A stretch of DNA of 64,000 bases, taken from contig JBAPTI010000031.1 of NCBI GenBank assembly GCA_049282095.1, positions 11,419 through 75,418 of the forward strand. The letters are read 5' to 3'. The translations under genes and the position numbers were made by a program. Position 1 is the stretch's first letter. The number at the start of each line of letters is the position of its first letter. Below the pieces are notes generated by a model. The model did not search any database. It saw nothing but the letters and a program-made list of their open reading frames with translations, and was not told the DNA's origin. The stretch is from Chthoniobacterales bacterium. GTDB taxonomy: Bacteria > Verrucomicrobiota > Verrucomicrobiia > Chthoniobacterales > UBA6821. Of this stretch, positions 1 through 64,000 are shown piece after piece.

Positions 1-21
1 GAAACAACGTCAAAGTAACCC

Positions 22-441
22 ATGAAAACACCCCGCACTCCCCACGACACGATCCACGGTCTTGTCTACTTTCCCCGCATGGTGGAGAAGATCCGTCTCC
101 ATGCCGCGGGGGAGTTGGCCGAGGACTGCATCCCGAACCTCGGGAAGGGGTTTGATGACCGCTGCTGCAAGTTTCTGGGAGTTCCCTACGACGAACTGGC
201 TGCTCAGGTGAAGGCGGGGCTTTCCGATGAAGCGGTCTGGGATTGGTCGGTGAAGCGCGGCGCCGAGCCGACCGCAGAGCAGATCGAGATCTGGAACGGC
301 TTCATGACCAAGCGGGGATGGCGGGACGACGCAAGCGAGATCCTGATCCGCCGCAAGAAAGAGAGCGGATTCGAGACCCGCGACGAGATCCAGACCATGT
401 TCGACTACATCGATGCGGACGAGGGGAGAGAGATCAGATAG
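22..441 (+). CDS. DUF5069-like conserved hypothetical protein
   Basis: 139-aa ORF. The motif region GFDDRCCKFLGVPYDEL resembles the DUF5069 family as I recall it. The C-terminal half of the convergent ORF 568-1104 is similar. Confidence 0.55.
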   Translation: MKTPRTPHDTIHGLVYFPRMVEKIRLHAAGELAEDCIPNLGKGFDDRCCKFLGVPYDELAAQVKAGLSDEAVWDWSVKRGAEPTAEQIEIWNGFMTKRGWRDDASEILIRRKKESGFETRDEIQTMFDYIDADEGREIR

Positions 442-462
442 GACCCTGGTAGGGAAAAGGAC

Positions 463-564
463 TTACAGGGATGAAGGGGATGAAGGAGATAGAAGCAGAA
501 GAGTCCAGAAAGGTTTGGAATCTTAGAATTTCTCCATCCCTTGTATCCCCTTCATCCCTGTGAA
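463..564. repeat. Hairpin element copy A with ~29-nt inverted arms (TTACAGGGATGAAGGGGATGAAGGAGAT ... ATCCCTTGTATCCCCTTCATCCCTGTGAA)
   Basis: The inverted arms are read directly from the sequence. A second copy with near-identical arms lies at 10427-10516. This copy sits between two convergent genes. Confidence 0.8.
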
Positions 565-567
565 TTT

Positions 568-1104
568 CTACCTTTTCGAACCTCTCACAAAGGCCAGCAC
601 CTTGTCCTGATCGCCTCCCGAGGCCCATACAGCACGGAGAAAATCGGCTGGGTGGATGTCATGCTCCTTGAGGAAGCGCCTATCGCCTCCGCAACCGTAC
701 ATGATCTCGTGGCAGAGGCCGCCCTTCAGGAAGCAGGTGGCCTTCGCGATGATGCGTGGAAGCCAGGGGATTCCTTCCAGTTCCTCGGTCTTGGCGGGAA
801 GTTCCGCAGCCTCGGTCACCGTGGTGGCGGTGACACCTTTCTGATGCACGAGGAAGTAATCACGGCGCGCAGCGGCGATGAGAAGGACGGTATTCCAGTC
901 GGGCTCCCCTGCCGAAACCATGTCCTCTGCCCAGTCGTAGAGATTGATGGGACGGAGGCCCACAGAGGTGAGCCAGGCGAGCTCTTCGGCAGAGAAATAG
1001 CTTTCCAGATCACGGTTGCCGCCGCGGTAGAGGTCAACGGCCTTGTCGTAGAGTTCGCGGAGTTTTCGGGTCCAGAGATAGGAGTTCATGACTTCAAGAT
1101 ACAC
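568..1104 (-). CDS. DUF5069-like conserved hypothetical protein (paralog-like)
   Basis: 178-aa ORF. The C-terminal half (IPWLPRIIAKATCFLKGGLCHEIMYGCGGDRRFLKEHDIHPADFL) resembles the ORF at 22-441. The start could instead be the Met at 1089. Confidence 0.55.
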   Translation of the reverse strand: MYLEVMNSYLWTRKLRELYDKAVDLYRGGNRDLESYFSAEELAWLTSVGLRPINLYDWAEDMVSAGEPDWNTVLLIAAARRDYFLVHQKGVTATTVTEAAELPAKTEELEGIPWLPRIIAKATCFLKGGLCHEIMYGCGGDRRFLKEHDIHPADFLRAVWASGGDQDKVLAFVRGSKR

Positions 1105-1176
1105 CGTGACGAGGAACCGCGACAGGGTAAATCACAGGACGAGGGAATTATTGACCACGATGGCGCAAGGCTATCG

Positions 1177-1328
1177 GGTTAAAAAAGTTAGAAGGTTAAA
1201 AGGGTTCAAACCAAGTTCCGTGAAATCTGGATCAGAAAGCTAAAGCACTTTTGGGAACTGGAAGCCTTCGTGAACAAATGCCTCGGTTCACATTATAACT
1301 CTTTAACGTTCTAACTTTTTAACCTTTT
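1177..1328. repeat. Inverted repeat of GTTAAAAG/GTTAGAAG word arrays enclosing the palindrome GTGAAC-N10-GTTCAC (1270-1291)
   Basis: The left arm GGTTAAAAAAGTTAGAAGGTTAAAAG (1177-1204) is nearly the reverse complement of 1300-1328. Similar word arrays occur at 23658-23692, 29043-29168 and 58088-58123. Confidence 0.7.
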
Positions 1329-1463
1329 GCCTTTCAGTAATCCGCCTCCAATGCACCAAATCTAAGGCCGTTGCCCATTCGGGTTGGGCCACGCCGATCA
1401 CCCCAGGCGCTCCCAAATGGACAGCCACATCTTGACTGAAAGCTCTAATGATCCGCTTGAACT

Positions 1464-2225
1464 CTATTTCCGGAAGCCGGGGAGGATCTTGTTGAGTTCG
1501 TTTCCAAGTTGCTTGGCTCCCTGCTGCTGAAGTTGCTGGAGTCCCTGCTTGGCAAGGGCGTTGATACCCTCCTTCGCGGCGGCATTAATGAGGGGGGTGA
1601 TGATCTGCATGGCGACATCACGGGCCGAGATGCCCTTGCCGGCGGTGCCGATGTTCTGCAGGCGGATATCCGGGATGGAGATGGTCTGGTTGACTTTCTG
1701 GTCGAGGGCGCTGGCGGCAAGATGAACCTTCGTTCCCGAGATCACGACTTCCTTGATGACAAATTTCTTGGAGGAGGCTTCCTGGGGCGGTTTCTCCTCC
1801 TTGGTCTTGGAGGAGGATCCGGCGGACTGGATGTTCTGCATGAGTTTCCCGAGGTTGTTACCCGACGGAGTTCCGATCAGGGCGATCTCGGGGCCGCGGA
1901 TGATCACGGAATTCACGACGATCGGATCCTTGAGGAGCGTCTCCTTGTCGACGCTGACAGCGATGCTTCCGAGTTTCAGGGCGAAGGGACCCTTGTAGCC
2001 TTCGGGATTGCCGATCACGAAGCCGCTGAGTGCACCGCTTCCGGAGAATGGGGAGAGCCTTGCCGACGCCAACCGCACATCGGTCCTGGTGATGGTGGGG
2101 CCGACGGTCTCGACCGCCTTTTTGATCAGTGAGTTCAGCGAGAAGTAGAGATAGCCGATCGTCCCGATGAACAGGACAACGACCACGGCGACGAGGGAGA
2201 GGAGGATTTTTTTCATGGGATTCAA
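1464..2225 (-). CDS. Hypothetical membrane-anchored protein (N-terminal TM helix)
   Basis: 253-aa ORF with an N-terminal hydrophobic helix (ILLSLVAVVVVLFIGTIGYLYF). I do not recognise a family with confidence. Confidence 0.55.
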   Translation of the reverse strand: MNPMKKILLSLVAVVVVLFIGTIGYLYFSLNSLIKKAVETVGPTITRTDVRLASARLSPFSGSGALSGFVIGNPEGYKGPFALKLGSIAVSVDKETLLKDPIVVNSVIIRGPEIALIGTPSGNNLGKLMQNIQSAGSSSKTKEEKPPQEASSKKFVIKEVVISGTKVHLAASALDQKVNQTISIPDIRLQNIGTAGKGISARDVAMQIITPLINAAAKEGINALAKQGLQQLQQQGAKQLGNELNKILPGFRK

Positions 2226-2277
2226 TCAGCGCTTTTAGTGGATCTAGTAGAGGGGAGCTTTGGGATGGATGGCAAGG

Positions 2278-2934
2278 TCAGTCTTTCCGGAAGAACTTGT
2301 CCGGTGCATCGACGCTGGGGCAGAGGGAGCGGAGTTCGCATGCGGCGCAGTCGGGGTTGCGCGCCTTGCAGCGACGGCGGCCGTGCCAGATGAGCCAGTG
2401 GGAGAGAAGGGTCCATTGTTCCCGAGGGAAAAGTTTCATCAGGTCCTGCTCGACCTTGACCGGATCGGAGTTTGTGGTGAGTCCGAGTCGCAGGGAGAGG
2501 CGTCCGACATGGGTATCGACGACGACCCCCTCGTTGATCCCGAAGGCATTTCCGAGGACGACGTTGGCGGTCTTGCGACCCGCGCCGGGAAGGGCGGAGA
2601 GTTCGGCGATGCTGCGAGGGATCTCACCCCCATGCCGCTCCATCAGGGCGGCGCCCATGCCTCGGATCGACTTGGCCTTGTTCCGGTAGAATCCCGTGGA
2701 GCGGACGATCTCCTCGAGTTCCTCCTGAGGGATGGCCGCGTAGTCGGCGGCGGTCTTGCAGCGCTTGAAGAGTGCCTTGGTCACCATATTGACCCGGACG
2801 TCGGTGCACTGGGCGGAGAGGATCGTTGCGACGAGCAACTCGAGGGGATTTGAGAAATCGAGCTCGCAGTGGGCGTCCGGATAGATCCCGGGAAGTTCGG
2901 TGGCGAGGGTGTTGGTGCGTTCCTTGCGTGTCAT
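2278..2934 (-). CDS. nth: Endonuclease III (DNA glycosylase/AP lyase)
   Basis: HhH-GPD region LPGAGRKTANVVL and a C-terminal 4Fe-4S Cys cluster (CKARNPDCAACELRSLC), with Nth-like sequence along its full length. Confidence 0.9.
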   Translation of the reverse strand: MTRKERTNTLATELPGIYPDAHCELDFSNPLELLVATILSAQCTDVRVNMVTKALFKRCKTAADYAAIPQEELEEIVRSTGFYRNKAKSIRGMGAALMERHGGEIPRSIAELSALPGAGRKTANVVLGNAFGINEGVVVDTHVGRLSLRLGLTTNSDPVKVEQDLMKLFPREQWTLLSHWLIWHGRRRCKARNPDCAACELRSLCPSVDAPDKFFRKD

Positions 2935-2954
2935 AGGAGGAATTGGAGATTTTG

Positions 2955-4541
2955 TTACGGTTCGTTCACTCGAGCCGGCTCATACCCGCGGTGCAGGCTT
3001 AGGGTAAGGGGCTTGGTGATGCCGGGCAGGAAAACCTTCCGGGGCTTCGAGGGATTCGTGAAGAGCCACCCGAAATCACACCCGCTGCGGGGCCACTCGA
3101 CAACGAGTGCGGTCTTCCCCTTCCACGGCGCGTCATCGCTCCAGGGGAAGCGGCTTCGTCCGCGGATCGGCAGCGTCAGGAAGGGCTCCAGTTCGGGGGT
3201 GTGGTACACGAGGACTCCGTATGTCTGGTAGGTGTCGGTGCAGATGAAGTCTGCTCCCGACTCACGGAAGGAAGCGGCGGCCGCTTGGGCGACTTCCTTC
3301 GGTCCCATGATTTCGGAAAGGCGCGCCTGCAGTTCGGTGAGTGACTTGGTTGCCGAGGCGGCGATCTTTTCCGAGCCGGTCAGTCTGCCCAGGAATGCCA
3401 TGTCGGGAGTCGTGCTGCGCAGGGGGAGGGTGACTGCCCCGGGAAGCAGCAGGAGGGAGACCGCCGCCACGGCGCCGATGTCGGCGATCAGCAGAACGAT
3501 GAGTGCGGCTTTCCACCAGGCCCGACTGTAGCGCTCCCAGTCCCCCGCGACCATGATGAGGCCGCTCACGAAGGCGGCCATCGGCCAGTTGGCCTCGACA
3601 TGGGCCTTGCCCGCCGAGAACCCGAAGAAGAGCACCACCGTCCAGAAGAACGCTCCCAGGAAGCGGAAGCGACGATCACCCATCCGTGTCGCCGCCGTGC
3701 GGAAGCAGAGGAGTCCGAGGATGGGCGAGACCAGCACGACAAGGAAGACCGCGTAGTCGGCGAGGTTCTGGAGGTTGATGAGGCTGCGGTGTTCGTTGCG
3801 GAAGCCGTGGTTGAGTTGGTGGGCGAAGGAGGCCCAGTCATGGCGGCTGTTCCACCAGATCACGGGAGCAAAGAGAATCAGGGCGACGATCCCGGCCATC
3901 AGGCCGCCCAGAAAGAGACGCTTCCGGTTGCCGGGGCTTGTCAACCAGAGCAGTCCGAGTCCCGCAAAGAAGAGAACCATCGTGTATTTGCTCAGCATGC
4001 CCACACCCGCGGCCGCACCCGCCGCAAGCCACCATCCCATCGGGGCGCCTTCTTGGCTTCCACGCCATGCAAAGAGCATGGCGAATGCCCAGGCCGGAAT
4101 CAGCATGGTATCCGGCGTCATCAAAAAGGCATTCCCCGCGAAGATCGGGGCGAGTGTCAGAAAGATGCCGGCCCGGTTCCCTGCCGCCGTTCCGAAGAGT
4201 TCCTTCCCGAGCTGCCTCCCTGCCAGTGCCAGAAGGACCCCTGAGAGAATCGCTCCCAGTCGGACGGCCAGGGGATGATGCCCCAGCAGGGCGTGTCCCC
4301 CCGCGATCACCCAGGCGACAAGGGGAGGATGGTCGAAGTAACACGACTGAAGGTGGAGAGACCAGACCCAGTAGTAGCACTCGTCAAAGATGAGTCCCAG
4401 ATTGGCCCCGGCGACGAGTTTCCAGATCAGAGTGGCCAGTACGACCCCTAGGAACGTGGCATTCCTGTCGATCAGGGGAGGGGGGGCGCCTCGTTCGCCG
4501 GTGTTCCCAAAGTTCCGGTCAGTGGCAGGGTCGTTGGCCAT
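2955..4541 (-). CDS. ArnT/PMT-like (GT39/GT83-type) membrane glycosyltransferase
   Basis: 528-aa polytopic membrane ORF. The N-terminal loop FDECYYWVWS and many TM helices are typical of lipid-carrier-dependent 4-amino-arabinose/mannosyl transferases. Confidence 0.7.
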   Translation of the reverse strand: MANDPATDRNFGNTGERGAPPPLIDRNATFLGVVLATLIWKLVAGANLGLIFDECYYWVWSLHLQSCYFDHPPLVAWVIAGGHALLGHHPLAVRLGAILSGVLLALAGRQLGKELFGTAAGNRAGIFLTLAPIFAGNAFLMTPDTMLIPAWAFAMLFAWRGSQEGAPMGWWLAAGAAAGVGMLSKYTMVLFFAGLGLLWLTSPGNRKRLFLGGLMAGIVALILFAPVIWWNSRHDWASFAHQLNHGFRNEHRSLINLQNLADYAVFLVVLVSPILGLLCFRTAATRMGDRRFRFLGAFFWTVVLFFGFSAGKAHVEANWPMAAFVSGLIMVAGDWERYSRAWWKAALIVLLIADIGAVAAVSLLLLPGAVTLPLRSTTPDMAFLGRLTGSEKIAASATKSLTELQARLSEIMGPKEVAQAAAASFRESGADFICTDTYQTYGVLVYHTPELEPFLTLPIRGRSRFPWSDDAPWKGKTALVVEWPRSGCDFGWLFTNPSKPRKVFLPGITKPLTLSLHRGYEPARVNEP

Positions 4542-4703
4542 GGGGCGGCAGGATGGATTCCCCGCATCTTCAGGTCAAAGAGAAATCAGGATTGTCCTCT
4601 CTTCTTTGAGTTGACCGGTGTGACATGACCCGTCATAGTCACAAACCCCCGACACACTGTCATGGAACCCTTCCTGGCCTCTGCGTCGGGAATTCCCATT
4701 GCC

Positions 4704-5969
4704 ATGAACTCCGAATTTATCGCCATGCTCGACTACCTCGAGCGTGAAAAAGGTATCAAACGTGAGACCCTCATCGAGGCCATCTCCTCGGCCCTCGTTG
4801 CCGCCTCCAAGAAGAGCTTTTCCTGCTCCCGCGAGGTCCGCATCGACATCAATCCTAAGAGCGGCGCCATCCGCGCCTTCGCCAAGCCCCTTGTGGTCGA
4901 GACCGTTTCCAATCCCCAGGAGGAGATTTCCGTCGCCAAGGCCCGCCTCATCAACAAGGAGATCCAGCCCGGCGAAGAGATCGAGATCGAGGTGACGCCT
5001 CGCGACTTCGGCCGCATCGCTGCCCAGACCGCTCGTCAGGCGATTGCCCAGCGCATCCGTCAGATCGAGAAGGAGATGATCTACGAGGAGTTCAAGGACC
5101 GCGCCGGCGAGATCGTCAGCGGCACCGTCCGCCGATTCGACCGTAGCGATGTGGTTCTCGACCTTGGTAAGTTCGAGGGGATCATGCCCTCGCGTGAGCG
5201 CGTCAGCACCGAGGAGTACAACATCGGCGACCGCATCCGTGCCTACGTCGTCGCCGTGGAGAACGGCCCCCGCGGCCCCGAGATCATCCTCTCCCGCAGT
5301 CATCCCAACTTCATCCGCCGCCTTTTCGAGATCGAGGTCAGCGAGATCGCCGACCACACCGTCGAGCTTCGCTCCATCGCCCGCGAGGCCGGTTTCCGCA
5401 CGAAGATCGCCGTGCACAGCGCCAATGACAAGGTCGACCCTGTCGGCGCCTGCGTCGGCATGCGCGGAGCCCGCGTCAAGAATATCGTCCGCGAGCTCAA
5501 CAACGAGAAAGTGGACATCATTCGCTGGTATGAGGATCCCAAGGAGTTCGCCCGCGAGGCGCTCAAGCCGGCACGTATCCGCAGCATCGAGGTCGACGAG
5601 GCCACCCATACCCTCCGCATCGCCGTCGACAAGGAGGATCTTGCACTCGCCATCGGCAAGCGCGGCCAGAATGCCCGCCTCACCTCCCGACTCACCGGCT
5701 GGGAAATCGACATCAAGGAGGATCGCTCCGCTGCCGAAGCTTTCGAGCAGCAGCTTGGCGGTGCCGTCCATCAGCTCGCCGAGGCCCTGGGCATCTCCGA
5801 GGAGGAGGCCAAGACCCTTGCCGCCGGCGGCATGAATTCCGTCGACGTGGTCGTCACCGCCGAGGCTTCCGACATTGACGGAGTGCTTGGCTGCGGACCC
5901 GAGAAAGCCGAATCCATCCTCGCAGCCGCCAAGAGCCACCTCGAAGCGAAAGGACAGGCGGCGGCTTAG
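4704..5969 (+). CDS. nusA: Transcription termination/antitermination factor NusA
   Basis: N-terminal domain, S1 domain and two KH domains (GACVGMRGARVKNIVRELNNEKVDII; IGKRGQNARLTSRLTGWEIDI). The start is set at the Met of MNSEFIAMLDYLEREKGI rather than the ORF-track start at 4662. Confidence 0.92.
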   Translation: MNSEFIAMLDYLEREKGIKRETLIEAISSALVAASKKSFSCSREVRIDINPKSGAIRAFAKPLVVETVSNPQEEISVAKARLINKEIQPGEEIEIEVTPRDFGRIAAQTARQAIAQRIRQIEKEMIYEEFKDRAGEIVSGTVRRFDRSDVVLDLGKFEGIMPSRERVSTEEYNIGDRIRAYVVAVENGPRGPEIILSRSHPNFIRRLFEIEVSEIADHTVELRSIAREAGFRTKIAVHSANDKVDPVGACVGMRGARVKNIVRELNNEKVDIIRWYEDPKEFAREALKPARIRSIEVDEATHTLRIAVDKEDLALAIGKRGQNARLTSRLTGWEIDIKEDRSAAEAFEQQLGGAVHQLAEALGISEEEAKTLAAGGMNSVDVVVTAEASDIDGVLGCGPEKAESILAAAKSHLEAKGQAAA

Positions 5970-6017
5970 TCACGGCGCTTCCCCGTCGCGGGGAATCTGC
6001 CGTCATCCGATATTTTC

Positions 6018-7469
6018 ATGGCCTCCAAAGTCCCCACATCCAAATCAACCGCCTCCAAAGGGGCGGGTTCCAAGGCCTCTGCATCCAAGGCTCCCTCCCG
6101 CGCTTCCCGCGCTGGAACAGTCTCCGGTGCCCGCGGTTCCTCCAGGTCTTCCTCCCCGAAGGATACCAAGGATGCCTCTTCAAAGTCCAAGGCCGCATCG
6201 CCTGCTTCTGACAAAGCCGAGGCCAAGAAGCCGGTCATCAAGACGGCCGACCTTCCCACCCTTTCCCTGATCGACGAACCCGCTCCGAAGAAGCGGGTCG
6301 CCTCCACGGGCAGGGCCCTTCCACGTATCGGGGAGAGCCAGCCTCCAGCGGCGCCCGTGCCTGTCGTGGAGGAAGAGGTCGAGGCTGTCCTCACGGAAGA
6401 AGCGGTGATCGCCGAGGATGCCGAGGGTGGTGAGCCCCGCAAGGTGATCCACATCAAGCCCCCGATCCAGATAAAGGAACTGGCAACCCAGATGGGAGTT
6501 CCTCCCTTCAAGATCATCAAGGATCTGATGGGAATGCAGATTTTCGCGAACATCAACCAGTCGGTCGAGCCCGAGGTCGCCGGCAAACTCTGCGATCTTT
6601 ACGGATTCGTTTTCGAGCGCGAGAAGCGCGTCGCAGGAGGCGGTGTCCACAAGGAGGAGAAGGTTGTCATCGAGCCTCCCAAGCCCGTCGAGGAAAAGCC
6701 CGAGGCGAAGAAGCTCCGCGGCCCCATCATCACCTTCATGGGCCATGTCGACCATGGCAAGACCTCCCTGCTCGACGCCATCCGTCGCGCCAAGGTCGCT
6801 TCGGGCGAGGCAGGCGGCATCACCCAGCGAATCGGCGCCTATTCCATCGACTGGAAGGGGAACCCCATCACCTTCATCGACACCCCGGGCCATGCGGCCT
6901 TCTCCGCCATGCGGGCACGCGGTGCGAATGTCACCGACATCGTCGTCCTTGTCGTTGCAGCCGACGACGGTCTCATGCCGCAGACGCTTGAGGCTCTCAG
7001 CCATGCCCAGGCCGCCAAGGTCACGATCATGGTCGCCATCAATAAGTGCGATCTCAAGACGGCAAACCCCGACCGCGTGAAGCAACAACTCCAGGAGAAG
7101 GGACTTGTTCCCGAGGATTGGGGAGGCGACACCGTGGTCTGCGAGGTTTCCGCGGCCACCGGCAATGGAATCGACAACCTGCTCGAGATGATGTCCCTTC
7201 AGGCCGAGGTTCTGGAACTCAAGGCCAACCCCGACATTCCCGGACGCGCCAGCGTCATCGAGGCCCAGGTCGAGGCGGGACGCGGCCCCACGGCCACCGT
7301 CATCGTCAACACTGGCACCCTCCGCGTCGGCGATCCGTTCATCTGCGGCAACTACTGGGGCAAGGTCAAGCAGCTCATCAACGAGGATGGCGTCGCCTTC
7401 AAGGCCGCCGGTCCCGCCATGCCCGCCAAGGTTCTGGGGCTCAGCGGTCTTCCCAACGCCGGCGACTAA
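6018..7469 (+). CDS. infB: Translation initiation factor IF-2, N-terminal part (N-domain, G domain, domain II), ended by an in-frame TAA
   Basis: GTPase motifs [17 protein letters not shown] and NKCD. The ORF stops at TAA 7467-7469 in the middle of the conserved ...LPNAGD-x-LVV... segment. Confidence 0.9.
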
Positions 7470-7478
7470 CTCGTTGTC

Positions 7479-8216
7479 ATGGAGAACGAGCGTTCCGCTC
7501 GGCAGCTCAGCGAGGAGCGTCTCGATGCCCAGCGCAAGGAGAAGCTTTCCGCTCCCAAGAGGGCCACGCTTGAAAACCTCTTCGCCAATATCGCCGCCGA
7601 CCAAAAGAAGGTTCTCCAGATCGTCCTCAAGGCCGACATGCAGGGCTCCCTCGAGGCGATCATCGGCACCCTTAACGACATTCCGCAGGATAAGATCGAC
7701 CTCAAGATCATCCACTCCGCCGTGGGTCCGATCACCGAGAGCGACGTGCTTTTGGCCAGTGCCTCCGACGCCATCATCATCGGCTTCGGCATCAAGGTCG
7801 AGAACAGTGCCAACAACGCCACCCGCAAGGAGGGCGTCCAGATCAAGCTCTTCAGCATTATCTACGAGTTGGTCGACCAGATGCGCGACGCCATGCAGGG
7901 TATGCTTGACCCCGAGGTACGCGAAGCCGTCATCGGTCATGCCGAGGTGAAGCAGCTCTTCGATCTCACCAAGGGAATGGTCGCCGGCTCGATGGTCACC
8001 GACGGACGCATGTCGCGCTCCGCCCGCGCCCGCGTGCTGCGCCGCCGCCAGGCCGTCTACGATGGCAGCCTGACCACCCTGCGCCGATTCACCGAGGATG
8101 TGAAGGAAGTCCGTGCCGGACTCGAGTGCGGTATCCGCCTCGGCGATTACTCCGAATACGAGGTCGGCGATATCATCGAGTGCTACACCCTCGAGAAGGT
8201 CGCCCAGACCCTCTAA
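7479..8216 (+). CDS. infB: Translation initiation factor IF-2, C-terminal part (C1/C2 domains), same frame as 6018-7469
   Basis: 7479-6018 is divisible by 3, so the two parts share a frame. The sequence KADMQGSLEAI...AIIIGFGIKV...RRFTEDVKEVRAGLECGI is the canonical IF-2 C-terminus. Only a TAA and three sense codons separate it from the upstream part. Confidence 0.9.
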   Translation: MENERSARQLSEERLDAQRKEKLSAPKRATLENLFANIAADQKKVLQIVLKADMQGSLEAIIGTLNDIPQDKIDLKIIHSAVGPITESDVLLASASDAIIIGFGIKVENSANNATRKEGVQIKLFSIIYELVDQMRDAMQGMLDPEVREAVIGHAEVKQLFDLTKGMVAGSMVTDGRMSRSARARVLRRRQAVYDGSLTTLRRFTEDVKEVRAGLECGIRLGDYSEYEVGDIIECYTLEKVAQTL

Positions 8217-8258
8217 ACAGGGTTATTGTTACAAGGAGGGAGCCCTCCCGTCACAACC

Positions 8259-8657
8259 ATGAGCCTACGAACCGTCCGAGTCTGTGAACTGATCAAGCGC
8301 GAGCTTGGGACAATCGTGGGACGTGAAATGAAATTCGAGGCTCCCCTCGTTTCGGTGCGTGCCGTCGACATCACGCCTGATCTCAAGAACGCCCACGTCT
8401 TCATCAGTGCGATCGGTACCAAGTGGCAGAAAGAGCAGGCGATCGCGGCCCTCGAGGGCAATCGCCAGCACCTGCAGCACGAGCTCTCCCGGAGGGTCAT
8501 CCTGAAGTACACTCCGCATCTGTATTTCCAACTCGACGAGTCGATCGAGCGGGGGACACGCGTTCTCAATCTCCTCGACGAGATCGCCCCGACCCTGACC
8601 GATGATGACTCCGAGGAAGGGGCCGACGAGGCCGAGGGAGATCCTCGCCAGCCATGA
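8259..8657 (+). CDS. rbfA: Ribosome-binding factor A
   Basis: RbfA-like sequence (RVCELIKRELGTIV...DITPDLKNAHVFIS...YTPHLYFQLDESIERG) in the conserved position after infB. The start is set at ATG 8259. Confidence 0.88.
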   Translation: MSLRTVRVCELIKRELGTIVGREMKFEAPLVSVRAVDITPDLKNAHVFISAIGTKWQKEQAIAALEGNRQHLQHELSRRVILKYTPHLYFQLDESIERGTRVLNLLDEIAPTLTDDDSEEGADEAEGDPRQP

Positions 8658-9634
8658 CCTCCGCCACCTTCCCCGAGATCCGAGAAGCGCTCCTAGGCAA
8701 GCGGCGCATCTTGGTCGCCAGCCATCTCCGTCCCGATGCCGACGCCTACGGATCGACGATAGCCGCAGCCCTCTGGCTCCTTTCCGAGGGGCATGAAGTG
8801 ACCGCCTGGAACCAGGACGGAATGCTGGAGAAGTTCTCCTTTCTTCCCTCCTCGGAGCTGGTGCTGCCACCCCCTGCCACGCCCGTCACCTTCGACGCGG
8901 TGCTCGCGCTCGATACCTCGGTGAAGAACCGGCTGGGGACCGTGATCGACGCCGTGGCCGACACGCCACTCTGGATCTGCATCGATCACCACCGCAGCAA
9001 TGAGGGGTATGCCGACCTGAATCTCATCGACGCCACCCGTCCCGCCACTGGTCAAATCCTGGCCGAGGCTTTCATGCAATCCGGCATCACGATCACTCCG
9101 GAGATGGCCACCAATCTCTTCGCGGCGATCTCGACCGACACCGGTTCCTTCCAGTACGAGGGGACCAGCGCGGAAACCTTTGAGGTGGCAGCGGCGCTGA
9201 TCCGTCGCGGGGTGAATGTCGCTACGCTCTCCCGCTCCCTCTACGAGAGCCAGTCGAAGCGTCGCCTCGACCTCCTGAAGCACGCCCTCGTGAATGCCCG
9301 CTTCAGCTGTCAGGATCGTGTAGCGAGCTTTTCCCTCTCTCTGGCCGACGTGCAGGCCCTCGGGGTCATCCCGGAGGACAATGAGGGGATCATCGATCAC
9401 CTGCGCTCCGTCGACACCGTCAAGGCGGCCGCCTTCTTCGAGGAGCTTCCCGACGGGATGATCCGCCTCAGCCTCCGCTCCAAGGACTCCAGCTTCGATG
9501 CCTGCGCCCTCTGCGGGAAGTTCGGTGGCGGTGGTCACCTGATGGCTTCGGGGGCGCGGATCAATGGATCGCTTGCCGAGGTGGAGGCCCGTGTCCTTGC
9601 CGCGATCTGCGCCGAGATCGAGTCTGCCGACTAA
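8654..9634 (+). CDS. nrnA: DHH-family phosphoesterase (NrnA-like oligoribonuclease/pAp phosphatase)
   Basis: DHH motif (CIDHHRSN) and DHHA1 GGGH motif (FGGGGHLMASG). There is a 4-nt overlap with rbfA. Confidence 0.8.
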   Translation: MTSATFPEIREALLGKRRILVASHLRPDADAYGSTIAAALWLLSEGHEVTAWNQDGMLEKFSFLPSSELVLPPPATPVTFDAVLALDTSVKNRLGTVIDAVADTPLWICIDHHRSNEGYADLNLIDATRPATGQILAEAFMQSGITITPEMATNLFAAISTDTGSFQYEGTSAETFEVAAALIRRGVNVATLSRSLYESQSKRRLDLLKHALVNARFSCQDRVASFSLSLADVQALGVIPEDNEGIIDHLRSVDTVKAAAFFEELPDGMIRLSLRSKDSSFDACALCGKFGGGGHLMASGARINGSLAEVEARVLAAICAEIESAD

Positions 9635-9658
9635 GGACCCGCTGATTTTTCAAACACC

Positions 9659-10381
9659 ATGAGAGTAGAATCAACCATCGACGGAGTCCTTCCCATTGAC
9701 AAAGCCTCAGGAATGACATCCCACGACGTGGTAGCCATCGTGCGGCGTGTCCTGGGAACCAAGAAGGTGGGCCATTGTGGAACCCTCGATCCGATGGCTA
9801 CCGGCCTTCTGCTGCTCACCCTGGGGCGCGGAACCAAGATCCAGGATCTCCTCATGAGCGAGGACAAGGAGTATGTAGGCACCATGAAGCTTGGCGAGAT
9901 GACGGACTCCCAGGATGCCGATGGAGAGATCGCCGAGACGCGCCCCGTTCCGGAGTTCACCCACGAGCAGTTGGAGAATGCCTTTGCCAAGTATGACGGC
10001 GATTTCTACCAGACTCCCCCGATGGTCTCCGCCATCAAGAAGGATGGAGTCGCCCTCTACAAGCTCGCTCGTCAGGGGAAGACGGTCGAGCGCGAGCCGC
10101 GCTTCGTCCACATCTACGCCCATCAGATCCTCGGGGTGCGTCCCCCGGAGATCGACTTCCGCGTTGTCTGCAGCAAGGGATTCTACGTGCGCACCTACGC
10201 CTTCGATATCGGGAACGATCTCGGGTGCGGTGCCCACCTGAATGCGCTCCGCCGCACCAAGTCGGGACGGTTTGATGTCGACATGTCATTCCCTGCGGCT
10301 GATCTCAAGACCGCCCCTCGCGAGGAGATCCTCGCGAAACTCCTGACCCTCCCCCAGGTCTCCCGCTTAAGGGGAGCCTAA
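9659..10381 (+). CDS. truB: tRNA pseudouridine-55 synthase
   Basis: Catalytic motif GHCGTLDPMATGLL, with TruB-like sequence along its full length and conserved operon position. Confidence 0.92.
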   Translation: MRVESTIDGVLPIDKASGMTSHDVVAIVRRVLGTKKVGHCGTLDPMATGLLLLTLGRGTKIQDLLMSEDKEYVGTMKLGEMTDSQDADGEIAETRPVPEFTHEQLENAFAKYDGDFYQTPPMVSAIKKDGVALYKLARQGKTVEREPRFVHIYAHQILGVRPPEIDFRVVCSKGFYVRTYAFDIGNDLGCGAHLNALRRTKSGRFDVDMSFPAADLKTAPREEILAKLLTLPQVSRLRGA

Positions 10382-10426
10382 GAAATTCTCGCGCAGAGAC
10401 GCAGAGGCGCGGAGAGATGAAATTGA

Positions 10427-10516
10427 TTCACAGGGATGAAAGGGATGAAGGAGATATCATGAGCGCTATCCCCTTAACTCTTTCCCTATCCCTTGTATCC
10501 CCTTCATCCCTGTGAA
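10427..10516. repeat. Hairpin element copy B (TTCACAGGGATGAAAGGGATGAAGGAGAT ... ATCCCTTGTATCCCCTTCATCCCTGTGAA)
   Basis: The arms are near-identical to copy A (463-564) but the interior is unrelated. The right arm contains the predicted ribF GTG start (10512). Confidence 0.8.
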
Positions 10517-11441
10517 TATTCTTCACTCCATAGAGGATCTTGCCGGCCTAAAGGGCCCGATTGTCCTCGCGGCGGGGACGTTCGACGGGGTGCATCTCGG
10601 CCATCAGGCCCTGATCCGTCGAGCGATGGAGGAGGCCTCTGCCTGCGGAGGGACAGCCGTGGTGATGACCTTCGACCGCCATCCGGCATCGCTACTCCGT
10701 CCCGAGAAAGCCCCGAAACTCCTGACTCGAAACGACGGGAAGGCCGCCCTGCTCGAGGGGATGGGTGTTCCGGCGTTGCTGTTGCTTGAGTTCACCAGTG
10801 ATCTGGCCCGTGTTCCCGCGCGGAACTTCATTGCGTCACTCGTTGCGGCATGCTCTCCGCTTCATGCTTTTTGTGTCGGGCGCCAGTGGACTTTCGGGAA
10901 GGGCGGTGAGGGGAACGTAGCCCTCTTGAAAGAACTGGGTGCGGAGCGGACATTCGAGGTCATCCAGATTGATCCCGTGATGGCCGCTGATTTACCGATC
11001 AGCAGCACCCGGATCAGGAAGGCCATCGCCTCCGGTGATTTCGCCGAGTCATCCGCCTGCCTCGGTCGACCGTTTCTCCTCACGGGCAAGGTGGTGAGCG
11101 GGGCCGGTCTGGGTGTCACGATCGGCTTTCCGACGGCGAATCTCAGCGTGGAAGGGATGCAACTTCCCCCTGACGGTGTCTATGCCGTGAGAGTCCATCG
11201 TGAGGGGAGGGTTTATCCTGGAGTCGCCAATATCGGGGTCCGTCCCACGGTGGATACCACCTCTAGCAAGCGAACCGTAGAGGTTCATCTCTTCGATTGT
11301 GCAGAAGACCTCGTCGGAAAAGAACTCTCCTTGGAATTCGTGAAGTTCCTCCGGGGGGAGGAAAAGTTTTCCGGTCTGGATGCCCTCAAGGGACAGATTG
11401 CCAAGGATTGCGAGCGGGCAAGAGCGATTCTCAGTCCTTGA
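10512..11441 (+). CDS. ribF: Bifunctional riboflavin kinase / FAD synthetase
   Basis: N-terminal FAD synthetase motif AAGTFDGVHLGHQ and a C-terminal riboflavin kinase domain (GFPTANL...VEVHLFD). The GTG start is uncertain by a few codons. Confidence 0.88.
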   Translation: MNILHSIEDLAGLKGPIVLAAGTFDGVHLGHQALIRRAMEEASACGGTAVVMTFDRHPASLLRPEKAPKLLTRNDGKAALLEGMGVPALLLLEFTSDLARVPARNFIASLVAACSPLHAFCVGRQWTFGKGGEGNVALLKELGAERTFEVIQIDPVMAADLPISSTRIRKAIASGDFAESSACLGRPFLLTGKVVSGAGLGVTIGFPTANLSVEGMQLPPDGVYAVRVHREGRVYPGVANIGVRPTVDTTSSKRTVEVHLFDCAEDLVGKELSLEFVKFLRGEEKFSGLDALKGQIAKDCERARAILSP

Positions 11442-11499
11442 CATTCCGGTGCCAAAGTGGCACCGATAGCTTATGGAACAAGTCCTTGAAGAACCACGG

Positions 11500-11763
11500 A
11501 TGCGCATTACTGCCCGCGTCACGGAAACCATGCGTGACACAATGGAACAGGCTGCTGAACTGATGGGGGCGACTCTCAATCAATTCATGGTGCAGATTGC
11601 TTATCTGGAGGCTCAACGCGTGATCGAGAGGGAGTCTGTCATCCGACTCTCACAGAAGGATGCAAGGAAAGTTCTCTCCCTGATCGATACCCCTCCCAAA
11701 CCCAACAAGCTTCTCAAGCAAGCGGTGAAGGAGTTTAAGGGATCCGTTCGTGCACGTCGTTGA
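11500..11763 (+). CDS. DUF1778 ribbon-helix-helix antitoxin (TacA-like)
   Basis: The opening MRITARVTETMRDTMEQAAELMGATLNQFMV is typical of DUF1778 antitoxins. It overlaps the downstream GNAT gene by 14 nt. Confidence 0.8.
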   Translation: MRITARVTETMRDTMEQAAELMGATLNQFMVQIAYLEAQRVIERESVIRLSQKDARKVLSLIDTPPKPNKLLKQAVKEFKGSVRARR

Positions 11764-12256
11764 ACTGCTTTCCAAGCGGCATGACCGCGAGGGATTTGAC
11801 TGCGGCAGTGAACCACTTAACCTCTTTCTCAGGCAAACGGCCCGACAGCATGCGGATCGGGGCATCTCCCGGACATTCGTCCTGACCGACGAGGAAGGTG
11901 ACCAGAAAACCATCCTCGGCTTTTTCTCGCTCAATCTCTGTCAGATCAAAGCCGAGTCGCTTGCTTCGAAAGAGTCAAAAAACCTGCCTAGGGACGTTGC
12001 CGGTGTCAGGTTGGGTAGATTGGCTGTTTCTCTGAATCATCAGCGCAAGGGATTGGGGCGTCTGTTGCTCGTGGCAGCCATGCAAAAATTTCTGGAGATC
12101 CATGGCGCTGCTGGAGGGATCGGACTCTTTGTTGATGCCAAGGACCTCGATGCCAAACGTTACTATGAGCAGTTCGGATTTGTTCCCATGCCATCGAATG
12201 ACCTAGAATTATTCTTGCCGTTCAAAACGATCCAGGAAGCCCTCAAAAAATCCTGA
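11750..12256 (+). CDS. GNAT-family acetyltransferase toxin (TacT/AtaT-like)
   Basis: N-terminal motif LSKRHDREGFDCGSEPLNLFLRQTARQH and a GNAT core (RLAVSLNHQRKGLGRLLL). It has a GTG start and is paired with the DUF1778 gene. Confidence 0.8.
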   Translation: MHVVELLSKRHDREGFDCGSEPLNLFLRQTARQHADRGISRTFVLTDEEGDQKTILGFFSLNLCQIKAESLASKESKNLPRDVAGVRLGRLAVSLNHQRKGLGRLLLVAAMQKFLEIHGAAGGIGLFVDAKDLDAKRYYEQFGFVPMPSNDLELFLPFKTIQEALKKS

Positions 12257-12288
12257 GAAGTACCACTCTACCCCCAAGAAAATGCGGG

Positions 12289-13215
12289 CTAGTCGTGGGA
12301 TAAAGCCGCCCTCATCGTCTCCACCGGAGCGGGTTCTCCGAACCAGAGGGAGTTCTGTAAGGCTCCCTGATGGAGGAGCATGGAGAAGCCGTTGGAGCAA
12401 CGGGAGCGAGCCAGTTTTGCCTGTTTCAGCAGGGCGGTCTCACCTCCGCTGTAGACCGTGTCGTAGACCAAATGCTTCGTTGTCAGGAGGCCATCGGGAA
12501 GGGGTGAGGGGTCATCCTCTTTCATGCCGAGAGGCGTGGCGTTGATGATCAGATCTGAATTGGCAACGGCGGATTGGAGCGCCTCGCTTGAGAGCGTTGA
12601 GAGCGCAATGGAATCCACCTTCACGCCTCTTGCTGTCATGATCTCGGAGGCCAAGGCATCACCCTTCTCCGTTTTCCGGTTGGCAACGGTGATTCCTGGA
12701 CACCCTTCAAGGGAACACTGAACGGTGATCGCCCTGCCAGCTCCACCCGCCCCTCCAAGGATCAGGACCCGGAGTTCCTTCAGCGGGATGCCGAATTCCT
12801 CGCTGACCGCGGCGGAGAGACCCGGGCCGTCGGTATTATGACCCAGGAGCTTCCCATCGACGACCTGAACCGTGTTGACCGCCCCCATGAGCCGGGATTC
12901 GAGACTGACCTCGTCCATGATCGGTAGCGCCGCCTGCTTGTGGGGGATGGTGAGGCTGGCTCCAAGGAATCCCGCCGAAGTGAGACTCCGCAACGCCTGC
13001 GGCAGTTCTTCCGAAGTGACGCGGATGCGAACGTACTGGAGTTCCAGACCGCGGGCTTTGAGCGCCGCGTTGTGCATCGGGGGGGATGCGGAGTGAGCGA
13101 CCGGATCGCCGAAGACGGCGAGTCGGGCCGGGGGATCGAGTTCTCGGAAAACCTTTCCCCCATCGGCCAGATCCGACGCCGTGAAGACGATCGGAGTCTC
13201 TCCGCAAGCGTTCAT
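12289..13215 (-). CDS. aroE: Shikimate 5-dehydrogenase
   Basis: Motifs SPPMHNAA, TIPHK, NTDGPG and GGAGGAGRA. The ORF-track N-terminal 109 aa overlap gltX and were trimmed back to ATG 13215. Confidence 0.88.
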   Translation of the reverse strand: MNACGETPIVFTASDLADGGKVFRELDPPARLAVFGDPVAHSASPPMHNAALKARGLELQYVRIRVTSEELPQALRSLTSAGFLGASLTIPHKQAALPIMDEVSLESRLMGAVNTVQVVDGKLLGHNTDGPGLSAAVSEEFGIPLKELRVLILGGAGGAGRAITVQCSLEGCPGITVANRKTEKGDALASEIMTARGVKVDSIALSTLSSEALQSAVANSDLIINATPLGMKEDDPSPLPDGLLTTKHLVYDTVYSGGETALLKQAKLARSRCSNGFSMLLHQGALQNSLWFGEPAPVETMRAALSHD

Positions 13216-13219
13216 CGGA

Positions 13220-14542
13220 TTACGCCCCGGCTTTCGCAATACCCTTGGAGAATCGTGCAAGGGTGCGCTCCTTACCGAGGATCTCCAGCATCTCGTAGAG
13301 GCCGGGTCCGATGCCGCGTCCGCTGGCCGCAACGCGAGCCGGATGGACAAGCTCGCCTGTCTTGATGGCGAGTTTTGCGGCCGTCTCCTTAAGGCTGACC
13401 TCGAGTGAAGCACACTCCCATGCAGGCAGCGCGGCATACACCTCGGAAAGGGCCTTGAGGCGCTCGGCTGCGGCGGGGCCGGTGAGAGACTTGGCCACGG
13501 CGGCCTCGTCATAGGGAAACTCCTCGGTGAAGAAACAGGCAACCCACTCGGGGAGATCCTTCAGGAGCTTCACCTTCGGCTTCACGATGGAGAGGACCTT
13601 CTCGAGGGAATCCCATGTCGGCCAGGAGATGCCGGCCTTCTCAAGGAAGGGGATGGCCAGTTCGGCGTAGCGGGCCAGGTCCATGGAGAGGAGATACTGG
13701 CCGTTGATCCAGAAACATTTGTCGAGGTCGAAGGCCGCATTGCGACGGTTGATCTGGTTGAGTTCAAACAGGGCCACCACTTCCTCCGTGCTGATGATCT
13801 CGCGATTTTCCTTGGGGGACCATCCTAGCAGGCTGAGATAGTTGCGGACCGCCTCCGGAGCGTATCCTGCCTCGGGGTAGGTTCCCAGAGCCGCACCCTC
13901 GTCACGCTTGCTCATCTTGCTGCCGTCGCGGTTCAGGATGAGCGGCATGTGCGCGAAGCGGGGAGGCTCCGCACCGAGCGCCCGGTAAAGCTCGATGTGC
14001 TTGGGGGTGTTTGAGAGATGATCCTCACCGCGGATCACGTGGGAGATCTTCATCTCGATGTCATCGACGACGCTGACGAAGTGGAAGATCCATGACCCGT
14101 CCGGACGGCGTAGGGTCAGGTCGGGATGGGTGCCGGGATTGGTCAGGTCGAATTCGATCTTTCCGCAGATCTCGTCGTCGACAATCACCTTCTCGCGGGG
14201 GGAGCGGAACCGGATGGCGCCGTTGTCCTCGTAGAGATGCCCGGCTTTCTCCAGGCGCGAGAGATACTCCTCGTAGATCGGCCCTCGTTCGCTCTGGTAG
14301 TAGGGGCCGTGGTTGCCGCCCTTCTGAGGTCCCTCGTCCCAGTCGAGGCCCAGCCAGTGGAGCCCGTCGAGGATGACCTTCTTGGCCTCCTCGGTGTTGC
14401 GGGTGTGGTCGGTGTCCTCGATGCGCAGGACAAACGTGCCGGCGTTCTTGCGGGCGTAGATCCAGTTGAAGAGTGCGGTGCGGGCTCCACCGACATGGAG
14501 GAGGCCGGTGGGTGACGGGGCGAATCGTGTGCGGACGGACAT
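13220..14542 (-). CDS. gltX: Glutamyl-tRNA synthetase
   Basis: Class I signatures: PSPTGLLHVGGARTALFN (HIGH region) and KMSKR (KMSKS). Confidence 0.93.
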   Translation of the reverse strand: MSVRTRFAPSPTGLLHVGGARTALFNWIYARKNAGTFVLRIEDTDHTRNTEEAKKVILDGLHWLGLDWDEGPQKGGNHGPYYQSERGPIYEEYLSRLEKAGHLYEDNGAIRFRSPREKVIVDDEICGKIEFDLTNPGTHPDLTLRRPDGSWIFHFVSVVDDIEMKISHVIRGEDHLSNTPKHIELYRALGAEPPRFAHMPLILNRDGSKMSKRDEGAALGTYPEAGYAPEAVRNYLSLLGWSPKENREIISTEEVVALFELNQINRRNAAFDLDKCFWINGQYLLSMDLARYAELAIPFLEKAGISWPTWDSLEKVLSIVKPKVKLLKDLPEWVACFFTEEFPYDEAAVAKSLTGPAAAERLKALSEVYAALPAWECASLEVSLKETAAKLAIKTGELVHPARVAASGRGIGPGLYEMLEILGKERTLARFSKGIAKAGA

Positions 14543-14829
14543 AGTGGTAAACCAAGATTCAACCCAGAAAAATCAGTTACGACCACGAAAAACACGAAAG
14601 ACACGAACTGTCAGATATTAAAACAACACGGGCAAATACCCGATCAGAAGAGATCATTCAGGCCCTCTTGTTTTAGTGCTTTTCGTGGTTTTCGCGGTTT
14701 ATTCCCATTTAGGAAAGGGATACGCCGGACAACCGAAAGCCACACGGGCGGGTGGCTGCGGAGAATTCCTTTGCGGGGAGAAAACAAGTGCTTAGGCTCT
14801 CGTTTCACCGATACACCCTTTTTGATCCC

Positions 14830-15303
14830 ATGACACTCTCCGAACGCATTGACCACGACCTCAAGGAAGCCATGAAAGCCCGCGATGCCGCCAAGCTCGG
14901 CACGCTTCGCATGGTGAAGAGCGCCTTCAAGTATGCGGCCATCGAGAAGAGCGGCGCCGACGCCGTCGTGGATGACGAGGTTGCCACCTACGTGCTGCGC
15001 AAGCAGATCAAGCAGCGGGAGGATGCGGCCGCCGGATTCGAGCAGGGAGGCCGTCCCGAGATGGCTGAAAAGGAGAAGGCCGAAATTGCCATTCTTGTTG
15101 CCTACCTCCCGGCGGCCCTTTCGACCGAGGAACTTGCCGCTATTGTCCGTGACGCGATTGCCGAAGTGGGAGCTTCCTTGGGAACACCAGAAGGTGTTGG
15201 CAAAGCCCAGATGGGAGCAGTCATGAAGGCCGCCCAGGCCAAGGCCGCCGGACGCGCCGATGGCAAGAGTCTCAGCGCAGAGGTTCAGAAGCAGCTTTCC
15301 TGA
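14830..15303 (+). CDS. GatB/YqeY domain protein
   Basis: MTLSERIDHDLKEAMKARD...LRMVKSA...REDAAAGFEQGGRPEMAEKEKAEIAIL is typical of the YqeY family. The start is set at ATG 14830. Confidence 0.8.
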   Translation: MTLSERIDHDLKEAMKARDAAKLGTLRMVKSAFKYAAIEKSGADAVVDDEVATYVLRKQIKQREDAAAGFEQGGRPEMAEKEKAEIAILVAYLPAALSTEELAAIVRDAIAEVGASLGTPEGVGKAQMGAVMKAAQAKAAGRADGKSLSAEVQKQLS

Positions 15304-15328
15304 TCCCGGGGGACTTTTCCCCTTCCTA

Positions 15329-15604
15329 GGGAAGCGCTGATTAAATCCCATGAAGGCCGCTGAAGAGCATTTGCTGATTTTTGAAGGCGCGAGTGCTGGG
15401 CGATACCCGCAGCGGTCTCGCCCGAGCGAGCAACGCGGCAAAAATCAACAAATGGTTTCAGCCCTGCGGGTTGCGGAGATAACAGGCCGGGGTTTGCGTT
15501 GGCTTGGCACTTACAGCCCGCTGCGGGGATGCTCGTGCCAAGCCGCCTTGCCCGCGGCCCATTCTTCCCGCAACGGCCTCTATGCGATTTAATCAGCGTT
15601 TCCC
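15329..15604 (+). mobile_element. MITE, full copy (276 bp), 19-nt TIRs, TA flanks
   Basis: Left TIR GGGAAGCGCTGATTAAATC and right TIR GATTTAATCAGCGTTTCCC. A TA sits at 15327-28 and at 15605-06. The element is near-identical to 27240-27516 and 52515-52790. Strand denotes an arbitrary element orientation. Confidence 0.85.
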
Positions 15605-15611
15605 TAACGAC

Positions 15612-16316
15612 ATGACCCGCTCAGCGCTTCCCGCTTCTGCCGCCGTGATCGTGGGCGGCGGGTCAGGTAACCGTTTCGGCGGGGATAAGCTCACGGTGTC
15701 GCTGGCCGGCAAGCCTTTGATTGCCCACACGCTCTCCGCCTTTGAAGGAACAGCCGCCGTTTCCGCAATCGTGCTGGTCGTTCCCCCCGGGAGGGAGGAA
15801 GAGTTCCGCACGATCGCGAGCATTGAGGGGATCTCGAAACTGACTTCCGTGATTCCCGGGGGGGAGCATCGCCATGAATCGGTTTGCCGCGGCCTGGAAG
15901 CGCTTCCGTCCGAGGTTGGACTCGTCGCGATCCATGACGCGGCGAGGCCCCTGATCACTCCTAATCTCATTACCCGCTGCCTTGAGACGGCGGCCAAGGA
16001 GGGGGCTTCCGCCTTGGCGGCTCCGGTGACCGACACCCTGCATCGGATCGATGCATTGGGATGCGCGGCCGGTACTGTCGATCGCACCACGCTCCGGGCA
16101 ATGCAAACTCCCCAAGTATTTTGTGCGGCAGAGATCAGAGATCTACTTGCCTCCGTGTCAGGTAAGCCTACCGATGAGGTCTCGGTCGCCATGACCGCAG
16201 GGAAGAAGGTTTCCTTGGTCGAGCATCACGAACCGAATCTCAAGCTCACCTGGCCCCATGACGTCGTCATGGCCGAGGCCCTGCTGCGTGACAGGAAAAG
16301 GCAAAATAAAAAATGA
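15612..16316 (+). CDS. ispD: 2-C-methyl-D-erythritol 4-phosphate cytidylyltransferase
   Basis: AAVIVGGGSGNRFGGDKL and IHDAARPL motifs. The ORF-track N-terminal extension lies inside the MITE and was trimmed to ATG 15612. Confidence 0.88.
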   Translation: MTRSALPASAAVIVGGGSGNRFGGDKLTVSLAGKPLIAHTLSAFEGTAAVSAIVLVVPPGREEEFRTIASIEGISKLTSVIPGGEHRHESVCRGLEALPSEVGLVAIHDAARPLITPNLITRCLETAAKEGASALAAPVTDTLHRIDALGCAAGTVDRTTLRAMQTPQVFCAAEIRDLLASVSGKPTDEVSVAMTAGKKVSLVEHHEPNLKLTWPHDVVMAEALLRDRKRQNKK

Positions 16317-16393
16317 AGAATGCAAAATTTTTGAAATCGCAAGGATGCCTCCGACTTATGGATGTTTATTGCCGTTGATGGGAAAACGTTGAA

Positions 16394-17662
16394 ATGAAGC
16401 CTCAGGTCTCCACCCTTCCCAACGGGCTCCGGGTCGCCACCTGCGCGATGCCTGCCTCGCAGACCGTCGCCGTCGGGGTCTGGTGCGGCATCGGTGCCCG
16501 CCATGAATCCGCCCGAGTCGGGGGAATCTCCCATTTCCTCGAGCATCTTCTCTTCAAGGGGACGAAGAAGCGCACTGCCCGCCGGATCAGCGAAGAGATC
16601 GAAGGGGTGGGGGGCGACTTGAACGCCTACACTGCCGAGGAGCGCACCTGCTACTACGCGGCGGCCTCCGCCGACCATCTTCAGCGCGTCACCGAGGTCC
16701 TCTCCGACATGTACTGCAACTCGCTTCTCAAGAGTGCCGAGGTGGAGAGGGAGCGGGGAGTGATCGTCGAGGAAATCGAGATGATCCGCGACGAACCGGC
16801 CCAGCATGTCCAGGAACTGCTGACCGCCGAGACATGGAAGGGAGCATCCCTTGCCCGGCCGATCACCGGCACGAAGCAGAGTCTCTCCTCCATCAGCCGT
16901 GCCGATCTGCTCACCCATCTGAAGTCCCATTACCATGCCGGGAGCACGGTTCTGACTGCGGCTGGAGCGGTCGAGCATGAGGAGGTGATGGAGCTTGCCA
17001 AGCGGTTCCTCGGCAGGTTGCCCAAAGGATCATCTCCCCGACGACTGCCTCATCCCGGTCGCCAGGCATCCCCTCGGATCGTCATTGAGGAAAGGGAATC
17101 CCAGCAGACCCAGCTCGCGCTCTCTTTCCGGGGTGTGGGGGCGAAGGATCCCCGACGCTACGCGGTCTCCCTGCTTCATGTCCTGCTCGGCGGAAACATG
17201 AGTTCCCGTCTCTTCCAGGAGCTGCGGGAGAAGCGTGGCCTCTGCTACTCCGTCAGCACCTCACTCTCCACCCATTCCGACTGCGGAGCCTTTGAAGTCG
17301 CGCTCGGACTGGACGGGGAGAATGTGGCGAAGGCGCTCGGTTTGATTCTCAAGGAATGCGATCGGATTGCCTCGAAGGGCCCTTCGGTTGCCGAATTGAA
17401 GCGTGCCTGCGATTACTCGATCGGAACAAGTCGGATGGCTCTGGAGCGTGCCGCGACACAGAACTACCGACTCGGCACCTCCCTCCTGACCTACGGGAAG
17501 ATCATCCCCCCCGAGCAGGTCTACGCCCGACTCGCCAAGGTGACGCCGGAAGAGATCAGAAATGTGGCCACCCAAGTCCTCAACCGCCGCACCCTCTGCC
17601 TCGGCATGGTCGGCCCGGGGCCTTCAAGGGAACGGCTTATGGGTCTCATCAGGCAACGCTGA
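16394..17662 (+). CDS. M16-family zinc peptidase (insulinase-like)
   Basis: Inverted zinc motif HFLEHLLFKG (HxxEH), downstream EE, and the two-domain length (422 aa). Confidence 0.85.
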   Translation: MKPQVSTLPNGLRVATCAMPASQTVAVGVWCGIGARHESARVGGISHFLEHLLFKGTKKRTARRISEEIEGVGGDLNAYTAEERTCYYAAASADHLQRVTEVLSDMYCNSLLKSAEVERERGVIVEEIEMIRDEPAQHVQELLTAETWKGASLARPITGTKQSLSSISRADLLTHLKSHYHAGSTVLTAAGAVEHEEVMELAKRFLGRLPKGSSPRRLPHPGRQASPRIVIEERESQQTQLALSFRGVGAKDPRRYAVSLLHVLLGGNMSSRLFQELREKRGLCYSVSTSLSTHSDCGAFEVALGLDGENVAKALGLILKECDRIASKGPSVAELKRACDYSIGTSRMALERAATQNYRLGTSLLTYGKIIPPEQVYARLAKVTPEEIRNVATQVLNRRTLCLGMVGPGPSRERLMGLIRQR

Positions 17663-17827
17663 CTGATTTGGATTTTCCCCGCAGAGGCGCTGAGGCGCGG
17701 AGAACGAAGGGGTTTTGGAAATTTCTCTAGGCTTGGAAGTTTGGATGCCTCGGTAGGCCGCCAAGCGAAGCTGTATAAATTATACTGCGAGCGTAGCCGT
17801 ACACCCCGCGGGGCCAAAATCCCAAGC

Positions 17828-18706
17828 CTATCCTGTCAATCTTTCGCAGGCGGTAACGGTATTGCTCATCAGCATGGCAATCGTCATCGGGCCGACGCCT
17901 CCGGGGACCGGGGTGATCGCCGAGCACTTGGGTGCCACGGCCTCGAAGTCGACGTCGCCGACCAGGCGGTAGCCGCTCTTTGTCGAGGGATCCTCGACGC
18001 GGTTGATGCCGACGTCGATGACGACGGCGCCTTCCTTGATATGATCCGCACCGAGGGCCTTCGGCCTGCCGATCGCGGCGATCACGATATCGGCGCGGCG
18101 GGTGATGGCGGCGAGATCCTTGGTCCGTGAATGGGCGATTGTCACGGTGGCGTCTCCACCCTTCCCCTTGGCCATCAGGAGGAGGGCCATCGGCTTGCCG
18201 ACAATGAGGCTTCGGCCGACCACGACGACTTCGGCGCCGGCTGTCTCGACACCCGCTGCGATGAGAAGGCGCTGACAGCCGAGCGGGGTGCAGGGGACGA
18301 ACGCCGTGGGATCCTCCATGGCGAGCTTGGCCACGTTCACCGGATGGAAACCGTCGACATCCTTGCGGGGGTCGATGGCCACGGTGACGGCATGCTCGTT
18401 GATGTGCTTGGGAGGAGGGGACTGGACAAGAATGCCGTGGATCTCGGGATCGACATTGAGCTTGGTGACCAGATCGAGCAGTTCTTCCTGCGTGGTGGAG
18501 GCGGGGAGTTCGATCTTCCGCGAGTGCATCCCGAGGGCGGCGCAGGTCTTGTCCTTGTTGCGGACATAGGCCTGGGAGGCGGGGTCCTCGCCGACAAGGA
18601 TCACGGCAAGCCCGGGGGTGATGCCTCGGGCCTTCAGGGCCTCGATGCGGACTTTGGTTTCCAGTTCGACCTGGGCGGCGACCGCCTTGCCATCAATGAG
18701 TTTCAT
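17828..18706 (-). CDS. folD: Bifunctional methylenetetrahydrofolate dehydrogenase/cyclohydrolase
   Basis: FolD-like along its full length ([20 protein letters not shown]...[14 protein letters not shown]...[11 protein letters not shown]). Confidence 0.93.
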
Positions 18707-18912
18707 GGGAATTTGTTAAGTTGGGAGAATAAGGCAGAGATTATTAATCAGGAACTCAGGAAATCATGAAAAACATGGGGGGAAGTTCAACCATGAAGAA
18801 CATGAAAGTGGATCAACCGGGAATATTTTATCCCGAATGTTGTCAGGTTTCTATGTGACTGCTCCTTTCCTGTTTTCCAGATTTCCAGATTTATTACATC
18901 TTACTGATTGCT

Positions 18913-19575
18913 CTATGCGGGTAGGTCGGCTTTTTCGGCTTCTTCACGCAGGAGGGTTTCCAGGCGAAGGCGTTCCGATTCCAGATCGGTCGCCTCGCGA
19001 TCCACCGTCAGATAGGGATCCATCGTGATGTCGACCCGCGAGAAGGGGAGAGGGATCGCGAAGTTGTCCCAGGTCTTAAGCCTGATGGCCCTGTGGTAGC
19101 GGGCGTGGAGCGGCATGATGGGAATGCCTGTCTTCTGGGCAAGGAACACAGCGCCCGGGCCGAGCGAATACTTTGGGCCTCGGGGGCCGTCTGGAGTGAT
19201 GGCGAGGTCGATCCCGGACTCGAGGAGGGAGGCGAGTTCGCGGATGGCGGTCGATCCCCGACGCGAGCTGGATCCACGCACCGAGCCCATGCCGAGGTTC
19301 GCCATGACGCCGGCCAGGATGTCGCCATCCTTGCTCGGGCTGGTCAGGACACTCACTCCCTTCCTGCTCGGGTGCTTGGCGGGATAGTGGCGCAGGAATC
19401 CGACGGAGATCGCGGGGATCCTGTTATGCCAGAAGACCAGGATCCGGGGGCCCTCTGGAGGATTAGTCAGGAATCCGGAGCGATCGTTGACGCGGAGACG
19501 GATGGTCGAGAAGACGAGGCGGGCCACCCCTGCGGCAAGCGAGGCAATGAGTCGCTGTTTGTTCGGAAGCCCCAT
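18913..19575 (-). CDS. DUF374 / lysophospholipid acyltransferase-like protein
   Basis: VLTSPSKDGDILAGVMANLGMGSVRGSSSRRG...AITPDGPRGP is typical of DUF374. Its start overlaps the ubiX stop by 1 nt (TGATG). Confidence 0.7.
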   Translation of the reverse strand: MGLPNKQRLIASLAAGVARLVFSTIRLRVNDRSGFLTNPPEGPRILVFWHNRIPAISVGFLRHYPAKHPSRKGVSVLTSPSKDGDILAGVMANLGMGSVRGSSSRRGSTAIRELASLLESGIDLAITPDGPRGPKYSLGPGAVFLAQKTGIPIMPLHARYHRAIRLKTWDNFAIPLPFSRVDITMDPYLTVDREATDLESERLRLETLLREEAEKADLPA

Positions 19576-20135
19576 CAGTCAATCATGTCCGGTTCGCGCC
19601 AGCGGCAGGCATTGGGGGCGTGGATGCCGAGTTGATCAAGGACGCGCCAGACGACGGTGTCGGCGAGTTCGTTGAAGTCCTTGGGATGACTGTAGAAGGA
19701 GGGGGAGGCCGGAAGAATGATCGCCCCAGCCTCGGTGAGGGTGACGATGTTCCGGGCATGGATGAGGTTCCAGGGAGTCTCCCGGGGAACGATGATCAGC
19801 TTGCGGCGCTCCTTGAGGAAGACATCGGCGGCCCGGAGGATGAGGTTCTCACTCGTCCCGGCGGCGATGCGGCCGATCGTTCCCATGGAACTGGGCATCA
19901 CGATCATCCCGTCGAAGAGGGCGCTGCCGCTGGCAAAGGGGGCGTTCATCGACTTCTCGCTGTGCTCAATGACACCGGGAGGAAGTTGCAGGGCACCGAT
20001 CTCCTCACGGATCACCTGCTTGGCGTAGGGGGAGAGAACCAGATGGATCTCATGGTCGCCCTGCCCCAGGTGATGGAGCAGCCGCTGGAGGTAAATGGAG
20101 CCGCTGGCTCCTGTTGCTGCTAGGACGAGGCGCAT
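19575..20135 (-). CDS. ubiX: Flavin prenyltransferase UbiX
   Basis: MRLVLAATGASGSIY...MPSSMGTIGRIAAG...LKERRKLIIVPRETP is UbiX/Pad1-like. The start is set at ATG 20135. Confidence 0.85.
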   Translation of the reverse strand: MRLVLAATGASGSIYLQRLLHHLGQGDHEIHLVLSPYAKQVIREEIGALQLPPGVIEHSEKSMNAPFASGSALFDGMIVMPSSMGTIGRIAAGTSENLILRAADVFLKERRKLIIVPRETPWNLIHARNIVTLTEAGAIILPASPSFYSHPKDFNELADTVVWRVLDQLGIHAPNACRWREPDMID

Positions 20136-20201
20136 GGGGAAATGATGAAGCAAGAATTATGAATGAAGAATTATGAAGAAGCTAGGAGCTAGGAGATGGG
20201 A

Positions 20202-21701
20202 CTACAGGAGTGAGGCGTCCGTAAGGGCGGATCGGAGCTTGTTGGCACGATCGAGCAGTTCTTTGTACACGGCGGTGTTCTTGGCATCAGGCTTGCAGCG
20301 GGTCGACTCATCGAGGGTGACGAGGCGGTTGCAGAGGGCGTGGAGGGCTGGCTCGGAGTGGTCGTCTCCTGCGGCCCAGGCGGCTTGGATGGCCGCGCCA
20401 AGGGCCGCCCCCTCACTGGAGGTGAGGCAGACGGTCGGCACGCCGAAGACGTCGGCGCAGAGTTGGCGCCAGAAGGCGCTCTTGGTGCCGCCTCCGGTGA
20501 TGCGGATCTCAGTCGGATTCACACCGAGTGCCCGGAGGCGGTCGAGTCCGTAAGCGATCCCGAGGGTCACCCCCTCCATGGCGGCGCGTGCGAGGTGGGA
20601 GGGGGTGAGGTTCTTCACGGTGATGCCGTGGAGGAGGCCGCTTCCGCGCGGGAGATTTGGAGTGCGTTCCCCGGCGAGGTAGGGGAGGAGCAGGAGTCCG
20701 TCGCTACCGGCGGGCACCGTGGCGGCCGCCGCATCGTATTGGTCGTGGCTCCAGCCCTCGAAGAGCTTGCGGGTGAGTTCGGTGACCAGGGTCACGTTCA
20801 TCGTGCAGGCCAGCGGCATCCATGATCCGGTGCTGTCGCAGAAGGCCGCCACCTCTCCCTTTGGATCGACGACAGGGGAGGGACTGAACGCGTAGAGCGT
20901 GCCCGAGGTGCCGAGGCTCGCGGTCATGATGCCGGAGCGGACATTTCCGGTGCCGATGGCGCCCATCATGTTGTCGCCGCCGCCCGAGCTGATCGTGACG
21001 GTGGCTGAGAGGTTCCACTTCGAGGTGAGTTCCGGACGAAGCATCCCGGCGGGCACCGCCGAGGAGCGGAGCGGGGGAAGCTTGCCTTCGATGCCAGGAG
21101 CCACCGCGTCGAGGACTGTGGCGGACCAGGTGCGGGTCGTCACATCGAGGAGCGCGGTGCCGGAGGCGTCGCCGTATTCCATCGACTTCACGCCGGTGAG
21201 CCACCAGTTGATGTAGTCGTGGGGAAGAAGGACATGGGAGGTCTTCTCCCAGTTCTGCGGTTCGTTCTGGCGGACCCAGAGGATCTTTGGGGCGGTGTAT
21301 CCGGTGAGCATGGCGTTGCCGGTGAGTTCCACCACCTTGGCCTCGCCGCCGAGCGCCTTGGTGATTTCGGCGCACTGGGCGGTCGTCGAGGTGTCGCACC
21401 AGAGCTTGGCGGGGCGTACCACCTGGTCGTTCGCATCCAGCAGGACGAGGCCGTGCTGCTGCCCGCTCACGCCGATCCCGGCGACTTCGTTGCGTCGGCT
21501 TCCCAGCTTCTCCAGAACCTGCGAAATCGTGGACTCCACGGCGGCGATCCAGACGGCGGGATCCTGCTCCATGGCACCATCTCCGTTGGCTTCCACAAAT
21601 CCGTAAGTCTGCTGGGCACTGGCCAGAATCTCTCCTGTGGAGATGTCGAGGGCGACTGTCTTGGTGCTCTGCGTTCCGCTGTCGATGCCGAGGGTGATCA
21701 T
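20202..21701 (-). CDS. xylB: Xylulokinase (FGGY carbohydrate kinase)
   Basis: FGGY N- and C-terminal domains (LGIDSGTQSTK...GVSGQQHG...ITGGGTKSAFWRQLCADVFG). The xylulokinase assignment, as opposed to another FGGY kinase, is by resemblance only. Confidence 0.8.
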   Translation of the reverse strand: MITLGIDSGTQSTKTVALDISTGEILASAQQTYGFVEANGDGAMEQDPAVWIAAVESTISQVLEKLGSRRNEVAGIGVSGQQHGLVLLDANDQVVRPAKLWCDTSTTAQCAEITKALGGEAKVVELTGNAMLTGYTAPKILWVRQNEPQNWEKTSHVLLPHDYINWWLTGVKSMEYGDASGTALLDVTTRTWSATVLDAVAPGIEGKLPPLRSSAVPAGMLRPELTSKWNLSATVTISSGGGDNMMGAIGTGNVRSGIMTASLGTSGTLYAFSPSPVVDPKGEVAAFCDSTGSWMPLACTMNVTLVTELTRKLFEGWSHDQYDAAAATVPAGSDGLLLLPYLAGERTPNLPRGSGLLHGITVKNLTPSHLARAAMEGVTLGIAYGLDRLRALGVNPTEIRITGGGTKSAFWRQLCADVFGVPTVCLTSSEGAALGAAIQAAWAAGDDHSEPALHALCNRLVTLDESTRCKPDAKNTAVYKELLDRANKLRSALTDASLL

Positions 21702-21707
21702 GAGAGG

Positions 21708-21741
21708 GAAAGGATGAAGGAAGAATGAAAAATGAAAAAGG
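21708..21741 (-). promoter_or_regulatory. 34-nt CU-rich leader element 6 nt upstream of the xylB ATG, near-identical to 28950-28983
   Basis: The sense strand reads CCTTTTTCATTTTTCATTCTTCCTTCATCCTTTC. There is one mismatch to the element upstream of miaB. Confidence 0.6.
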
Positions 21742-21960
21742 ATGAATCTGCTTTAGGAAAGGGCGGGAAGGGGCGTTGTCCCCAAAATCTTATTGAATAG
21801 TTTCGTCAAGAGATTGGATTTTGGGCTATTCGCTATTCTGAATGTGCTTCCATGGGATTTCCACCACCGAGCCCTTTGTCCCGAGAGGGCGGACAGAGAG
21901 TGGAGTGAGATTTTGAATCAGAAAGCAGGAAGACAGGAGGGGAGAAGGCGGTCTTTTGAC

Positions 21961-22064
21961 CGGCCGGGGGCTGTTTAGGCTTGGCGCTTTGCTTGCCCGG
22001 TCGCTGCTTCGCATCCGCTACGGCTTTCCGCAACGGGCTCTATGCGATTTAATCAGCGGTTCCC
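21961..22064 (+). mobile_element. MITE fragment (one end only, module-containing subtype)
   Basis: It ends in CTCTATGCGATTTAATCAGCGGTTCCC and contains the GCTTGCCCGGTCGCTGCTTCGCATCCGCTACGG module also present in the 43899-44433 and 57698-57795 copies. Confidence 0.75.
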
Positions 22065-22146
22065 TTGGATTACTTCTTGCCAAGTGCTTTTGGGATGGGC
22101 ATTCTACCCGACCACCTGAGACCAATTTCCGGCAACAATTCCTGAC

Positions 22147-22503
22147 ATGAGCATCATCGCCACCATCGAAAAAGAGCAGTTCAAGACCGACCTCGTATCA
22201 TTTGAGGTGGGTGATTCCGTATGCGTTCACACACGCGTCATCGAGGGTGACAAGGAGCGTATCCAGAAGTACGCGGGCATCGTCATCGGCCGCAAGGGCA
22301 CCGGCATCAATGCCAACTTCACCGTCCGTCGCGTCAGCTTCGGCGAGGGTGCCGAGCGCGTGTTCCCCCTTCACTCGCCCCGTATCGCCAAGCTGGAGGT
22401 CGAGAAGCGCGGATCGGTCCGCCGCTCCAAGCTGAACTACCTCCGCAACCGCAAGGGCAAGGCCGCCGTCACCGTGAAGGAGAAGGCGCAGGAACTCGCC
22501 TAA
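22147..22503 (+). CDS. rplS: 50S ribosomal protein L19
   Basis: FEVGDSVCVHTRVIEGDKERIQKYAGIVI...RRVSFGEGAERVFPLHSPRI is canonical L19. Confidence 0.95.
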   Translation: MSIIATIEKEQFKTDLVSFEVGDSVCVHTRVIEGDKERIQKYAGIVIGRKGTGINANFTVRRVSFGEGAERVFPLHSPRIAKLEVEKRGSVRRSKLNYLRNRKGKAAVTVKEKAQELA

Positions 22504-22535
22504 AGCGACTCAAGGAAGTTTTTACCACCCGCCCG

Positions 22536-23216
22536 ATGACGAACAAGCGTCTCGGGGAGAATTCAAAGAAGGGCCCACGGACTAAATCCGGGGGCCCTTC
22601 GCTTTTCCACGAGATGGAACTTCATGCCAGGGGGATTCATCCCGTGGCGGGTGTCGATGAGGCGGGGAGGGGGCCCTTGGCTGGGCCTGTGGTGGCTGCC
22701 GCTGTCATCCTGCCCGATGACTTTGACTTGGAGGGCCTTGATGACTCCAAGAAGCTTACGCACGAGCAGCGGGAAGGTTTGTATGTCCGGTTGACAGAAG
22801 ATGCATCTGTGTTTTTTGCAATTGCCGAGGGAACTTCAGAAGAAATCGGACAACTCAATATCCTGAGAGCCACCCATCTTGCCATGAAACGATCCTTGGA
22901 TGGCCTGAAGGAAAGCGGACATCCTCCAGCCCATGCCTTGGTGGATGGATTGCCCGTGAAGGGATTACCCGTGGAACAGACGGCCTTGGTTGGAGGGGAT
23001 GGGTTGAGTCTCAGTATCGCCGCGGCTAGCATTCTGGCCAAGGTCACTCGGGACAGGATCATGGATGCGCTCGACCGGGAGTTTCCCCAGTACGGATTCG
23101 CCCGTCATCGAGGCTATGCCACGGCCGATCATCTCGCTATGCTTCGGGAGCATGGACCTTGCCCGCATCATCGACTCGGTTTTGCGCCGGTCGACCAGCC
23201 CACCTTCGGGTTCTGA
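22536..23216 (+). CDS. rnhB: Ribonuclease HII
   Basis: GVDEAGRGPLAGPVVAAAV and DSKKL motifs. The true start may be the internal Met at 22614. Confidence 0.88.
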   Translation: MTNKRLGENSKKGPRTKSGGPSLFHEMELHARGIHPVAGVDEAGRGPLAGPVVAAAVILPDDFDLEGLDDSKKLTHEQREGLYVRLTEDASVFFAIAEGTSEEIGQLNILRATHLAMKRSLDGLKESGHPPAHALVDGLPVKGLPVEQTALVGGDGLSLSIAAASILAKVTRDRIMDALDREFPQYGFARHRGYATADHLAMLREHGPCPHHRLGFAPVDQPTFGF

Positions 23217-23589
23217 GAGTCACATCGCCCTGGGCAAGTGGGGTGAGGAGGAGGCGTCACGCCATCTGAAACGGCTTGGTTGGAAAATTCTCCGCAGGAA
23301 CTTCCGCGCACCGGGGGGAGGGGAGGTCGATCTCGTCTGCCGTGACCATGAGACGCTTGTCTTTGCCGAGGTGAAGACCAGGCGTAACGAGGAGATGGGG
23401 CGCCCTCTCGATGCCGTGGATCGGAAGAAGCAGCAGCTTATCCGACGGGGAGCCCTTCATTGGCTGCGGCTCCTCGAGATGCCCGACATCACCTTCCGCT
23501 TCGACGTGATCGAGGTGTTGGCGACTGATCCCGTGGAGATCAGGGTGATCGAGAGCGCTTTTACGCTCCCGGACCCCCTTCGGTATTAA
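23152..23589 (+). CDS. yraN: YraN-family (UPF0102) endonuclease-like protein
   Basis: GEEEASRHLKRLGWKILRRNFRAPGGGEVDLVCRD..LVFAEVKTR is typical of the family. The start codon is uncertain because the ORF overlaps the rnhB end and non-ATG starts are possible. Confidence 0.7.
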   Translation: MDLARIIDSVLRRSTSPPSGSESHIALGKWGEEEASRHLKRLGWKILRRNFRAPGGGEVDLVCRDHETLVFAEVKTRRNEEMGRPLDAVDRKKQQLIRRGALHWLRLLEMPDITFRFDVIEVLATDPVEIRVIESAFTLPDPLRY

Positions 23590-23874
23590 ACCGAGATTAT
23601 GCGATAGAGATGAGGCGACAGGTCTGGATGGTTCACCCGGATGGTGAGTCGTCGGATGGTTAAAACCGTTGAAGGGTTGAAACGTTACAACGTACTGACA
23701 GCAGGCAGTCATTCGACTCTCCGAGCTGAGCCATGATCAGCAAACTTCTTGATGGCGCCTTCTCGAATTTAGGTTCAGGGGTTTACGGATCCACCTTGCA
23801 ACCTTGGTTCTTTTTAACCCGGAAAGAAATCACCGTGCCGGCCTACGCGGCTATCCGGCAACCCTCGCAAGGCT

Positions 23875-24504
23875 TTACCGGCCGATGGAAAGCTTTGCCA
23901 TCAGATCGGTGGTCAGTGATTCCAGTTCGATGGAGACGACTTCAACGCGACGCGTGAAGTAGTTGTAGGCGACGAGGTTCGGGACGGCGACTCCGAGGCC
24001 GACGATGGTGCAGTTGAGCGCCTCGGAGATGCCGTTGGCCACGATCTGGGGATCGCCGTGTGCTCCGATGTTTCCGAAGATGCTGACAAGTCCCGAGAGG
24101 GTGCCGAGGAGGCCGAGCAGAGGGGAGATGCCTGTGGTGATCTCGAGGAAGACAAGGCCCGACTCGAGCCGTGAGATTTCGTGGCGGGCGCGGGTCTGGA
24201 CGGCGTCGAGGATCTCGTTGCGAGGCCAGTCACGATGCTGAAGGACGCTCATCAGGACGCGCGACAGGGGGGATGGTTCCGCCTGCAGCCTCTTCTGCAG
24301 GTTGTCCGTTGCACCTCCCTTGAACGAGCGAAGGGCGTCGATCACTCCGGGCGGAAGGGCGCTGTCCATCTTGATGAACCTGGCCCGCTGAAGGATCACC
24401 GCGAGGGAGAAGACCGAGAGGATCAGCAGGACATACATGAAGAATCCGCCCTGGACGAAGAACTGGATGAATCCGGGGGCCGCGGCGAGGAATGTGTGTG
24501 GCAT
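23875..24504 (-). CDS. exbB: MotA/TolQ/ExbB proton-channel protein
   Basis: Three TM helices and the conserved C-terminal region ISPLLGLLGTLSGLVSIFGNIG...ISEALNCTIVGLGVAVP. Confidence 0.85.
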   Translation of the reverse strand: MPHTFLAAAPGFIQFFVQGGFFMYVLLILSVFSLAVILQRARFIKMDSALPPGVIDALRSFKGGATDNLQKRLQAEPSPLSRVLMSVLQHRDWPRNEILDAVQTRARHEISRLESGLVFLEITTGISPLLGLLGTLSGLVSIFGNIGAHGDPQIVANGISEALNCTIVGLGVAVPNLVAYNYFTRRVEVVSIELESLTTDLMAKLSIGR

Positions 24505-24519
24505 GGCGTTGGTGGTATT

Positions 24520-25620
24520 TTAGTAAATGGTGAAGCTGTAGTCGATATCAAGGCATCCGTTCTGGAGTGTTGCCGCCACATCGGGCGGGATCGGTGGAAG
24601 CTTGGCATCCATGATCGAACGGACGCTGCAATCCGTCAAAGACTCATTGGAGTTGCTGCGAAGGACCTTCAGGGCGGTGACTTTGCCCGTCGGGGAGACC
24701 TTGAAGCTGAGATCGACCGTGCCGATGCTGAGAAGGCCCATCCGTTCCCCCACATAATAGTACCATCTCGATCCGATCGCATCGGCCACCGCCTTCTTGT
24801 AGCGGCCGATCGGCGTGGCCTCGGCAGCCACCGAGGAGCGGCCCCGGTTGGAGATGTTTCCGCGAATGACTGTCTGGCGGGTCTCGGACTGGTATCCCTT
24901 AGTAGCGCCGGAAGTGCCCGAAGTTACCGGGGGTGACGGCGGTTGGGAGGGCGATGGCGGAGAGGAAGGTGCCGTCGGTTGGGTGGGAGGAGGTTTCTGG
25001 GGAGGGGGTTGCATCTTCGGGGCATCAAGAAGCTTCAGGTTATTGGGAGGAGTCGGCGAGGGTGGCGTTGCGGAGGGTTGGGGCGTTGCTGTCGGCTGAG
25101 GTGTGGGCGAAGGAGGGGGAGTGGGAGCGGTTTTCTGGGTAGCGGTCTCCGGCGCGGCCGGGGAGGGGAGCGATGGTTGGGAAGGTGGTTGCGGTTGGGC
25201 GGGGCTTCCGGCCTGGCTCGCCGGTTTTTCGCCGGGCGTGTGCTTCTGGTTGCGGAGTTCCAGAGAGGCTTGGGTCATTCCCTGCTGGGAAGGGAGGGCG
25301 AGCGATCCATCGGGTGGAAGTTCGCTTGCCGCCTTGGTGTTCTGGTCCGATTGGAAGGGGGCGTTCTCGGGTGCCTTGGAGGAGACCTCCTTGGCCTCGA
25401 TGAAAGGCCGGTCTTTCTTCTCCAGCGGGGTGATCTCCAGCGTGACCTCGGGGGGCGGACTCTTCTCTGCTTTTTGTGTTACGAACTTTCGGGCAAATAG
25501 GATCGCCAGCAGAATGATCAGTGATGCGTGGATTAGGAAGGAGAGGGCGAGGTAGAAGGGGAATCGCTTGCGCTTCCGCTGTTCCTGCCCTGGAGATGGT
25601 TTGGTGCGGAGAGAGTTCAT
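24520..25620 (-). CDS. TonB-like energy transducer (N-terminal TM anchor, long Pro-rich spacer, TonB_C-like domain)
   Basis: TM helix FYLALSFLIHASLIILLAILF, a Pro/Thr/Ser-rich region of about 130 aa, and a C-terminal YKKAVADAIGSRWYY...VDLSFKVSPTGKV fold-like segment. Confidence 0.7.
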   Translation of the reverse strand: MNSLRTKPSPGQEQRKRKRFPFYLALSFLIHASLIILLAILFARKFVTQKAEKSPPPEVTLEITPLEKKDRPFIEAKEVSSKAPENAPFQSDQNTKAASELPPDGSLALPSQQGMTQASLELRNQKHTPGEKPASQAGSPAQPQPPSQPSLPSPAAPETATQKTAPTPPPSPTPQPTATPQPSATPPSPTPPNNLKLLDAPKMQPPPQKPPPTQPTAPSSPPSPSQPPSPPVTSGTSGATKGYQSETRQTVIRGNISNRGRSSVAAEATPIGRYKKAVADAIGSRWYYYVGERMGLLSIGTVDLSFKVSPTGKVTALKVLRSNSNESLTDCSVRSIMDAKLPPIPPDVAATLQNGCLDIDYSFTIY

Positions 25621-26534
25621 GCGGTTGCCTCTCTTCCTCGAGCTCTTGCTCGTGCTTTGCCTTCCGTGGTCGTTTTCCTTTTCTGCGGAAGGGGGAGGTT
25701 ACCGATGCGGGCCTGATGAAAGAGCCACTGCTGGATGTATCCCGCGTAGGGACCGAGCAGGCGCTCGCCGTATCGCTCAAGCTGCTCGGGCGTGGCCTTC
25801 TTTGATTTCGGGGAACGGAAGGAGGAGAGGATGCGCCCGATCCAGACATCGACGGGAACGGCCTCGAGTCGTTCGTAGGCGAAGAGCAGGATGCAGTTGG
25901 CTACCTTCCTGCCGATGCCCGGCAAGGTGCAGAGGGCGGCGCGGGCCTCGGCGGTTTCCATCCGCACCAGATCCGAGGGGTCGAATCTGCCCTCGGCGAT
26001 CATCCGTGCGGAACCCAGCAGTCCCTTGGCACGGAAACCAAGCCCGCACTTGCGGAGAGCCTCTTCCGAGGTTGAGGCGAGGGCCTCGGGCGAGGGGAAT
26101 GCCGGAATCGGAGTGTCGGCGAGCCATTGGCCGTAGTTCTTCCGCAGGGCGAGACTCATCTGCCTGATGTGGGCCACCTGCTTCATGGGGGAGAGAATGA
26201 AGCTGGCGAGGCACTCCCAGTGGGGCTGCCTCATGATGCGGAGTCCCCGGCATGCCATGGCGGCATCATGTACCACGGCATGACCGGCACAGGAACGACG
26301 GATCGCTTGAAGGTCGTGATCGAGGGCGAAGTAATGTCGGATTCCCTTCTCGCCGATCCCCCGGTAGTGGAGGAGCTTGCCTTGCTGGCGGACGAACAGG
26401 GATTCCGATCCGATGCATCCGGTATAGCCTTCCTCCAGCGGTGTCCAGTGGAAGGTCTGGCCGCTCTCCAGAGTCATCCGGAGATCGAACTCCGGGCACT
26501 CCATCACCCCCGTGGCGCCGGAATTCATCCTCAT
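25617..26534 (-). CDS. ogg: 8-oxoguanine DNA glycosylase (Ogg-type, HhH-GPD)
   Basis: N-terminal LESGQTFHW and the HhH-GPD region LCTLPGIGRKVANCILLFAY..LEAVPVDVW. ATGA overlaps occur at both ends (26531-34, 25617-20). Confidence 0.8.
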   Translation of the reverse strand: MRMNSGATGVMECPEFDLRMTLESGQTFHWTPLEEGYTGCIGSESLFVRQQGKLLHYRGIGEKGIRHYFALDHDLQAIRRSCAGHAVVHDAAMACRGLRIMRQPHWECLASFILSPMKQVAHIRQMSLALRKNYGQWLADTPIPAFPSPEALASTSEEALRKCGLGFRAKGLLGSARMIAEGRFDPSDLVRMETAEARAALCTLPGIGRKVANCILLFAYERLEAVPVDVWIGRILSSFRSPKSKKATPEQLERYGERLLGPYAGYIQQWLFHQARIGNLPLPQKRKTTTEGKARARARGREATA

Positions 26535-27238
26535 CGCGCGAAGTAGCTGAGATTCTCAAGCTCGATGGCGAGGTTGACGTTGTTCACGGCAACGGTCTCG
26601 GGCAACTGGAGGAGCGTGGGCGAGAAGTTGAGGAGGGCATGGATACCGCTTCCGACGAGATGTTCGGCAACCCGCTGGGCCTCCTCCCCTGGGACGCAGA
26701 GGATCGCCATGCGGATGTCATGCTGCCTGATGACCCTGCGCATCTCCTCCATCCGCTGGACTTCAATCCGACCCCTCTGTGCTTTTTTCGGCTTCTTGTC
26801 GAAGGCCGCGATGATCTCGAACCCCTCCTTGGCAAATCCCCTGTAGCTCAGGAGCGCCTGTCCGAGGTTACCGGCACCGACCAAAATGACAGGTTGGAGG
26901 CTCGCGCGCCCCAGAATTTCCTCAAGGCGGTTACGGAGCAGGATGACTTCGTAGCCGGTGCCGCGTTTCCCAAGCGGGCCGCAGCAGGCGAGATCCTTGC
27001 GAAGTTGGGCCGGTTGCACGCCGGCCACGCCGGCGAGAGCCGTTGAGGAGACGATGCTTGTGCGGTTGGCCACCATGAGGCCCAGGCATCGCAGATAGAG
27101 GGAGAGCCGGTAGACGGTCTTCTTGGGAATCTCCCCGGCGGAATGGGCCTGTCGCTCATGATGCCTGACCCGCGGTACGTGTTCCTGCCGGGGGGATTTC
27201 CCGGTCACCTTGAGTGAACGATGGCCTTCGCGGCTCAT
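26531..27238 (-). CDS. rex: Redox-sensing transcriptional repressor Rex
   Basis: wHTH (IPKKTVYRLSLYLRCL) plus Rossmann VILVGAGNLGQALL. The start ATG 27236-38 is supported by the reconstructed ATGA overlap with miaB. The ORF-track N-terminal extension lies in the MITE. Confidence 0.85.
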   Translation of the reverse strand: MSREGHRSLKVTGKSPRQEHVPRVRHHERQAHSAGEIPKKTVYRLSLYLRCLGLMVANRTSIVSSTALAGVAGVQPAQLRKDLACCGPLGKRGTGYEVILLRNRLEEILGRASLQPVILVGAGNLGQALLSYRGFAKEGFEIIAAFDKKPKKAQRGRIEVQRMEEMRRVIRQHDIRMAILCVPGEEAQRVAEHLVGSGIHALLNFSPTLLQLPETVAVNNVNLAIELENLSYFAR

Positions 27239-27239
27239 A

Positions 27240-27516
27240 GGGAAGCACTGATTAAATCGCATAGAGGCCGTTGCGGGAAGAATGGGCCGTGGGCAAGGCG
27301 GCTTGGCGCGAGCATCCCCGCAGTGGGCTGTAAGCGCCAAGGCAACAAAGCCCCCCGGCCGGTTATCTCCGCAACCCGGAGGGCTGAAGCCATTTGTCGA
27401 TTTTTGTGGCGTTGCTCGCTCGGGCGAGACCGCTGCGGGTATCGCCCAGCACTCGCGCCTTCAAAAATCAGCAAATGCTCTTCAGCGGCCTTCATGGGAT
27501 TTCATCAGCGCTTCCC
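27240..27516 (-). mobile_element. MITE, full copy (277 bp), TA flanks, inserted at the miaB/rex junction
   Basis: TIRs GGGAAGCACTGATTAAATC and GATTTCATCAGCGCTTCCC. A TA sits at 27238-39 and at 27517-18. The interior is collinear with 15329-15604 in reverse orientation. Confidence 0.88.
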
Positions 27517-28944
27517 TAAGGTCTCCGATCCCTCTCCCAGTATGGCGGGATCACCATAGAGGGTGGAGGCGCTGGCGGAGGTGATCTCGACATCGAAGAT
27601 CTGACCATGGAAGCGGCTCCCTCCCTCCAAGATCACGATCTTGTTGGTGCGGGTGCGACCGGCCAGTCGGGAGGGGTCGTTCCTGCTCGGGCCCTCGCAG
27701 AGGATTTGCTGCCTGGTGCCGACGCATGCCTCGAGGTGGCGTGAGGCGGAGGCGTTCACCACCGCGAGGAGGTCCTGATTGCGGAACTCCTTCACCTCTT
27801 CGGAAAGCTGTCCGTCCATCACGGCGGCGGGTGTGTCGCCGCGCTTGGAGTAGCGGAAGACAAAGGCACCGTCGAAGCCGATCTCCTCGGCAAGGTCGCG
27901 GGTGGCCCTGTAATCCTCATCCGTTTCGCCCGGGAAGCCGACGATGATGTCGGTGCTGACTGCGATGCCGGGGCGGGCAGCCCGGAGATCCGCCACCAGC
28001 TTTCGGAAAGAGGCTGCCGTGTAGGGACGGTGCATGGCCTTGAGGATCCGGTCGCTGCCAGACTGGAGGGGAAGGTGGACATGCTCCATGAGTTTCGGAA
28101 GCCGCGCGAAGCACTCCACGAGATCCTTGCGGAATCCCATCGGATGGGGGGAGGTGAAGCGGATGCGTTCGATTCCCTCGACGGCGTTGAGCGCCTCCAG
28201 GAGTTGCACGAAGGGGCTCTTGCCATCCACCTTGGGGAATTCGTGGCGTCCGTAGAGATTGACGATCTGGCCGAGCAGCGTCACCTCCTTGATCCCTCTG
28301 CCGGCGAGGGTGCGGGCTTCCTCGACGATTTCTGCGATCGGTCGGCCGCGCTCGGGTCCGCGCGTCGTCGGGACAATGCAGAAGGTGCAGTGCATGTTGC
28401 ATCCCTGCATGATTGAGATGAACGCGGTGGCGGCCTTTTTCTCGGTGGGGAGATGCTCGCGGATGGTGTTCTGCGATCCCTCCTCGGCGGCGATGTCGAC
28501 GATCGGGGCCATTGGGGCCATTGGGGCGATCTGATTGATGCTTCCCCCCAGTTCGGTTGCATCCTCGGCGGCAAAGGCCTCTTCACGACGGCGGAGCGCC
28601 TCTTCCACATGGTCGGCGACACGGTGAAACTTCTGGGTCCCCACCACGAGATCGACATGGGGTGAGCGGTTCCCCAGATCATCCCCCAGGCGCTGCGCCA
28701 TGCATCCCATGTAGCCCAGGACGAGCTTCGGCTTCTCCCGGCGGAGCTTGCGGAGCATGCCCATCTTCCCGATCGCTTTCTGCTCGGCCATGTCGCGGAC
28801 GCTGCACGTGTTGAGCAGGATCACGTCGGCATCCCGCTCGTTGTCAACGAGACGGTGACCGCGGTCCTGAAGATCGCGCGCCACCTGTTCGGAGTCGCGC
28901 TCGTTCATCTGGCAACCGTAGGTCTTGATGAAGACGCTGGGCAT
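27505..28944 (-). CDS. miaB: tRNA-i6A37 methylthiotransferase MiaB
   Basis: MTTase N-domain (FIKTYGCQMNERDSE), radical-SAM GCNMHCTFCIVP and a TRAM domain. The last 3 codons plus the stop (GKR*) are encoded by the MITE TIR. The start is set at ATG 28944. Confidence 0.9.
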   Translation of the reverse strand: MPSVFIKTYGCQMNERDSEQVARDLQDRGHRLVDNERDADVILLNTCSVRDMAEQKAIGKMGMLRKLRREKPKLVLGYMGCMAQRLGDDLGNRSPHVDLVVGTQKFHRVADHVEEALRRREEAFAAEDATELGGSINQIAPMAPMAPIVDIAAEEGSQNTIREHLPTEKKAATAFISIMQGCNMHCTFCIVPTTRGPERGRPIAEIVEEARTLAGRGIKEVTLLGQIVNLYGRHEFPKVDGKSPFVQLLEALNAVEGIERIRFTSPHPMGFRKDLVECFARLPKLMEHVHLPLQSGSDRILKAMHRPYTAASFRKLVADLRAARPGIAVSTDIIVGFPGETDEDYRATRDLAEEIGFDGAFVFRYSKRGDTPAAVMDGQLSEEVKEFRNQDLLAVVNASASRHLEACVGTRQQILCEGPSRNDPSRLAGRTRTNKIVILEGGSRFHGQIFDVEITSASASTLYGDPAILGEGSETLGKR

Positions 28945-28949
28945 AGGAG

Positions 28950-28983
28950 GAAAGGATGAAGGAAAAATGAAAAATGAAAAAGG
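28950..28983 (-). promoter_or_regulatory. 34-nt CU-rich leader element 5 nt upstream of the miaB ATG, near-identical to 21708-21741
   Basis: The sense strand reads CCTTTTTCATTTTTCATTTTTCCTTCATCCTTTC. Confidence 0.6.
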
Positions 28984-29162
28984 GTCTGTTATCAGGAAAT
29001 TCAACCCCGATCCCGGACCCTCGTTGAAGTGTGAAACTGTGAAAAAAAGGTTAAAACTGAACGCCGATCGGAGTTCGGGTTAAAAGTGTGAAATTCAGGG
29101 TGATTAACCGGAGCATTGCGCTGCCGTCTGCCCGTTCTAACTCTTTTAACTGTTCAACCTTT

Positions 29163-31799
29163 TTAACCGCCGGAGAGGGGAGAGACTTCCGAAGGTTGAG
29201 GCGACACTTGGGTACTACCAGCCCCCTCGGTTTCCTTAGCGTCGGTCTCCTTGGAGTTCGTCTCCGGCTTGTTTCCCTTGCGGGGGTCGACGCGCTTGAG
29301 TCCGATCCTTTGGGCGGAGGCCTCGACAAGCTGGGCGACGCGCTTCTTGAGCCGGTAGCCGCGCGACCAGATGCCAAACATGATTCCGGCATAAAGGATG
29401 CCGGGCCATAGGAGGTCGTGGCCGGTGGTGCCCCAGTAGATCAGGAAGCTGAGCATCAGGAAGTTCAGGAGGAAGGTGGTCGCCACCATCCGGGTGGCAA
29501 GGCCGACGCGCGTGAGGCACTTGGGCCCGCCATGGTACTCGGTGACGCTTCTCATGGTGACTCCCCACCAGAAGCTTCCGTAAATCTGGACGTCCCACTC
29601 CTTCCAACCGGTGTCGGTGGAGTAGCTCCATCCTTCGTTCTCGAGGGCCTCGATCACGGCGGTGAGCAGAAGTTCGCGCCCCTTCCCCTCCTCGTTCCAG
29701 AGGACGAGTTTGGAGAGTCCTCGGATATTGCTCGGGGTGAAGTCCTTTTCCTTTGTGGCGATGACCGACTCGGGGGTCCTCTTGAACTTCAGCCAGGTGA
29801 AGTAGCGTGCCCATCCGCGAACCAAGGGCTGGGAGAGGGCAAGGAATGCCACGAGCAGGCGTGCGCGCACCGTGTCGAAGCGGGGCTCAAGCTTCGCGTG
29901 GATCATGTAGGAGAGGGCGACCAGGAAGGTCCCCCCGAACATCAGGTAGGCCACGATGCGCAGCGCCGGGAAGGGGATCGAGAGCAGGAGGAGGAACGAG
30001 GTGAGGGTCACCCATTCGATGCTGCTCAGGTAGGCGGCCAGTTCAGACTGGGGGGTCGGGTAGATGCACTGGAAGAGGCCTTCGCCGAAGACTCCGTGGT
30101 AGATCACCGGTTGGTTGACCAGCCAGGTGAAGCGCGGCGCGCCGTAGACCTGTCCCTTCCACTTTGCGGTGCCGGTGGGGCCGAAGAAGACGAGGTGCTT
30201 GAAGCGCAGCAGCGACTCGGCCTCGCCGTATCCCTCCTGCTGCTTGCGGAAGGCCTTGAGCGTGAAGCGGCGGTAGTGCCAGACGATCGCCGAAGGGCTG
30301 AAGGCGATGACCTCGCCCTCCTGCTGGAGGCGCCAGCAGAAGTCGACGTCGTCGCCGGCCTTGCGGTACTCGGGATCAAAGCCACCGATCTTGTCGAAGG
30401 CCCAGCGGTGGAAAGCCATGTTGCAGCCGGGGATGTGCTCGGCCACCACGTCGGTGAGGAGCACGTGGCTGGGGCCTCCGGGCGCGGCCGCCACGCAGGC
30501 CTGTTGCCAGTTCTGGGCAGGCGGGGAGATGTTCGGGCCGCCGACACCCGCATAGTTGCCTGAGAGGAGGGTGCCGACCAAATAGTAGAGCCAGTCGGGG
30601 TCGGCCATGCAGTCGCTGTCGGTGTAGGCGAGGATCTCACCGGTGGCATGGGCCGCGCCGACATTCCGGGCGACGCTGAGTCCCATGTTCGGCTGGTGGA
30701 TCGCATTCACCCAAGGGTGGTGGGAGACGATCTCCTTCGTGTTGTCGGTCGAGCCGTCGTCCACAAGGACCACCTCGTAGTCGGGGTAATTGACCTTCTT
30801 GAGGGATCGCAGGCAGGCTTCGAGGGTCTGGCCGCCGTTGTAACTGCAGACGATGACCGAGACCCTGGGGACTCTGGGAAGGGGTGCCCCCTCGATGATT
30901 GATCCGCTCTTCCCGTAGAAGCCCCTGACGGTCTCGAGCGCCTTCTTCGGGGTGCGGTCTCGCTTCACCAGGCCGAAGGCCCAGTCGAGGATGTCCATGC
31001 CGCCGCGGTGCCACTCGTCGGTCCACGCATAGAGGATCGTTCCGGCCAGACCGCCGCGGACGACCGCATCGAGATGCCAGCCGATCATCTCGGCCTGTTC
31101 CTCCTCGGTGTGGCGGATCGTGTCCATTCCGAACTCGCCCATGATGAGGGGCTTGTCCTCCGCCAGATTCTGGAGGCGGGCCAGGTAGCGCTCGAAGTCC
31201 TCGCGGCGGTGCAGGTAGACGTTGAAGGTCAGGAAGTCGACGTTCTGCGGCAGCAGATACTCGGTCGGGGGATAGCTCGCGTAGGAGTAGAGGGCCCGGG
31301 GATCCTCGCGGCGGGCGATGTTGACCAGATGCTCGACGAATTCCGTCACCCGCTTCGCGCCGAGCCAGCGGACCATCGAGGAGGGGATCTCATTGCCGAG
31401 CAGGTAGCCGAAGATGGCGTGATGCCCCTTGTGCTCGCGGACCGCATCGATCACCGCCTTCTCGACGGAGGCGCGGACCTTCGGGTCGTTGAGGAACTCA
31501 ACGTGCTCCATCCAGGCGATGCTGAACAGGACGCGGATACCGTTCTCCAGACAGAGATCGAGGAACCAGCGGGGAGGAGTCGTGTAGATGCGAACCAGAT
31601 TGGCTCCTGTCTCGCGGATGGCTGCCAGATCCTTGGCGACCTGCTCCTTCGATCCGAACTGGTACCCTTCGGCGTCAGGCGCGAAGGGGGCGTAGGTCAC
31701 TCCCTTGACGAAGAACTTCTTCTCCCCTTCGAAGAAGAATTTGGATCGAACGACAACTCTTTCAGTCACCTGCAAACCTTGGGGGAGAATGCCCCCCAA
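29163..31799 (-). CDS. Fusion protein: N-terminal glycoside-hydrolase-like TIM-barrel domain, GT2 glycosyltransferase, C-terminal multi-TM region (synthase-like)
   Basis: The N-terminus FFVKGVTYAPFAP...NLVRIYT...GNEIP is GH-like. The GT2 core has VSVIVCSYNGG..LVDDGSTDNT, DSDCMADPDW and AGDDVDFCWRL, followed by about 6 hydrophobic helices. The start is TTG 31799 or GTG 31769. Confidence 0.75.
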   Translation of the reverse strand: MGGILPQGLQVTERVVVRSKFFFEGEKKFFVKGVTYAPFAPDAEGYQFGSKEQVAKDLAAIRETGANLVRIYTTPPRWFLDLCLENGIRVLFSIAWMEHVEFLNDPKVRASVEKAVIDAVREHKGHHAIFGYLLGNEIPSSMVRWLGAKRVTEFVEHLVNIARREDPRALYSYASYPPTEYLLPQNVDFLTFNVYLHRREDFERYLARLQNLAEDKPLIMGEFGMDTIRHTEEEQAEMIGWHLDAVVRGGLAGTILYAWTDEWHRGGMDILDWAFGLVKRDRTPKKALETVRGFYGKSGSIIEGAPLPRVPRVSVIVCSYNGGQTLEACLRSLKKVNYPDYEVVLVDDGSTDNTKEIVSHHPWVNAIHQPNMGLSVARNVGAAHATGEILAYTDSDCMADPDWLYYLVGTLLSGNYAGVGGPNISPPAQNWQQACVAAAPGGPSHVLLTDVVAEHIPGCNMAFHRWAFDKIGGFDPEYRKAGDDVDFCWRLQQEGEVIAFSPSAIVWHYRRFTLKAFRKQQEGYGEAESLLRFKHLVFFGPTGTAKWKGQVYGAPRFTWLVNQPVIYHGVFGEGLFQCIYPTPQSELAAYLSSIEWVTLTSFLLLLSIPFPALRIVAYLMFGGTFLVALSYMIHAKLEPRFDTVRARLLVAFLALSQPLVRGWARYFTWLKFKRTPESVIATKEKDFTPSNIRGLSKLVLWNEEGKGRELLLTAVIEALENEGWSYSTDTGWKEWDVQIYGSFWWGVTMRSVTEYHGGPKCLTRVGLATRMVATTFLLNFLMLSFLIYWGTTGHDLLWPGILYAGIMFGIWSRGYRLKKRVAQLVEASAQRIGLKRVDPRKGNKPETNSKETDAKETEGAGSTQVSPQPSEVSPLSGG

Positions 31800-31829
31800 G
31801 TCGAGTCAGAACAGGTTCGCCCCAGGCAT

Positions 31830-31862
31830 CTGTTTTTGGCGCTTGCGGCGCGCCAAAAACAG
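31830..31862. terminator. Perfect 13-bp stem hairpin (CTGTTTTTGGCGC-N7-GCGCCAAAAACAG) between the carB stop and the GT2 start
   Basis: The stem is read directly from the sequence. There is no trailing U-tract outside the stem, so the terminator role is only a candidate. Confidence 0.4.
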
Positions 31863-31873
31863 CCCCTGCCTCA

Positions 31874-35101
<3,228 letters not shown>

Positions 35102-35327
35102 GGTGCGGAAGGCGGAAAATCGTTGAATCGATGGTGTCGTAAAGTGCCGGTTTGGAAAAACCGTCACAGCACTCCATTGAACCTCCCCACGTTCCGGTGG
35201 TCAAACGTGGAAAAGTGGAAGATGGGGAATAGGTAATAGGCTATCGGGTGTGAAGTCCGACGGGTTTGTTTGAATTCCCAATACCCTATTCCCAAGGACC
35301 CATACCCGCTGATCCGTATGGATCAGG

Positions 35328-36302
35328 CTACGGCAGTTTCGTGATCAGGATCGAGGAACCCGTTGCCGTGGGCGTCAGCGTGGCCCCTTCGAGGCAGGCG
35401 GGAACCAGCATGAAGTTCCCCGGCTTGAGAGTCGTTCCCGAGCACTCCACGCCGCCTGTCAGGCAGGTAACGATGGAGAAGTCCCCCTTGTCGGTGGCAG
35501 GGATCGGGCCGTTGAGTTCCTTCTTCTCCACATGGAAGAGAGGGCAGTCGGCCACAACCGGTTCCGTGGCAGGGGTGAGTGCCGGTTCGAAATCTTCAAA
35601 ATCAATGGAGGCAAGCGACTCGGAGACATGGAGTTCACGCGGTTTCCCGTCGAGGCCGTTCCGGTTCCAGTCAAAGACGCGGTAGGTCGTGTCGCTGTTC
35701 TGCTGCACCTCGACGATGACGAGGCCCTCGCCGATCGCATGGAGGCGGCCGCTCGGGATGAAAATGCTCTCCCCGGTGCGGGCGGGGGCACTGTGGAGCT
35801 TCTCCTCGACGGTGCCATTCTCCAGTGACGCCTCGAAGTCCGCACGCGTCACTCCTTTCTTCAGGCCGGCGTAGACGGAAGCACCCTCCGCGGCATGGAG
35901 GAAGTACCAGCACTCCGTCTTGGGCTCGCCTCCCAGCTCCCCGGCGCGGTGTGCGGGCGGGTGCACCTGGACGGAGAGTCGTTCGCGGGCATCGAGCAGC
36001 TTGATGAGCAGGGGGAAGCGGGGGGAGGGGTTGGCAAGGTGGCGCTCCCCGAAGATAGAGGCCCGGTTCCCCGACCAGAGTTCGTGGAGGGTGGTCCCCT
36101 TGAGAGGCCCCTCGTGGACCACGCTCTGGGCCTCGGGGCGGTCGACCATTTCCCAGAGTTCACCGATCACGGCACCATGGGGGAGTCTCTTTCCGAACAG
36201 GGTCTCGAAGTGACGCCCCCCCCAGACCCGCTCCATCGGAAGCGGCTCGAACACCAGAGGTGAGGTGGGCTTTGCGGAAAGCAGGGAAGAGTTGGAAACC
36301 AT
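35328..36302 (-). CDS. manA: Mannose-6-phosphate isomerase, class I
   Basis: LSVQVHPP, VYAGLKKG and GRLHAIGEGLVIVEVQQNSDTTYRVFDWNR are typical of bacterial type I PMI. Confidence 0.85.
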   Translation of the reverse strand: MVSNSSLLSAKPTSPLVFEPLPMERVWGGRHFETLFGKRLPHGAVIGELWEMVDRPEAQSVVHEGPLKGTTLHELWSGNRASIFGERHLANPSPRFPLLIKLLDARERLSVQVHPPAHRAGELGGEPKTECWYFLHAAEGASVYAGLKKGVTRADFEASLENGTVEEKLHSAPARTGESIFIPSGRLHAIGEGLVIVEVQQNSDTTYRVFDWNRNGLDGKPRELHVSESLASIDFEDFEPALTPATEPVVADCPLFHVEKKELNGPIPATDKGDFSIVTCLTGGVECSGTTLKPGNFMLVPACLEGATLTPTATGSSILITKLP

Positions 36303-36357
36303 GCCGGATTATTCAAAAGGTGCCGACGATTGCCAAGACCGCATCCGATCCTGCAAG

Positions 36358-38838
36358 ATGGGAGGAATGGTTTCTACGCGACGACGACGTTCCCTGGACG
36401 AGGTGATGGGTGTGCTTCTCTTTTTCGGGGGCATCCTGCTGCTGCTCTCCCTTGTCTCCTTCGACCTGAGGGATGTTCCCTCGTGGGCTTTCGGAACCTA
36501 CACCCCGATCAACGAGACCCCTTCCAATTTCGTCGGCCGGGTCGGCGCCATCGTGGCGCGCATTTCCTACTTCCTCTTCGGGGGCGCCGCTTACTTCGGC
36601 GCGGGTGCCCTCATGGGCATGGGCATCGCCCTCTTTCTCGGGAAGGTGGAGAGACTGGGGATCCGTTTCGGTTGGGCTTTTGTCTTTGTCCTGAGCTGGT
36701 CGACGCTTCTTGATCTTCAGCATCTGATTCTTCAGGGATGGAAGCTTCGCTTCGACATCCCCGGGCCCGGTGGCTGGTTGGGGCATCAGCTGGGAATCGC
36801 CCTCGGGAGGGATGTCCTCGGCCTCCTCGGTTCCCTCATCATCTTCACGGCGCTTGCCCTGGTGAGCCTGATCCTGGCCACCGGCTTCCATCCCATCGCG
36901 GCGATGCGCCGCGGGGTCGTGGCTCTCGGCACGCTGATCGGTGTTCTCTACCGCCTCGTCAAGGACATCTTCATCAAGGGTCGCTTTGCCAAGGAGGGTG
37001 AAGCGGAGGAACAAACGGTGCCGACCGCCCCCGCGCGCTCCCGCAACCGTCGCCGTGCCGCGCTTCCTGAGATTGAAAGCGAAGTTACCGGGGTGGACAT
37101 GCCGGAAGCCGCCACCCCGGCCGGAGACCTCCCCGCCCCGAAGATCATCGATGCCAGCGTTCCAGCGCCCGCCCGCAAGCCGACCCTGGCGGAGGTGATG
37201 AAGACGAAGCAGAAGCCGAAGTCCGACCCTGCCCGTGACGGATTACTCGGCGAGGTGCACTACGACGAGTACACGCTTCCCGGGCTTGATCTGCTGGAGA
37301 CCTACGACGACGAGAGCCATCAACCGGCGGATCCCGCCGTTCTGCAGGCGGTCCAGAAGATCATCCTCGATACCCTGGCTCAGTTCGACATCGAGGCCTC
37401 GCCCGGCGACATCACCAAGGGGCCCACGATCACCCGCTACGAGGTCTATCCCGCCATCGGCGTCCGCGTTGAGCGTATCTCCGCCCTGGAGAGGAATCTC
37501 GCCCGCGCCACCCGCGCCGAGCGGATCAATATCCTGGCTCCCATTCCCGGCAAGGACACCGTCGGCATCGAGATCGCCAACTCCAGCAAGGTCAAGGTCA
37601 GCATCCGCGAGCTTTTCCAGAGCGAGGCCTGGGAATCGAGCAAGGCATCGCTTCCCCTGGCGCTCGGCAAGGATGTCTACGGACACGCCATCATCGCCGA
37701 CCTGGCGGCGATGCCCCACCTGCTCGTGGCCGGCGCGACCGGCAGCGGCAAGAGCGTCTGCATCAACTCCATCATCACGAGCCTCATCTTCAAGCACACG
37801 CCCGAGACGCTCCGATTCATCATGATCGACCCGAAGGTCGTCGAGATGCAGGTCTACAACGACCTGCCCCATCTGGTGACCCCCGTTGTCACCGATCCGA
37901 AGAAGGTGCTCCTGGCCCTGCGCTGGGTGGTCGACGAGATGGAGAAGCGCTACGCCATCTTCGCCAAGGTCGGTGTGAAGAACGTCAGCGGATTCAACAA
38001 CCGTCCCAAGCCCGAGAAGGCAGCGGTTGTCCAAACGGAGGTAACCGACGGTGATGAAGTCGAGGAGGAGATCCCGGTCGATGCCGGAACGTCCGAACCG
38101 CTTTCCGAATCCGAGCCGGAGGATTCCGCCGAGCCGGAGTTGCCGCTCAAGCCCGCAGACGACCTCGTCATTCCCGACCAGATGCCCTTCATCGTGGTGA
38201 TCGTCGACGAGTTGGCCGACCTCATGCAGACCGCGCCTGCCGATGTCGAGGGTGCCATTGCCCGCATCACCCAGAAGGCGCGCGCCGCCGGCATCCACAT
38301 GATCGTGGCCACCCAGACCCCGCGATCCAGCGTCGTCACCGGCGTGATCAAGGCGAACATCCCCTCCCGCATCGCCTTCCAAGTGGCCTCAGGCCTCGAC
38401 AGCCGCGTCATCCTCGACATGAACGGCGCCGAGAAGCTCCTCGGCAAGGGTGACATGCTCTACCTCCCTCCCGGCAGCGCCAAGCTGACCCGTGCCCAGG
38501 GCGTGCTGGTGACCGACGAGGAGATCCACCGTGTCGTGGCCAACCTCGCCGCGCAGGGCAAGCCGGTGTTCGAGCCGAGCATCTCGGCGAAGCTCTCCTC
38601 CACCACCATGCCGGAGGACGAGGTCACAGACGAGGAGGAGGATCTCGTCGACAAGTGCCTCGAGATCATCCGCCAGGAGAAGAAGGCCTCCACCTCCATG
38701 CTCCAGCGCCGCCTCCGTCTCGGCTATACCCGTGCCGCGCGCATCGTGGACATTCTGGAACAACGTGGCATCTTGGGACCGAAGGATGGCGCCAAAGACC
38801 GCGAGATCCTCGTCGATCTCGACGGGCTGGACGACTAG
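36358..38838 (+). CDS. ftsK: DNA translocase FtsK/SpoIIIE
   Basis: N-terminal TM helices, Walker A VAGATGSGKSV, Walker B VVIVDELADL and a gamma wHTH (LQRRLRLGYTRAARIVDILEQRGILG). The start is uncertain (36301, 36358 or 36367). Confidence 0.9.
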   Translation: MGGMVSTRRRRSLDEVMGVLLFFGGILLLLSLVSFDLRDVPSWAFGTYTPINETPSNFVGRVGAIVARISYFLFGGAAYFGAGALMGMGIALFLGKVERLGIRFGWAFVFVLSWSTLLDLQHLILQGWKLRFDIPGPGGWLGHQLGIALGRDVLGLLGSLIIFTALALVSLILATGFHPIAAMRRGVVALGTLIGVLYRLVKDIFIKGRFAKEGEAEEQTVPTAPARSRNRRRAALPEIESEVTGVDMPEAATPAGDLPAPKIIDASVPAPARKPTLAEVMKTKQKPKSDPARDGLLGEVHYDEYTLPGLDLLETYDDESHQPADPAVLQAVQKIILDTLAQFDIEASPGDITKGPTITRYEVYPAIGVRVERISALERNLARATRAERINILAPIPGKDTVGIEIANSSKVKVSIRELFQSEAWESSKASLPLALGKDVYGHAIIADLAAMPHLLVAGATGSGKSVCINSIITSLIFKHTPETLRFIMIDPKVVEMQVYNDLPHLVTPVVTDPKKVLLALRWVVDEMEKRYAIFAKVGVKNVSGFNNRPKPEKAAVVQTEVTDGDEVEEEIPVDAGTSEPLSESEPEDSAEPELPLKPADDLVIPDQMPFIVVIVDELADLMQTAPADVEGAIARITQKARAAGIHMIVATQTPRSSVVTGVIKANIPSRIAFQVASGLDSRVILDMNGAEKLLGKGDMLYLPPGSAKLTRAQGVLVTDEEIHRVVANLAAQGKPVFEPSISAKLSSTTMPEDEVTDEEEDLVDKCLEIIRQEKKASTSMLQRRLRLGYTRAARIVDILEQRGILGPKDGAKDREILVDLDGLDD

Positions 38839-38877
38839 TCCTTTTTTCCAGAAACAGATTCCAGAAACAGTTTTTCC

Positions 38878-39363
38878 ATGAAGTTTTTCCAACAGTCCCT
38901 GCTCCCGGATCCGCTGGGACCGATCCTTGCCAAGGCAAGGAAGCGTTCGGGCCTCCCCCTCGGGAAGGCGGCCAGCGCGGCTGGGATCAGCCCATCCGTG
39001 GCCGAAGCCCTCGAGCAGGATGGCCCTCTTGATCCTTCCTCCGCGCGGCTTCATGCCGTCACCTACGCGCGGGCACTCGGCCTCGATCCCCTGGAGATCC
39101 GCGACTCGCTCCCACCCGTTCCCGATCTTGTCTCCCCGGAGTGCCGCTATCTCTCCAGGATCGCCGCTCCCGCCGAATCCCGCTGGCATTCCCCGCTGGA
39201 GAGCCTGAATCGCGTCCTTGCCCCGCTCGGTCGTGCCGCGCTCTACCTCATGCTCACGGCCATCCTCCTGAGCACCTGGGGGATGATGAGGCAACTCTCA
39301 CGCATCCGTTCGATCCCCTGGATCACCACCAACAGCCACCCTTCTTCCTTCTCCACCCGATGA
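38878..39363 (+). CDS. HTH-domain membrane protein (RodZ-like N-terminus)
   Basis: XRE-like HTH (LAKARKRSGLPLGKAASAAGISPSVAEALE) followed by a TM helix (AALYLMLTAILLSTWGMM). It has an ATGA overlap with rimO. Confidence 0.5.
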   Translation: MKFFQQSLLPDPLGPILAKARKRSGLPLGKAASAAGISPSVAEALEQDGPLDPSSARLHAVTYARALGLDPLEIRDSLPPVPDLVSPECRYLSRIAAPAESRWHSPLESLNRVLAPLGRAALYLMLTAILLSTWGMMRQLSRIRSIPWITTNSHPSSFSTR

Positions 39364-40763
39364 GCACTTCCACATCCACCTCCGCTTCCACCAAGGAGAG
39401 CCGCAAGATCGGCCTCGTCAGCCTCGGCTGCGCCAAGAACCTCGTCGATGCCGAGATCATGCTTGGAGACGCCAAGCGTCATGGTTACGAACTCACCACC
39501 GAGACAGACGAAGCCGACGTGGTGCTGGTGAATACCTGCGGCTTCATCGATCCCGCGAAGGAAGAGAGCATCGGGGCCATTCTGGAGGCCCACCGTCGCC
39601 GTCTCAACGGGGCGAAGGCCGGCCAGAAACTCGTCGTCGGCGGCTGCCTCTCGCAGCGCTATTCCTCCGATCTTGCCACGCAGCTTCCCGAGGTCGACGC
39701 CTTCATGGGCCTCGACGAGATCAAGGGGGCCGGTGCCTTCTTCGACCGCCTGCTTGATGAGGAACGGGAAGAGGCGCTGGTCGAGGTCTCCCGGCGCGCC
39801 GCCTACATCCCCGACTACGACACTCCCCGTGTGCGTCTCACCGCCTCGCATACCGCCTACGTGAAGATCGCCGAGGGATGCAATCACCCCTGCTCCTTCT
39901 GCGTCATCCCCAGGATGCGCGGTCGCCACCGCAGCCGCACCATCGAGTCGGTGGTCAGGGAGGTCGAGGGTCTCGTCGCCTCGGGCGTGAAGGAGATCAA
40001 CCTCATCAGCCAGGACACCACCTACTACGGCATGGATCTCTGGGAGGAGAAGGCCGGTCCGCGCCAGCCGGTGGACGAGGCGAGGGGACCGGGATTGCCC
40101 GCCTTGCTCGACGCGCTCGGCGCCATTCCCGGAGAGTTCTGGATACGCCTGCTCTACACCCATCCGGCTCACTGGAGCGACGACATGATCGCCGCCATCG
40201 CCCGCAATCCCAAGGTGGTCCGCTACGTCGACATGCCCCTCCAGCACATTCACGACAGCATGCTCGACGCCATGAAGCGCGAGACCGACAGCGGTCACAT
40301 CGAGAGGCTGATCGGCCGGATGCGTGCCGGGATCCCGGGACTCACCATCAGGACGACCTTCATCGTCGGATTCCCCGGAGAGTCCGAGGAGCATTTCTCC
40401 ACCCTGCTTGATTTCATCGGAAGGACCCGCTTCGAGCGCCTCGGAGTCTTCGCCTACTCGCGCGAGGAGGAATCACGGGCCGCCAAGCTCCCCGGTCAGA
40501 TCCATGGAGGGACCAAGAAGCGCCGGCAGCGCGAGGCGATGCTTGTCCAGCAGCAGATCGCTGCGGAACACGCCGCCGCCCAGCTCGGCAAGGAACTTAT
40601 CGTTCTTGCGGACACCGCCGCGTTGGGCCGGAGCGAAGGGGATGCGCCCGACGTCGACTGCCGCGTCCACTTCACTAAGCCGGTGCAGGCGGGGGCGTTC
40701 CACCGGGTCAGGATCACCGGAACACGCGGCTACGACCTGGAAGCCGAGCCCATCCTCTCCTGA
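39360..40763 (+). CDS. rimO: Ribosomal protein S12 methylthiotransferase RimO
   Basis: MTTase N-domain (IGLVSLGCAKNLVDAE), radical SAM GCNHPCSFCVIP and a TRAM domain. The long ORF-track N-terminal extension was trimmed to ATG 39360. Confidence 0.88.
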   Translation: MSTSTSTSASTKESRKIGLVSLGCAKNLVDAEIMLGDAKRHGYELTTETDEADVVLVNTCGFIDPAKEESIGAILEAHRRRLNGAKAGQKLVVGGCLSQRYSSDLATQLPEVDAFMGLDEIKGAGAFFDRLLDEEREEALVEVSRRAAYIPDYDTPRVRLTASHTAYVKIAEGCNHPCSFCVIPRMRGRHRSRTIESVVREVEGLVASGVKEINLISQDTTYYGMDLWEEKAGPRQPVDEARGPGLPALLDALGAIPGEFWIRLLYTHPAHWSDDMIAAIARNPKVVRYVDMPLQHIHDSMLDAMKRETDSGHIERLIGRMRAGIPGLTIRTTFIVGFPGESEEHFSTLLDFIGRTRFERLGVFAYSREEESRAAKLPGQIHGGTKKRRQREAMLVQQQIAAEHAAAQLGKELIVLADTAALGRSEGDAPDVDCRVHFTKPVQAGAFHRVRITGTRGYDLEAEPILS

Positions 40764-40782
40764 CAACACACCGGAACCCCGG

Positions 40783-41577
40783 ATGAAGTTTCCCTACTCA
40801 TTCCCGCTTACCCGGGCCTTCTGCCTCTACCTTGGGCAGGCCGCGTTTCTTGCATGGGAGATGTTTTGTTCGATCTTCGCCGGCAGGATCCGCTGGGGGA
40901 TCGTGCTCCACCAGATCGTCGAGATCGGCTTCGGCTCCCAGGCGGTCGTGATCATCACGGGAATCTTCACGGGTGCCGTCTTCACCGCGCAGATTTTCTT
41001 CCAGTTCAACGCCCTGAACATGAGCACCGCCGTGGGACCCGTGGTCTCCATCGCCCTCTGCAGGGAACTCGGTCCAGTCCTCACCGGACTCATGGTCGCC
41101 GGCCGCGTCGGCGCCGCCATGAGCGCGGAGATCGGAACCATGAAGGTGACCGAACAGATCGACGCCCTGCGGGCGCTGGCCGTCAATCCCATCGACTACC
41201 TCGTCGTTCCCCGCGCCGTGGCGATGATGATCTCGATGCCCCTCCTGGTCGGTGAGTGCATCTTCTTTGCGTTGACGGCCAGCTACTTCGTCGCCACCAG
41301 CATGCTGAATGTGAACAGCGTCTTTTTCCTCCATCACATGTGGCGCTACACGCACGGCAAGGACATGGTGATGGCCCTGACCAAGGGATTCGTCTTCGCC
41401 ATCATCGTCGTGATCGTCGGATGTCAGCAGGGACTCGGTACGAAGAACGGGGCCGTGGGGGTCGGTCGCTCCACCACCGATGCCGTCGTCATCAGCTCCC
41501 TGAGCATCCTGATGATCAATTTCTTCCTGACCATGGCGCTGAACATGGTTTTCCCCGCTGGAGGAGGCGGCTACTGA
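40783..41577 (+). CDS. mlaE: Mla-type ABC transporter permease
   Basis: MlaE/Ttg2B-like membrane protein (EIGFGSQAVVIITGIFTGAVFTAQ...MKVTEQIDALRALAVNP). Trimmed to ATG 40783. Confidence 0.85.
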   Translation: MKFPYSFPLTRAFCLYLGQAAFLAWEMFCSIFAGRIRWGIVLHQIVEIGFGSQAVVIITGIFTGAVFTAQIFFQFNALNMSTAVGPVVSIALCRELGPVLTGLMVAGRVGAAMSAEIGTMKVTEQIDALRALAVNPIDYLVVPRAVAMMISMPLLVGECIFFALTASYFVATSMLNVNSVFFLHHMWRYTHGKDMVMALTKGFVFAIIVVIVGCQQGLGTKNGAVGVGRSTTDAVVISSLSILMINFFLTMALNMVFPAGGGGY

Positions 41578-42335
41578 TGCCTGATTCCACCCACAATCTC
41601 ATCGAGGTGCGTGATCTTCGCCAGAAGATCGGCACGCAGGAGATCCTCAGGGGTGTCAACCTCGACATCCCCCGGGGCGAGACCCTTGTCCTGCTCGGGC
41701 AGAGCGGAGGGGGCAAGAGCGTCTTCCTCCGCCACCTGATCGGCCTGATGAGGCCGGTCTCCGGATCCATCAGGATCGACGGCGAGGAGATCGCCCACCT
41801 AGACGAGCGGGAACTCGAGCCCGTGCGTCGGAAGATCGGGATGCTCTTCCAGGACGGGGCGCTCTTCGACTCGATGACCGTGTTCGACAATATCGCCTTT
41901 CCGCTGAGGGAACGCGGCGAGCGCGACGAGAAGGTGATCCGTGAGAAGGTGGCGCATGCCCTTGAGCTCGTCTGCCTCCAGGGCCAGGAGGGTAAGATGC
42001 CCGTGAACCTGAGCGGAGGCATGAGGAAGAGGGCATCCCTGGCGAGGGCGATCATCTCCGAACCCTCCTGCATTCTCTATGACGAACCCACCGCAGGACT
42101 CGACCCCATCGTCTCCGACACCATCAACCGCCTGATTCGGCGCTTGCAATCGCAACTACACGTCACTTCGATCGTCGTCACTCACGACATGGTCAGCACC
42201 AACCACATCGCCGACCGGGTCGCCCTCCTGCGCGAGGGGAAGATCCATTTCTCCGGATCGCTTGCCCAACTCCACGACACCCACGATCCCGTGATCCGGG
42301 ACTTCGTCGAGGGGCGTTCCCGCGAGATCGACTGA
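41577..42335 (+). CDS. mlaF: Mla-type ABC transporter ATP-binding protein
   Basis: Walker A GQSGGGKS, signature LSGGMRKR and Walker B ILYDEPTAGLD. It has a TGATG overlap with mlaE. Confidence 0.88.
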   Translation: MPDSTHNLIEVRDLRQKIGTQEILRGVNLDIPRGETLVLLGQSGGGKSVFLRHLIGLMRPVSGSIRIDGEEIAHLDERELEPVRRKIGMLFQDGALFDSMTVFDNIAFPLRERGERDEKVIREKVAHALELVCLQGQEGKMPVNLSGGMRKRASLARAIISEPSCILYDEPTAGLDPIVSDTINRLIRRLQSQLHVTSIVVTHDMVSTNHIADRVALLREGKIHFSGSLAQLHDTHDPVIRDFVEGRSREID

Positions 42336-42355
42336 TAACCTTTCACCACCACTCC

Positions 42356-43129
42356 ATGGACTCATCCAACACATCCACCCAGCTCCGGGCGGGCTTTTTC
42401 GTCCTGCTCGGCCTGCTCTGCATCGGCTCGCTTGTCCTCTACTTCGGGCGATTCGGGGAGAGCGTGAAGAAATACTACACGCTCACCGTCGAGTACCATA
42501 ATGCCAGCGGCCTTCTCAAGGGGGCAGACGTCATGCTCGCCGGCGCCAAGATCGGCGAGGTTGCCGCACCCCCCAAGGTGCTTCCCAACATGCGGGGCGT
42601 CGCCGTGTCGCTCAGGATCGACGAGACGGTGCAGATCCCGGAGGGAAGCATCTTCTCCATCGGCAGCTCGGGTCTCCTGGGTGACCGCTTCGTCACGGTG
42701 ACCATGGTAGGTGACGCCGCGGAACTCAAGCCGATCGCGCACGGTTCCGTGATCCCCAACGGGCGCAGTGAGTCCAGCATTTCCGAACTCCAGCGCCAGC
42801 TCCATGACGAGATCCTCCCCAAGCTCGGTGACGCCCTCGATAATATCGATTCGGTGAGCCAGACCCTGCGCAAGGATGTCTTCAACAAACAGGGGGTGGA
42901 GAACCTTCAGACAACGCTGGGAAACCTTGCCGCCGCATCAAGCGAGTTCAAGACCGCCGCCGGAAATGCCGGATCCTTCCTCAAGAAGGGGAATGTCGCG
43001 ATGGATTCCCTTCAGGGATCTGCCGTCGATCTGAAGGCCTTCATCGCCAACCTCAAGCAGCACGGGATCATCTTCTACCGCGACACCGCACCCCAGCAAC
43101 CCGCCGGCCCCGTTAAGAAGAAGCCGTAG
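42356..43129 (+). CDS. mlaD: MCE-domain protein (MlaD-like)
   Basis: N-terminal TM helix plus an MCE domain (YYTLTVEYHNASGLLKGADVMLAGAKIGEV), in position after mlaEF. Confidence 0.8.
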   Translation: MDSSNTSTQLRAGFFVLLGLLCIGSLVLYFGRFGESVKKYYTLTVEYHNASGLLKGADVMLAGAKIGEVAAPPKVLPNMRGVAVSLRIDETVQIPEGSIFSIGSSGLLGDRFVTVTMVGDAAELKPIAHGSVIPNGRSESSISELQRQLHDEILPKLGDALDNIDSVSQTLRKDVFNKQGVENLQTTLGNLAAASSEFKTAAGNAGSFLKKGNVAMDSLQGSAVDLKAFIANLKQHGIIFYRDTAPQQPAGPVKKKP

Positions 43130-43139
43130 GGGAAGGCGA

Positions 43140-43333
43140 AAGGCGAACCAAGTCGCTGGGAAGCGGCGCGGAAGACTGTGAGTGCAGCGAACAGCCCTGA
43201 AAGGCGGCACTGCTTGCCGGGAGGCAAGTGCCGTCAAAGGCGAACCAAGTCGCTGGGAAGCGGCGCGGAAGACTGTGAGAGCAGCGAACAGCCCTGAAAG
43301 GGCGCCACGGCTAGCCGGGAGGCAACTGGCGTG
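43140..43333. repeat. Tandem direct repeat, 2 x 97 bp
   Basis: The units start at 43140 and 43237. The first ~66 nt are identical except for one position, and the last ~30 nt diverge. Each unit ends in a GGGA-looped hairpin. Confidence 0.85.
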
Positions 43334-43434
43334 AATGATGACGGATGAATCATGAGGGATCCTATCGATAGGAGCTTTCCCCTCTATCAAGCCTCACGCT
43401 CTAAATCCCTAGAGCCTATCTGGCGGGGTGGTGA

Positions 43435-43815
43435 CTATTTCTGGGTCGGTTCGCCTGCTGCCTTCCAGCCTGCGATGCCGGGCTTGAAGTGCTGAACGTT
43501 GGTGTACCCGAGTTTGGCGGCGGCTTCGGCGGCACGTGCGTAGGAGCCGCAATGTTCATTGCCGCAGTAGGCGACGATCAGGGAGGACTTGTCGGCTGGC
43601 AGGAATTTTGCGAGATCGGCGGTGTGGGCTGTGTAGTCGATGGCTCCCGGGATATGTCCGTTCGCGTAGGTGACGGGACCGTTCACATCGAGCAGGGTCA
43701 CCTTCTTCGCGGCGATCGCCGATTTCAGGTCGGCCAGGCTGATGTCGGGATAGGATCCCGCAAAGGCATTGATGGAGAGGAGTGAGAGGGCCAGGAGGGA
43801 GAGAAACTTCTTCAT
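43435..43815 (-). CDS. Secreted rhodanese-domain sulfurtransferase
   Basis: Signal peptide MKKFLSLLALSLLSINAFA, a rhodanese fold and active-site loop YCGNEHCGS. The rest of the 325-aa ORF-track ORF runs through the MITE and was discarded. An alternative start is at 43833. Confidence 0.8.
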   Translation of the reverse strand: MKKFLSLLALSLLSINAFAGSYPDISLADLKSAIAAKKVTLLDVNGPVTYANGHIPGAIDYTAHTADLAKFLPADKSSLIVAYCGNEHCGSYARAAEAAAKLGYTNVQHFKPGIAGWKAAGEPTQK

Positions 43816-43898
43816 GGGTTGAACGTAATCCATACTTCCGATTCCGCCATCGAAAAGATTCGTGAATCGCGGGGATTCTCCGACAGGGAAGATCCTTA

Positions 43899-44433
43899 AA
43901 GCGCTGATTAAATCGCATAGAGGCCGTTGCGGGAAGCCGTAGCGGATGCGAAGCAACGACCGGGCAAGCCATGGGCCGCGGGCAAGGCGGCTTCGCGGGC
44001 GCATCCCCGCAGTGGGCTGCCGTAACGGATGCGAAGCAACGGCCGGGCAAGCAAAGCGCCAAGCCAACACAGTTGGCCCCCGTGCCACGCCACGAAGCCA
44101 AAGGCTTTGTGGCCCCCGGCTGGTTATCTCCGCAACCCGGAGGGCTGAAGCCAGTTGTCGATTTTTGCCTCGCCGTCTCCCGACGGTCTCGTCCTCCGGA
44201 CTGCTTCGCAGGCTACGACGCGGCTCCCGCCGCTCGTCGTTGCGGCGATGCTCGCTCGGGCGAGACCGCTGGGGGTATTGACTCGCTCGCTCCCGCTCGG
44301 CTCGCCCTGACGGGTTTGCCTCCGGCAAATCTACCCAAGCCGCACCCGCAGCTACGTGTTGCCCAGCACTCGCGCCTTCAAAAATCAGCAAATGCTCTTC
44401 AGCGGCCTTCATGGGATTTAATCAGCGTTTCCC
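43899..44433 (-). mobile_element. MITE, mosaic long copy (~535 bp) with at least 5 internal insert modules
   Basis: It shares both ends and the backbone with the 276-bp copies. It carries two direct copies of the 33-nt module CCGTARCGGATGCGAAGCAACGRCCGGGCAAGC plus other inserts. The left TIR lacks the terminal GGG. Confidence 0.8.
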
Positions 44434-44474
44434 TTGGCAGCGCGATGCCCATGATGCATATTCTTTTTCTCCGC

Positions 44475-44559
44475 GCCGGCGTGGCGGAATTGGCAGACGC
44501 GCCGGACTCAAAATCCGGTATCCTCTAAAGATGTGTCGGTTCGAACCCGACCGCCGGTA
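44475..44559 (+). tRNA. tRNA-Leu (anticodon CAA), class II with long variable arm
   Basis: 7-bp acceptor stem GCCGGCG/CGCCGGT (one G-U pair), D-arm GCGGAATTGGCAGACGC, anticodon stem-loop CCGGA-CTCAAAA-TCCGG, a 16-nt variable region, T-arm GTCGG-TTCGAAC-CCGAC and discriminator A. No CCA is encoded. Confidence 0.9.
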
Positions 44560-44768
44560 TTTCTCAGAGACTGTCTGAAAAGTCGGGAGAGCCGAGTTGG
44601 CGGGGATTTTTCCGTTGCCTCAGGAGGGAGGATGGCCGCAATGATCCAGATGAACGCACTCTCTTGAATAGAGAAGAGGGATTGACCAGTTGCCTGATCA
44701 ATCCCTCTGGGGAGAAACTCTTAAAACGAACTCGGGCCTACGGGCCTGATTTCCCTAGGGGCTAAGGG

Positions 44769-45017
44769 CTAAGGGCTGTAGGGAGTGAGTTGGCTTGGGG
44801 GAGGTGTCGGGATGGGGGTTGGAGCGGGTGGGGGGATCGGCGTGGGCGTGGCGATCGGCTTGGGAGTCGGAGTTGGCTGTATCGTTGCCATAGGTCGTGG
44901 CGTCGGCTTGGGACGGGCTTGGGCCGATGACATGGCGACTAGTGACGCAATGGCCATGAGGGCAATTCCACTCAGGCACCGTGCCGTTTTTTTGATAGTA
45001 TAAGGGGGGATGTTCAT
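44769..45017 (-). CDS. Small secreted Pro/Thr-rich protein (hypothetical)
   Basis: Signal-peptide-like N-terminus (CLSGIALMAIASLVAMSSAQA) followed by PT-rich low complexity. Coding status is uncertain. Confidence 0.4.
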   Translation of the reverse strand: MNIPPYTIKKTARCLSGIALMAIASLVAMSSAQARPKPTPRPMATIQPTPTPKPIATPTPIPPPAPTPIPTPPPSQLTPYSP

Positions 45018-45206
45018 ACTCCCCCTAATTCGCATCGGGGAGAATTTTGGTCAAACAGTATTTTTTAATTATCTTCCTATCTCTGAAGGGTTTTTGCCGG
45101 GTCAATATGAGGCATCTTGGGGATGGCCCCGGGCCTTATTACCAGACCGGTTGGTTATTCCTTAATCTTGCGGAAAGAATCCCTCCCGAGCATTGTGAGA
45201 AATCCT

Positions 45207-47684
45207 ATGCCCCCCCGCTCTTCCCGTAGTGAGTCCGGTGAGACGAACCGGACTTCTTACAACGGCATCTCATCGTTCCTGGCCCTCTCTTGTCTCCTGA
45301 TCGCCTCGCTGGTGTCCGTCTTCCTGGCTGGCGGCCCCAAGCAGTTGGGGATGGGGATTTTTCTGCTGACCGCCGGACTGATCCTCGTCTTCATCAGCCC
45401 CTCCGCCAGAACATCTTGGGTGCTCTGGTTCCTGGGAACGCTGCTTGTCGGAAGCGTCTCCATTGCCTTGCTGCCGAGTAGTCTCCTTGGCCTCCCCGAG
45501 TGGAGTGCCAATCTGAGGAGCATTCCCGGACTTGTGCTTCCCGAATGCATTGCCGCTGATCCGGAGGCCGCGGGCTTTTGGGTCGCCGTGCTCGCTCTCG
45601 GGGTTTTCATCGCCCTCTACACGCTGGCTTCACCGCTTCGCTCCGGACAGATGGCCTCCATCGCGCTTCTGGCCGTTCTCGGATGCTCCCTCTACGCCGT
45701 GATGGCCTGGGGTGTCTGGCAGGCGGGGTGGAATTATCCCTTCTATGAGAAGCCCTCCTTCGCGCAGGCGGCCTTCGGGTTTTTCCCCAATCGCAATCAT
45801 ACCGCGGGATTCCTGCTTACGGGTGTGATTCTTTCGCTCGGCCTCATCCATCACTCGATGCGCCGCGGCAGGTTGCTCCATGCATCCCTTGCCGCTGGCT
45901 GCTTTGCGCTTCTGACCTCCGTCCTACTCCTCTTCTCGGTGTCGCGCGGAGGACTTGTTTTTCTGGTGATCGGCGTGGTCGTCTGGGTCATGGGCCTCGG
46001 GCGATATCGCTCCGGCGCTCTCATGATGGGAGGGGTGGCGCTCTTTGCCGTCGTTATCCTGTTTTTCCTCTCCTCGGGCAGCGGGCTTCTTGAGCGTCTC
46101 AAGGGAGTCTCCCCCGACGGCACAAGGAGTGTCTCCGCCGAGACGGCTTCTTCGCACGGTGATGCGCGCATCGGCATCGCCAGGGACACATTCTCGATCA
46201 TCGCCGATCATCCTTTCACTGGCACCGGGTTGGGCAGTTACCCGCTGGTTTACCCCTTCTATGCCGACAAGAGCCTTCGCGATCGTTCCACCGCGCTCCA
46301 TGCCGAGAGTGACTGGCTTACCCTCTGCAGCGAGGGAGGGATTCCCGCACTGCTGATCGCGCTTGCCGTGCTTGGTTTTCTACTCAAAGGGATACCCGGG
46401 CTGAAAAATCTCTCAGGGAAGAACTGGCCTCTGAGGTGGGCTTTTCTCTCAGCATTCCTTGCGGAGTTGCTTCATGGACTTGTCGATGTGCCGCTCCATA
46501 AGCCCGAACTGGGATGGTGGGTGCTCCTGCTGGGCGGCATCGGATTCGGTGACCGCATCGAGGCCGAGTCGCAGCCGGGGCTTGCATTGCGCCTTCAGCG
46601 CTTCCTCTTCATTCTCGGCGGGATCTCGGCGATTTCCGCCGGATCGCTTCTGATCGCGGCCCAGTGGGGGAGGGGATGGGTGGTCATGCCACCCCATGCC
46701 GTTTCGCATATCCAGAAGCGCGTGCTGACCCTCTTCGGCGACGGCACCGATCCTTCCTCGGTCAAGGCCGCGGCGGAGGAGTTGAGGAGCGCCATTTCAC
46801 GGCATCCCATGAGCCAGCAGCTCTACTATCAGCTCGCCGTGCTCCTGATCGCCATCGAGAAGAACCTGGATCAGGCGAAGATCCTCTTCACCGCGCAGCA
46901 GGCCATCTCGCCGATCGATCCGGATCTTCCCTTGGAGCAGGGCCGGACCACCGCCCTGCTGGATCCGCTTACCACGGCCACCTATTGGAACGAGGCGCTT
47001 CGCCGGCAACTCCTCCTGGATCGGTTGCCGAACTCCCCGATTTCCCGCACCGGCGAGCTGTACAGTTCCATGATCGGGGCGTCCGATGGTAACCGGGTGC
47101 TCTTCTACAAGCTGCAGGACCTCGGAGATGCGTCACCCGAACTCCGCTTGATGTGGCTTGGCAATGCCTCCGCCGACCCCGTGACATTGCCGATTGCGGC
47201 CAACGACAAGGCCTTCATGGATTCCCTCACCGCGCAGCAACAGGGGCGACTTTTTCAGCTCTGGTGGCAGCGGGGTGATAAGGCGGCCGTTGCCGCATAT
47301 CTGGACTCCCATCCCGAGTACAGCGCCGCCGCCATCGCCACGCGGGCCTCGATCCTCGATGCCTCGGGAAGGCAGGAGCAGGCCTGCAGGCTACTGTGCG
47401 ACACCTTCCGCATCCCGATGCCGTCTCCGAAGGGAAACGGGGATGTGATTCAGTCCGCCGAGGGAAGGGTGCCCGAGGACCCCGTGTCCGCCGCGACATA
47501 TTACATGGAGCGGGGCAATGACGTCGCCGCACGCCGCCTTCTCACCGAGGCCATGAAGAAGGAGGAACGCGACCGCCAGAACGGGATCCGTCTTCAGTTG
47601 GCGCAGTTGGAGATGCGTTCCGGCAACTGGGGCGCCGCGCTCAGGACGCTTCTCGATTACCTTCGCGTGAGGGGCGACATCTGA
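45207..47684 (+). CDS. O-antigen ligase/polymerase-like (Wzy_C) membrane protein with C-terminal TPR-like domain
   Basis: At least 10 TM helices and the Wzy_C signature region (SRGGLVFLVIG...FTGTGLGSYP...HAESDWLTLCSEGGIPALL). A soluble helical C-terminal extension of about 300 aa follows. The start is set at ATG 45207. Confidence 0.8.
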   Translation: MPPRSSRSESGETNRTSYNGISSFLALSCLLIASLVSVFLAGGPKQLGMGIFLLTAGLILVFISPSARTSWVLWFLGTLLVGSVSIALLPSSLLGLPEWSANLRSIPGLVLPECIAADPEAAGFWVAVLALGVFIALYTLASPLRSGQMASIALLAVLGCSLYAVMAWGVWQAGWNYPFYEKPSFAQAAFGFFPNRNHTAGFLLTGVILSLGLIHHSMRRGRLLHASLAAGCFALLTSVLLLFSVSRGGLVFLVIGVVVWVMGLGRYRSGALMMGGVALFAVVILFFLSSGSGLLERLKGVSPDGTRSVSAETASSHGDARIGIARDTFSIIADHPFTGTGLGSYPLVYPFYADKSLRDRSTALHAESDWLTLCSEGGIPALLIALAVLGFLLKGIPGLKNLSGKNWPLRWAFLSAFLAELLHGLVDVPLHKPELGWWVLLLGGIGFGDRIEAESQPGLALRLQRFLFILGGISAISAGSLLIAAQWGRGWVVMPPHAVSHIQKRVLTLFGDGTDPSSVKAAAEELRSAISRHPMSQQLYYQLAVLLIAIEKNLDQAKILFTAQQAISPIDPDLPLEQGRTTALLDPLTTATYWNEALRRQLLLDRLPNSPISRTGELYSSMIGASDGNRVLFYKLQDLGDASPELRLMWLGNASADPVTLPIAANDKAFMDSLTAQQQGRLFQLWWQRGDKAAVAAYLDSHPEYSAAAIATRASILDASGRQEQACRLLCDTFRIPMPSPKGNGDVIQSAEGRVPEDPVSAATYYMERGNDVAARRLLTEAMKKEERDRQNGIRLQLAQLEMRSGNWGAALRTLLDYLRVRGDI

Positions 47685-47722
47685 CAGGTTCCTATTCCCT
47701 CGACGCCTTTTCCCTTTTCCCG

Positions 47723-49378
47723 ATGTCATTTTCCCTCCGGAGTCCGATGATGCAGCGCCTGATGGCGGGCGCCTTGTTCGCGGCCGGGGTGATTGCCCTG
47801 GCGCCGTGCCTCTCCGCCCAGATGGTATCGGCCGTCCAGCAGGACCAGTTCCGATCGCAGTGGGTGGGTGAGCAGGTCGATCAGCTTTCATACGGCGGGA
47901 TTTTTTCGCCGTCGTCATCACTCGGTGCCGTCGTGGGTTCCCTGCAGACTCCCGACGAGGTGCAGAGGGAGGTTGATGCATCCCTCGCATCCGTAAAGGC
48001 CCCGCCTCCGTTTGTCTTCAAGCCTTCACTCGGACTCGGATGGCAGATCTCCAATCAGGGAAGCCAGTCCACCAACAGTCAGGGAGTCGCCACCTTCAAC
48101 ACCGATTCCAGCGCCTTCATCGCACCCTCCGGCGCGTGCCTTTACGACCGTGATCACGGCCCCTGGCATCTCTCGGCCGGGTACTCGATCGGGTACAGAT
48201 ACTTTTCCAATCCCAACTACACCGCCAACGGCACGGGGTCGCTCCGCAACCCCCTCACCCAGACCGCCTTCCTGAGGACTGCCCTGGAGATGAGCCGATA
48301 CATCTTCAATGCCATGCTGAACGGCTCTTCGGGTACCGGCTACGACATCTCCTCCGGATCGAACAACCGGCAGACGGCCGCCACGGCCAACACCGACATG
48401 AAGTACATACTCTCCAGCGTCTCCACGGTCGCGTTGAAGGCGGGCTACAATATCCAGAACTCCTCCGGTTCCAGCAATACCCCCAACAACAACGTCACGA
48501 CCCTTTTTGCCGACCTGGAACCGGTTTATCACCTCAGCGACAAGACCCATGTGGGGGCCCTTTTCGGTGCGGGGCAATCCTATCAGTCCCTCGATTCATC
48601 GCAGAGCAGCGCCCTCATTGTCGACAATGTGAATGTGGGAAACGTGACCATTAACAGCACGCCCACTTCCACGATCCGGTATGCCCAGACTCTCGGCAAA
48701 GTGAAATATGACGTGACCGGAAAGCTGACCGTGGAGGCGGGACTCGGGGTGCGTCAGCTGTGGCTGATAAATTCCACGAATATCAGCGCAAGCTCCCCGG
48801 TTCCCATCGACGGGCAGAGCAGTCTGAATTTCCAGACCAACTCCACCCAAACACTCGGTTTCAGGCCTGCCTGGTCGGCCGGCCTGAACTACACCCCCAC
48901 GGCCAAGACCTCCCTGCTCGTCAACGTGGGAGAGCAGGGAAACGACATTGTGCCCCAATGGAACATTCTTCTGAACTGGAATCCCCGTGAAAAAACATCC
49001 GTCACCCTCGGCGTTTCGCAGAGCGAGAGCTACTCCAACTTCATCGCCAGCCAGTATCTCATCTCCAGGGCCATCTCCGGCACCATCAGCCAGAGACTCT
49101 TCTCCTCGCTCCTTTTTCAGCTCTCCGGGGGATACACCCAGCAGAAATTCCAGAACGTCACCGGTGGCCAGACCCAGCAGCAGGCAAGAGCCAACCAGAT
49201 CCCGGGCAGCTTCTACATGGTCAACGCCTCCCTCTCTTGGAAGATCCGGGACTGGGCGAGCCTCGTCAATACCGTCTACTACAACAGCGGCCAGAACATC
49301 CAGGGGGGCGTCCAGGGGGGCGGAAATTCCGCCCTCTCCCAGATGTGGTATTCCATCGGTCTCAATTTCGCTCTGTAG
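47723..49378 (+). CDS. Putative outer-membrane beta-barrel protein (EPS-locus associated)
   Basis: Signal peptide (LMAGALFAAGVIALAPCLSAQ). The body is rich in Ser/Thr/Asn/Gly/Tyr with alternating-pattern strands, ending in an amphipathic strand (WYSIGLNFAL). It lies between the ligase-like and Wza-like genes. Confidence 0.6.
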   Translation: MSFSLRSPMMQRLMAGALFAAGVIALAPCLSAQMVSAVQQDQFRSQWVGEQVDQLSYGGIFSPSSSLGAVVGSLQTPDEVQREVDASLASVKAPPPFVFKPSLGLGWQISNQGSQSTNSQGVATFNTDSSAFIAPSGACLYDRDHGPWHLSAGYSIGYRYFSNPNYTANGTGSLRNPLTQTAFLRTALEMSRYIFNAMLNGSSGTGYDISSGSNNRQTAATANTDMKYILSSVSTVALKAGYNIQNSSGSSNTPNNNVTTLFADLEPVYHLSDKTHVGALFGAGQSYQSLDSSQSSALIVDNVNVGNVTINSTPTSTIRYAQTLGKVKYDVTGKLTVEAGLGVRQLWLINSTNISASSPVPIDGQSSLNFQTNSTQTLGFRPAWSAGLNYTPTAKTSLLVNVGEQGNDIVPQWNILLNWNPREKTSVTLGVSQSESYSNFIASQYLISRAISGTISQRLFSSLLFQLSGGYTQQKFQNVTGGQTQQQARANQIPGSFYMVNASLSWKIRDWASLVNTVYYNSGQNIQGGVQGGGNSALSQMWYSIGLNFAL

Positions 49379-49407
49379 TTTTGGGAATTTTGCAGTAGAG
49401 TATTCCG

Positions 49408-50130
49408 ATGCATAGTTCCCCCCGCAACTTCCTGCGAATGAGCGTGTTTGCGCTGATGGCCGTTGCCGGGGGCGTTTTATCCTCATGGGCGCAGGTGGCT
49501 CCCGCAGAGCCCGTGGAGAACGATCCCGTCCAGCCGGCCATCACCGTCTCGAAGCCGGTGGCCGACATGCCTCCCCCTTCCTCCTCCATGGGAGGGAACC
49601 CCTCCATGCCTGCCGGAATGGGAGCTGCCAACGGCGACTACGTTCTCAAGCCGGGCGACACCATTGATCTCATCATCTACCGTGAGCCGGATCTCAGTAT
49701 CCGCTCCAAGATCGGCAAGGACGGCATGGTTCAGCTTCCGCTGCTCGGCGAGATCAAGATGGGCGGCTTGACCGTCCGCAACGCCTCCACGCTGGTCCGC
49801 CAGAAATACAACGCCGACTACCTCGTCGAGCCCCAGATCTACCTGAATATCGCCGCCTACAACTCCCGCAAGTTCACCATTATCGGACAGGTGGGCAAGC
49901 CCGGCGCCTACGAGTTCGGAGGCGGGGAGGATCTCGGACTTCTCGAGGCCATCGGCATGGCCGGGGGATTCACCCGGATCGCCGACCGCGGCCGTGTCGT
50001 CATCAAGCGGCGCGAAGGCGTCTCCGTCAAGACGATCAAGGTTAATGCCAAGAAACTTTCCGACACGGGTGTCGATCAGTTCGTCATCCAGCCCGGCGAT
50101 GTCATCAATGTCGGGGAGAGTTGGTACTGA
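49408..50130 (+). CDS. Polysaccharide export protein (Wza-like: Poly_export + SLBB)
   Basis: YVLKPGDTIDLIIYREPDLS...GMVQLPLLGEIKMGGLT...FTIIGQVGKPGAY...LLEAIGMAGGFT. Confidence 0.85.
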   Translation: MHSSPRNFLRMSVFALMAVAGGVLSSWAQVAPAEPVENDPVQPAITVSKPVADMPPPSSSMGGNPSMPAGMGAANGDYVLKPGDTIDLIIYREPDLSIRSKIGKDGMVQLPLLGEIKMGGLTVRNASTLVRQKYNADYLVEPQIYLNIAAYNSRKFTIIGQVGKPGAYEFGGGEDLGLLEAIGMAGGFTRIADRGRVVIKRREGVSVKTIKVNAKKLSDTGVDQFVIQPGDVINVGESWY

Positions 50131-50151
50131 TCCCCCTCCTTTCAATTACCG

Positions 50152-52515
50152 ATGAATTCCCCAGTTCCCATGACTCCTGCCGCGAATCATCCTGCCCCGG
50201 GGCATGGCCATCACGCCCATGCGGGCGGATTTGACTGGCGGGAGTATTACTTTGCGCTGAAGGCCCGTGCATGGATCGTCATTGCGTGCGTGATCCTTGC
50301 GACGCTCTGGGGAGTCTTCTCTGCGGCGACCCAGCAGGGACTCTACACCGCGCGCTGCGTCCTCTTCATCGAACAGGTCAAGAGCCGGGTGCTCAACACC
50401 AAGGTGGAGGATGTCCGCGATGACCAGATCAAGTCGATCGACATGATCAACACCCTCGTCGACCTCCTCCGCAGCTATCCCTTCGCGCTTCGTGTGGTCA
50501 ACCACCTCCAGCTTGCCCGCGACCGCGAGTTTCTGGCCGCGGTCGGACTTTCCGGGAAAGAGACATCCCCGGAACGCGCCGCCGGCGCCCTTGCGAGGAT
50601 GGTCAGCCCCAGCTACCGGCTCAACACCCGCCTCATCGACATCAACCTCACCACCCGGAACCCCTCCCTCTCCGTCAAGCTGGCCAATGCCTACGCCGAG
50701 GAATATCTCCGCTACATCCATGACCAGAGGGCCGAGGCCACCCGTTCCGCCAGCACCTTCCTCATGGAAGAGTCCGACAGGTTGCGCAAGAAGATGAAGG
50801 CATCCGAAGAGGGGATGCAGAACTTCCGCGAGCGCGAGCGTGCGGCATCCATGGAGTCGATGCTGCTCGAGGCGCAGAACCAGCTCACCCAGCTCTCCGC
50901 CCGCCAGAGCGCCATCCAGTCCAAGCTCACCCAGATCAACAGTGACCTCGAGATCGCCCGCGCGAACAAGGGGAAGACCGAGGAACTCCTCCGCCTTCCC
51001 AGCGTCGCCGGAGAGCCCAAGGTTGCCGCGCTGGTCGCCCAGCAGTCGAGCCTGGACAAGCAGTTCATCCTCATCCAGCAACGCTACCGCGCCAAGCACC
51101 CCGCCTACATCAACATCAAGACCCAGCTCGACCTCGGCAAGTCCGAGCTGGACAAGGTGCTCAACGACATCGTCGGCCTTCTCGATTCCATCCGCAGCAG
51201 CCTGCTGGCCCAGCAGGCCGCCGCCAATGCCGAGCGCGAGAGCGCCGAGAAGCGCCTGCTCGAGGTCACCAGCAAGTCCATCGAGTACAACGACCTCAAG
51301 CGCGAGTTGGAGAGCGACACCGCCCTCTACGGCGCCGTCATTGGACGCATCAAGGAAGTCGATGTCACCAAGGAACTCTCCGAATCCCCCGTCGTGATCC
51401 AGGAAAAGGCGAGCGGAGCCTTCCCTGTCAGCAAGCCCCCCCTCAAGATCCTCCTCCAGGCCATGCTATCCGGATTGGCCGTGGGTGTCGGCATCGTCCT
51501 TGCCCTGCACAAGCTTGATACCAGCACCAAGAGCGTCGATCAGCTCGAGCAGCTCACCGGTATCGACGTCGCCGCGGCCATCCCGCAGATCGGCGGCAAT
51601 GCCGCCGCCCGCTTCGGCATCTTCACCAAGGAACAGCAGCAGCAACTGCTCGGATCCTGGAAATCGGCCAAGACCATGATCCTTGACGCATCGGTGCCTC
51701 CGCGTGCGCGACTCTCGCGGATCCACGAGATCCTCAGTCCAGCCATCGCCATGATCGCCCACCCCCACATCTCCACCGTGCTTCCGCGCGGCGGCGAGTT
51801 GGTGGTGAAACAGGACCGCAGCGGCGTCGTGGCGGAAGCCTTCCGCTCGCTTCGCGCCAGTGTGGCCATGAACGCCCGCGTCGAGAGCCAGCGCTCCTTC
51901 CTCCTGACCAGCGCCATCCCGTCGGAGGGCAAGTCCTTCTGCACCTCCAACTTCGCCGTCACCCTCGCACAGCAGGGACTCAGGACTCTCCTCATCGATG
52001 CCGATCTCCGCAAGCCCACCATCTCCGGCATCTTCTTCGGGATGAACCGCAAGCCCGGACTCACCGAAGTCCTGATCGGATCGGCCTCATTGACGGATGC
52101 CGTGCACTCCTCGGGCGTCGAGGGACTCTCGATCCTCACCGCCGGGGGGCGCTCCTCCAATCCCTCCGAACTACTGGCCGGAAAGCCCTTCCGTGATTTC
52201 ATGGTCGAGGCCCTCAGGCAGTATGACCGCGTCGTCATTGATTCCGCCCCCATCCTGGCTGTGAGCGACACGCTGCTTCTCGCCCCCTCCGTCGATGTCG
52301 TCTGCCTCGTAGTCCGCGCCTTCATGACCCCGCGCAAGATGATCCAGCGGGCTCTCAAGTCGCTTCAGGATATCCATGTGAAGCCCGCCGGACTTGTCTT
52401 CAACTGCATCCCTGCCGGCAGCGAGGCCTATTCCTACTCCGGCAAGTATTACGGCTCCTACGGCAGCAAAGGAGTGTATGGAAGTCCGGTTGAAGGGGAA
52501 AAAGCCGAAGGTTAA
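50152..52515 (+). CDS. Polysaccharide co-polymerase / BY-type tyrosine autokinase (Wzc/GumC-like)
   Basis: N-terminal Wzz-type TM and coiled-coil periplasmic domain. The C-terminal kinase has Walker A SAIPSEGKS, Walker B VVIDSAP and a Tyr-rich tail (YSYSGKYYGSYGSKGVYG). Confidence 0.88.
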   Translation: MNSPVPMTPAANHPAPGHGHHAHAGGFDWREYYFALKARAWIVIACVILATLWGVFSAATQQGLYTARCVLFIEQVKSRVLNTKVEDVRDDQIKSIDMINTLVDLLRSYPFALRVVNHLQLARDREFLAAVGLSGKETSPERAAGALARMVSPSYRLNTRLIDINLTTRNPSLSVKLANAYAEEYLRYIHDQRAEATRSASTFLMEESDRLRKKMKASEEGMQNFRERERAASMESMLLEAQNQLTQLSARQSAIQSKLTQINSDLEIARANKGKTEELLRLPSVAGEPKVAALVAQQSSLDKQFILIQQRYRAKHPAYINIKTQLDLGKSELDKVLNDIVGLLDSIRSSLLAQQAAANAERESAEKRLLEVTSKSIEYNDLKRELESDTALYGAVIGRIKEVDVTKELSESPVVIQEKASGAFPVSKPPLKILLQAMLSGLAVGVGIVLALHKLDTSTKSVDQLEQLTGIDVAAAIPQIGGNAAARFGIFTKEQQQQLLGSWKSAKTMILDASVPPRARLSRIHEILSPAIAMIAHPHISTVLPRGGELVVKQDRSGVVAEAFRSLRASVAMNARVESQRSFLLTSAIPSEGKSFCTSNFAVTLAQQGLRTLLIDADLRKPTISGIFFGMNRKPGLTEVLIGSASLTDAVHSSGVEGLSILTAGGRSSNPSELLAGKPFRDFMVEALRQYDRVVIDSAPILAVSDTLLLAPSVDVVCLVVRAFMTPRKMIQRALKSLQDIHVKPAGLVFNCIPAGSEAYSYSGKYYGSYGSKGVYGSPVEGEKAEG

Positions 52516-52790
52516 GGAAGCGCTGATTAAATCGCATAGAGGCCGTTGCGGGAAGAACTGGCCGCGGGCAAGGCGGCTTGGCACGAGCATCCCCGCAGCG
52601 GGCTGTAAGTGCCAAGCCAACGCAGCCCCCGGCCTGTTATCTCCGCAACCCGCAGGGCTGACGTCATTTGTCGATTTTTGCGGCGTTGCTTGCTAGGGCG
52701 AGACCACTGCGGGTATCGCCCAGCGCTCGCGCCTTCAAAAATCAGCAAATGCTCTTCAGCGGCCTTCATGGGATTTAATCAGCGTTTCCT
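52515..52790 (-). mobile_element. MITE, full copy (276 bp), TA flanks
   Basis: TIRs AGGAAGCGCTGATTAAATC and GATTTAATCAGCGTTTCCT. A TA sits at 52513-14 and at 52791-92. The first element base completes the TAA stop of the Wzc-like gene. Confidence 0.88.
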
Positions 52791-52847
52791 TAAGGAACCG
52801 CAGTTCCCTGCTCTCACTTTCTCCTTGGTTCTTTCTTCCCCTTCAGG

Positions 52848-52885
52848 GTTTTAGCCTTTAGCCTTCGGCCTTTAAACCTTTCCCC
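52848..52885 (+). repeat. Period-7 leader array GTTTTAG CCTTTAG CCTTCGG CCTTTAA ACCTTTC CCC directly abutting the uxs ATG
   Basis: Read directly from the sequence. The same GTTTTAG-initiated array type occurs at 54625, 56319 and 57816. Confidence 0.75.
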
Positions 52886-53821
52886 ATGCGTATCCTCATC
52901 ACCGGCGGAGCCGGATTCCTAGGTTCCCACCTCTGTGACCGCCTCATCGAGCAGGGTCACGACATCATCTGCCTCGACAACTTCTTCACCGGTCGCAAGG
53001 CCAACATTCAGCATCTCGTCGGCAATCCCCACTTCGAACTCGTCCGTCACGACGTGATCGACCCGTTCAAGTTCGAGGTCGATCGCATCTACAACCTCGC
53101 CTGCCCCGCTTCCCCTCCTCACTACCAGTACAACCCTATCAAGACCATGAAGACCTCCGTGGTGGGGGCCATCAACTGCCTCGGCCTCGCCAAGAGGGTC
53201 AAGGCACGCGTCTTCCAAGCCTCCACCTCCGAGGTTTACGGGGATCCCAACGTCCATCCCCAGCCCGAGGCCTACTGGGGCCATGTGAACCCCATCGGAC
53301 TACGCTCCTGCTACGACGAGGGGAAGCGCGCGGCCGAGACCCTCTTCTTCGACTATCACCGCGAGAACGGGGTCGACATCCGCGTCATCCGCATCTTCAA
53401 CACCTACGGCCCCCGCATGCTCCCCGACGACGGACGCGTCGTCTCCAACTTCATCGTCCAGGCACTTCAGGGCAAGGACCTCACCGTCTACGGAGAGGGC
53501 TCCCAGACACGCTCCTTCTGCTATGTCGACGACCTCGTCGACGGCTTCATGCGCTTCATGGAGCAGGAGAAGATCGTCGGCCCCATGAACCTCGGTAACC
53601 CCGGCGAGTTCACCATGCTCCAGCTCGCCGAACTCGTCCTCAAGAAGGTAGGCGGCAAGAGCAAGATCACCCACCTCCCGCTTCCTTCCGACGATCCGAA
53701 GCAGCGCCGTCCCGACATCACCCTCGCCAAGGAAACCCTCGGCTGGGAACCGAAAGTCCCTCTCGAAGCCGGCATTGAGAAGACCATCGCGTATTTCAGC
53801 GAAGCGCTTAAGAAAGGCTAA
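52886..53821 (+). CDS. uxs: UDP-glucuronate decarboxylase (UDP-xylose synthase)
   Basis: SDR with [14 protein letters not shown], the catalytic YDEGKR motif, and UXS-like sequence along its full length. Confidence 0.9.
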
Positions 53822-53910
53822 AGGCGAAAGGCTAAAGGCTAAAGGCTAAAGGCTAAAGGCTAAAGGCTAAAGGCTAAAGGCTAAAGGCTAAAGGCGAAAG
53901 GCGAAAGGAT
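53813..53910 (+). repeat. Heptanucleotide tandem array, 14 units (AAAGGCT x10, AAAGGCG x3, AAAGGAT x1)
   Basis: Units were counted from 53813 in steps of 7. The array starts in the last codons of uxs and contains its TAA stop (53819-21). Confidence 0.95.
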
Positions 53911-54113
53911 GGAACCAACGGGCGTTCCAAGTCTCTTGGAAGAGATGAGGAGAAATTTCCGTAGGCAAGCCCGTGAGGGCGGCACGGTTTTGCGAGTTCA
54001 AAGTGCCGTTCAACCGAGCGGGAGCTATCGAGTGCAAAACATGCGCGGAAGAGCCCGCGAAGCGGGGCCCGGAGTTCGGGTTGAAAGGCTCTCTTAAAAA
54101 AACGCCGTCTGCA

Positions 54114-54467
54114 GTGGTGAAAAACGATCTTCAGGAGCGAACAAAGGCCTTTGGATTGCAGGTCATTGATCTTGTCGAGCGTCTACCTATGAGCAGATCC
54201 GGTGACGCGGTTGCCCGGCAACTTATTCGATCAGGCACCTCGATTGGCGCGAATTACCGTGAGGCTAGCCGAGCCCAATCCAAGGACGACTTCATTCACA
54301 AGGTGGCACTCTCCACCAAAGAAGCATCCGAGGCGGCGTTCTGGCTGGAATTGATATCCGAATCGCCCCATTTAAAAACTGCGGGCTCAGTTGAACTTTC
54401 TCAAGAGGCTAGGGAGCTATTGGCTATCTTCACCACGATAGGAAAGAACGCCAATTCAGGACATTGA
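54114..54467 (+). CDS. Four-helix-bundle protein of the 23S rRNA intervening-sequence (IVS) protein family
   Basis: AFGLQVIDLVERLP...ARQLIRSGTSIGANYREASRAQSKDDFIHKVALSTKEASEAAFWLELI is the family signature as I recall it. A GTG start at 54114 gives the typical ~117 aa, so the upstream part of the track ORF is probably non-coding. Confidence 0.8.
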   Translation: MVKNDLQERTKAFGLQVIDLVERLPMSRSGDAVARQLIRSGTSIGANYREASRAQSKDDFIHKVALSTKEASEAAFWLELISESPHLKTAGSVELSQEARELLAIFTTIGKNANSGH

Positions 54468-54582
54468 CCGGGGCTATTTCCTTCCCTCTTCTTGTTTTAT
54501 CCTTTATCTTCCCCTCTTTGCCCATCAGAACCTCTCTCGCCCTTATCCTTCCGTCTTTCCCACATTCCCGTGTTTCTGATTT

Positions 54583-54660
54583 TTTAGCATTTCACCTTTA
54601 GCCTTTCCCTTTTTTCTCTTTCAGGTTTTAGCCTTCAGCATTTCACCTTCAGCCTTTCCT
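54583..54660 (+). repeat. Period-7 pyrimidine-rich leader array (TTTAGCA TTTCACC TTTAGCC TTTCCCT ... GTTTTAG CCTTCAG CATTTCA CCTTCAG CCTTTCC) abutting the ugd ATG
   Basis: Eleven 7-nt units were read from 54583 to 54659. It contains stretches complementary to the AAAGGCT array. Confidence 0.75.
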
Positions 54661-56028
54661 ATGTCCACCACCATCTGCTGTCTCGGCGCCGGTTATGTCG
54701 GCGGTCCCACCATGGCCATGATCGCCGCCAAGTGCCCCGATATCCGGGTCACCGTCTGTGATCCCAACGAGAAGCGCATTGCCGCCTGGAATTCCGACGC
54801 GCTTCCCGTTTACGAGCCCGGCCTTCAGGAAGTCGTCGAATCCGCCCGCGGGAAGAACCTCTTCTTCTCCACCGATGTCCGCAAGGCCATCCGCGAATCC
54901 GACATCATCTTCGTCAGCGTCGGCACCCCGACCAAGACCTACGGAGTCGGTGCCGGCCGCGCCGCCGATCTCAAGTACATTGAGGCTGCTGCCCGCATGA
55001 TCGCCGAGGAGGCCGTCGGCCCCAAGGTCATCGTCGAGAAGAGCACAATTCCCGTGAAGACCGCCGAGGCCATGCTCACCATCCTCCGGTCCAATTCCAA
55101 GAACGGCACCTTCCAGGTCCTCTCCAATCCCGAGTTCCTCGCCGAGGGAACGGCCATCGACGATCTGAACAATCCCGACCGCGTCCTCATCGGCGGCGAG
55201 CAGACCCCCGAGGGACTGGCCGCCATCGAGAAAGTCGTCTCCATCTACGCCCGCTGGATCCCCCGCGAGAAGATCCTCACCACCAACCTCTGGTCCTCCG
55301 AGCTTTCCAAGCTCGTGGCCAATGCCTTCCTCGCCCAGCGCATCTCCTCGATCAATTCGATTTCGGCTCTCTGCGAGGCTACCGGGGCGGATGTCGACGA
55401 GGTCGCCCGCGCCATCGGCAAGGACTCGCGCATCGGGCCCAAGTTCCTCAAGGCCTCCGTCGGCTACGGCGGCTCCTGCTTCCAGAAGGACATCCTGAAC
55501 CTCACTTACCTCTGCCAGCACTTCGGCCTGCCCGAGGTCGCCGCCTACTGGGAGAGCGTGGTGAAGATCAACGACTGGCAGAAGGCACGCTTCAGCGGCC
55601 GCATCGTCCGCGACCTCTTCAACACCGTCAACGGCAAGCACATCGGTATCCTTGGATTCGCCTTCAAGAAGGACACCAACGACACCCGTGAGACAGCCGC
55701 CATCGCCGTCTGCCGCGACCTTCTCGCCGAAGGGGCCAAGGTCGTCGTCTACGATCCCCAGGTCGGGGAGGAACAGATCCGTTCCGAGGTCCTCGGCACC
55801 GGAACCAACCCCAACCTCGTCGTCGTCAAGACCGCCATGGAAGCCTGCGACGGTGCCCATGCCGTCGCCATCCTCACCGAGTGGGACGAGTTCAAGGATC
55901 TCGACTTCAAGAAGATCCACGACGGCATGCTCAAGCCCGCCTTCCTCTTCGACGGACGGAATATCCTGCCGCACGCCAAGCTCAAGGAGATCGGCTTCCG
56001 TCTCTTCGCCATCGGCAAGCCTGCATAG
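54661..56028 (+). CDS. ugd: UDP-glucose 6-dehydrogenase
   Basis: N-terminal Rossmann [13 protein letters not shown], catalytic GGSCFQKD, and UGDH-like sequence along its full length. Confidence 0.92.
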
Positions 56029-56113
56029 AGCGGGCTTGTTCAATGGGGGAGGGGAGCGGACTCCGCGCTCTGCCCAGAGCCTTGGTTCCCAGCTACCAGC
56101 TACCACTCTTTCT

Positions 56114-56162
56114 TTGTTCATTTTCTGTTGAACAAATGCGTTGTTCGATTATTTTTGAACAA
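56114..56162. promoter_or_regulatory. Two tandem inverted repeats TTGTTC-N10-GAACAA (56114-56135 and 56141-56162): candidate operator
   Basis: Both half-site pairs are perfect and have identical 10-nt spacing, with a 27-nt centre-to-centre distance. An extra half-site TTGTTCAA lies at 56036-43. Confidence 0.55.
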
Positions 56163-56390
56163 TCAGGCCCCTGCTTTTCCAAGCGTGAAGCCCCTTCATC
56201 CAGACCCCCCGCTGGTAAAACCCTCCCCGGTTGCCAAGGGCGGCAGCATTGCCCGTCATCCCGCCGCCTTGGTTGCCTTTCCTGGCCTTTCGACAACCCT
56301 CAACCTCCCTCATCTCGTGTTTTAGCTTTTAACTTTCCGCTTTTTCACTTTCCCCCCTAACAGCCTAACAGTCTTCAGTCTAAAAGCCTT

Positions 56391-56867
56391 ATGCAAACCC
56401 TCACTCCCTTCCAGCGTGAATCCGTGGAGCTATTCGTGGGGGCCTTTGCGGTTCTCTCCCTGCCGCGTTCCCTGGGGGAGATCTACGGCCTCATCTACAG
56501 CAGTGAGGAGCCCTTGGCCTTCGACGATCTTGTCAACCGCCTCGACCTGAGCAAGGGCTCCGTGAGCGAGGGTTTGCGCCTGCTACGCTCCCTCGGGGCC
56601 GTGAACCTCGTACATGTTGCGGATTCCCGCAAGGAGCATTTCACCGCCGAGACCAGCCTCCGCAAGCTAGCCGGCGGCTACCTCCGCGACCGCATCGAGC
56701 CCTACCTGAGTGGAGGGGAGGCACGGATCAACTCCCTCCGTAAGGTATGCGACAACGACACCTCACGGTCCGATTTCCAAGAGAAGCGCATCAACCAACT
56801 CCTCTCCTGGCACCGCTTCTTCAGCAAAGTCCTGCCTGTCTTCAAGACCCTCGCAGGGAAGACATAA
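56391..56867 (+). CDS. GbsR/MarR-like winged-helix transcriptional regulator
   Basis: 158-aa ORF. LPRSLGEIYGLIYSSEEPLAFDDLVNRLDLSKGSVSEGLRLLRSLGAV resembles the GbsR-type wHTH. Confidence 0.65.
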   Translation: MQTLTPFQRESVELFVGAFAVLSLPRSLGEIYGLIYSSEEPLAFDDLVNRLDLSKGSVSEGLRLLRSLGAVNLVHVADSRKEHFTAETSLRKLAGGYLRDRIEPYLSGGEARINSLRKVCDNDTSRSDFQEKRINQLLSWHRFFSKVLPVFKTLAGKT

Positions 56868-57048
56868 TGAAGGTTTAGACGATATAAATAAACGGCTCCT
56901 CACTGTTTTCAAGGCACTCAAGGGGCTCCTCTGTTATCATGGCATGTTCCCTCCTACCCCTTCGCACTCTCTCCTTTTGAACTCCGTGCTGGATCATGTT
57001 TTTTCTTCCTGCTCATTCACTGATTGACAGAGTACAATACTACACAGT

Positions 57049-57381
57049 ATGGTATTTATTGAATTCCCCGCTTTTACCAAGACCATCACCAAACTGCCTG
57101 ATGAAGACTATGCCACCTTTCAGCATGAACTCCTCGTTGACCCAGAAATGGGCGATCTCATCCGTGGCACGGGTGGATTTCGCAAAGCTCGAATGGCCTT
57201 TCCAAGCGTGGGAATCGGTAAGAGCGGAGGAGCTCGCGTCATCTACCTCCATATCAAAGAACTACAGACCATCATCCTGGTAACACTCTATGCAAAATCA
57301 AAAAAATCAGACCTCAGTCGCGCGGAAGAAAACGAACTCCGTTTCCTCGCTGCGCAAATCCGCAGCACTCTCGGTGCTTGA
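57049..57381 (+). CDS. RelE/HigB-2-like toxin
   Basis: 110-aa ORF with F..F.K....L.....F...L...P..G.LI.GTGG.RK.R and GKSGGARVIY motifs typical of HigB-2-type toxins. The gene order is toxin first. Confidence 0.7.
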   Translation: MVFIEFPAFTKTITKLPDEDYATFQHELLVDPEMGDLIRGTGGFRKARMAFPSVGIGKSGGARVIYLHIKELQTIILVTLYAKSKKSDLSRAEENELRFLAAQIRSTLGA

Positions 57382-57682
57382 TGGATTGGAGTCATTCAGT
57401 GGTGCTAGCCTGATTGAGGCGACACAGGAGGGGGTCGCAGCTCTTAAGGCAAAAAAAACACTGCGAACCAGTAAGATCGCTCCCCCTGTCACTCTTGATC
57501 CCCGGCAGATCGCCGAAATCCGTTCCTCGCTGAATGCCAGCCAAGGGGTTTTTGCCTCCTACCTCGGTGTCAGCAAAGCGGCGGTCGTGGCTTGGGAATA
57601 CGGAGTACGTCAGCCCTCAGGAGCGGCCTTGAAGCTCCTGTCGATTGCCCGTAAGAACCCCAGCGTCCTAGTCGCCTCCTGA
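57374..57682 (+). CDS. XRE-family HTH antitoxin (HigA-2-like)
   Basis: The HTH IRSSLNASQGVFASYLGVSKAAVVAWEYGVRQPSGAALKLLSIARKNP is typical of the family. The start is assumed at GTG 57374, overlapping the toxin stop, but TTG 57386 is also possible. Confidence 0.65.
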   Translation: MLDGLESFSGASLIEATQEGVAALKAKKTLRTSKIAPPVTLDPRQIAEIRSSLNASQGVFASYLGVSKAAVVAWEYGVRQPSGAALKLLSIARKNPSVLVAS

Positions 57683-57697
57683 AAGCCTGCCTTCCTT

Positions 57698-57795
57698 GGG
57701 AGCCGCTGATTAAATCGCATGGAAGCCGTTGCGGGAAGCTGTAACGGATGCGAAGCAACGGCCGGGCAAGCCATGGACCGCATCCCTGCGGCTTG
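57698..57795 (-). mobile_element. MITE fragment (one end, module-containing subtype)
   Basis: GGGAGCCGCTGATTAAATCGCATGGAAGCCGTTGCGGGAAG followed by the CTGTAACGGATGCGAAGCAACGGCCGGGCAAGC module. The other end is absent. Confidence 0.75.
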
Positions 57796-57926
57796 GTGCT
57801 CGACTCGGTTTCCCCGTTTTAGCCTTAAGCCTTTAAACTTTAGCCTTTCGCTTTTGACGGCACTTGCAGGGAGGATCTAAAGAGATTCCAATTGATGGTT
57901 TACTTTAGGGCGATATAAATAAAGCG

Positions 57927-58043
57927 ATGTTCAACCGGTTTGTGGGTCAGAGTTTTGAAAAAGACTTTGCCAAGCCCTTTGTCCACATCCTCTTTGGCGC
58001 TCGGCAGACCGGTAAGTCTTCACTGGTCCGAAGTCTGATGTGA
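57927..58043 (+). pseudogene. Truncated 5' fragment of an AAA-ATPase gene (AAA_14/DUF4143-type)
   Basis: It encodes MFNRFVGQSFEKDFAKPFVHILFGARQTGKSSLVRSLM then a stop. There is a Walker A GxxxxGKS but only 38 codons, whereas full-length family members are about 400 aa. Confidence 0.6.
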
Positions 58044-58301
58044 TGAACCACGACCAGATCCGCAGACTCTGATCCGGCCAATTTTTCGCTTTGTAACGCT
58101 TCAACGTTCTAACCTTTTCAACCTCCTCGAGACCCCCTCCTTCCCTAACAGTCCAACAGCCTTTTGTCTGGCGATCTCCCCGGATCAGCCATCCTCGATC
58201 TGCAGATCTTCGGACTACTCGCCTAAGCCTCGTATGACATCGACGAAGGAGAGGCAAGCAAAGCCACTTACCCAAGCGCCTTTTGTCTAAAAGCCTCATC
58301 C

Positions 58302-60044
58302 ATGATCACATCATTTTTTAAACTCCTCTCCCGCTGCTACCGGCTAGCCCTTCCCTATGGGCGGTTGAAGCTTTTTGCTGTTCTTGGACTGATTCTCTTC
58401 AATGGCCTGCTTCAGCTTATTGGCGTCACATCGATCTTTCCGTTCTTTGCGCTGGCAGCTGATCCCGAGCGTATTCGCAACTCCACCTTCGGGACTTGGT
58501 TTCTAAACTTGTTGCCGCAAATGAATAATAACCACTTGCTGGTTGTTGCAGGATGCTTCTCGATTCTCATGCTGGTGATCGCCAGTCTGGGAAGCATGGT
58601 GAGCGAATACCTGCGCGTACGCTATGGGTATGGTTTCTCTCATTGGTTGAGAGGACGTATTTTACGATCATACGCAAGTCAGCCCTACAGCTATTTTCTG
58701 CGGAGAAACTCCGCAGCTCTGACTCTGAGGGTTTTTGATATTCAGAATTTTACCCAGAGCGTGCTTCTTCCAATTGGAGAAATCATTACCAAGTTGGTGT
58801 TGGTCGCCCTACTGCTCGGTACTTTGATCCTCGTGCAACCATGGATTGCATTAGGGGGGATTGTGATTCTCGGGGGATTCTACTTCATAGTGTTTTTGTG
58901 GGTGCGTCCCCGTACCAAGGTAGTTGGCGACGGATTACAGCGTCACAGTGTTGAGTTCAATAAGAATACGAATCAGTTGCTACATGGCATCAAGACAGTC
59001 TTTATCCATGAGAAGAGCAGTTTTTTTATCCAAAGAAGTCTTGAGCATTCCCTGCAGATCGGGCGATATCAGGGATTGATCCCACTCTATAGCAACGGGC
59101 CCCGCTACCTGATCGAGCCGATAGCCTTCGGGGGGCTCGTGGCTATTGTGATCGTGCTGGCAATCCAAGGGCGCCCATTTTCCGACATCTTGCCCAACCT
59201 TTCTGTGATGGCTCTGGCTGCTGCCAAGCTTTTACCAGCGCTCCAACTTCTCTACAGCCAGCTGGTTACGGCGGCTTCCAATAGCTATACCTTGGGCCAG
59301 TTAGAGGAGGAGATCATGGAAATCGAAGAGGAGGCATCCCTCGTTCTACAGGATTGCCCCAAGAAGGAGTCCCTATTCTTCTGCAAGGAGATTAGTCTGG
59401 AGAATCTTACCTTTGCCTATCCCTGTTCGGCACATGACACCATTGAGAGTTTCTCGCTAACCATTCGAAAAAACGAGTCCATTGGTATTGCTGGACCATC
59501 GGGCAGTGGAAAATCGACGCTTGTGGATCTCATCCTTGGGCTGCACTCACCTAGGAGCGGTAGACTTCTAGTGGATGGCATGCAGCTCACAAAAAAAACT
59601 CTGAGGGCCTGGCGCCAGATGATCGGCTATGTTCCTCAAGATATCTACCTCTTGGACGACACAGTGCAGGCAAACATTGCCTTCGGCATCAAACCGGAAG
59701 AAATTGACCTAAATGCCCTGAGAGAAGCGGCGAGTGGCGCCCAGATTCTTGAATTCATTGAAAAAGAGCTACCCGAAGGATTTAAGACAACTGTGGGTGA
59801 ACGTGGTGTTCGACTCTCAGGTGGACAACGTCAAAGAATCGGTCTTGCCCGCGCCCTCTACCATCACCCTCAGGTACTCATTCTTGATGAGGCAACTAGT
59901 GCGCTGGACCATAATACTGAGGCTGCAGTCATGGATACCATTCATCAACTCCAAGGAAAGATGACCATGATCACGATTGCACACCGGCTCAGTACACTGG
60001 AACGTTGTGACAGGGTTGTGGAATTAGTAAGGAAAGTCTCATGA
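58302..60044 (+). CDS. ABC exporter, fused TMD-NBD (MsbA-like)
   Basis: Six N-terminal TM helices, Walker A GPSGSGKST, signature LSGGQRQR and Walker B LILDEATSALD. Confidence 0.88.
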   Translation: MITSFFKLLSRCYRLALPYGRLKLFAVLGLILFNGLLQLIGVTSIFPFFALAADPERIRNSTFGTWFLNLLPQMNNNHLLVVAGCFSILMLVIASLGSMVSEYLRVRYGYGFSHWLRGRILRSYASQPYSYFLRRNSAALTLRVFDIQNFTQSVLLPIGEIITKLVLVALLLGTLILVQPWIALGGIVILGGFYFIVFLWVRPRTKVVGDGLQRHSVEFNKNTNQLLHGIKTVFIHEKSSFFIQRSLEHSLQIGRYQGLIPLYSNGPRYLIEPIAFGGLVAIVIVLAIQGRPFSDILPNLSVMALAAAKLLPALQLLYSQLVTAASNSYTLGQLEEEIMEIEEEASLVLQDCPKKESLFFCKEISLENLTFAYPCSAHDTIESFSLTIRKNESIGIAGPSGSGKSTLVDLILGLHSPRSGRLLVDGMQLTKKTLRAWRQMIGYVPQDIYLLDDTVQANIAFGIKPEEIDLNALREAASGAQILEFIEKELPEGFKTTVGERGVRLSGGQRQRIGLARALYHHPQVLILDEATSALDHNTEAAVMDTIHQLQGKMTMITIAHRLSTLERCDRVVELVRKVS

Positions 60045-60691
60045 TAAATCTTCTTTCCTACTTGAAATCAATTGCAGGAGGGTGGATCGCATTCCTCCGA
60101 AGGAAACAATTACAAGAGGCATGTAGATACCGTTACTGGCGACAAAAAGTCACAATTAATCCGAGGGCTCGGATGAATGGGGAACGTGGTATTGAGTTGG
60201 GGGAGGGCACAGTCATATATGAAAGCGCTCACTTATGTGCCGGATACCTCTTGCCTGATGAGTCAATTCAGAGCGAACCCATTGGTTCAATTGTGATCGG
60301 AAGAAACTGTACTGTGATGCCTGGTGCAATTCTTGCTACCTATGGCGGTAGGATTGAAATTGGAAGCAATGTAAGCATCAATCCAAATGTTATTATCTAT
60401 GGAAATGGAGGGGTTTGGATTGGAGATAAAACTCGCATTGCAGCCCAAGTCGTAATTGTCGCTCAGAACCACATCTTTGCCGACTCCTCGAGGCCAATAA
60501 TGGAACAGGGGTTAAGTACTAAAGGAATCGTTATTGGAAATGATGTTTGGATAGGTGCTGGAGCTAAAATTCTTGATGGGATTACCATTGGAGATGGTGC
60601 GGTGATCGGCGCGGGTGCCGTTGTTAGATCTGATATATCTCCCTACAGCATTGCGGTTGGAGTTCCGGCTAGAGAGGTATCTAGAAGATAG
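60041..60691 (+). CDS. Hexapeptide-repeat (LbH) acetyltransferase
   Basis: Repeated [LIV]-G-x4 hexapeptides (IGSNVSINPNVIIYG...IGNDVWIGAGAKILDGITIGDGAVIGAGAVV). It has a 4-nt overlap with the ABC gene. Confidence 0.85.
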   Translation: MINLLSYLKSIAGGWIAFLRRKQLQEACRYRYWRQKVTINPRARMNGERGIELGEGTVIYESAHLCAGYLLPDESIQSEPIGSIVIGRNCTVMPGAILATYGGRIEIGSNVSINPNVIIYGNGGVWIGDKTRIAAQVVIVAQNHIFADSSRPIMEQGLSTKGIVIGNDVWIGAGAKILDGITIGDGAVIGAGAVVRSDISPYSIAVGVPAREVSRR

Positions 60692-60724
60692 TCTTCCGGA
60701 AAATTGTTCTTAAGAGGTAATCAG

Positions 60725-62956
60725 ATGAGCTTCTCAATCGTTTATATAGTTATAAGCAACGGGAGGGATGAGCATGCCGATATGGCATTGGCTTCAATGT
60801 TATCTACTAAAATTAGCAACCCTCTGATTAGGATTTCTTTGCTCTGTGATGAGAACTCTGCCAAAAGTATCAAAAACAACAAGCATAGAATTCTTAAGGT
60901 ATGTGATGAATTAATACCGGTTACCGTGCCGGATGGTGATGGGACATTCAAAAATCGCTGGATTAAAACTCAGTTGCCCAAATTCATCCAAGGAGATGCA
61001 CTTTATCTTGATTCTGACACTCTTGTTCGATTGCCTTTAAATAAGTTGCCAGACTTGGTCGAGGAGCTGGGAATGGTTGCCAACCACAATGGTGTTAAAA
61101 TCTACGAACAATTCTGGCATGAGGATAGAAAGATCTTCACGAAAATGGGCTGGTCAACTCCTTATATCCAAACTTATTACAATGGGGGGGTACTGTTTTT
61201 TAAGCACTGTTCAAGAACAATTTATTTTTTTGAACAGTGGCACAAATTTTGGTGTGAGAGCACCGATAAGACAGGGAGGCTTCGCGATCAGCCTTCTCTA
61301 AACCAAGCAATCTATTCGAGTAATGTTAAATGCGAGGAACTCCCTTCTTCCTATAATGCACAGATTCCAAGCGACTGGATAAAAAGTCACAATGCCGTGA
61401 TCTGGCATTTCTTTTCCTCATCGCATGATAAATCCAAAACTATATTTGATCACATTCTCTCAGCCATCCCTCGTTCTTCATTGGACAGTCTTAAGCACTT
61501 GATTGGAGAAGTTCTCCAAAGAACTGAACCATGGAAAAACGGGGACTGGATATCTTGCGCTATTTTGCGAGAGTTAACGGAAACAAGGCGGCCTACTATA
61601 CCTGAAACTCACTGGTTAAATGGATGCAAGTTAAAAGCGATAATATATTATATTATTTGCAAGTCTGAATGTGTCTTGGGATACATCTTTTTCAAATCCA
61701 ACATTTCAAAAAAATGTGGGTTTACATCAAAAGAAGAACCAATAAAATTATTAAAAAAACAATTTAGAATTGTTGTTAGTTCTCCTACGTTTGAACTAAG
61801 TGGAGCCAATGTTTTTTTGGCCAAGTTGCTCGATCAACTTCATCAATATGGAGTGGAATCCGATTGGGTTATTACTCATCACTCACCGAATGATATTCAT
61901 CCCTGGTTAGGTAATCACAAGTTCAAGGTTCATAAATTGCCAAACACGAATGTTAAAGAAGTTCGAAGGAGGCAGGAAATCCTGTTGGAATTTCTGAATA
62001 GCCGTCAACCTTGCGTCTATATTCCCAACTACGATGCAGATATGGTTTGTATCACACCGGCGCTTCCAGATGAGGTAAAGAGCGTTTTGATCCTGCACTC
62101 TGATGAAGCATTCTACTATTCTCTTGCTCGAGAGTACGGTTCTTATTTTGATAAGATTGTTGTTGTGAGTTGTGCAATCTACAACAAACTTATAAATTCA
62201 GTATACACACTCAAAGAGAAGACATGTCAACTGTCTTATGGAGTAGATCATGTTTCCAAAAATCATCGTATTCAGCGTGTACCATCCCTCCCTCTTACAG
62301 TAACCTACTGTGGGCGAATCTCGAAGATCCAGAAACGCATTCACGACCTTGTAGCAATCATCAATCGCTCCGATCAGGAGTGTCTGCCGATTGAATATCA
62401 CATTGCCGGAACGGGCTTAGACGAAGAAGAATTCTTTAACCTTGTGAGCATTCCCCTGAGCAAGGGAAAGGTGGTGAATCACGGGTTCCTCTCCAATGAC
62501 GAGACCCGGAAATTACTCGATCATAGCGACGTTTTCATCATGACATCCGATTATGAGGGGCAGTCCATCGCGCTTCTTGAGGCCATGATGCGCGGATGTG
62601 TTCCGGTTGTGACGGCAATTGACAGTGGTGTTGACGAATTGATTATCCATGGATCCACTGGATTCATGGTGCCTGTTGGAGATATTGAAGGCTTTATGGG
62701 GGTGATTAGGACGCTTTCCGAAGACTTATCCAAAGTGATTAAACTGAGTGAAAATATTTCGGATTTTATGGCGAATGGGAAATACAGGATTGATCGGGCT
62801 GCCCTAGAGTATAAGTCGTTGTTTGAATCACTCTTTGATAAACCCAAAAAATACCAAGCAAGGGGTTCAAAAAAGATCCAACTTCCCAAGCATTACAAGC
62901 TTTTAAATCGGTTGAAAAAAAGATTTTTTGGTGATGAAAACCACAAAAAGATATAA
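60725..62956 (+). CDS. Two-domain glycosyltransferase (N-terminal GT-A/GT8-like with DxD; C-terminal GT4-type GT-B)
   Basis: N-terminal YLDSDTLV (DxD) and YNGGVLFF. The C-terminal EGQSIALLEAMMRGCVPVVTAIDSGVDELIIHGSTGFMV is the GT4 EX7E region. Confidence 0.75.
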   Translation: MSFSIVYIVISNGRDEHADMALASMLSTKISNPLIRISLLCDENSAKSIKNNKHRILKVCDELIPVTVPDGDGTFKNRWIKTQLPKFIQGDALYLDSDTLVRLPLNKLPDLVEELGMVANHNGVKIYEQFWHEDRKIFTKMGWSTPYIQTYYNGGVLFFKHCSRTIYFFEQWHKFWCESTDKTGRLRDQPSLNQAIYSSNVKCEELPSSYNAQIPSDWIKSHNAVIWHFFSSSHDKSKTIFDHILSAIPRSSLDSLKHLIGEVLQRTEPWKNGDWISCAILRELTETRRPTIPETHWLNGCKLKAIIYYIICKSECVLGYIFFKSNISKKCGFTSKEEPIKLLKKQFRIVVSSPTFELSGANVFLAKLLDQLHQYGVESDWVITHHSPNDIHPWLGNHKFKVHKLPNTNVKEVRRRQEILLEFLNSRQPCVYIPNYDADMVCITPALPDEVKSVLILHSDEAFYYSLAREYGSYFDKIVVVSCAIYNKLINSVYTLKEKTCQLSYGVDHVSKNHRIQRVPSLPLTVTYCGRISKIQKRIHDLVAIINRSDQECLPIEYHIAGTGLDEEEFFNLVSIPLSKGKVVNHGFLSNDETRKLLDHSDVFIMTSDYEGQSIALLEAMMRGCVPVVTAIDSGVDELIIHGSTGFMVPVGDIEGFMGVIRTLSEDLSKVIKLSENISDFMANGKYRIDRAALEYKSLFESLFDKPKKYQARGSKKIQLPKHYKLLNRLKKRFFGDENHKKI

Positions 62957-63929
62957 ATCTGCAAAACTCGTCATAGTCGGGTACGACTTTCACAGCGAGG
63001 GAGGGGCGTGGCGCTCTATTTATCGTTATTTCAGGTTCTGTGAAGCAATAGGTGAAGATGTGATGCTCATTGACCGTCGAAAGCAGCGTACGCTACGTCG
63101 CTTGGCATGCGCTTTTCTTTTCAGCCCTAAGATTCTTTTTAACGGCATAGAGTCATTCTCCCGCTGGGAGGCGATAGCGGCCTGTCTTCTCCGAAAGGAC
63201 ATACTTGTTTATCTCCATGATACGGAGAGCAGCATACGGGCTTTTTATCAATCCAGTCCGATAAAATATCGGTTTTTCAGATTGATCCTGAGGCGTAACA
63301 CTATTCTGGTTGTTTCCAAGCAAATGGAGGAATATTATCGGCGGGATCTAGGCGTTCAGCGATGCCAAGTGGTGCGTGAGGCGGTGGTATTACCTGAAGT
63401 GCCAGAGTTTGATCCAACTTATCGTCATATCGTCATGGTTGGATCGGTTGAGGAACGAAAGGGAGTTGCGCTTTACTCCGAGGTGGCCCGACTTGCGCTG
63501 GAAAAGGGGCTGAAATGGAAGTTTCATTGGGTAGGAGCGCTGGCAAGTCAGTCCTTGGGAGTGCTCTCCGAAGATATAAGGTGGTGGGGTTGGCAGGATT
63601 CTCCAACTGATTTTATCAAGAAAACTGATGTATTCTTTCTCTCTTCGGTTGATGACCCATTACCTCTCGCTTGCTTGGAGGCGATCTCTCTAGGGAAACG
63701 TTGTCTCGTATACCGGGGCACTGGAATCTCCGAACTGTTGGATGGGGTGGGGGGATGCGCCGTCATGGAGCATTATACCCCCGAGGAGGCTCTGATGCAG
63801 CTGGGGGCGATCCTTAATCAGGAGCCAGATTCACAAAGACTACTTGAGATTGCCACTCAGGAGGGTTCGCTTCCAGCCTTTGCGGAGAAAGTCAACCAAG
63901 TTTTAAACCCCGACACTCGTCTTCCATGA
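62928..63929 (+). CDS. GT4-family glycosyltransferase
   Basis: MVGSVEERKGVALY...DVFFLSSVDDPLPLACLEAISLGKRCLVYRGTGISELL is a GT-B C-terminal domain. The start is 62928 or 62934. Confidence 0.75.
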   Translation: MVMKTTKRYKSAKLVIVGYDFHSEGGAWRSIYRYFRFCEAIGEDVMLIDRRKQRTLRRLACAFLFSPKILFNGIESFSRWEAIAACLLRKDILVYLHDTESSIRAFYQSSPIKYRFFRLILRRNTILVVSKQMEEYYRRDLGVQRCQVVREAVVLPEVPEFDPTYRHIVMVGSVEERKGVALYSEVARLALEKGLKWKFHWVGALASQSLGVLSEDIRWWGWQDSPTDFIKKTDVFFLSSVDDPLPLACLEAISLGKRCLVYRGTGISELLDGVGGCAVMEHYTPEEALMQLGAILNQEPDSQRLLEIATQEGSLPAFAEKVNQVLNPDTRLP

Positions 63930-64000
63930 AAGTTCTGATCGTCGAGGATGCCCTCAACAGTCTGCAGGGACATTGGTTTCAGTATATCTCCGATCTTGTC
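63926..64000 (+). CDS. 5' end of a further ORF (MKVLIVEDALNSLQGHWFQYISDLV...), truncated by the window edge
   Basis: It has an ATGA overlap with the preceding GT gene. Only 25 codons are visible, so function is unknown. Confidence 0.4.
   Translation, partial: MKVLIVEDALNSLQGHWFQYISDLV

What the first reader, a model, noticed from the sequence alone, without database searches (positions are those of the whole stretch)
27236..27519. MITE inserted exactly into the ATGA stop/start overlap of miaB and rex; the empty site can be reconstructed and both ORFs stay open
Deleting 27240-27516 and one of the two flanking TA dinucleotides (27238-39, 27517-18) gives, on the minus strand, ...TCG GAG ACC TTA TGA GCC GC... 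In that reconstructed sequence miaB ends ...S-E-T-L-stop, and the rex ATG is the ATG of TTATGA. That is a classic 4-nt ATGA translational-coupling overlap. In the actual sequence MiaB reads into the terminal inverted repeat and gains G-K-R-stop, because the TIR GGGAAGCGCTGA supplies an in-frame TGA. Rex keeps its ATG because the A of that codon is part of the duplicated TA. This is base-level evidence that the element is, or was, mobile and duplicates TA. It also shows that rex, ogg, tonB and exbB are now separated from miaB by 279 bp of repeat.
Basis: seen in the sequence. Interest (0 to 1): 0.85.

Follow-up and report, generated by a model that had tools for sequence, protein, structure and literature searches.

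The report
MITE inserted in miaB/rex gene overlap
A 277-bp non-coding jumping element landed exactly on the two-base TA inside the four-base overlap that joins the miaB and rex genes of a soil/freshwater Verrucomicrobium, leaving both genes intact; close relatives still carry the empty site, so this is a clean example of a known kind of event, not a new kind of system.

Summary
Window 27240-27516 is a 277-bp element with terminal inverted repeats (GGGAAGCRCTGAT...), flanked by TA on both sides. It lies between miaB, which now ends ...SETLGKR at a TGA inside the repeat, and rex, whose ATG uses the A of the second TA.

It belongs to a multi-copy family with seven loci in the window. All three intact copies are flanked by TA/TA.

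Relatives with 94-97% identical DNA carry the empty site, with a 4-nt ATGA miaB-stop/rex-start overlap: GTATGA or CTATGA, not the predicted TTATGA.

A second lineage carries a 343-bp family member on the same TA. That copy groups with a window copy at another locus, so two independent hits are likely. One strain group with identical Rex protein holds both empty and occupied alleles.

Other copies sit on TA of stop codons. The genome is TA-poor, and miaB/rex is the only one of the operon's three ATGA overlaps that contains TA.

This is a new, undescribed member of the known TA-duplicating (IS630/Tc1-mariner-like) bacterial MITEs. No transposase partner was found.

Effects on rex expression are inferred only. 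The most interesting detail is an 86-codon ORF in the element that starts 9 nt after the new miaB stop and ends on the original ATGA.

The parts
27240..27516 (-). MITE copy C, 277 bp. Its 'CCCATG' end faces miaB and its 'GCGATTTAATCAG' end faces rex.
   Evidence: It is 93.5%, 91.7% and 93.1% identical to copies A, E and D. No Rfam family matches.
27517..27518 (.). TA target-site duplication on the miaB side. It forms the last two bases of the MiaB codon TTA.
   Evidence: TA/TA flanks are also seen at copies A and E, at L098 and at L099.
27238..27239 (.). TA target-site duplication on the rex side. Its A is the first base of the rex ATG.
27476..27516 (-). Terminal inverted repeat arm on the miaB side. 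The 13-nt core is GGGAAGCGCTGAT, and imperfect pairing extends to about 40 nt. It contains TGA TGA in the miaB frame and an ATG at 27495-27493.
27240..27280 (-). Terminal inverted repeat arm on the rex side (...ATCAGTGCTTCCC).
27505..28944 (-). miaB, 479 aa. It ends ...SETLGKR*, and the last 3 codons plus the stop (27507-27505) come from the repeat.
   Evidence: Identical to NCBI MFZ0434934.1.
26531..27238 (-). rex, 235 aa, intact, with its ATG at 27238-27236.
   Evidence: Identical to NCBI MFZ0434933.1. dN/dS against relatives is 0.13-0.17.
27235..27495 (-). 86-codon ORF inside the element, in the miaB frame. Its ATG lies 9 nt after the new miaB stop. Its stop is the original TGA (27237-27235), which overlaps the rex ATG.
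   Evidence: The insertion is 279 bp = 93 codons. Whether it is translated is unknown.
23875..26534 (-). Downstream genes ogg (25617-26534), tonB (24520-25620) and exbB (23875-24504). The rex/ogg and ogg/tonB junctions are also ATGA overlaps, but they read CGATGA and GCATGA and so contain no TA.
15329..15604 (+). MITE copy A, 276 bp, with TA/TA flanks. It lies between yqeY (stop at 15303) and ispD, 5 nt upstream of the ispD ATG at 15612.
52515..52790 (-). MITE copy E, 276 bp, with TA/TA flanks. It is inserted in the TA of the stop codon TAA (52513-52515) of a Wzz/tyrosine-kinase gene, and the stop is preserved.
43899..44433 (-). MITE copy D, a 535-bp modular variant with a decayed left end, upstream of a rhodanese gene.
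21959..22064 (.). Truncated family member B, with one terminal repeat only.
57698..57781 (.). Truncated family member F, with one terminal repeat only.
2212..2234 (-). Solo terminal-repeat fragment (21/23 identity) at the start of a DUF748 gene.

Best explanation
The feature is a non-autonomous transposable element (MITE) of a TA-duplicating family. It most likely depends on an IS630/Tc1-mariner-type transposase encoded elsewhere.

It integrated into the TA of the sequence N-TA-TGA, where the miaB stop codon overlaps the rex start codon, in a Chthoniobacterales genome. Because TA is duplicated, the miaB side keeps its last sense codon (TTA) and the rex side keeps its ATG. The terminal repeat begins GGGAAGCGCTGA, so MiaB reads three extra codons (GKR) and then stops.

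The insertion survives because it destroys neither protein. The MiaB C-terminal tail is naturally hypervariable, and rex stays under purifying selection.

Shown: the element, its family, the TA duplication, the empty sites, presence/absence among near-identical strains, and the intact ORFs.

Inferred: miaB and rex are still co-transcribed. The element folds into a long hairpin in the mRNA that pairs the two repeat arms next to the rex AUG. rex has lost its original upstream sequence (GGAG 5 nt before the ATG) and its direct termination-reinitiation coupling. Its translation must therefore rely on hairpin opening by ribosomes that finish miaB, on the internal bridging ORF, or on initiation that does not need that upstream sequence.
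For: Anatomy.

Family: there are seven loci in 64 kb. TA/TA flanks occur at 3 of 3 intact window copies, at L098 and at L099. In metagenomes, 112 gene-called 'hypothetical proteins' of Verrucomicrobiota/Chthoniobacterales are translations of family members. None of the 112 carries a precomputed Pfam domain and none exceeds 269 aa.

Empty sites with an ATGA overlap.

The occupied allele is seen independently. A Logan contig from SRR28003389 breaks inside the element with an identical junction. A 343-bp member lies complete on one ENA contig at the same TA.

Polymorphism: the identical Rex protein P0257 is encoded next to the empty (L096) and the occupied (L097, L098) junction.

Tolerance: MiaB tails after ...TLYGDPAI differ in nearly every lineage. 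For rex, L097 vs L098 (both occupied) differ by 8 synonymous and 0 non-synonymous changes.

Target logic: TA is depleted, 1160 observed against 2633 expected. The other two ATGA overlaps of the operon lack TA. Other copies sit on stop-codon TAs.

RNA: predicted fold of -151.8 kcal/mol, z = -7.4, with the repeat arms and the TAs paired. The consensus scan found no sigma-70-like promoter and no intrinsic terminator.
Against: No autonomous element or transposase with matching terminal repeats was found. The IS630 assignment therefore rests on the TA duplication alone.

No empty allele reads exactly TTATGA. The codons just upstream of the site differ more between alleles than the rest of the gene, so the exact pre-insertion sequence of this lineage is reconstructed, not observed.

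Nothing here measures transcription or translation, so every statement about rex expression is inference.
Confidence: 0.9

Rival explanations
1. There were two independent insertions. Different subfamily members (277 bp in the window lineage, 343 bp in the L098 lineage) hit the same TA in the same orientation. That would make the miaB/rex overlap a hot spot, or one of very few tolerated TA sites.
For: In miaB the window is closest to empty-site strains (L082 96.3%, L087 96.0%). The other occupied strains L088 and L098 are closest to empty strains L089 and L096 (96-98%) and only 94-95% identical to the window.

The L098 element carries two 33-bp modules that the window copy lacks. In diagnostic sites it groups with window copy D at another locus: 4 shared sites, against 1 shared with copy C. 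No derived changes in the terminal repeats are shared.
Against: The 9 nt next to the element are more alike between the two occupied alleles (GAGACCTTA and GAGCGCTTA) than between each and the empty alleles of its own clade.

L088 shows that recombination close to the junction does occur.

Gene conversion between element copies could mimic the subfamily signal.
Confidence: 0.62
2. There was a single old insertion. The occupied allele later spread between lineages by homologous recombination, or was lost by precise excision, and the element was remodelled internally.
For: The flanks of the occupied alleles are similar. L088 looks like a recombinant: the L096-type flank GATCAC joined to the L098-type element. 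The orientation is the same in both lineages.
Against: This needs both 33-bp modules to be removed precisely, producing exactly the structure of copies A and E. It also needs several precise excisions with only a 2-bp duplication. The element tree is ((A,E),C,(D,L098)).
Confidence: 0.33
3. The 279 bp is an assembly artefact: a repeat wrongly placed in a metagenome-assembled genome.
For: The source is a MAG, and short-read contigs tend to break in this repeat.
Against: The same junction bases occur in an independent Logan assembly of SRR28003389. A complete element flanked by miaB and rex lies on a single ENA contig in another lineage. The junctions are precise to the base, with a TA duplication.
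Confidence: 0.02
4. The element at this site has been co-opted. Its ORF, its hairpin, or both act as a relay that keeps rex translation dependent on miaB translation, or as a processing or attenuation site that uncouples rex-ogg-tonB-exbB from miaB.
For: The ORF 27495-27235 starts 9 nt after the new miaB stop, in the same frame, and ends on the original ATGA. The same is true of the 343-bp element in L098, where the insertion is 345 bp = 115 codons.

The repeat stem places the miaB stop and the rex AUG about 12 bp apart. rex remains under purifying selection in occupied strains.
Against: The GC-rich interior of the element has few stop codons in four of six frames, and the total stop count is what the composition predicts. 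An open frame is therefore weak evidence. No ribosome-binding motif precedes the internal ATG. Copies A and E have the frame broken near the end. There are no expression data.
Confidence: 0.12

Closest known systems
Correia elements / NEMIS of Neisseria (TA-duplicating MITEs)
   Same: Both are short non-coding elements with long terminal inverted repeats and a TA target duplication, present in many copies next to or between genes. Correia elements are co-transcribed and fold into a long hairpin that is an RNase III substrate, and they can alter neighbouring gene expression (review PMC2229807; the rest from general knowledge).
   Different: The host phylum and the length (277-535 bp against ~100-155 bp) differ, and this family is modular. 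Sequence relatedness to Correia elements was not tested here. RNase III processing and promoter activity are not shown here.
RUP of Streptococcus pneumoniae (MITE mobilised by IS630-Spn1)
   Same: Both insert at TA. RUP is the best-documented link between a bacterial MITE and an IS630-family transposase (PMC2229807).
   Different: For RUP the matching IS is known. Here no partner IS was found. RUP is 107 bp and mostly intergenic.
Rickettsia palindromic elements and other MITEs that create in-frame fusions (ERIC intragenic copies, QMITE1)
   Same: In both, element sequence is read as part of a host protein (review PMC10969869). Here MiaB gains GKR from the repeat.
   Different: RPEs are translated through inside the protein. 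Here the terminal repeat stops translation after three codons, and stop codons occur in all three forward frames within 33 nt of the element end. The host protein is only trivially modified.
ATGA stop/start overlaps (translational coupling by termination-reinitiation)
   Same: The empty alleles, and the rex/ogg and ogg/tonB junctions of the same operon, have the classic 4-nt overlap.
   Different: In the occupied allele the overlap is split by 279 bp. Whether coupling persists is unknown.

Membership tests
Bacterial MITE (non-autonomous terminal-inverted-repeat element) | Small size and no transposase gene | tested here: met
   Family members are 277 bp (276-535 bp across copies). The only Pfam match of the ORF spanning copy D lies in the flanking rhodanese gene. 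None of the 112 homologous called ORFs carries a precomputed Pfam domain, and the longest is 269 aa.
Bacterial MITE (non-autonomous terminal-inverted-repeat element) | Terminal inverted repeats | tested here: met
   GGGAAGCGCTGAT and GGGAAGCACTGAT lie at the two ends. Pairing extends imperfectly to about 40 nt.
Bacterial MITE (non-autonomous terminal-inverted-repeat element) | Target-site duplication at the ends of homology | tested here: met
   TA/TA flanks occur at copies A, C and E, at L098 and at L099. Decayed copies B, D and F show TT or a lost end.
Bacterial MITE (non-autonomous terminal-inverted-repeat element) | Multiple dispersed copies | tested here: met
   Seven loci in the 64-kb window, and copies in other Verrucomicrobiota genomes.
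Bacterial MITE (non-autonomous terminal-inverted-repeat element) | Presence/absence at an orthologous site, as evidence of mobility | tested here: met
   Empty alleles: L082, L083, L087, L089-L093 and L096. Occupied alleles: window, L081, L088, L097 and L098. The Rex protein is identical in L096 and L098.
IS630 / Tc1-mariner-derived MITE | 2-bp TA duplication | tested here: met
   The empty sites hold one TA and the occupied sites hold two.
IS630 / Tc1-mariner-derived MITE | Terminal repeats matching those of an IS630-family element with a DDE transposase in the same or a related genome | not testable with these tools
   No Pfam transposase domain in the 24 window ORFs scanned. The repeat pattern is absent from viral contigs. 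The genome and metagenome scan quotas were already used.
Correia / NEMIS family | Sequence homology to the Neisseria element | not tested
   No Correia sequence was available for comparison. Membership is not claimed, only functional resemblance.
In-frame intragenic MITE (RPE-like) | Element translated through as an internal segment of the host protein | tested here: not met
   The MiaB frame meets TGA TGA at element positions 10-15. Only 3 residues are added.
ATGA translational-coupling overlap (pre-insertion state) | Stop of the upstream gene overlaps the ATG of the downstream gene by 4 nt on the same strand | tested here: met
   Seen directly in the empty alleles and in the reconstructed window site. 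Actual coupling is not testable here.

The most novel reading that the evidence does not exclude
The element is tolerated, and perhaps recurrently fixed, at this junction because it rebuilds the coupling it breaks. Ribosomes finishing miaB at the repeat-borne TGA would melt the repeat stem. They would then either restart at the element's own ATG 9 nt downstream and translate an 86-codon bridge ORF that ends on the original ATGA, or simply expose the rex AUG at the base of the stem. On this reading, family members whose length keeps the frame (279 and 345 bp at this site; all five length differences between the 277- and 535-bp forms are multiples of three) would be 'polarity-proof' operon passengers.
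Probability: 0.12. Interest if true: 0.7.

Novelty: new member of a known kind. Interest (0 to 1): 0.4.

Why it matters
This is a base-resolved natural example of how a selfish element can sit inside an operon's tightest junction without killing either gene. Empty and occupied alleles coexist in wild populations of an uncultured Chthoniobacterales lineage.

It shows where a TA-specific element can survive in a TA-poor, GC-rich genome: on stop codons and on xTA-TGA overlaps. It documents an abundant, undescribed modular MITE family in Verrucomicrobiota that gene callers routinely mis-annotate as hypothetical proteins.

The paired alleles are a ready-made natural experiment on what happens to translational coupling and operon polarity when 279 bp of hairpin is inserted. 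The element kind itself is well known.

Tried and rejected
- Exact look-ups of the window's Rex (235 aa and 269 aa forms) found nothing, although the 235-aa sequence (P0259) later turned up as a member of the Rex cluster. The ogg product led to one Logan contig that breaks inside the element.
- A metagenome scan for the empty site (CTGGGAGAG N7-13 TATGAGCCGCG) returned three unrelated chance matches. This used the only metagenome scan.
- The genome-collection scan with MiaB reached only relatives at 80% identity or less. The best of these (L003) lacks rex at this position and L001 lacks rex and ogg, so they say nothing about the junction.
- An Rfam search of the region gave only sub-threshold chance hits. 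The promoter/terminator consensus scan found nothing.
- The terminal-repeat pattern is absent from viral contigs and from the first 86 loci fetched. A later BLAST of the element against 95 loci found it only in L081 and L088.
- I looked for a transposase among window ORFs and found none.
- I considered that the element's long open frame indicates a real protein, and rejected this as unsupported. Four of six frames are nearly stop-free in the GC-rich interior, and the total stop count matches the composition.
- Literature searches found no description of this family or of a MITE in an ATGA overlap within the held library. That library is incomplete.
Full report
**What is there**

On the minus strand the window reads ...GGA TCG GAG ACC TTA|GGGAAGCGCTGATGAAATCCCATGAAGG ... 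GCGATTTAATCAGTGCTTCCC|TA TGA GCC GCG. The 277 bp at 27240-27516 begin and end with inverted copies of GGGAAGCRCTGAT and are flanked by TA at 27517-18 and 27238-39.

The upstream ORF is MiaB (UPF0004, Radical_SAM and TRAM domains). The downstream ORFs are Rex, OGG, TonB and ExbB. MiaB ends ...SETLGKR, with its stop TGA at 27507-27505 inside the repeat. The rex ATG is 27238-27236, and its A belongs to the second TA. Deleting the element and one TA gives ACC TTA TGA GCC, a 4-nt ATGA stop/start overlap.

**Is it more than chance, and is the rex start real?**

The 13-nt end pattern occurs 8 times in the window against 0.37 expected, and a 16-nt version occurs 11 times against 0.09 expected. BLAST and alignment define seven loci:
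- three intact copies: A 15329-15604, C 27240-27516 and E 52515-52790, 92-94% identical;
- a 535-bp modular variant, D 43899-44433;
- two truncated copies, B and F;
- one solo end at 2212-2234.

In the three intact copies, similarity stops exactly at the repeat ends, and each is flanked by TA/TA.

Rex homologues of this clade carry an N-terminal extension that starts MSR... at the aligned position. NCBI's annotation of the source MAG (Chthoniobacterales bacterium; MFZ0434933 Rex 235 aa, MFZ0434934 MiaB 479 aa) uses the same start and stop.

**The empty site**

Close relatives were reached through exact-protein look-ups. L082 (NCBI GCA_964648625.1; Rex 97% identical) and L083 read ...CTGGGAGAGAGATCCGTATGAGCCGCGG. 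L087 reads ...GAGGGATCCCTATGAGCC. L089-L093 and L096 read ...GGGATCCGATCACGTATGAGCC.

In all of them the miaB TGA overlaps the rex ATG by 4 nt, and a single TA sits where the window has TA-element-TA. A relative with 87% identical Rex shows the same 4-nt overlap by coordinates.

None of 120 cluster representatives or 14 cluster members of MiaB ends ...ETLGKR, apart from the window's own protein. The tail after ...TLYGDPAI is different in almost every lineage. The literal TTATGA was not seen in an empty allele. It is, however, also the reconstructed site of the second occupied allele described below.

More distant relatives (MiaB 80% and 74%) lack rex at this position altogether and are uninformative.

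**The occupied allele elsewhere**

A Logan contig from SRR28003389 starts inside the element and has the identical rex-side junction.

In a second clade (miaB 94-95% identical to the window), contig L098 carries a complete 343-bp family member on the same TA and in the same orientation...GAG CGC TTA|TGGAATCGCTGAT...GCGCTTCCC|TA TGAGCC. MiaB there ends ...SERLWNR at the same repeat-borne TGA. L097 has the same rex-side end. L088 has the same miaB-side end, on a flank that looks recombinant. The Rex protein P0257 is identical in L096 (empty) and in L097/L098 (occupied), so presence/absence segregates among very close strains.

**One insertion or two?**

In miaB the window is closest to empty strains (96%), and L088/L098 are closest to other empty strains (96-98%). 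The L098 element has two 33-bp modules absent from the window copy. In diagnostic sites the element tree is ((A,E),C,(D,L098)): L098 shares 4 sites with window copy D at another locus and 1 with copy C at the same locus. This favours two independent hits by different subfamily members, at about 0.6.

Against that, the 9 nt adjoining the element are more alike between the occupied alleles than between each and the empty alleles of its own clade. L088 also shows that recombination occurs right at the junction. A single old insertion with allele exchange therefore remains possible, at about 0.3.

**Why this site**

The genome is 59% G+C and strongly TA-depleted, with 1160 TA observed against 2633 expected. 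The operon has three ATGA overlaps, but rex/ogg reads CGATGA and ogg/tonB reads GCATGA. Only miaB/rex has a last codon ending in TA.

Other family members also sit on boundary TAs:
- Copy E is on the stop codon TAA of a Wzz/tyrosine-kinase gene.
- A 351-bp member in another Verrucomicrobiota genome is on the stop codon TAG of an MFS gene, where TA plus the element's first G regenerates TAG.
- Copy A is 5 nt upstream of the ispD start.

Gene-boundary TAs are thus where insertions of this family are seen to persist. Whether that reflects target preference or survival cannot be separated here.

**What it is**

It is a TA-duplicating MITE. Size, terminal repeats, duplication, copy number and insertion polymorphism were all tested and met. 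A TA duplication is the hallmark of IS630/Tc1-mariner transposition (established knowledge; RUP/IS630-Spn1 and Correia elements in PMC2229807). No partner transposase was found in the window or among 112 protein-database hits. Those hits are simply translations of family members, called as hypothetical proteins in Verrucomicrobiota/Chthoniobacterales assemblies. The superfamily assignment is therefore inferred from one feature. No Rfam family matches, and I found no published description of this family in the held library.

**How it probably works at this locus (inference)**

The consensus scan finds no sigma-70-like promoter or intrinsic terminator, so read-through transcription from miaB is the simplest expectation. 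As RNA, the element folds into a very stable structure (-151.8 kcal/mol, z = -7.4). The two repeat arms and the TAs pair, which places the A of the rex AUG at the base of the stem.

The insertion removed the native sequence upstream of rex, which had GGAG 5 nt before the ATG. It replaced it with ...CAGTGCTTCCCT, which has no purine-rich motif.

rex nevertheless stays intact and constrained. dN/dS is 0.13-0.17 against relatives. Between the two occupied strains L097 and L098 there are 8 synonymous and 0 non-synonymous changes.

This ATG opens an 86-codon ORF running through the whole element to the original TGA at 27237-27235, which overlaps the rex ATG. This works because the insertion is 279 bp, or 93 codons. 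The 343-bp element in L098 does the same, with 345 bp or 115 codons. This could relay translational coupling.

The evidence for that is weak, however. The GC-rich interior has few stops in four of six frames, and the overall stop count is as expected from composition. No ribosome-binding motif precedes the ATG, and copies A and E have the frame interrupted near the end.

One observation is unexplained. All five length differences between the 277-bp and 535-bp forms (33, 33, 39, 75 and 81 nt) are multiples of three.

**Comparison and verdict**

The element works like Correia/NEMIS and RUP elements: TA duplication, long hairpin, placement inside transcription units. Its three-residue addition to MiaB is a minimal form of the MITE-host ORF fusions reviewed in PMC10969869. 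It is not an RPE-like read-through insertion, because the repeat carries stops in every forward frame within 33 nt.

It is a new member of a known kind. Interest is moderate (0.4). It rests mainly on the exact placement in a stop/start overlap, the coexisting empty and occupied alleles, the probable recurrence at one dinucleotide, and the bridging ORF as a testable idea.

Noticed in passing
window 2212-2234 (minus strand): A solo 23-nt fragment of the MITE terminal repeat (AAGCGCTGATTGAATCCCATGAA, 21/23 identity) lies at the start of a DUF748 gene. The ATG inside the repeat motif CCCATG (2216-2214) appears to be the gene's start codon (MKKILLSLVAVV...).
   Followed up: partly
window 52513-52792: MITE copy E is inserted in the TA of the stop codon TAA of a 787-aa Wzz/tyrosine-kinase gene (50152-52515). 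The stop is kept because TA plus the first base of the element again spells a stop.
   Followed up: yes
L099 9978-10332: In a different Verrucomicrobiota genome from lake metagenomes, a 351-bp family member sits on the TA of the stop codon TAG of an MFS transporter gene. The same locus recurs in ten samples.
   Followed up: partly
window 15327-15614: MITE copy A lies between yqeY (stop at 15303) and ispD, only 5 nt upstream of the ispD ATG. It has the same orientation relative to the downstream gene as the miaB/rex copy.
   Followed up: partly
window 43899-44433 vs 27240-27516: The 535-bp variant differs from the 277-bp form by five insertions of 33, 33, 39, 75 and 81 nt, all multiples of three. 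The frame starting at the repeat ATG stays open across all 535 bp. Database 'hypothetical proteins' show many further in-frame module combinations.
   Followed up: partly
window 26531-26534 and 25617-25620: The rex/ogg and ogg/tonB junctions are also ATGA overlaps (CGATGA, GCATGA). The operon therefore had three consecutive 4-nt overlaps, and only the one containing TA was hit.
   Followed up: yes
L003 4046-7609; L001 4001-6362: In the nearest species-level relatives found in the genome collection (MiaB 80% and 74% identical), rex is absent between miaB and ogg, or both rex and ogg are absent. rex at this position is therefore lineage-specific.
   Followed up: no
window 53799-53915; also 52833-52872, 54479-54518, 54610-54649, 57808-57847: A tandem heptamer (AAAGGCT, about 14 copies), with related TTTAGCC-type runs scattered nearby, some of them next to MITE copies E and F.
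   Followed up: no
window 43139-43204 and 43236-43301: A 66-nt direct repeat, 98% identical, with 97-nt spacing, just upstream of the region that holds MITE copy D.
   Followed up: no
window 11473-12256 and 57290-57682: A TacA-like antitoxin followed by a GNAT acetyltransferase (a probable toxin-antitoxin pair), and an MqsA-like HTH protein gene ending beside the truncated MITE copy F.
   Followed up: no
L088 1430-1513 vs L096 1594-1612 and L098 340-360: The miaB-side flank of L088 (GATCACTTT) combines the empty-allele flank of L096 (GATCAC) with the element of L098. This suggests recombination within a few bases of the insertion.
   Followed up: partly

Follow-up and report, generated by a model that had tools for sequence, protein, structure and literature searches.

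Tandem heptamer arrays before start codons of an exopolysaccharide locus in a Chthoniobacterales bacterium and their relation to a hairpin-armed cassette carrying an intervening-sequence protein gene

Introduction

Intervening sequences (IVS) in the 23S rRNA of Leptospira and Coxiella burnetii are among the described systems closest to the cassette reported here. In Coxiella the IVS holds an ORF of the intervening-sequence protein (IVP) family flanked by inverted repeats; these fold into a 28-bp stem that is cut at its middle by RNase III (PMC4990558). Like our cassette, 23S rRNA IVS have a PF05635/TIGR02436 protein between terminal inverted repeats of similar length and lie in sense orientation inside the transcription unit of their host. 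They occupy helix 9, 25 or 45 of 23S rRNA, whereas our cassette sits in an mRNA operon spacer, between uxs and ugd. The arms of our cassette are tandem 7-nt words, and IVP-less copies exist.

Intergenic heptamer repeats have been described in several bacteria. Rehm et al. 2015 (PMC4692102) reported GGGAATC in Xanthomonas and GGGGAYT in Nostoc/Anabaena, with the purine-rich strand after stop codons, its complement before start codons and frequent inverted pairs, of which Xanthomonas has 70-75 closely spaced ones per genome. These G-rich heptamers are transcribed, 89-93% intergenic and found mostly between co-directional ORFs (PMC4692102). TAACTGA repeats of marine Beggiatoaceae, cyanobacteria and Bacteroidetes come as 2-6 forward heptamers ending 1 to a few nt before starts and stand in for a recognisable Shine-Dalgarno (SD) sequence; a role in translation via S1, Csp or Csr proteins has been proposed (MacGregor 2015, PMC4679880). 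In Nostoc PCC 7120, 3-4 contiguous heptamers occur at most 100 nt away from a start codon or promoter (bioRxiv 10.1101/2022.06.06.494920). In Haemophilus influenzae a 7-nt tandem repeat also separates the hmw1A/hmw2A start codon from the promoter, and 5'-UTR structure and RNase III processing were reported there (PMC12721329). The original prediction for this locus knew of no described element of this kind, but the TAACTGA, GGGAATC/GGGGAYT and Nostoc start-codon heptamers had already been published (PMC4679880, PMC4692102, bioRxiv 10.1101/2022.06.06.494920), and heptamer repeats of such polarity are known from Xanthomonas, Nostoc and Beggiatoaceae. We found no report in the literature tying intergenic heptamer repeats to IVP.

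Our arrays share tandem 7-nt intergenic units with the Xanthomonas/Nostoc repeats, but they belong to a Verrucomicrobiota host and their words lack G-runs, so that no quadruplex is expected; PMC4692102 is silent on IVP genes. Like TAACTGA sets they abut start codons, yet TAACTGA is one invariant word across the genome, for which a lone inverted pair was reported but no associated gene, while words of our type vary by cassette and pair with a complementary arm. The hmw1A/hmw2A repeat, likewise a 7-nt tandem repeat upstream of the start codon, is a long, perfect, phase-variable tract of two paralogous adhesin genes without a complementary arm or cassette. MITEs and REP-type repeats resemble the cassette in having short non-coding intergenic hairpin copies beside a protein-coding full version and in presence/absence polymorphism; our cassette differs in lacking a transposase or RAYT gene and a detectable target-site duplication, and in its arms of tandem heptamers. 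Nostoc and STRR heptamers are contiguous and close to starts, as ours are, and the STRR analogy drawn in the original prediction proved apt, as IVP genes lie between such arrays in Nostoc, Anabaena and Planktothrix plasmids. STRR words of heterocystous cyanobacteria differ from ours, and we know of no statement linking STRR to IVP genes.

Results and Discussion

Four related arrays in the exopolysaccharide locus

The window, i.e. the whole 64-kb stretch of DNA analyzed, contains exactly four copies of GTTTTAGCYTT (at 52848, 54625, 56319 and 57816), all on the plus strand, while 0.01 are expected from dinucleotide shuffles, confirming that the four predicted arrays are real. Allowing up to 2 mismatches, AGCCTTTAGCCTT, representing the AGCCTTT-type words, matches the window 27 times (0.88 expected). 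The claimed 7-nt periodicity holds for array 1 (lag-7 self-match 0.61; P=0.0005 relative to the highest-scoring lag of shuffled sequences), array 2 (54583-54660; self-match 0.56 for lag 7, rising to 0.67 for lag 14; P<0.0005) and array 4 (lag-7 self-match 0.66; P<0.0005). In array 3 it is confined to the first half (56319-56353; 0.61 at lag 7, P=0.03), the second half (56354-56390) consisting of other words (CCTAACAG) with a best lag of 8. TRF called period 7 at 52850-52874 and 57818-57848, period 14 at 54583-54612 and 54632-54658, and period 8 at 56356-56389. Short repeats of other words are present in many other leaders of the window.

Arrays 1-3 form the final 36-72 nt upstream of start codons. 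As predicted, they abut these codons, ending at 52885, 54660 and 56390 with ATGs at 52886, 54661 and 56391, while array 4 stops about 70 nt short of the ATG at 57927. The uxs-type epimerase/dehydratase and ugd identities were confirmed. The gene behind array 3, called GbsR-like, has only a sub-threshold CudC match (E 9.6e-11), and the 38-aa "truncated ATPase" behind array 4 matches no family. Features are collected in Table 1.

Table 1. Features of the array-bearing region, in window coordinates.
Feature	Position	Strand	Basis
Weak left-arm words (AAAAGCCGAAGGTTAA) over stop codon of Wzz/AAA_31 gene; candidate array 1 partner	52497..52515	+	Best complementary match within 1.5 kb upstream
Dispersed ~270-nt element with 37-nt terminal inverted repeats (GCTGATTAAATC...), between weak left arm and array 1	52516..52793	-	Inverted pair I15, 86% complementary
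Array 1: GTTTTAG + AGCCTTT-type words, into uxs ATG	52848..52885	+	Repeat search, TRF, self-match
IVP cassette left arm: (AAAGGCT)x13.7	53813..53908	+	TRF score 171, 96% matches
Cassette 5' region, left arm to IVP start	53909..54110	+	Weak alignment to motif at 43135-43345 and L001 4745-4895
IVP gene, TIGR02436/PF05635 four-helix bundle ("23S rRNA intervening-sequence protein")	54111..54467	+	Profile matches
Pyrimidine-rich region after IVP stop, cassette's own right-arm copies: GTTTTATCCTTTATC... at 54494, TTTAGCATTTCACCTTTAGCCTTTCCC at 54583-54612	54470..54624	+	Families D2/D3, pairs I22-I25
Array 2 core: GTTTTAGCCTTCAGCATTTCACCTTCAGCCTTTCCT, into ugd ATG; outer right arm	54625..54660	+	Motif search, relatives
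Array 3a: GTTTTAG + CTTT-anchored words; solo arm without left partner	56319..56353	+	Motif search, self-match
Array 3b: period-8 CCTAACAG-type words, to regulator-gene ATG; duplicated at 58143-58302	56354..56390	+	TRF 4.4 copies; direct repeats D14, D18
Array 4: GTTTTAG + AGCCTTW words; solo arm ~70 nt upstream of 38-aa P-loop fragment ORF	57816..57857	+	TRF, motif, self-match

The three array-led genes indeed have no separate SD sequence, but this is not special to them. SD cores at -20..-4 are unenriched across the window (9/48 genes vs 26% of random 17-mers), where G content is 0.19 upstream of starts vs 0.30 overall. Verrucomicrobiales, an order different from the host's Chthoniobacterales, are reported to lack SD genome-wide (PMC10798248). 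The missing SD is typical of the lineage. It would suit free-standing regulatory leaders, with tandem sites for ribosomal protein S1, a cold-shock/Csr-type or another factor enhancing or tuning SD-independent translation and with only incidental proximity to IVP. Also in keeping with such leaders, for which similar proposals exist in Beggiatoaceae and Nostoc, three arrays end 1 nt before an ATG, and the G-poor arrays are unstructured when folded alone (z about 0). We nevertheless consider this explanation unlikely, as array 4 has no adjoining functional gene and a complementary array after the uxs stop codon would be left unexplained, as would the association with IVP genes described below.

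An IVP cassette between uxs and ugd

Array 2, predicted to be a free-standing leader element, belongs to a cassette (53813-54660) in which inverted repeats surround an IVP gene, and forms its right arm. Both the complementary AAAGGCT array and the IVP gene were absent from the original prediction. The 118-aa IVP, the sole ORF of the cassette, matches Pfam (E 7.5e-15), TIGR02436 (E 2.8e-21, 75.8 bits vs a cutoff of 24) and PDB 2RLD (E 2.4e-17). No second IVP copy was found in the window by a profile scan of its six-frame translation.

The left arm, here expanded to 13.7 copies, is the reverse complement of the AGCCTTT-type word of the four arrays; it includes the stop codon of uxs (53819-53821) and gives this gene a different C-terminus. 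It is 73-78% complementary to 54583-54661 over 45-53 nt (pairs I1-I8), with a left arm/right arm complementarity score of 66 against a shuffle maximum of 31; for the array 2 core and 53812-53843 the score is 44 (shuffle maximum 23). MFE and centroid structures predicted for 53790-54680 also show the pyrimidine-rich region after the IVP stop base-paired to the left arm, and the left arm and 54470-54660 bracket the IVP gene. Since the cassette fills the uxs-ugd spacer, the gene downstream automatically has the right arm as its 5' leader.

Tandem heptamers within an EPS locus (Wzy_C, Poly_export, Wzz, uxs and ugd lie around the arrays) could be phase-variation (contingency) repeats, whose copy number switches or tunes surface-polysaccharide genes, as do the 7-bp repeats of H. 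influenzae hmw1A/hmw2A. There is experimental precedent, including an RNase III-targeted 5'-UTR element (PMC12721329), and copy number differs between the window and a relative, L137. However, it is the left arm, behind uxs, that is long and perfect, and there the stop codon falls in the first unit so that copy changes shift no reading frame. The start-adjacent arrays are short and imperfect (75-77% matches by TRF), making them poor slippage substrates, and similar arm pairs flank the housekeeping genes gltX, folD, ribF and glpK. Phase variation is in our judgment very improbable.

Comparison with close relatives

In close Chthoniobacterales relatives with 92-99% identical Ugd, uxs and ugd are adjacent (gap of 48-72 nt) without an IVP gene or AAAGGCT array, which identifies the cassette as an insertion. 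About 46 nt were replaced at the uxs/ugd junctions, including the last uxs codons, and no target-site duplication was found there. The 54470-54624 region is missing in relatives without the cassette. L137, whose IVP is 88% identical, keeps the uxs-IVP-ugd order with arms of 4.4 copies, the left ending in CTAAAAC and the right beginning with GTTTTAG. Three relatives (L001, L133, L135) have no cassette and an ancestral uxs C-terminus but possess the ugd right arm, with a core near-identical to that of array 2 (one difference, A vs C), showing that the arm can predate the cassette or exist without it. At array 1, these three share the sequence up to ...TTCAGGGTTTT and diverge beyond. Presence of the ugd arm in cassette-free relatives would favor regulatory leaders, but in L126-L131 (Ugd 99% identical) the uxs/ugd leaders are completely different, which argues that the repeats are dispensable for expression.

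IVP cassettes elsewhere

We surveyed 80 metagenome loci picked as relatives of the window IVP rather than to represent the whole family. A period-7/14 array was present in 145 of 157 IVP flanks (92%) and in 66 of 853 control windows (7.7%), a 12-fold enrichment, and array density was 4.16/kb near IVP vs 0.31/kb farther off (80 loci). The upstream word was the reverse complement of the downstream word (up to 1 mismatch) in 46 of 63 loci, compared with a permutation mean of 12.7 and maximum of 22. Left arms start within 20 nt of a same-strand stop codon in 29/45 loci, and right arms end -12 to +15 nt relative to the start of the following same-strand ORF in 25/41. The complete cassette consists of a left arm of about four tandem 7-nt, mostly purine-rich words running from the stop codon of the preceding gene, the IVP cargo, and a reverse-complement right arm ending a few nt before the next co-directional start. 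GTTT/AAAC at the inner arm ends occurs in only 8/47 and 10/47 loci. The same layout was found at eight named plasmid loci and in named cyanobacteria, Chloroflexota, Bacteroidota and Spirochaetota, the organisms being Nostoc punctiforme, N. flagelliforme, Planktothrix, Chlorohelix, Bernardetia and Treponema saccharophilum.

Arrays of this kind might also arise neutrally, by replication slippage and local gene conversion in the low-complexity pyrimidine-rich leaders of this lineage; they would then be functionless and unconnected to a cassette. Among the long simple-sequence repeats of bacteria, heptamers are the most frequent class and are credited to polymerase slippage (Mrazek 2007, as cited in PMC4679880). 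Arm length does vary (13.7 vs 4.4 copies, up to 29), leaders evolve very fast, and repeats of other words in other leaders of the window point the same way. Slippage cannot, however, yield a matched reverse-complement array across a specific gene in most loci, and it explains neither the enrichment beside IVP genes nor the narrow copy-number mode of IVP-homologue loci (median 4.4, IQR 3.7-4.7). We regard a neutral origin as quite improbable.

Possible mode of action

We think it probable that the arrays derive from a hairpin-armed, IVS-like gene cassette, as copies of its pyrimidine-rich right arm. In a read-through transcript from the upstream gene the arms would form a helix at least about 30 bp long. 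The IVP-carrying 23S rRNA IVS suggest by analogy that RNase III would cut this helix, so that the cargo RNA would be looped out or set free and the cistrons on either side separated. In a transcript begun inside the cassette the free right arm would be an open leader; its lack of a purine-rich ribosome-binding site should not impair translation, because SD sequences would be unused in this host. Arms abutting stop and start codons may be a simple consequence of insertion into short operon spacers.

The arms could instead act at the DNA level, serving a mobile element as its terminal inverted repeats, with both autonomous IVP-carrying copies and MITE-like empty ones. They would be sites of recombination or transposition, their leader position a by-product of tolerated insertions, with no RNA function. 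We consider this possible, though we lean against it. An origin of IVS as remnants of transposition, or a mobile nature, has been suggested (PMC4990558), arms of constant length (median 4.4 words) form the inverted repeats, and presence varies among close relatives. IVP-less arm pairs share the word of the resident IVP cassette (L178 2695-2843, L183, L163), and word and IVP sequence appear co-inherited, the nearest IVP neighbor having an identical arm word in 57 of 79 cases vs 17% for random pairs; IVPs 70-78% identical can carry different words. Arm mismatches have no excess of G.U over A.C (50 vs 55, P=0.70), which does not establish pairing in the sense RNA and fits a DNA-level role of the inverted repeats equally well. 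On the other hand, the cassette encodes no transposase or recombinase, and sequence was replaced rather than duplicated at the uxs/ugd junctions. DNA symmetry alone also does not predict that annotated neighbors are co-oriented with the IVP gene, as 12 of 14 are in the named organisms.

Arrays 1, 3 and 4

One arm sequence (family D3) underlies all four arrays, which are related copies and hence not independent inventions, in partial agreement with the original prediction's own alternative, remnants of one duplicated segment. Array 4 is 84-89% complementary to the left arm of the IVP cassette (pairs I5, I9-I18). For arrays 3 and 4, no complementary partner was found within 1.5 kb, and a profile scan of the six-frame translation revealed no neighboring IVP remnant; they are solo arms of the cassette's word family. 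Arrays 1, 3 and 4 are probably right-arm copies, and solo arms would be footprints or gene-conversion copies of the cassette arm.

Beside its weak left partner, array 1 has a cargo other than IVP. The partner's score of 22 is below the shuffle maximum of 25 and not significant alone; in both the MFE and the centroid structure predicted for 52485-52900 (z -10.1), the partner is base-paired to 52860-52880. Further copies of the dispersed element lie at 15327-15600, 27230-27496 and 43850-44433. Other arm pairs in the window consist of 8-9-nt words and flank no IVP gene.

Heptamer arrays and an IVP cassette in the EPS locus

Four tandem arrays that begin with GTTTTAG and continue in 7-nt steps (arrays 1-4, see table) lie in the stretch 52500-58300, whose sequence agrees with the original prediction. 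Their placement in an EPS locus also holds, with Wzy_C, Poly_export, Wzz/AAA_31, a uxs-type epimerase/dehydratase and ugd as neighbours. GTTTTAGCYTT was found at four sites in the 64-kb window (52848, 54625, 56319 and 57816), all on the plus strand, while dinucleotide-preserving shuffles of the window gave an expectation of 0.01. The word pair AGCCTTTAGCCTT occurs 27 times in the window with up to two mismatches (0.88 expected). A period of seven nucleotides had been claimed throughout; it was recovered for arrays 1, 2 and 4 and for the first half of array 3, but not for the second half of array 3 (56354-56390), which is a separate period-8 repeat, CCTAACAG. Self-match at lag 7 was 0.61 in array 1, 0.66 in array 4 and 0.61 in the first half of array 3; for array 2 it was 0.56, rising to 0.67 at lag 14. 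All these values lie above the best lag of composition-matched shuffles (P <0.0005 to 0.03). Arrays 1-3 abut start codons as predicted, ending 1 base before the ATGs at 52886, 54661 and 56391, and array 4 ends ~70 nt ahead of a 38-codon ORF.

Two features were absent from the original prediction: an (AAAGGCT)x13.7 array, which is the AGCCTTT word in reverse complement, and a gene for a four-helix-bundle "23S rRNA intervening-sequence protein" (IVP; Pfam E 7.5e-15, NCBIfam TIGR02436 75.8 bits vs a cutoff of 24, PDB 2RLD E 2.4e-17). The uxs stop codon (53819-53821) lies inside the first AAAGGCT unit. This left array is 73-78% complementary to 54583-54661 over 45-53 nt (score 66 vs a shuffle maximum of 31), and the two arms pair with each other when 53790-54680 is folded, in the minimum-energy structure as well as in the centroid. 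Left arm, IVP gene and right arm make up a cassette located between the uxs stop (53821) and the ugd start (54661). Array 2 is the right arm of this complete cassette, more precisely its ancestral outer arm; the cassette's own arm copies are found just 5' of the array 2 core, at 54494 and 54583. A profile scan of the whole window found no second IVP gene or remnant. Rfam returned no rRNA in the window and, at gathering or permissive thresholds, assigned neither the arrays nor the cassette nor the ~270-nt terminal inverted repeat element described below to a family. Sigma-70 promoters and intrinsic terminators were predicted at fewer sites in 52300-58400 than in shuffles, and no transcription start site could be placed there.

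When 52485-52900 is folded (z -10.1), array 1 pairs with AAAAGCCGAAGGTTAA, which lies at the stop codon of the Wzz gene; by itself this complementarity is below significance, and an unrelated inverted-repeat element of 270 nt fills the space between the two. Neither array 3 nor array 4 has a complementary partner within 1.5 kb. They are solo arms of a word family common to the four arrays, and could have been left behind by excision, copied by gene conversion, or present as landing pads before the cassette arrived.

Arrays, cassette parts, IVP-less arm pairs and ~270-nt element copies (window coordinates, except for the pair in metagenome locus L178)
Feature	Position	Strand	Unit or content	Remarks
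Array 1	52848-52885	+	GTTTTAG-initiated	
Left arm	53813-53908		(AAAGGCT)x13.7	directly past uxs coding region; 96% matches
IVP gene	54111-54467			ORF between left array and array 2; likely start GTG at 54111
Array 2	54583-54660	+	GTTTTAG-initiated	GTTTTAG opens the core, 54625-54660
Array 3	56319-56390	+	GTTTTAG-initiated	
Array 4	57816-57857	+	GTTTTAG-initiated	
IVP-less inverted pair	462-567			
IVP-less inverted pair	1176-1328			
IVP-less inverted pair	10428-10511			
IVP-less inverted pair	14584-14700			
IVP-less inverted pair	18746-18892			
IVP-less inverted pair	29020-29162			
IVP-less pair in L178	2695-2843		stop codon, (AAGCGGA)x4, 90-nt centre, GTTT(CCGCTTT)x4, GCTT, ATG	centre with GC hairpin and T-run
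~270-nt element	15327-15600	+		
~270-nt element	27230-27496	-		
~270-nt element	43850-44433	-		
~270-nt element	52516-52793	-		
~270-nt element	21950-22070			partial copy
~270-nt element	57699-57800			partial copy

The uxs-ugd locus in relatives

An exact look-up found no identical copy of the window Ugd protein, and the comparison rests on homologues of 92-99% identity from soil and freshwater metagenomes; those carrying an NCBI name are from Chthoniobacterales bacterium (Verrucomicrobiota). The insertion is polymorphic between relatives. Ten orthologous loci lack both an IVP gene and an AAAGGCT array and have uxs next to ugd, separated by 48-72 nt; compared with the relative L001 the window has 822 nt (53799-54620) in place of ~46 nt. 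The uxs-IVP-ugd order of the window is found again in the metagenome locus L137 (IVP 88% identical), with a left arm ...AAAGGCTAAAGGCTAAGGGAGAAAGGCTAAAAC and a right arm GTTTTAGCCTTTAGCCTTCAGCCTTCAGCCTTTCC leading to the ATG. The left arm has altered the uxs C-terminus (53799-53821), which reads ...YFSEALKKG* in the window and ...YFREALKKG* in L137 but ...YFKG(T/A)LAK* in relatives without the cassette (...YFKGTLAK* in L001), and the window uxs stop codon is supplied from within a repeat unit of this arm. Array length, which the original prediction had proposed to compare between strains, differs: the left arm has 13.7 copies in the window vs 4.4 in L137, a likeness to phase-variable SSRs that concerns the left arm only. 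Because the first unit already contains the stop codon, copy number is not expected to affect the uxs frame.

A 36-nt ugd leader, GTTTTAGCCTTCAGCMTTTCACCTTCAGCCTTTCCT, is common to the window and the relatives L001, L133 and L135, while the leader is wholly unlike that of the window in L126-L131, despite 99% identical Ugd. Past ...TTCAGGGTTTT, the uxs leader of the window no longer matches that of L001. It follows that the leaders are hypervariable and that their sequence is dispensable. Across ~90 kb of relatives' DNA, GTTTTAGCYTT occurs only in the ugd leader of the L001/L133/L135 type and in L137. The ugd arm can exist without the cassette.

Arms around IVP genes elsewhere

Arms of this kind recur across phyla. 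Searching metagenomes with the IVP protein as query gave 80 loci with 47-88% identity. Period-7/14 arrays were present in 145 of 157 IVP flanks (250 nt) vs 66 of 853 control windows on the same contigs, and array density was 4.16/kb near IVP genes vs 0.31/kb further off. Arm copy number is narrow over the 80 loci (median 4.4, IQR 3.7-4.7). Where arrays were found on both sides, the upstream word was the reverse complement of the downstream word with at most one mismatch in 46 of 63 loci, vs a permutation mean of 12.7 and maximum of 22. Arrays upstream of IVP are purine-rich (purine fraction 0.67) and those downstream pyrimidine-rich (0.32). In 25 of 41 loci the distance from the end of the right arm to the start of the next ORF on the same strand is -12 to +15 nt. 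On the other side, a stop codon on the same strand lies no more than 20 nt from the start of the left arm in 29 of 45 loci, and the arm most often follows it immediately.

The words vary by cassette, with ~30 units including AAAGCGG, AAAGTAG, ATTTCGG, AATTGCG and AAAGGCT. The nearest IVP neighbour had the same word in 57 of 79 cases vs 17% of random pairs, and word and IVP sequence are mostly co-inherited; IVPs 70-78% identical sometimes have different words. GTTT/AAAC at the arm boundary was modestly enriched (8/47 and 10/47 loci vs a 5.6% background), and as a universal boundary it was rejected, being a feature of AAAG-type words and not of all cassettes. Expanded arms of 19-29 copies were seen in L171 (up to 250 nt upstream of IVP), L141 (10-149 nt after IVP), the flanks of the plasmid locus L222, and L185 (5662-5835). 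Together with the 13.7-copy left arm of the window they indicate that copy number is unstable at single loci despite the mode of 4.4. A motif scan with GTTTTAGCYTTNARCNTT over 596 Gb of contigs was too degenerate to inform on enrichment (~1,100 chance matches estimated), and the 120 loci returned were taxonomically scattered and encoded no IVP within the retrieved DNA. Only two IVP matches, both unannotated, were obtained from a phage collection.

Among eight annotated plasmid loci (Nostoc punctiforme, N. flagelliforme, Anabaena cylindrica, Planktothrix, Pseudanabaena, Chlorohelix, Bernardetia and Treponema saccharophilum), six had clear inverted heptamer arms. Their IVP genes have co-directional genes on either side, in DISARM, restriction-modification, cas and other operons, and 12 of 14 annotated neighbours are co-oriented with IVP. 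The plasmid loci agree with an earlier observation of IVP genes inside cas operons (PMC3936711). Taking metagenome and plasmid loci together, IVP cassettes are preferentially located within polysaccharide/O-antigen operons and defence operons (DISARM, restriction-modification, cas). Judged by N-terminal sequences, those in polysaccharide operons precede epimerase, asparagine-synthase, carbamoyltransferase and Wzt-type ABC ATPase genes.

IVP-less arm pairs and array polarity

Several loci have arm pairs that enclose only 25-90 nt and use the word of the resident IVP cassette; the L178 pair listed in the table folds with z -7.2. The IVP-less inverted pairs of the window are built of tandem 8-9-nt words, e.g. 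GGGATGAAG/CTTCATCCC and CACGAAAAA/GTTTTCGTG, and border housekeeping genes (ribF, gltX/yqeY, folD). Four of the five pairs that were folded (a set that leaves aside 29020-29162) are hairpins with z -3.1 to -7.3, and 18746-18892 reached only z -1.9. The pairs at 462-567 and 10428-10511 are two copies from a single family. Of the 51 TRF tandem arrays in the window, 29 fall in non-coding sequence, which makes up ~15% of its length, and arrays in the window are purine-rich past stops and pyrimidine-rich ahead of starts. CGCAGAGR 8-mer arrays at 10392-10415 and 17680-17702, 10-17 nt past the stop codons of two plus-strand genes, represent a further purine-rich post-stop word family.

Translation signal, RNA pairing or mobile DNA

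The arrays had been presented as leaders that leave no room for a Shine-Dalgarno (SD) sequence. SD cores occur in 9 of 48 window genes vs 26% of random 17-mers, which is no enrichment, and the G fraction in the window is 0.19 upstream of starts vs 0.30 overall. The lack of SD enrichment fits a report that Verrucomicrobiales have no SD sequences (PMC10798248). These arrays are no evidence of a new translation signal; they are a real feature related to known kinds.

The intervening sequences (IVSs) of 23S rRNA that carry IVP have a 28-bp terminal stem cut by RNase III (PMC4990558). The cassette resembles them in encoding a PF05635/TIGR02436 protein and in having complementary ends predicted to form a long stem; IVSs are located in 23S rRNA helix 9, 25 or 45 and the cassette in the uxs-ugd spacer, and because it is outside 23S rRNA it does not have the location that defines an IVS. 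By analogy with IVSs, RNase III might likewise excise it by cleavage within the stem: the arms may pair in read-through transcripts and then undergo processing, which would make the insertion tolerable within an operon. The right arm by itself is unstructured (z about 0). Arm mismatches had no excess of G.U over A.C (50 vs 55), and RNA pairing had no support from this wobble test. A strong alternative, not exclusive of pairing in RNA, is that the arms act at the DNA level as terminal inverted repeats of a mobile element. Of the attributes of a MITE, inverted arms and IVP-less copies are present and a target-site duplication is absent from the uxs/ugd junction, where ~46 nt were replaced instead.

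It is conceivable, though in our estimation rather unlikely, that heptamer-armed IVP cassettes form a cross-phylum class of operon-resident elements. They would then occur in IVP-carrying and in empty, MITE-like forms, and would be harmless by folding out of the host transcript, with RNase III cleaving the ~31-bp arm helix, a trick that would be the same as that of IVP-carrying IVSs in 23S rRNA. Dispersed solo arms may be the origin of intergenic heptamer repeats near starts and stops (STRR, GGGAATC/GGGGAYT and TAACTGA-type). IVP, which is pentameric and homologous to Avd, may bind the ~4.4 tandem words, perhaps with each subunit contacting one word, and such binding could promote maintenance or spread of the cassette.

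Relation to known repeats

The original prediction knew of no described element of this kind, which is not correct: heptamer repeats have been described, though not explained (PMC4692102, PMC4679880, bioRxiv 10.1101/2022.06.06.494920). Rehm et al. (PMC4692102) reported heptamer repeats of Xanthomonas and Nostoc with the same polarity and frequent inverted pairs. The window arrays are likewise tandem 7-nt units, intergenic and mostly between co-directional ORFs, with sense-strand purine-rich units just past stops and the complement just ahead of starts, but AAAGGCT/AGCCTTT has no run of at least three G and hence lacks the G-runs of G-quadruplexes. TAACTGA repeats abut start codons with no SD (MacGregor, PMC4679880), and arrays 1-3 (1 nt) share forward repeats that end a few nucleotides from the start in place of an SD; the window units are, however, AGCCTTT-type, and none of the ~30 IVP-arm units is a rotation of TAACTGA. 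The Nostoc study (bioRxiv 10.1101/2022.06.06.494920) reported 3-4 heptamers near start codons genome-wide. We found no literature linking IVP genes to heptamer arms, with incomplete coverage of older papers, and the novelty of this link is provisional.

Two other readings of GTTTTAG were considered. Its words are contiguous, and a CRISPR was dismissed because there are no spacers between them. Integron attC sites have core sites RYYYAAC ... GTTRRRY and an adjacent intI integrase. GTTTTAG departs from the core GTTRRRY, and an attC reading is without support from the core-site consensus, the only attribute compared.

The main value of the analysis is the link that it exposed between heptamer repeats and IVP cassettes. 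The IVP family is abundant in many phyla and homologous to Avd, an accessory factor of DGRs; to our knowledge it has no known function outside DGRs. Start/stop-adjacent heptamer repeats of cyanobacteria, Xanthomonas and Beggiatoaceae have, as far as we know, been catalogued without explanation. If the link is true, these two puzzles, each about thirty years old, would be joined, and if the repeats are arms of IVP cassettes both could be tested together. Arms would also account for hypervariable leaders and gene ends in polysaccharide and defence operons, for gene callers over-extending ORFs across arms, and for IVP genes within cas, DISARM and restriction-modification operons.

Other elements in the window

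A dispersed non-coding element of ~270 nt has 37-nt terminal inverted repeats (GCGCTGATTAAATCSCATRGAGGCCG). The very stable fold of 52485-52900 holds one copy, and the element artificially lengthens the ORFs 15504-16316, 26531-27340 and 43435-44412. A conserved intergenic motif of ~100 nt, GAACCAAGTCGCTGGGAAG...CGAACAGCCCTGAAAG...CCGGGAGGCAAGTG, is present in two tandem copies (43135-43345) past the stop codon at 43129, just 3' of a short AAGGCGA array. Relatives of it were seen in the wzz-uxs spacer of L001 (4745-4895) and, weakly, at 53915-53990 upstream of the IVP gene. The motif could encode a structured RNA or form the 'centre' of a cassette.

A strain-specific insert at 56391-58142 encodes a CudC/GbsR-like regulator, a RelE and HTH toxin-antitoxin pair and a 38-aa P-loop fragment, and is bracketed by leader direct repeats (56355-56390 and 58143-58302, CCCTAACAG...GTCTAAAAGCCT). 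In the relatives L126-L130, ugd is followed by a 52-aa ORF and then directly by the ABC transporter. Two TTGTTC-N10-GAACAA palindromes (56114-56135 and 56141-56162) upstream of the regulator gene at 56391 are plausibly candidate operator sites of this regulator. GC content falls from ~0.60 to 0.38-0.43 at 60000-63000, over hexapeptide acyltransferase and glycosyltransferase genes; this section of the polysaccharide locus was probably gained by horizontal transfer.

Follow-up and report, generated by a model that had tools for sequence, protein, structure and literature searches.

A tandem heptamer array between uxs and ugd of a Chthoniobacterales bacterium as the probable 5' arm of an intervening-sequence-like cassette around a PF05635 gene

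The tandem (AAAGGCT)14 array that follows uxs in this Chthoniobacterales genome is probably the expanded 5' arm of a cassette resembling the intervening sequences (IVSs) of 23S rRNA, with a predicted RNA stem and predicted processing by RNase III, a reading to which we assign a probability of roughly 60%. The cassette, as proposed here, consists of a promoterless gene for a PF05635 four-helix-bundle (4HB) protein between two inverted tandem-heptamer arrays, and would be wedged, in sense orientation, between the uxs and ugd cistrons of a host operon. Positions below are those of the window, the whole 64-kb stretch of contig JBAPTI010000031.1 that was analysed, and the genes, arms, and arrays given with coordinate ranges are described on its plus strand.

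RESULTS

Anatomy of the heptamer array and its counterparts

Repeat finding, inverted-repeat finding, folding, duplex energies, and orthologue comparison together define the 5' purine-rich arm at 53813..53908. Tandem Repeats Finder describes it as a repeat of period 7 with 13.7 copies, 96% matches, a score of 171, and the consensus AAAGGCT, three units being of the AAAGGCG variant. The first-pass annotation had given 14 units over 98 bp, slightly more than the 96 bp measured here, and had correctly placed the start of the array in the last codons of uxs with the stop codon inside it. The upstream host gene, uxs (52886..53821; Pfam PF16363 and PF01370), encodes a UDP-glucuronate decarboxylase-type epimerase/dehydratase and ends in a TAA at 53819-53821, and the array supplies its final three codons (K-K-G) as well as the stop. 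The C terminus reads ...ALKKG* with the cassette and ...ALAQ* or ...ALAK* in relatives without it. From these last three codons on, the 7-nt units run head to tail through the intergenic region and are paired convergently with inverted arrays, as is characteristic of intergenic heptanucleotide tandem repeats, and their contiguity, with no unique spacers, distinguishes the array from a CRISPR array.

The 3' pyrimidine-rich arm region (54468..54660) stops 3 nt short of the ugd ATG and holds AGCCTTT-type arrays at 54583-54612 and 54632-54658. Two other arrays belong to the AAAGGCT unit family. The first, TTTAGCC in 3.6 copies in the uxs leader (52850..52874; Tandem Repeats Finder), is complementary to the main array and probably lies outside the cassette; the second, TTTAGCC in 4.4 copies at 57818..57848, is 1.8 kb 3' of ugd, forms a duplex with the main array at z -3.4 to -4.6, and has no partner arm of its own that we could find. 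Allowing up to two mismatches, we counted 23 occurrences of the two-unit 14-mer in the window, where shuffled sequence predicts 0.27, and its minus-sense copies are confined to the uxs leader, the ugd leader, and 57821-57855, with a single exception at 1321. "Empty" hairpins of the array type are present at other junctions within the window, and the arms can therefore exist without a local 4HB gene.

The enclosed gene and its host operon

The gene enclosed by the arms (54117..54467) has a GTG start and encodes a 116-aa protein that was assigned to PF05635/TIGR02436, the "23S rRNA intervening sequence protein" family, also called S23p, on the basis of profile matches and an exact 116-aa cluster. 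A look-up of the identical protein gave no record for it, nor for the uxs product. It scores 57.1 bits against PF05635 (Pfam; E 2.5e-15, cut-off 33.8) and 75.8 bits against TIGR02436 (cut-off 24). The AF2 model, of a monomer, has a pLDDT of 95.8, with helices at residues 2-21, 27-51, 56-82, and 91-114, and the modelled four-helix bundle is closest to 2RLD (TM 0.81-0.87), with TM 0.67-0.81 to 2GSC (Xcc0516); chains A-E are present in each of 2RLD, 2GSC, and 4DWL, the last being an Avd structure that is considered below. The gene is under strong purifying selection, with dN/dS of 0.066 against the orthologue at locus L001 and 0.03-0.10 across orthologue comparisons. It is the sole 4HB gene in the 64-kb window, and the inner segments of the cassette are unique there, so that the several near-identical copies expected of a MITE or foldback element are not found within the window.

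Between the 5' arm and the 4HB gene lies a 208-nt spacer (53909..54116) unique to this genome. It contains a 62-aa ORF (53909-54097) with no family match, is absent from 7 of 7 orthologous cassettes, resembles no DNA in any of the fetched loci, and gives no structure signal on folding (z -0.95). Downstream, the second host gene, ugd (54661..56028; Pfam PF03721, PF00984, and PF03720), encodes UDP-glucose 6-dehydrogenase, and the bracketed cassette exactly occupies the space between the two operon genes. Neither a sigma-70-type promoter nor a plus-strand terminator was found between uxs and ugd, and a search of 52400-56400 yielded no intrinsic terminator on the plus strand. At gathering and E-value thresholds, Rfam returned no match in 52400-54800 besides a chance miRNA, and in the window as a whole it detected a single tRNA and no rRNA. 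Since the flanks are the protein genes uxs and ugd, the element is not inserted in helix 25 or 45 of 23S rRNA, where IVSs reside; its host is an mRNA operon.

Pairing between the arms

With an inverted-repeat finder, the main array matches 54605-54661 over arms of 45-53 nt (74-78% complementarity), 54583-54613 over 31 nt (81-84%), and the uxs leader at 52850-52874 over 25 nt (92%). The leader matches quoted in the first-pass annotation are exact, being TTTAGCCTTTAGCCTT at 52850-52865 and CCTTTAGCCTTT at 54595-54606. As RNA, the array and the ugd leader are predicted to form a duplex of -95.9 kcal/mol that none of 100 dinucleotide shuffles equals, and at z -5.6 these terminal inverted repeats are capable of forming an enclosing stem like that of an IVS; the stem is imperfect (74-78%), and shuffled purine-rich against pyrimidine-rich tracts alone already reach about -60 kcal/mol. 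When 53790-54670 is folded, the minimum-free-energy structure has the array paired along all of the 54468-54660 tract, with the gene inside. An IVS-like bracket around the 4HB gene, made up of the array and the AGCCTTT-type tract ahead of ugd, had been suggested in the first-pass annotation; the suggestion is supported, and the bracket is found family-wide, as described below.

In six orthologous uxs-4HB-ugd cassettes, complementarity is 36.5 between a cassette's own arms and 32.6 on cross-pairing, a difference that is not significant (permutation p=0.10), and mismatches in the arms of family loci, which could tell selection on RNA from selection on DNA, show no significant bias to G:U (78 G:U versus 61 A:C, p=0.17).

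Comparison with relatives at the uxs-ugd junction

What the array belongs to can be judged from three relatives (loci L084-L086) in which uxs is 92-95% and ugd 92-94% identical to the window genes. They have no 4HB gene, their uxs-ugd spacer is only 67-81 nt, and they have no purine array after uxs. The array is therefore tied to the 4HB gene rather than to uxs, and no purine arm occurs without that gene.

This comparison bears directly on another use of the array put forward in the first-pass annotation, a functional stem with the uxs leader that encloses uxs itself. Such 5'-3' pairing of the uxs mRNA, which would regulate its stability or translation, is thermodynamically possible, as it could draw on 16 consecutive complementary nt, on the 25-nt match at 92%, and on a predicted duplex energy of -75.7 kcal/mol, at z -3.4 to -4.1. 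However, the computed duplex with the ugd leader is stronger, close relatives that lack the 4HB gene also lack a purine array 3' of uxs, at locus L003 a separate purine arm for the uxs leader lies upstream of it, between wzc and uxs, and the family-wide bracket surrounds the 4HB gene rather than its upstream neighbour. We consider regulation of uxs by this route very improbable. By analogy with L003, the 3' end of wzc was also considered as a purine arm for the uxs leader of the window, and was dropped because the duplex does not exceed shuffles (z -1.0).

In seven orthologous cassettes the array has 2-5 units versus the 14 found here, which marks the 14 units as a lineage-specific expansion. 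At L001, the 3' pyrimidine tract has grown to about 310 nt, and the number of units varies even among near-identical loci of another cassette. It is clear from these comparisons that the arms change length by slippage, as the first-pass annotation had anticipated for the repeat number. The range of 2-14 units among relatives would also suit a contingency locus, in which slippage of the 7-nt unit switches expression via the reading frame or promoter spacing, but other observations speak against this: the uxs stop lies within the first two units, so that copy number downstream of it cannot alter the uxs protein, and there is no promoter-like site, so that the locus does not qualify as a phase-variable one; the 4HB gene starts 209 nt beyond the array, with which it shares no fixed frame; and arm length in the family is tightly peaked at about 4.3 units, unlike the broad distribution of a switch. 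A role of this kind is extremely improbable.

The bracket in the wider PF05635 family

The wider comparison covered the best-matching 78 of 591 hits to a Verrucomicrobia-centred profile, in MAG loci from at least 12 phyla. Flanking inverted repeats at z>4 were found at 44 of these 78 homologous PF05635/TIGR02436 loci (56% of the best 78 of 591), against 7.6% of 264 neighbour ORFs and 2.3% of 259 shifted pseudo-genes, and about 40% of the family members in the MAG sample are unbracketed. Among 4HB genes on plasmids of isolates (from cyanobacteria, Bacteroidota, Chloroflexota, and Treponema), 12 of 14 are bracketed at z>6. The flanks of other family copies, which the first-pass annotation had named as the place where its proposal could fail, are thus bracketed in the majority of cases in both samples. 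Inverted-only flanking repeats outnumber direct-only ones by 30 to 4, and the best flanking arrays have a period of 7 or 14 in 48 of 68 cases on the upstream side and in 51 of 70 on the downstream side. The density of arrays whose period is divisible by 7 is 2.77 per kb up to 320 nt from the gene, compared with 0.40 per kb in the rest of the loci.

In these brackets, the median array has 4.3 units, and the median arm is 31 nt long, with a gap of 24 nt to the gene start and 22 nt past the gene stop. The left arm begins a median of 0 nt from the upstream stop codon (25 of 31 between -40 and +20 nt), the right arm terminates a median of 11.5 nt ahead of the downstream start codon, and the genes on either side both run in the direction of the 4HB gene at 34 loci and antisense to it at 2. 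The annotated junctions include an RND adaptor/permease junction, DUF1156/Swt1-HEPN (twice), DrmD/PglX, and csx2/cas1. Some loci have odd arm orders, with R for purine and Y for pyrimidine arms, such as R-Y-gene-Y' or R-gene-R'-Y. The position of the purine arm upstream of the ORF was considered as a sign of cassette polarity and set aside as uninformative, because a hairpin with a purine 5' and a pyrimidine 3' arm is identical on both strands; the informative measure is orientation with respect to the neighbouring genes (34:2). We found no published link between PF05635 genes and flanking heptamer arrays in a literature coverage that lies outside most subscription journals. The layout of gene plus bracket is a hallmark of the PF05635 family across phyla.

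The control rates also allow the arms to be weighed as ordinary host elements, that is, pyrimidine translation leaders combined with a slippage array in the 3' UTR, their complementarity arising from low-complexity composition and the 4HB protein having no role. Pyrimidine-rich ugd leaders of the TTTAGC/TTTAAC type do persist in the relatives without the cassette, pyrimidine repeat leaders precede many genes in the window, two unrelated genes there have a nearly identical leader in common, and shuffled arms still give the energy of about -60 kcal/mol noted above. Against this, wherever the 4HB gene is missing the purine array is missing too, flanking inverted repeats are far rarer around neighbour ORFs than around family members, and the bracket recurs in other phyla with very dissimilar units that are not homopurine (ATTTCGA, TAATTCG, GATTTAC, and ACTTTAGGC). 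We therefore judge an origin as separate leader and trailer elements improbable.

DISCUSSION

The cassette as a proposed counterpart of rRNA intervening sequences

In Coxiella, the IVS consists of an S23p ORF with a 28-bp terminal inverted-repeat stem that is cut by RNase III, and it measures 428-444 nt, its ORF being reported as decaying and not translated (PMC4990558). The cassette described here resembles the ORF-bearing 23S IVSs of Leptospira and Coxiella burnetii in carrying an S23p/PF05635 ORF, in its typical length of about 430-460 nt, in its terminal inverted repeats with a predicted stem of about 28-31 bp, in its predicted sense orientation inside a host transcript, and in its sporadic distribution. 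Unlike the IVS, it has tandem heptamer arrays for arms, and its ORF, unlike that of Coxiella, is maintained by selection. Excision by RNase III has been demonstrated for the IVS and is predicted for the cassette.

We envision that, in the polycistronic RNA, the two arms pair as a long stem and loop out the 4HB ORF, which would bring the uxs stop and the ugd start together much as an IVS is looped out from helix 45 of 23S rRNA. Such a stem would be a likely substrate of RNase III, and cutting it would set the cassette apart from, or insulate it against, the cistrons of the host. RNase III stems between cistrons occur in the early mRNAs of phage T7 and in the spacers of rRNA operons. The predicted long, imperfect stem, formed from the flanks of a segment in a polycistronic RNA, is similar in kind, but the T7 and rRNA spacer stems are unique sequences that are neither built of heptamer arrays nor bound to one gene family.

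The encoded protein may contribute to this arrangement as well. Its modelled fold is that of Avd (PDB 4DWL and 8UB7; TM 0.69-0.74), the accessory protein of diversity-generating retroelements (DGRs), but sequence identity is about 15% and there is no reverse transcriptase and no template or variable repeat near the cassette. We know of no heptamer-array brackets around Avd genes. Avd forms a pentamer that recognises a stem-loop in DGR RNA (bioRxiv 10.1101/2023.10.23.563531). By analogy, the putative pentamer encoded in the cassette may bind the stem formed by its arms.

Possible recognition of the arms as DNA

An alternative, which we think unlikely, is that the cassette is a foldback-type mobile element whose arrays serve as terminal inverted repeats and are recognised at the DNA level, the RNA stem being a by-product. 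The recogniser would be the 4HB protein or a recombinase encoded elsewhere, and the "empty" hairpins would be non-autonomous derivatives. The cassette has a parallel in the REP/REPIN system, in which a RAYT gene lies between inverted copies of short repeats that are also scattered "empty" in intergenic regions, just as the 4HB gene is flanked by inverted repeat copies that also occur "empty". RAYT can, however, be recognised as an HUH transposase, and REPs are palindromes of fixed sequence that recur throughout the genome, whereas no catalytic motif is known in the 4HB protein, the units vary by junction, and the arms are tandem arrays.

Several observations favour recognition on DNA. The presence of the cassette varies among close relatives, with arm and gene gained or lost together, and empty hairpins adjoin loaded ones with the same unit. 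Conservation of the arms, also a sign of selection under the IVS-like reading, exceeds the needs of pairing, as both are identical across three of three loci (L020, L023, and L038) while the ORFs of L020 and L038 differ by a dS of about 1.2, and the lack of a G:U excess over A:C among arm mismatches points the same way. Unit class also follows protein similarity more than host phylum: protein identity is 57.0% for the same class in different phyla versus 51.0% for different classes in the same phylum (0 of 2000 permutations). On the other side, no near-identical second copy is present in the window or at any locus examined, the paralogues within loci are just 39-45% identical to the window protein, and synteny is stable across dS>1. 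The preference for sense orientation in operons (34:2) points to reliance on host transcription, and PF05635 is a family without a known catalytic motif. Comparison with the empty L084-L086 junctions reveals no visible target-site duplication at the uxs/ugd junction, but divergence of those spacers precludes an alignment. An identical protein (P0012) in differing contexts, at one point a candidate instance of mobility, was discarded when the contexts proved to be variants of one locus.

Relation to intergenic heptanucleotide repeats

The cassette also has a bearing on the heptanucleotide repeats that are known from several groups of bacteria. The STRR sequences of cyanobacteria are intergenic tandem heptanucleotide repeats. 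In Xanthomonas, most heptamer repeats lie on assembled transcripts, the GGGAATC repeats include 70-75 inverted pairs, and the supplement of that study places an array of 4 units between accB (XCC0517) and the gene of the family member with a crystal structure, XCC0516 (PMC4692102). Geobacter metallireducens has paired sets of 4-5 hepta- or octanucleotides (PMC2700814), and TAACTGA repeats are found in Beggiatoaceae, cyanobacteria, and Bacteroidetes (PMC4679880). The arrays described here share with all of these a 7-nt unit, about 4-5 copies, an intergenic location near start or stop codons, and frequent occurrence as inverted pairs. They differ in being enriched around PF05635 genes, a link not drawn in the heptanucleotide-repeat papers, and most arrays in the Xanthomonas, Geobacter, TAACTGA, and STRR genomes are "empty".

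It is possible, and we offer this tentatively as a single proposal with its parts taken together, that PF05635 4HB pentamers are dedicated partners of intergenic heptamer-array hairpins. The gene with its two inverted arrays would then represent an element of very wide distribution, resident in transcripts, in its autonomous form; the "empty" arrays, including STRR, Xanthomonas GGGAATC, the Geobacter sets, and the hairpins of this window, would be its non-autonomous form; and the 23S rRNA intervening sequences would be the special case of insertion into rRNA. About one heptamer might be bound per subunit, and the protein may control the folding, processing, or spread of the hairpins.

Implications

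Two puzzles meet at this locus. One is the function of the "23S rRNA intervening-sequence protein" family, with thousands of genes and several crystal structures, and the other is the over-representation of tandem heptanucleotide repeats in the intergenic regions of many bacteria. Both here and in related loci the two prove to be connected, with inverted heptamer arrays usually enclosing the gene. There are also practical consequences. Heptamer arrays disrupt short-read assemblies and are easily confused with mini-CRISPR arrays, and this confusion may account for the CRISPR-linked scores that the PF05635 family received in large screens (PMC10910872, PMC3936711). For the host, a cassette of this kind between cistrons may change the coupling of the genes on either side of it, in operons for capsule, efflux, fatty-acid, and defence functions.

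RESULTS

The capsule/exopolysaccharide-type locus of the window encodes a Wzy_C-like protein, a porin, a Wza-like exporter, a Wzc-like kinase, uxs, ugd, an ABC exporter, and glycosyltransferases. Exactly between the uxs and ugd cistrons, in the sense orientation, lies a selected four-helix-bundle (4HB) gene that has no recognisable sigma-70-type promoter of its own and is flanked by inverted heptamer arrays. Tandem Repeats Finder recovers (AAAGGCT)13.7 at 53813-53908 (96% matches, score 171), right at the end of uxs (52886-53821), whose TAA stop (53819-53821) is inside the array. Complements of the unit lie in the uxs leader (52850-52874, 3.6 copies), in the ugd leader (54583-54612 and 54632-54658), and at a third place, 57818-57848, and a search with two consecutive units, tolerating at most 2 mismatches, gives 23 matches in the window against 0.27 expected. 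The array and leader tracts described in the first-pass annotation are confirmed, the array measuring 96 bp rather than 98 bp. Pairing with either leader had also been raised there. With the whole pyrimidine tract at 54468-54660, the array gives a predicted duplex of -95.9 kcal/mol (z -5.6 versus dinucleotide shuffles), and an inverted-repeat finder, duplex energies, and the MFE fold of 53790-54670 agree on this pairing; the duplex with the uxs leader is weaker, at -75.7 kcal/mol (z about -3.4 to -4.1 versus such shuffles), and a 5'-3' stem enclosing uxs is very improbable.

The 4HB gene runs from a GTG at 54117 to 54467 and encodes 116 aa, with PF05635 and TIGR02436 above cut-offs. A protein cluster identical to it exists, and its AF2 model is a confident four-helix bundle whose nearest structures are, in order, BT_0352 (2RLD), Xcc0516 (2GSC), and the DGR protein Avd (4DWL, 8UB7). 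A scan for sigma-70-type signals found no promoter-like or terminator-like site between uxs, the 4HB gene, and ugd. The array is separated from the 4HB start by 208 nt (53909-54116) that only the window has and that none of the seven orthologous cassettes contains; no structure signal appears there (z -0.95), similar DNA occurs in no fetched locus, and the 62-aa ORF inside this stretch has no Pfam or NCBIfam match.

The wzc-uxs-4HB-ugd order is kept in those seven distinct relatives (homologous loci L001, L002/L003, L164-L166, L167, and L168), whose 4HB proteins are 78-88% identical. In every one, the uxs C-terminus (KKG-stop or similar) falls inside AAAGGCT/AAAAGCT/GAAGGCT units, and TTTAGCC/TTTCAGC-type units precede ugd. 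Because the purine arm of these orthologues has only 2-5 units, the 14 in the window are a lineage-specific expansion, making this an unusually expanded member; in L001, the expansion is on the pyrimidine side instead, to about 310 nt. Searching metagenomes with uxs turned up three close relatives (L084-L086; identity 92-95% for uxs and 92-94% for ugd) that have ugd directly after uxs, with a spacer of 67-81 nt and no purine array after uxs. Their uxs ends in ALAQ-stop or ALAK-stop, versus ALKKG-stop with the cassette, where the last three codons and the stop come from the purine array. Since these loci lack the array as well as the 4HB gene, the purine array follows the 4HB gene rather than uxs, arm and gene being acquired or lost as one. 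The same loci keep a shorter pyrimidine-rich leader with TTTAGC/TTTAAC motifs, as ordinary leader and trailer low-complexity sequence might; joint gain and loss fits that explanation poorly, and we consider it improbable.

The first-pass annotation had proposed an IVS-like cassette, after the intervening sequences (IVSs) of 23S rRNA, to be doubted if other copies of the gene had no flanking inverted repeats. A profile from 35 homologues gave 80 loci in GTDB species genomes of at least 12 phyla, and in the 78 genes tested, the best-matching subset of 591 matches to this Verrucomicrobia-centred profile, the 320 nt upstream of the ORF were aligned to the reverse-complemented 320 nt on its downstream side, with dinucleotide shuffles as the reference for the score. 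Flanking inverted repeats reach z>4 in 56% of these genes and z>6 in 51% (z=18 in the window), versus passes in 7.6% of 264 neighbouring ORFs from the same loci, several of which only share a cassette arm, and 2.3% of 259 shifted pseudo-genes. The bracket is a hallmark of the 4HB gene family, with none detectable in about 40% of members sampled from metagenome-assembled genomes (MAGs). In an independent sample, annotated loci on plasmids of cultured cyanobacteria, Bacteroidota, Chloroflexota, and Treponema, 12 of 14 have z>6. Direct repeats alone are far rarer (direct-only 4, inverted-only 30), the direct cases being near-palindromic units, tandem 4HB genes, or R-gene-R'-Y layouts (R, purine-rich arm; Y, pyrimidine-rich arm). 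Where the layout is R-Y-gene-Y' or R-gene-R'-Y (loci L093 7330-7924, L145 1-620, L072 2770-3550, and L047 190-970), a single pyrimidine arm has two possible purine partners, or a single purine arm two pyrimidine partners, and the alternative stems would include or exclude the 4HB ORF. A Bacteroidota MAG locus (L052 2770-3560) carries two tandem 4HB genes, each after a 9-mer array of the AAGTACTTA/GAGTGCCTA type common to both.

Among the top-scoring flanking arrays, 48 of 68 upstream and 51 of 70 downstream repeat with a period of 7 or 14. Near the gene, the median copy number of period-7 arrays is 4.3 (quartiles 3.3-4.6, rare expansions to 9-28), and the density of arrays whose period is a multiple of 7 is about 7 times higher within 320 nt of a 4HB gene than in the rest of the loci. 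Units vary by cassette (AAAGCGG, AAAGTAG, AAAGTGG, ATTTCGA, GATTGCG, TAATTCG, GATTTAC, and GGAGGTC; 9-mers in Bacteroidota) and match between the two arms of any one cassette. At the median, complementary arms are 31 nt long and lie 24 nt ahead of the 4HB start and 22 nt past its stop; the left arm starts a median of 0 nt from the upstream gene's stop and the right arm ends a median of 11.5 nt ahead of a start codon of the downstream ORF, so the cassette takes up the whole gap between the cistrons, and pairing of the arms would juxtapose host stop and start. In 34 of 50 loci, the gene points the same way as both of its neighbours; in 2, it lies antisense between co-directional genes. Annotated host junctions include RND adaptor/permease, FabH/hydrolase, DUF1156/Swt1-HEPN (twice), DrmD/PglX, helicase/methylase, and csx2/cas1. 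Plasmids of Pseudanabaena (L174), Anabaena cylindrica (L175), and Nostoc sp. TCL26-01 (L179) have cassettes between csx2 and cas1 or cas2 and cas1, antisense in the latter two, and these positions may be a source of CRISPR-linked reports for the family.

Other window junctions carry "empty" hairpins (465-561, 1177-1324, 10426-10517, 14567-14704, 18725-18913, about 29030-29170, about 35200-35310, and others) with a purine-rich 5' arm, a pyrimidine-rich 3' arm, short tandem units (GGGATGAA, GGTTAAAA, CACGAAAA, and AATCAGGA), and a loop without a gene. Empty hairpins also adjoin loaded cassettes of matching unit in three loci (L018, L058, and L069), so arms can exist without a local 4HB gene. The purine-rich arm is 5' in all hairpins, which says nothing about the ORF because this property is strand-symmetric.

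Further repeats in the window include a MITE-like element, about 280 nt long and bounded by terminal inverted repeats of 36 nt (AAGCGCTGATTAAATCGCATAGAGGCCGTTG ... CAGCGGCCTTCATGGGATTTAATCAGCG), found in no related locus, with copies at 52512-52793 (inside the wzc-uxs spacer), 15327-15606, 27238-27518, and 43899-44430 and partial copies near 21960-22060 and 57690-57790. A near-identical pyrimidine leader of about 40 nt (CCTTTTTCATTTTTCATTyTTCCTTCATCCTTTCC) stands right before the ATG of two unrelated minus-strand genes, an FGGY sugar kinase (20202-21701; leader 21702-21745) and a MiaB-like radical-SAM enzyme (27505-28944; leader 28945-28990). At 43140-43330, after an MlaD-domain gene, a unit of about 97 nt is directly repeated once, with AAAGGCGAA ahead of each copy; these copies have no Rfam match or fold signal (z -1.0). 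A RelE/HigB-like toxin gene overlaps an HTH (MqsA-like) antitoxin gene at 57049-57682. The block at 58300-64000 (ABC exporter, hexapeptide acyltransferase, and GT4 glycosyltransferases) has third-position G+C of 0.38-0.55 versus about 0.8 elsewhere and probably entered the polysaccharide locus by horizontal transfer.

Strong purifying selection acts on the 4HB ORF (dN/dS 0.066 between the window and L001 and 0.03-0.10 in other pairs). In three further loci (L020, L023, and L038), each arm is identical across all three while adjacent spacers have diverged and ORF synonymous divergence is about 1.2 (L020 versus L038), so arm sequence itself, not only pairing, is constrained or homogenised. Change of repeat number by slippage, suggested in the first pass, is borne out by whole-unit differences in either arm of another cassette at 94-98% identity (L169-L171) and by the range of 2-14 units at uxs; a slippage switch is the least probable alternative. 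Protein identity is 57.0% for the same unit class in different phyla versus 51.0% for different classes in the same phylum (permutations as extreme, 0/2000), on a crude classification of sequences that are not phylogenetically independent. Unit class following protein similarity over host phylum fits either inheritance or transfer of gene and arms as a unit or protein-repeat specificity. The former would also suit a DNA-level foldback-type mobile cassette, a possible though distinctly less probable account that is compatible with the RNA model; G:U and A:C arm mismatches (78 versus 61, p=0.17) do not separate RNA-level from DNA-level constraint, and arm co-variation among six orthologous cassettes is not significant.

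DISCUSSION

We favor, at a probability of roughly 0.6, a bracketed, operon-embedded cassette with arm pairing, a looped-out ORF, and RNase III-type processing, with the structural part far more secure than the RNA processing. Within the operon transcript, arm pairing would loop out the 4HB ORF and bring host stop and start together, and a near-perfect duplex of about 31 bp would be a plausible RNase III substrate. The 4HB protein may bind the stem, because the one characterised relative, Avd, is pentameric and binds a stem-loop in the RNA of its own element (bioRxiv 10.1101/2023.10.23.563531).

In 23S rRNA, a 28-bp terminal stem loops an ORF-bearing IVS out of helix 45, and RNase III makes the cut (PMC4990558). 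The window element shares the inverted-repeat stem and the ORF family but is not in 23S rRNA, and by analogy it would work like an IVS without being one. The Coxiella IVS ORF is reported to be decaying (PMC4990558), in contrast to the strong purifying selection on the 4HB ORFs here.

Tandem heptanucleotide repeats are a known but unexplained intergenic feature. They form 70-75 inverted, mostly transcribed pairs in Xanthomonas (PMC4692102) and paired sets of 4-5 units, proposed as regulator sites, in Geobacter (PMC2700814), and they also occur in Beggiatoaceae, cyanobacteria, and Bacteroidetes (PMC4679880). None of these three papers mentions the 4HB family, and the Xanthomonas supplement places a 4-unit GGGAATC array between accB (XCC0517) and XCC0516, a crystallised family member (PMC4692102). 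Our literature search, incomplete in coverage, found no description of a 4HB gene with an inverted-heptamer bracket. IVSs and intergenic heptamer repeats are each already known; what appears to be new is an IVS-like cassette outside rRNA whose arms are heptamer arrays. In large screens, the 4HB family has been scored as associated with cas loci or with arrays resembling CRISPRs (PMC3936711, PMC10910872), and operon-embedded cassettes with short repeat arrays would explain those scores.
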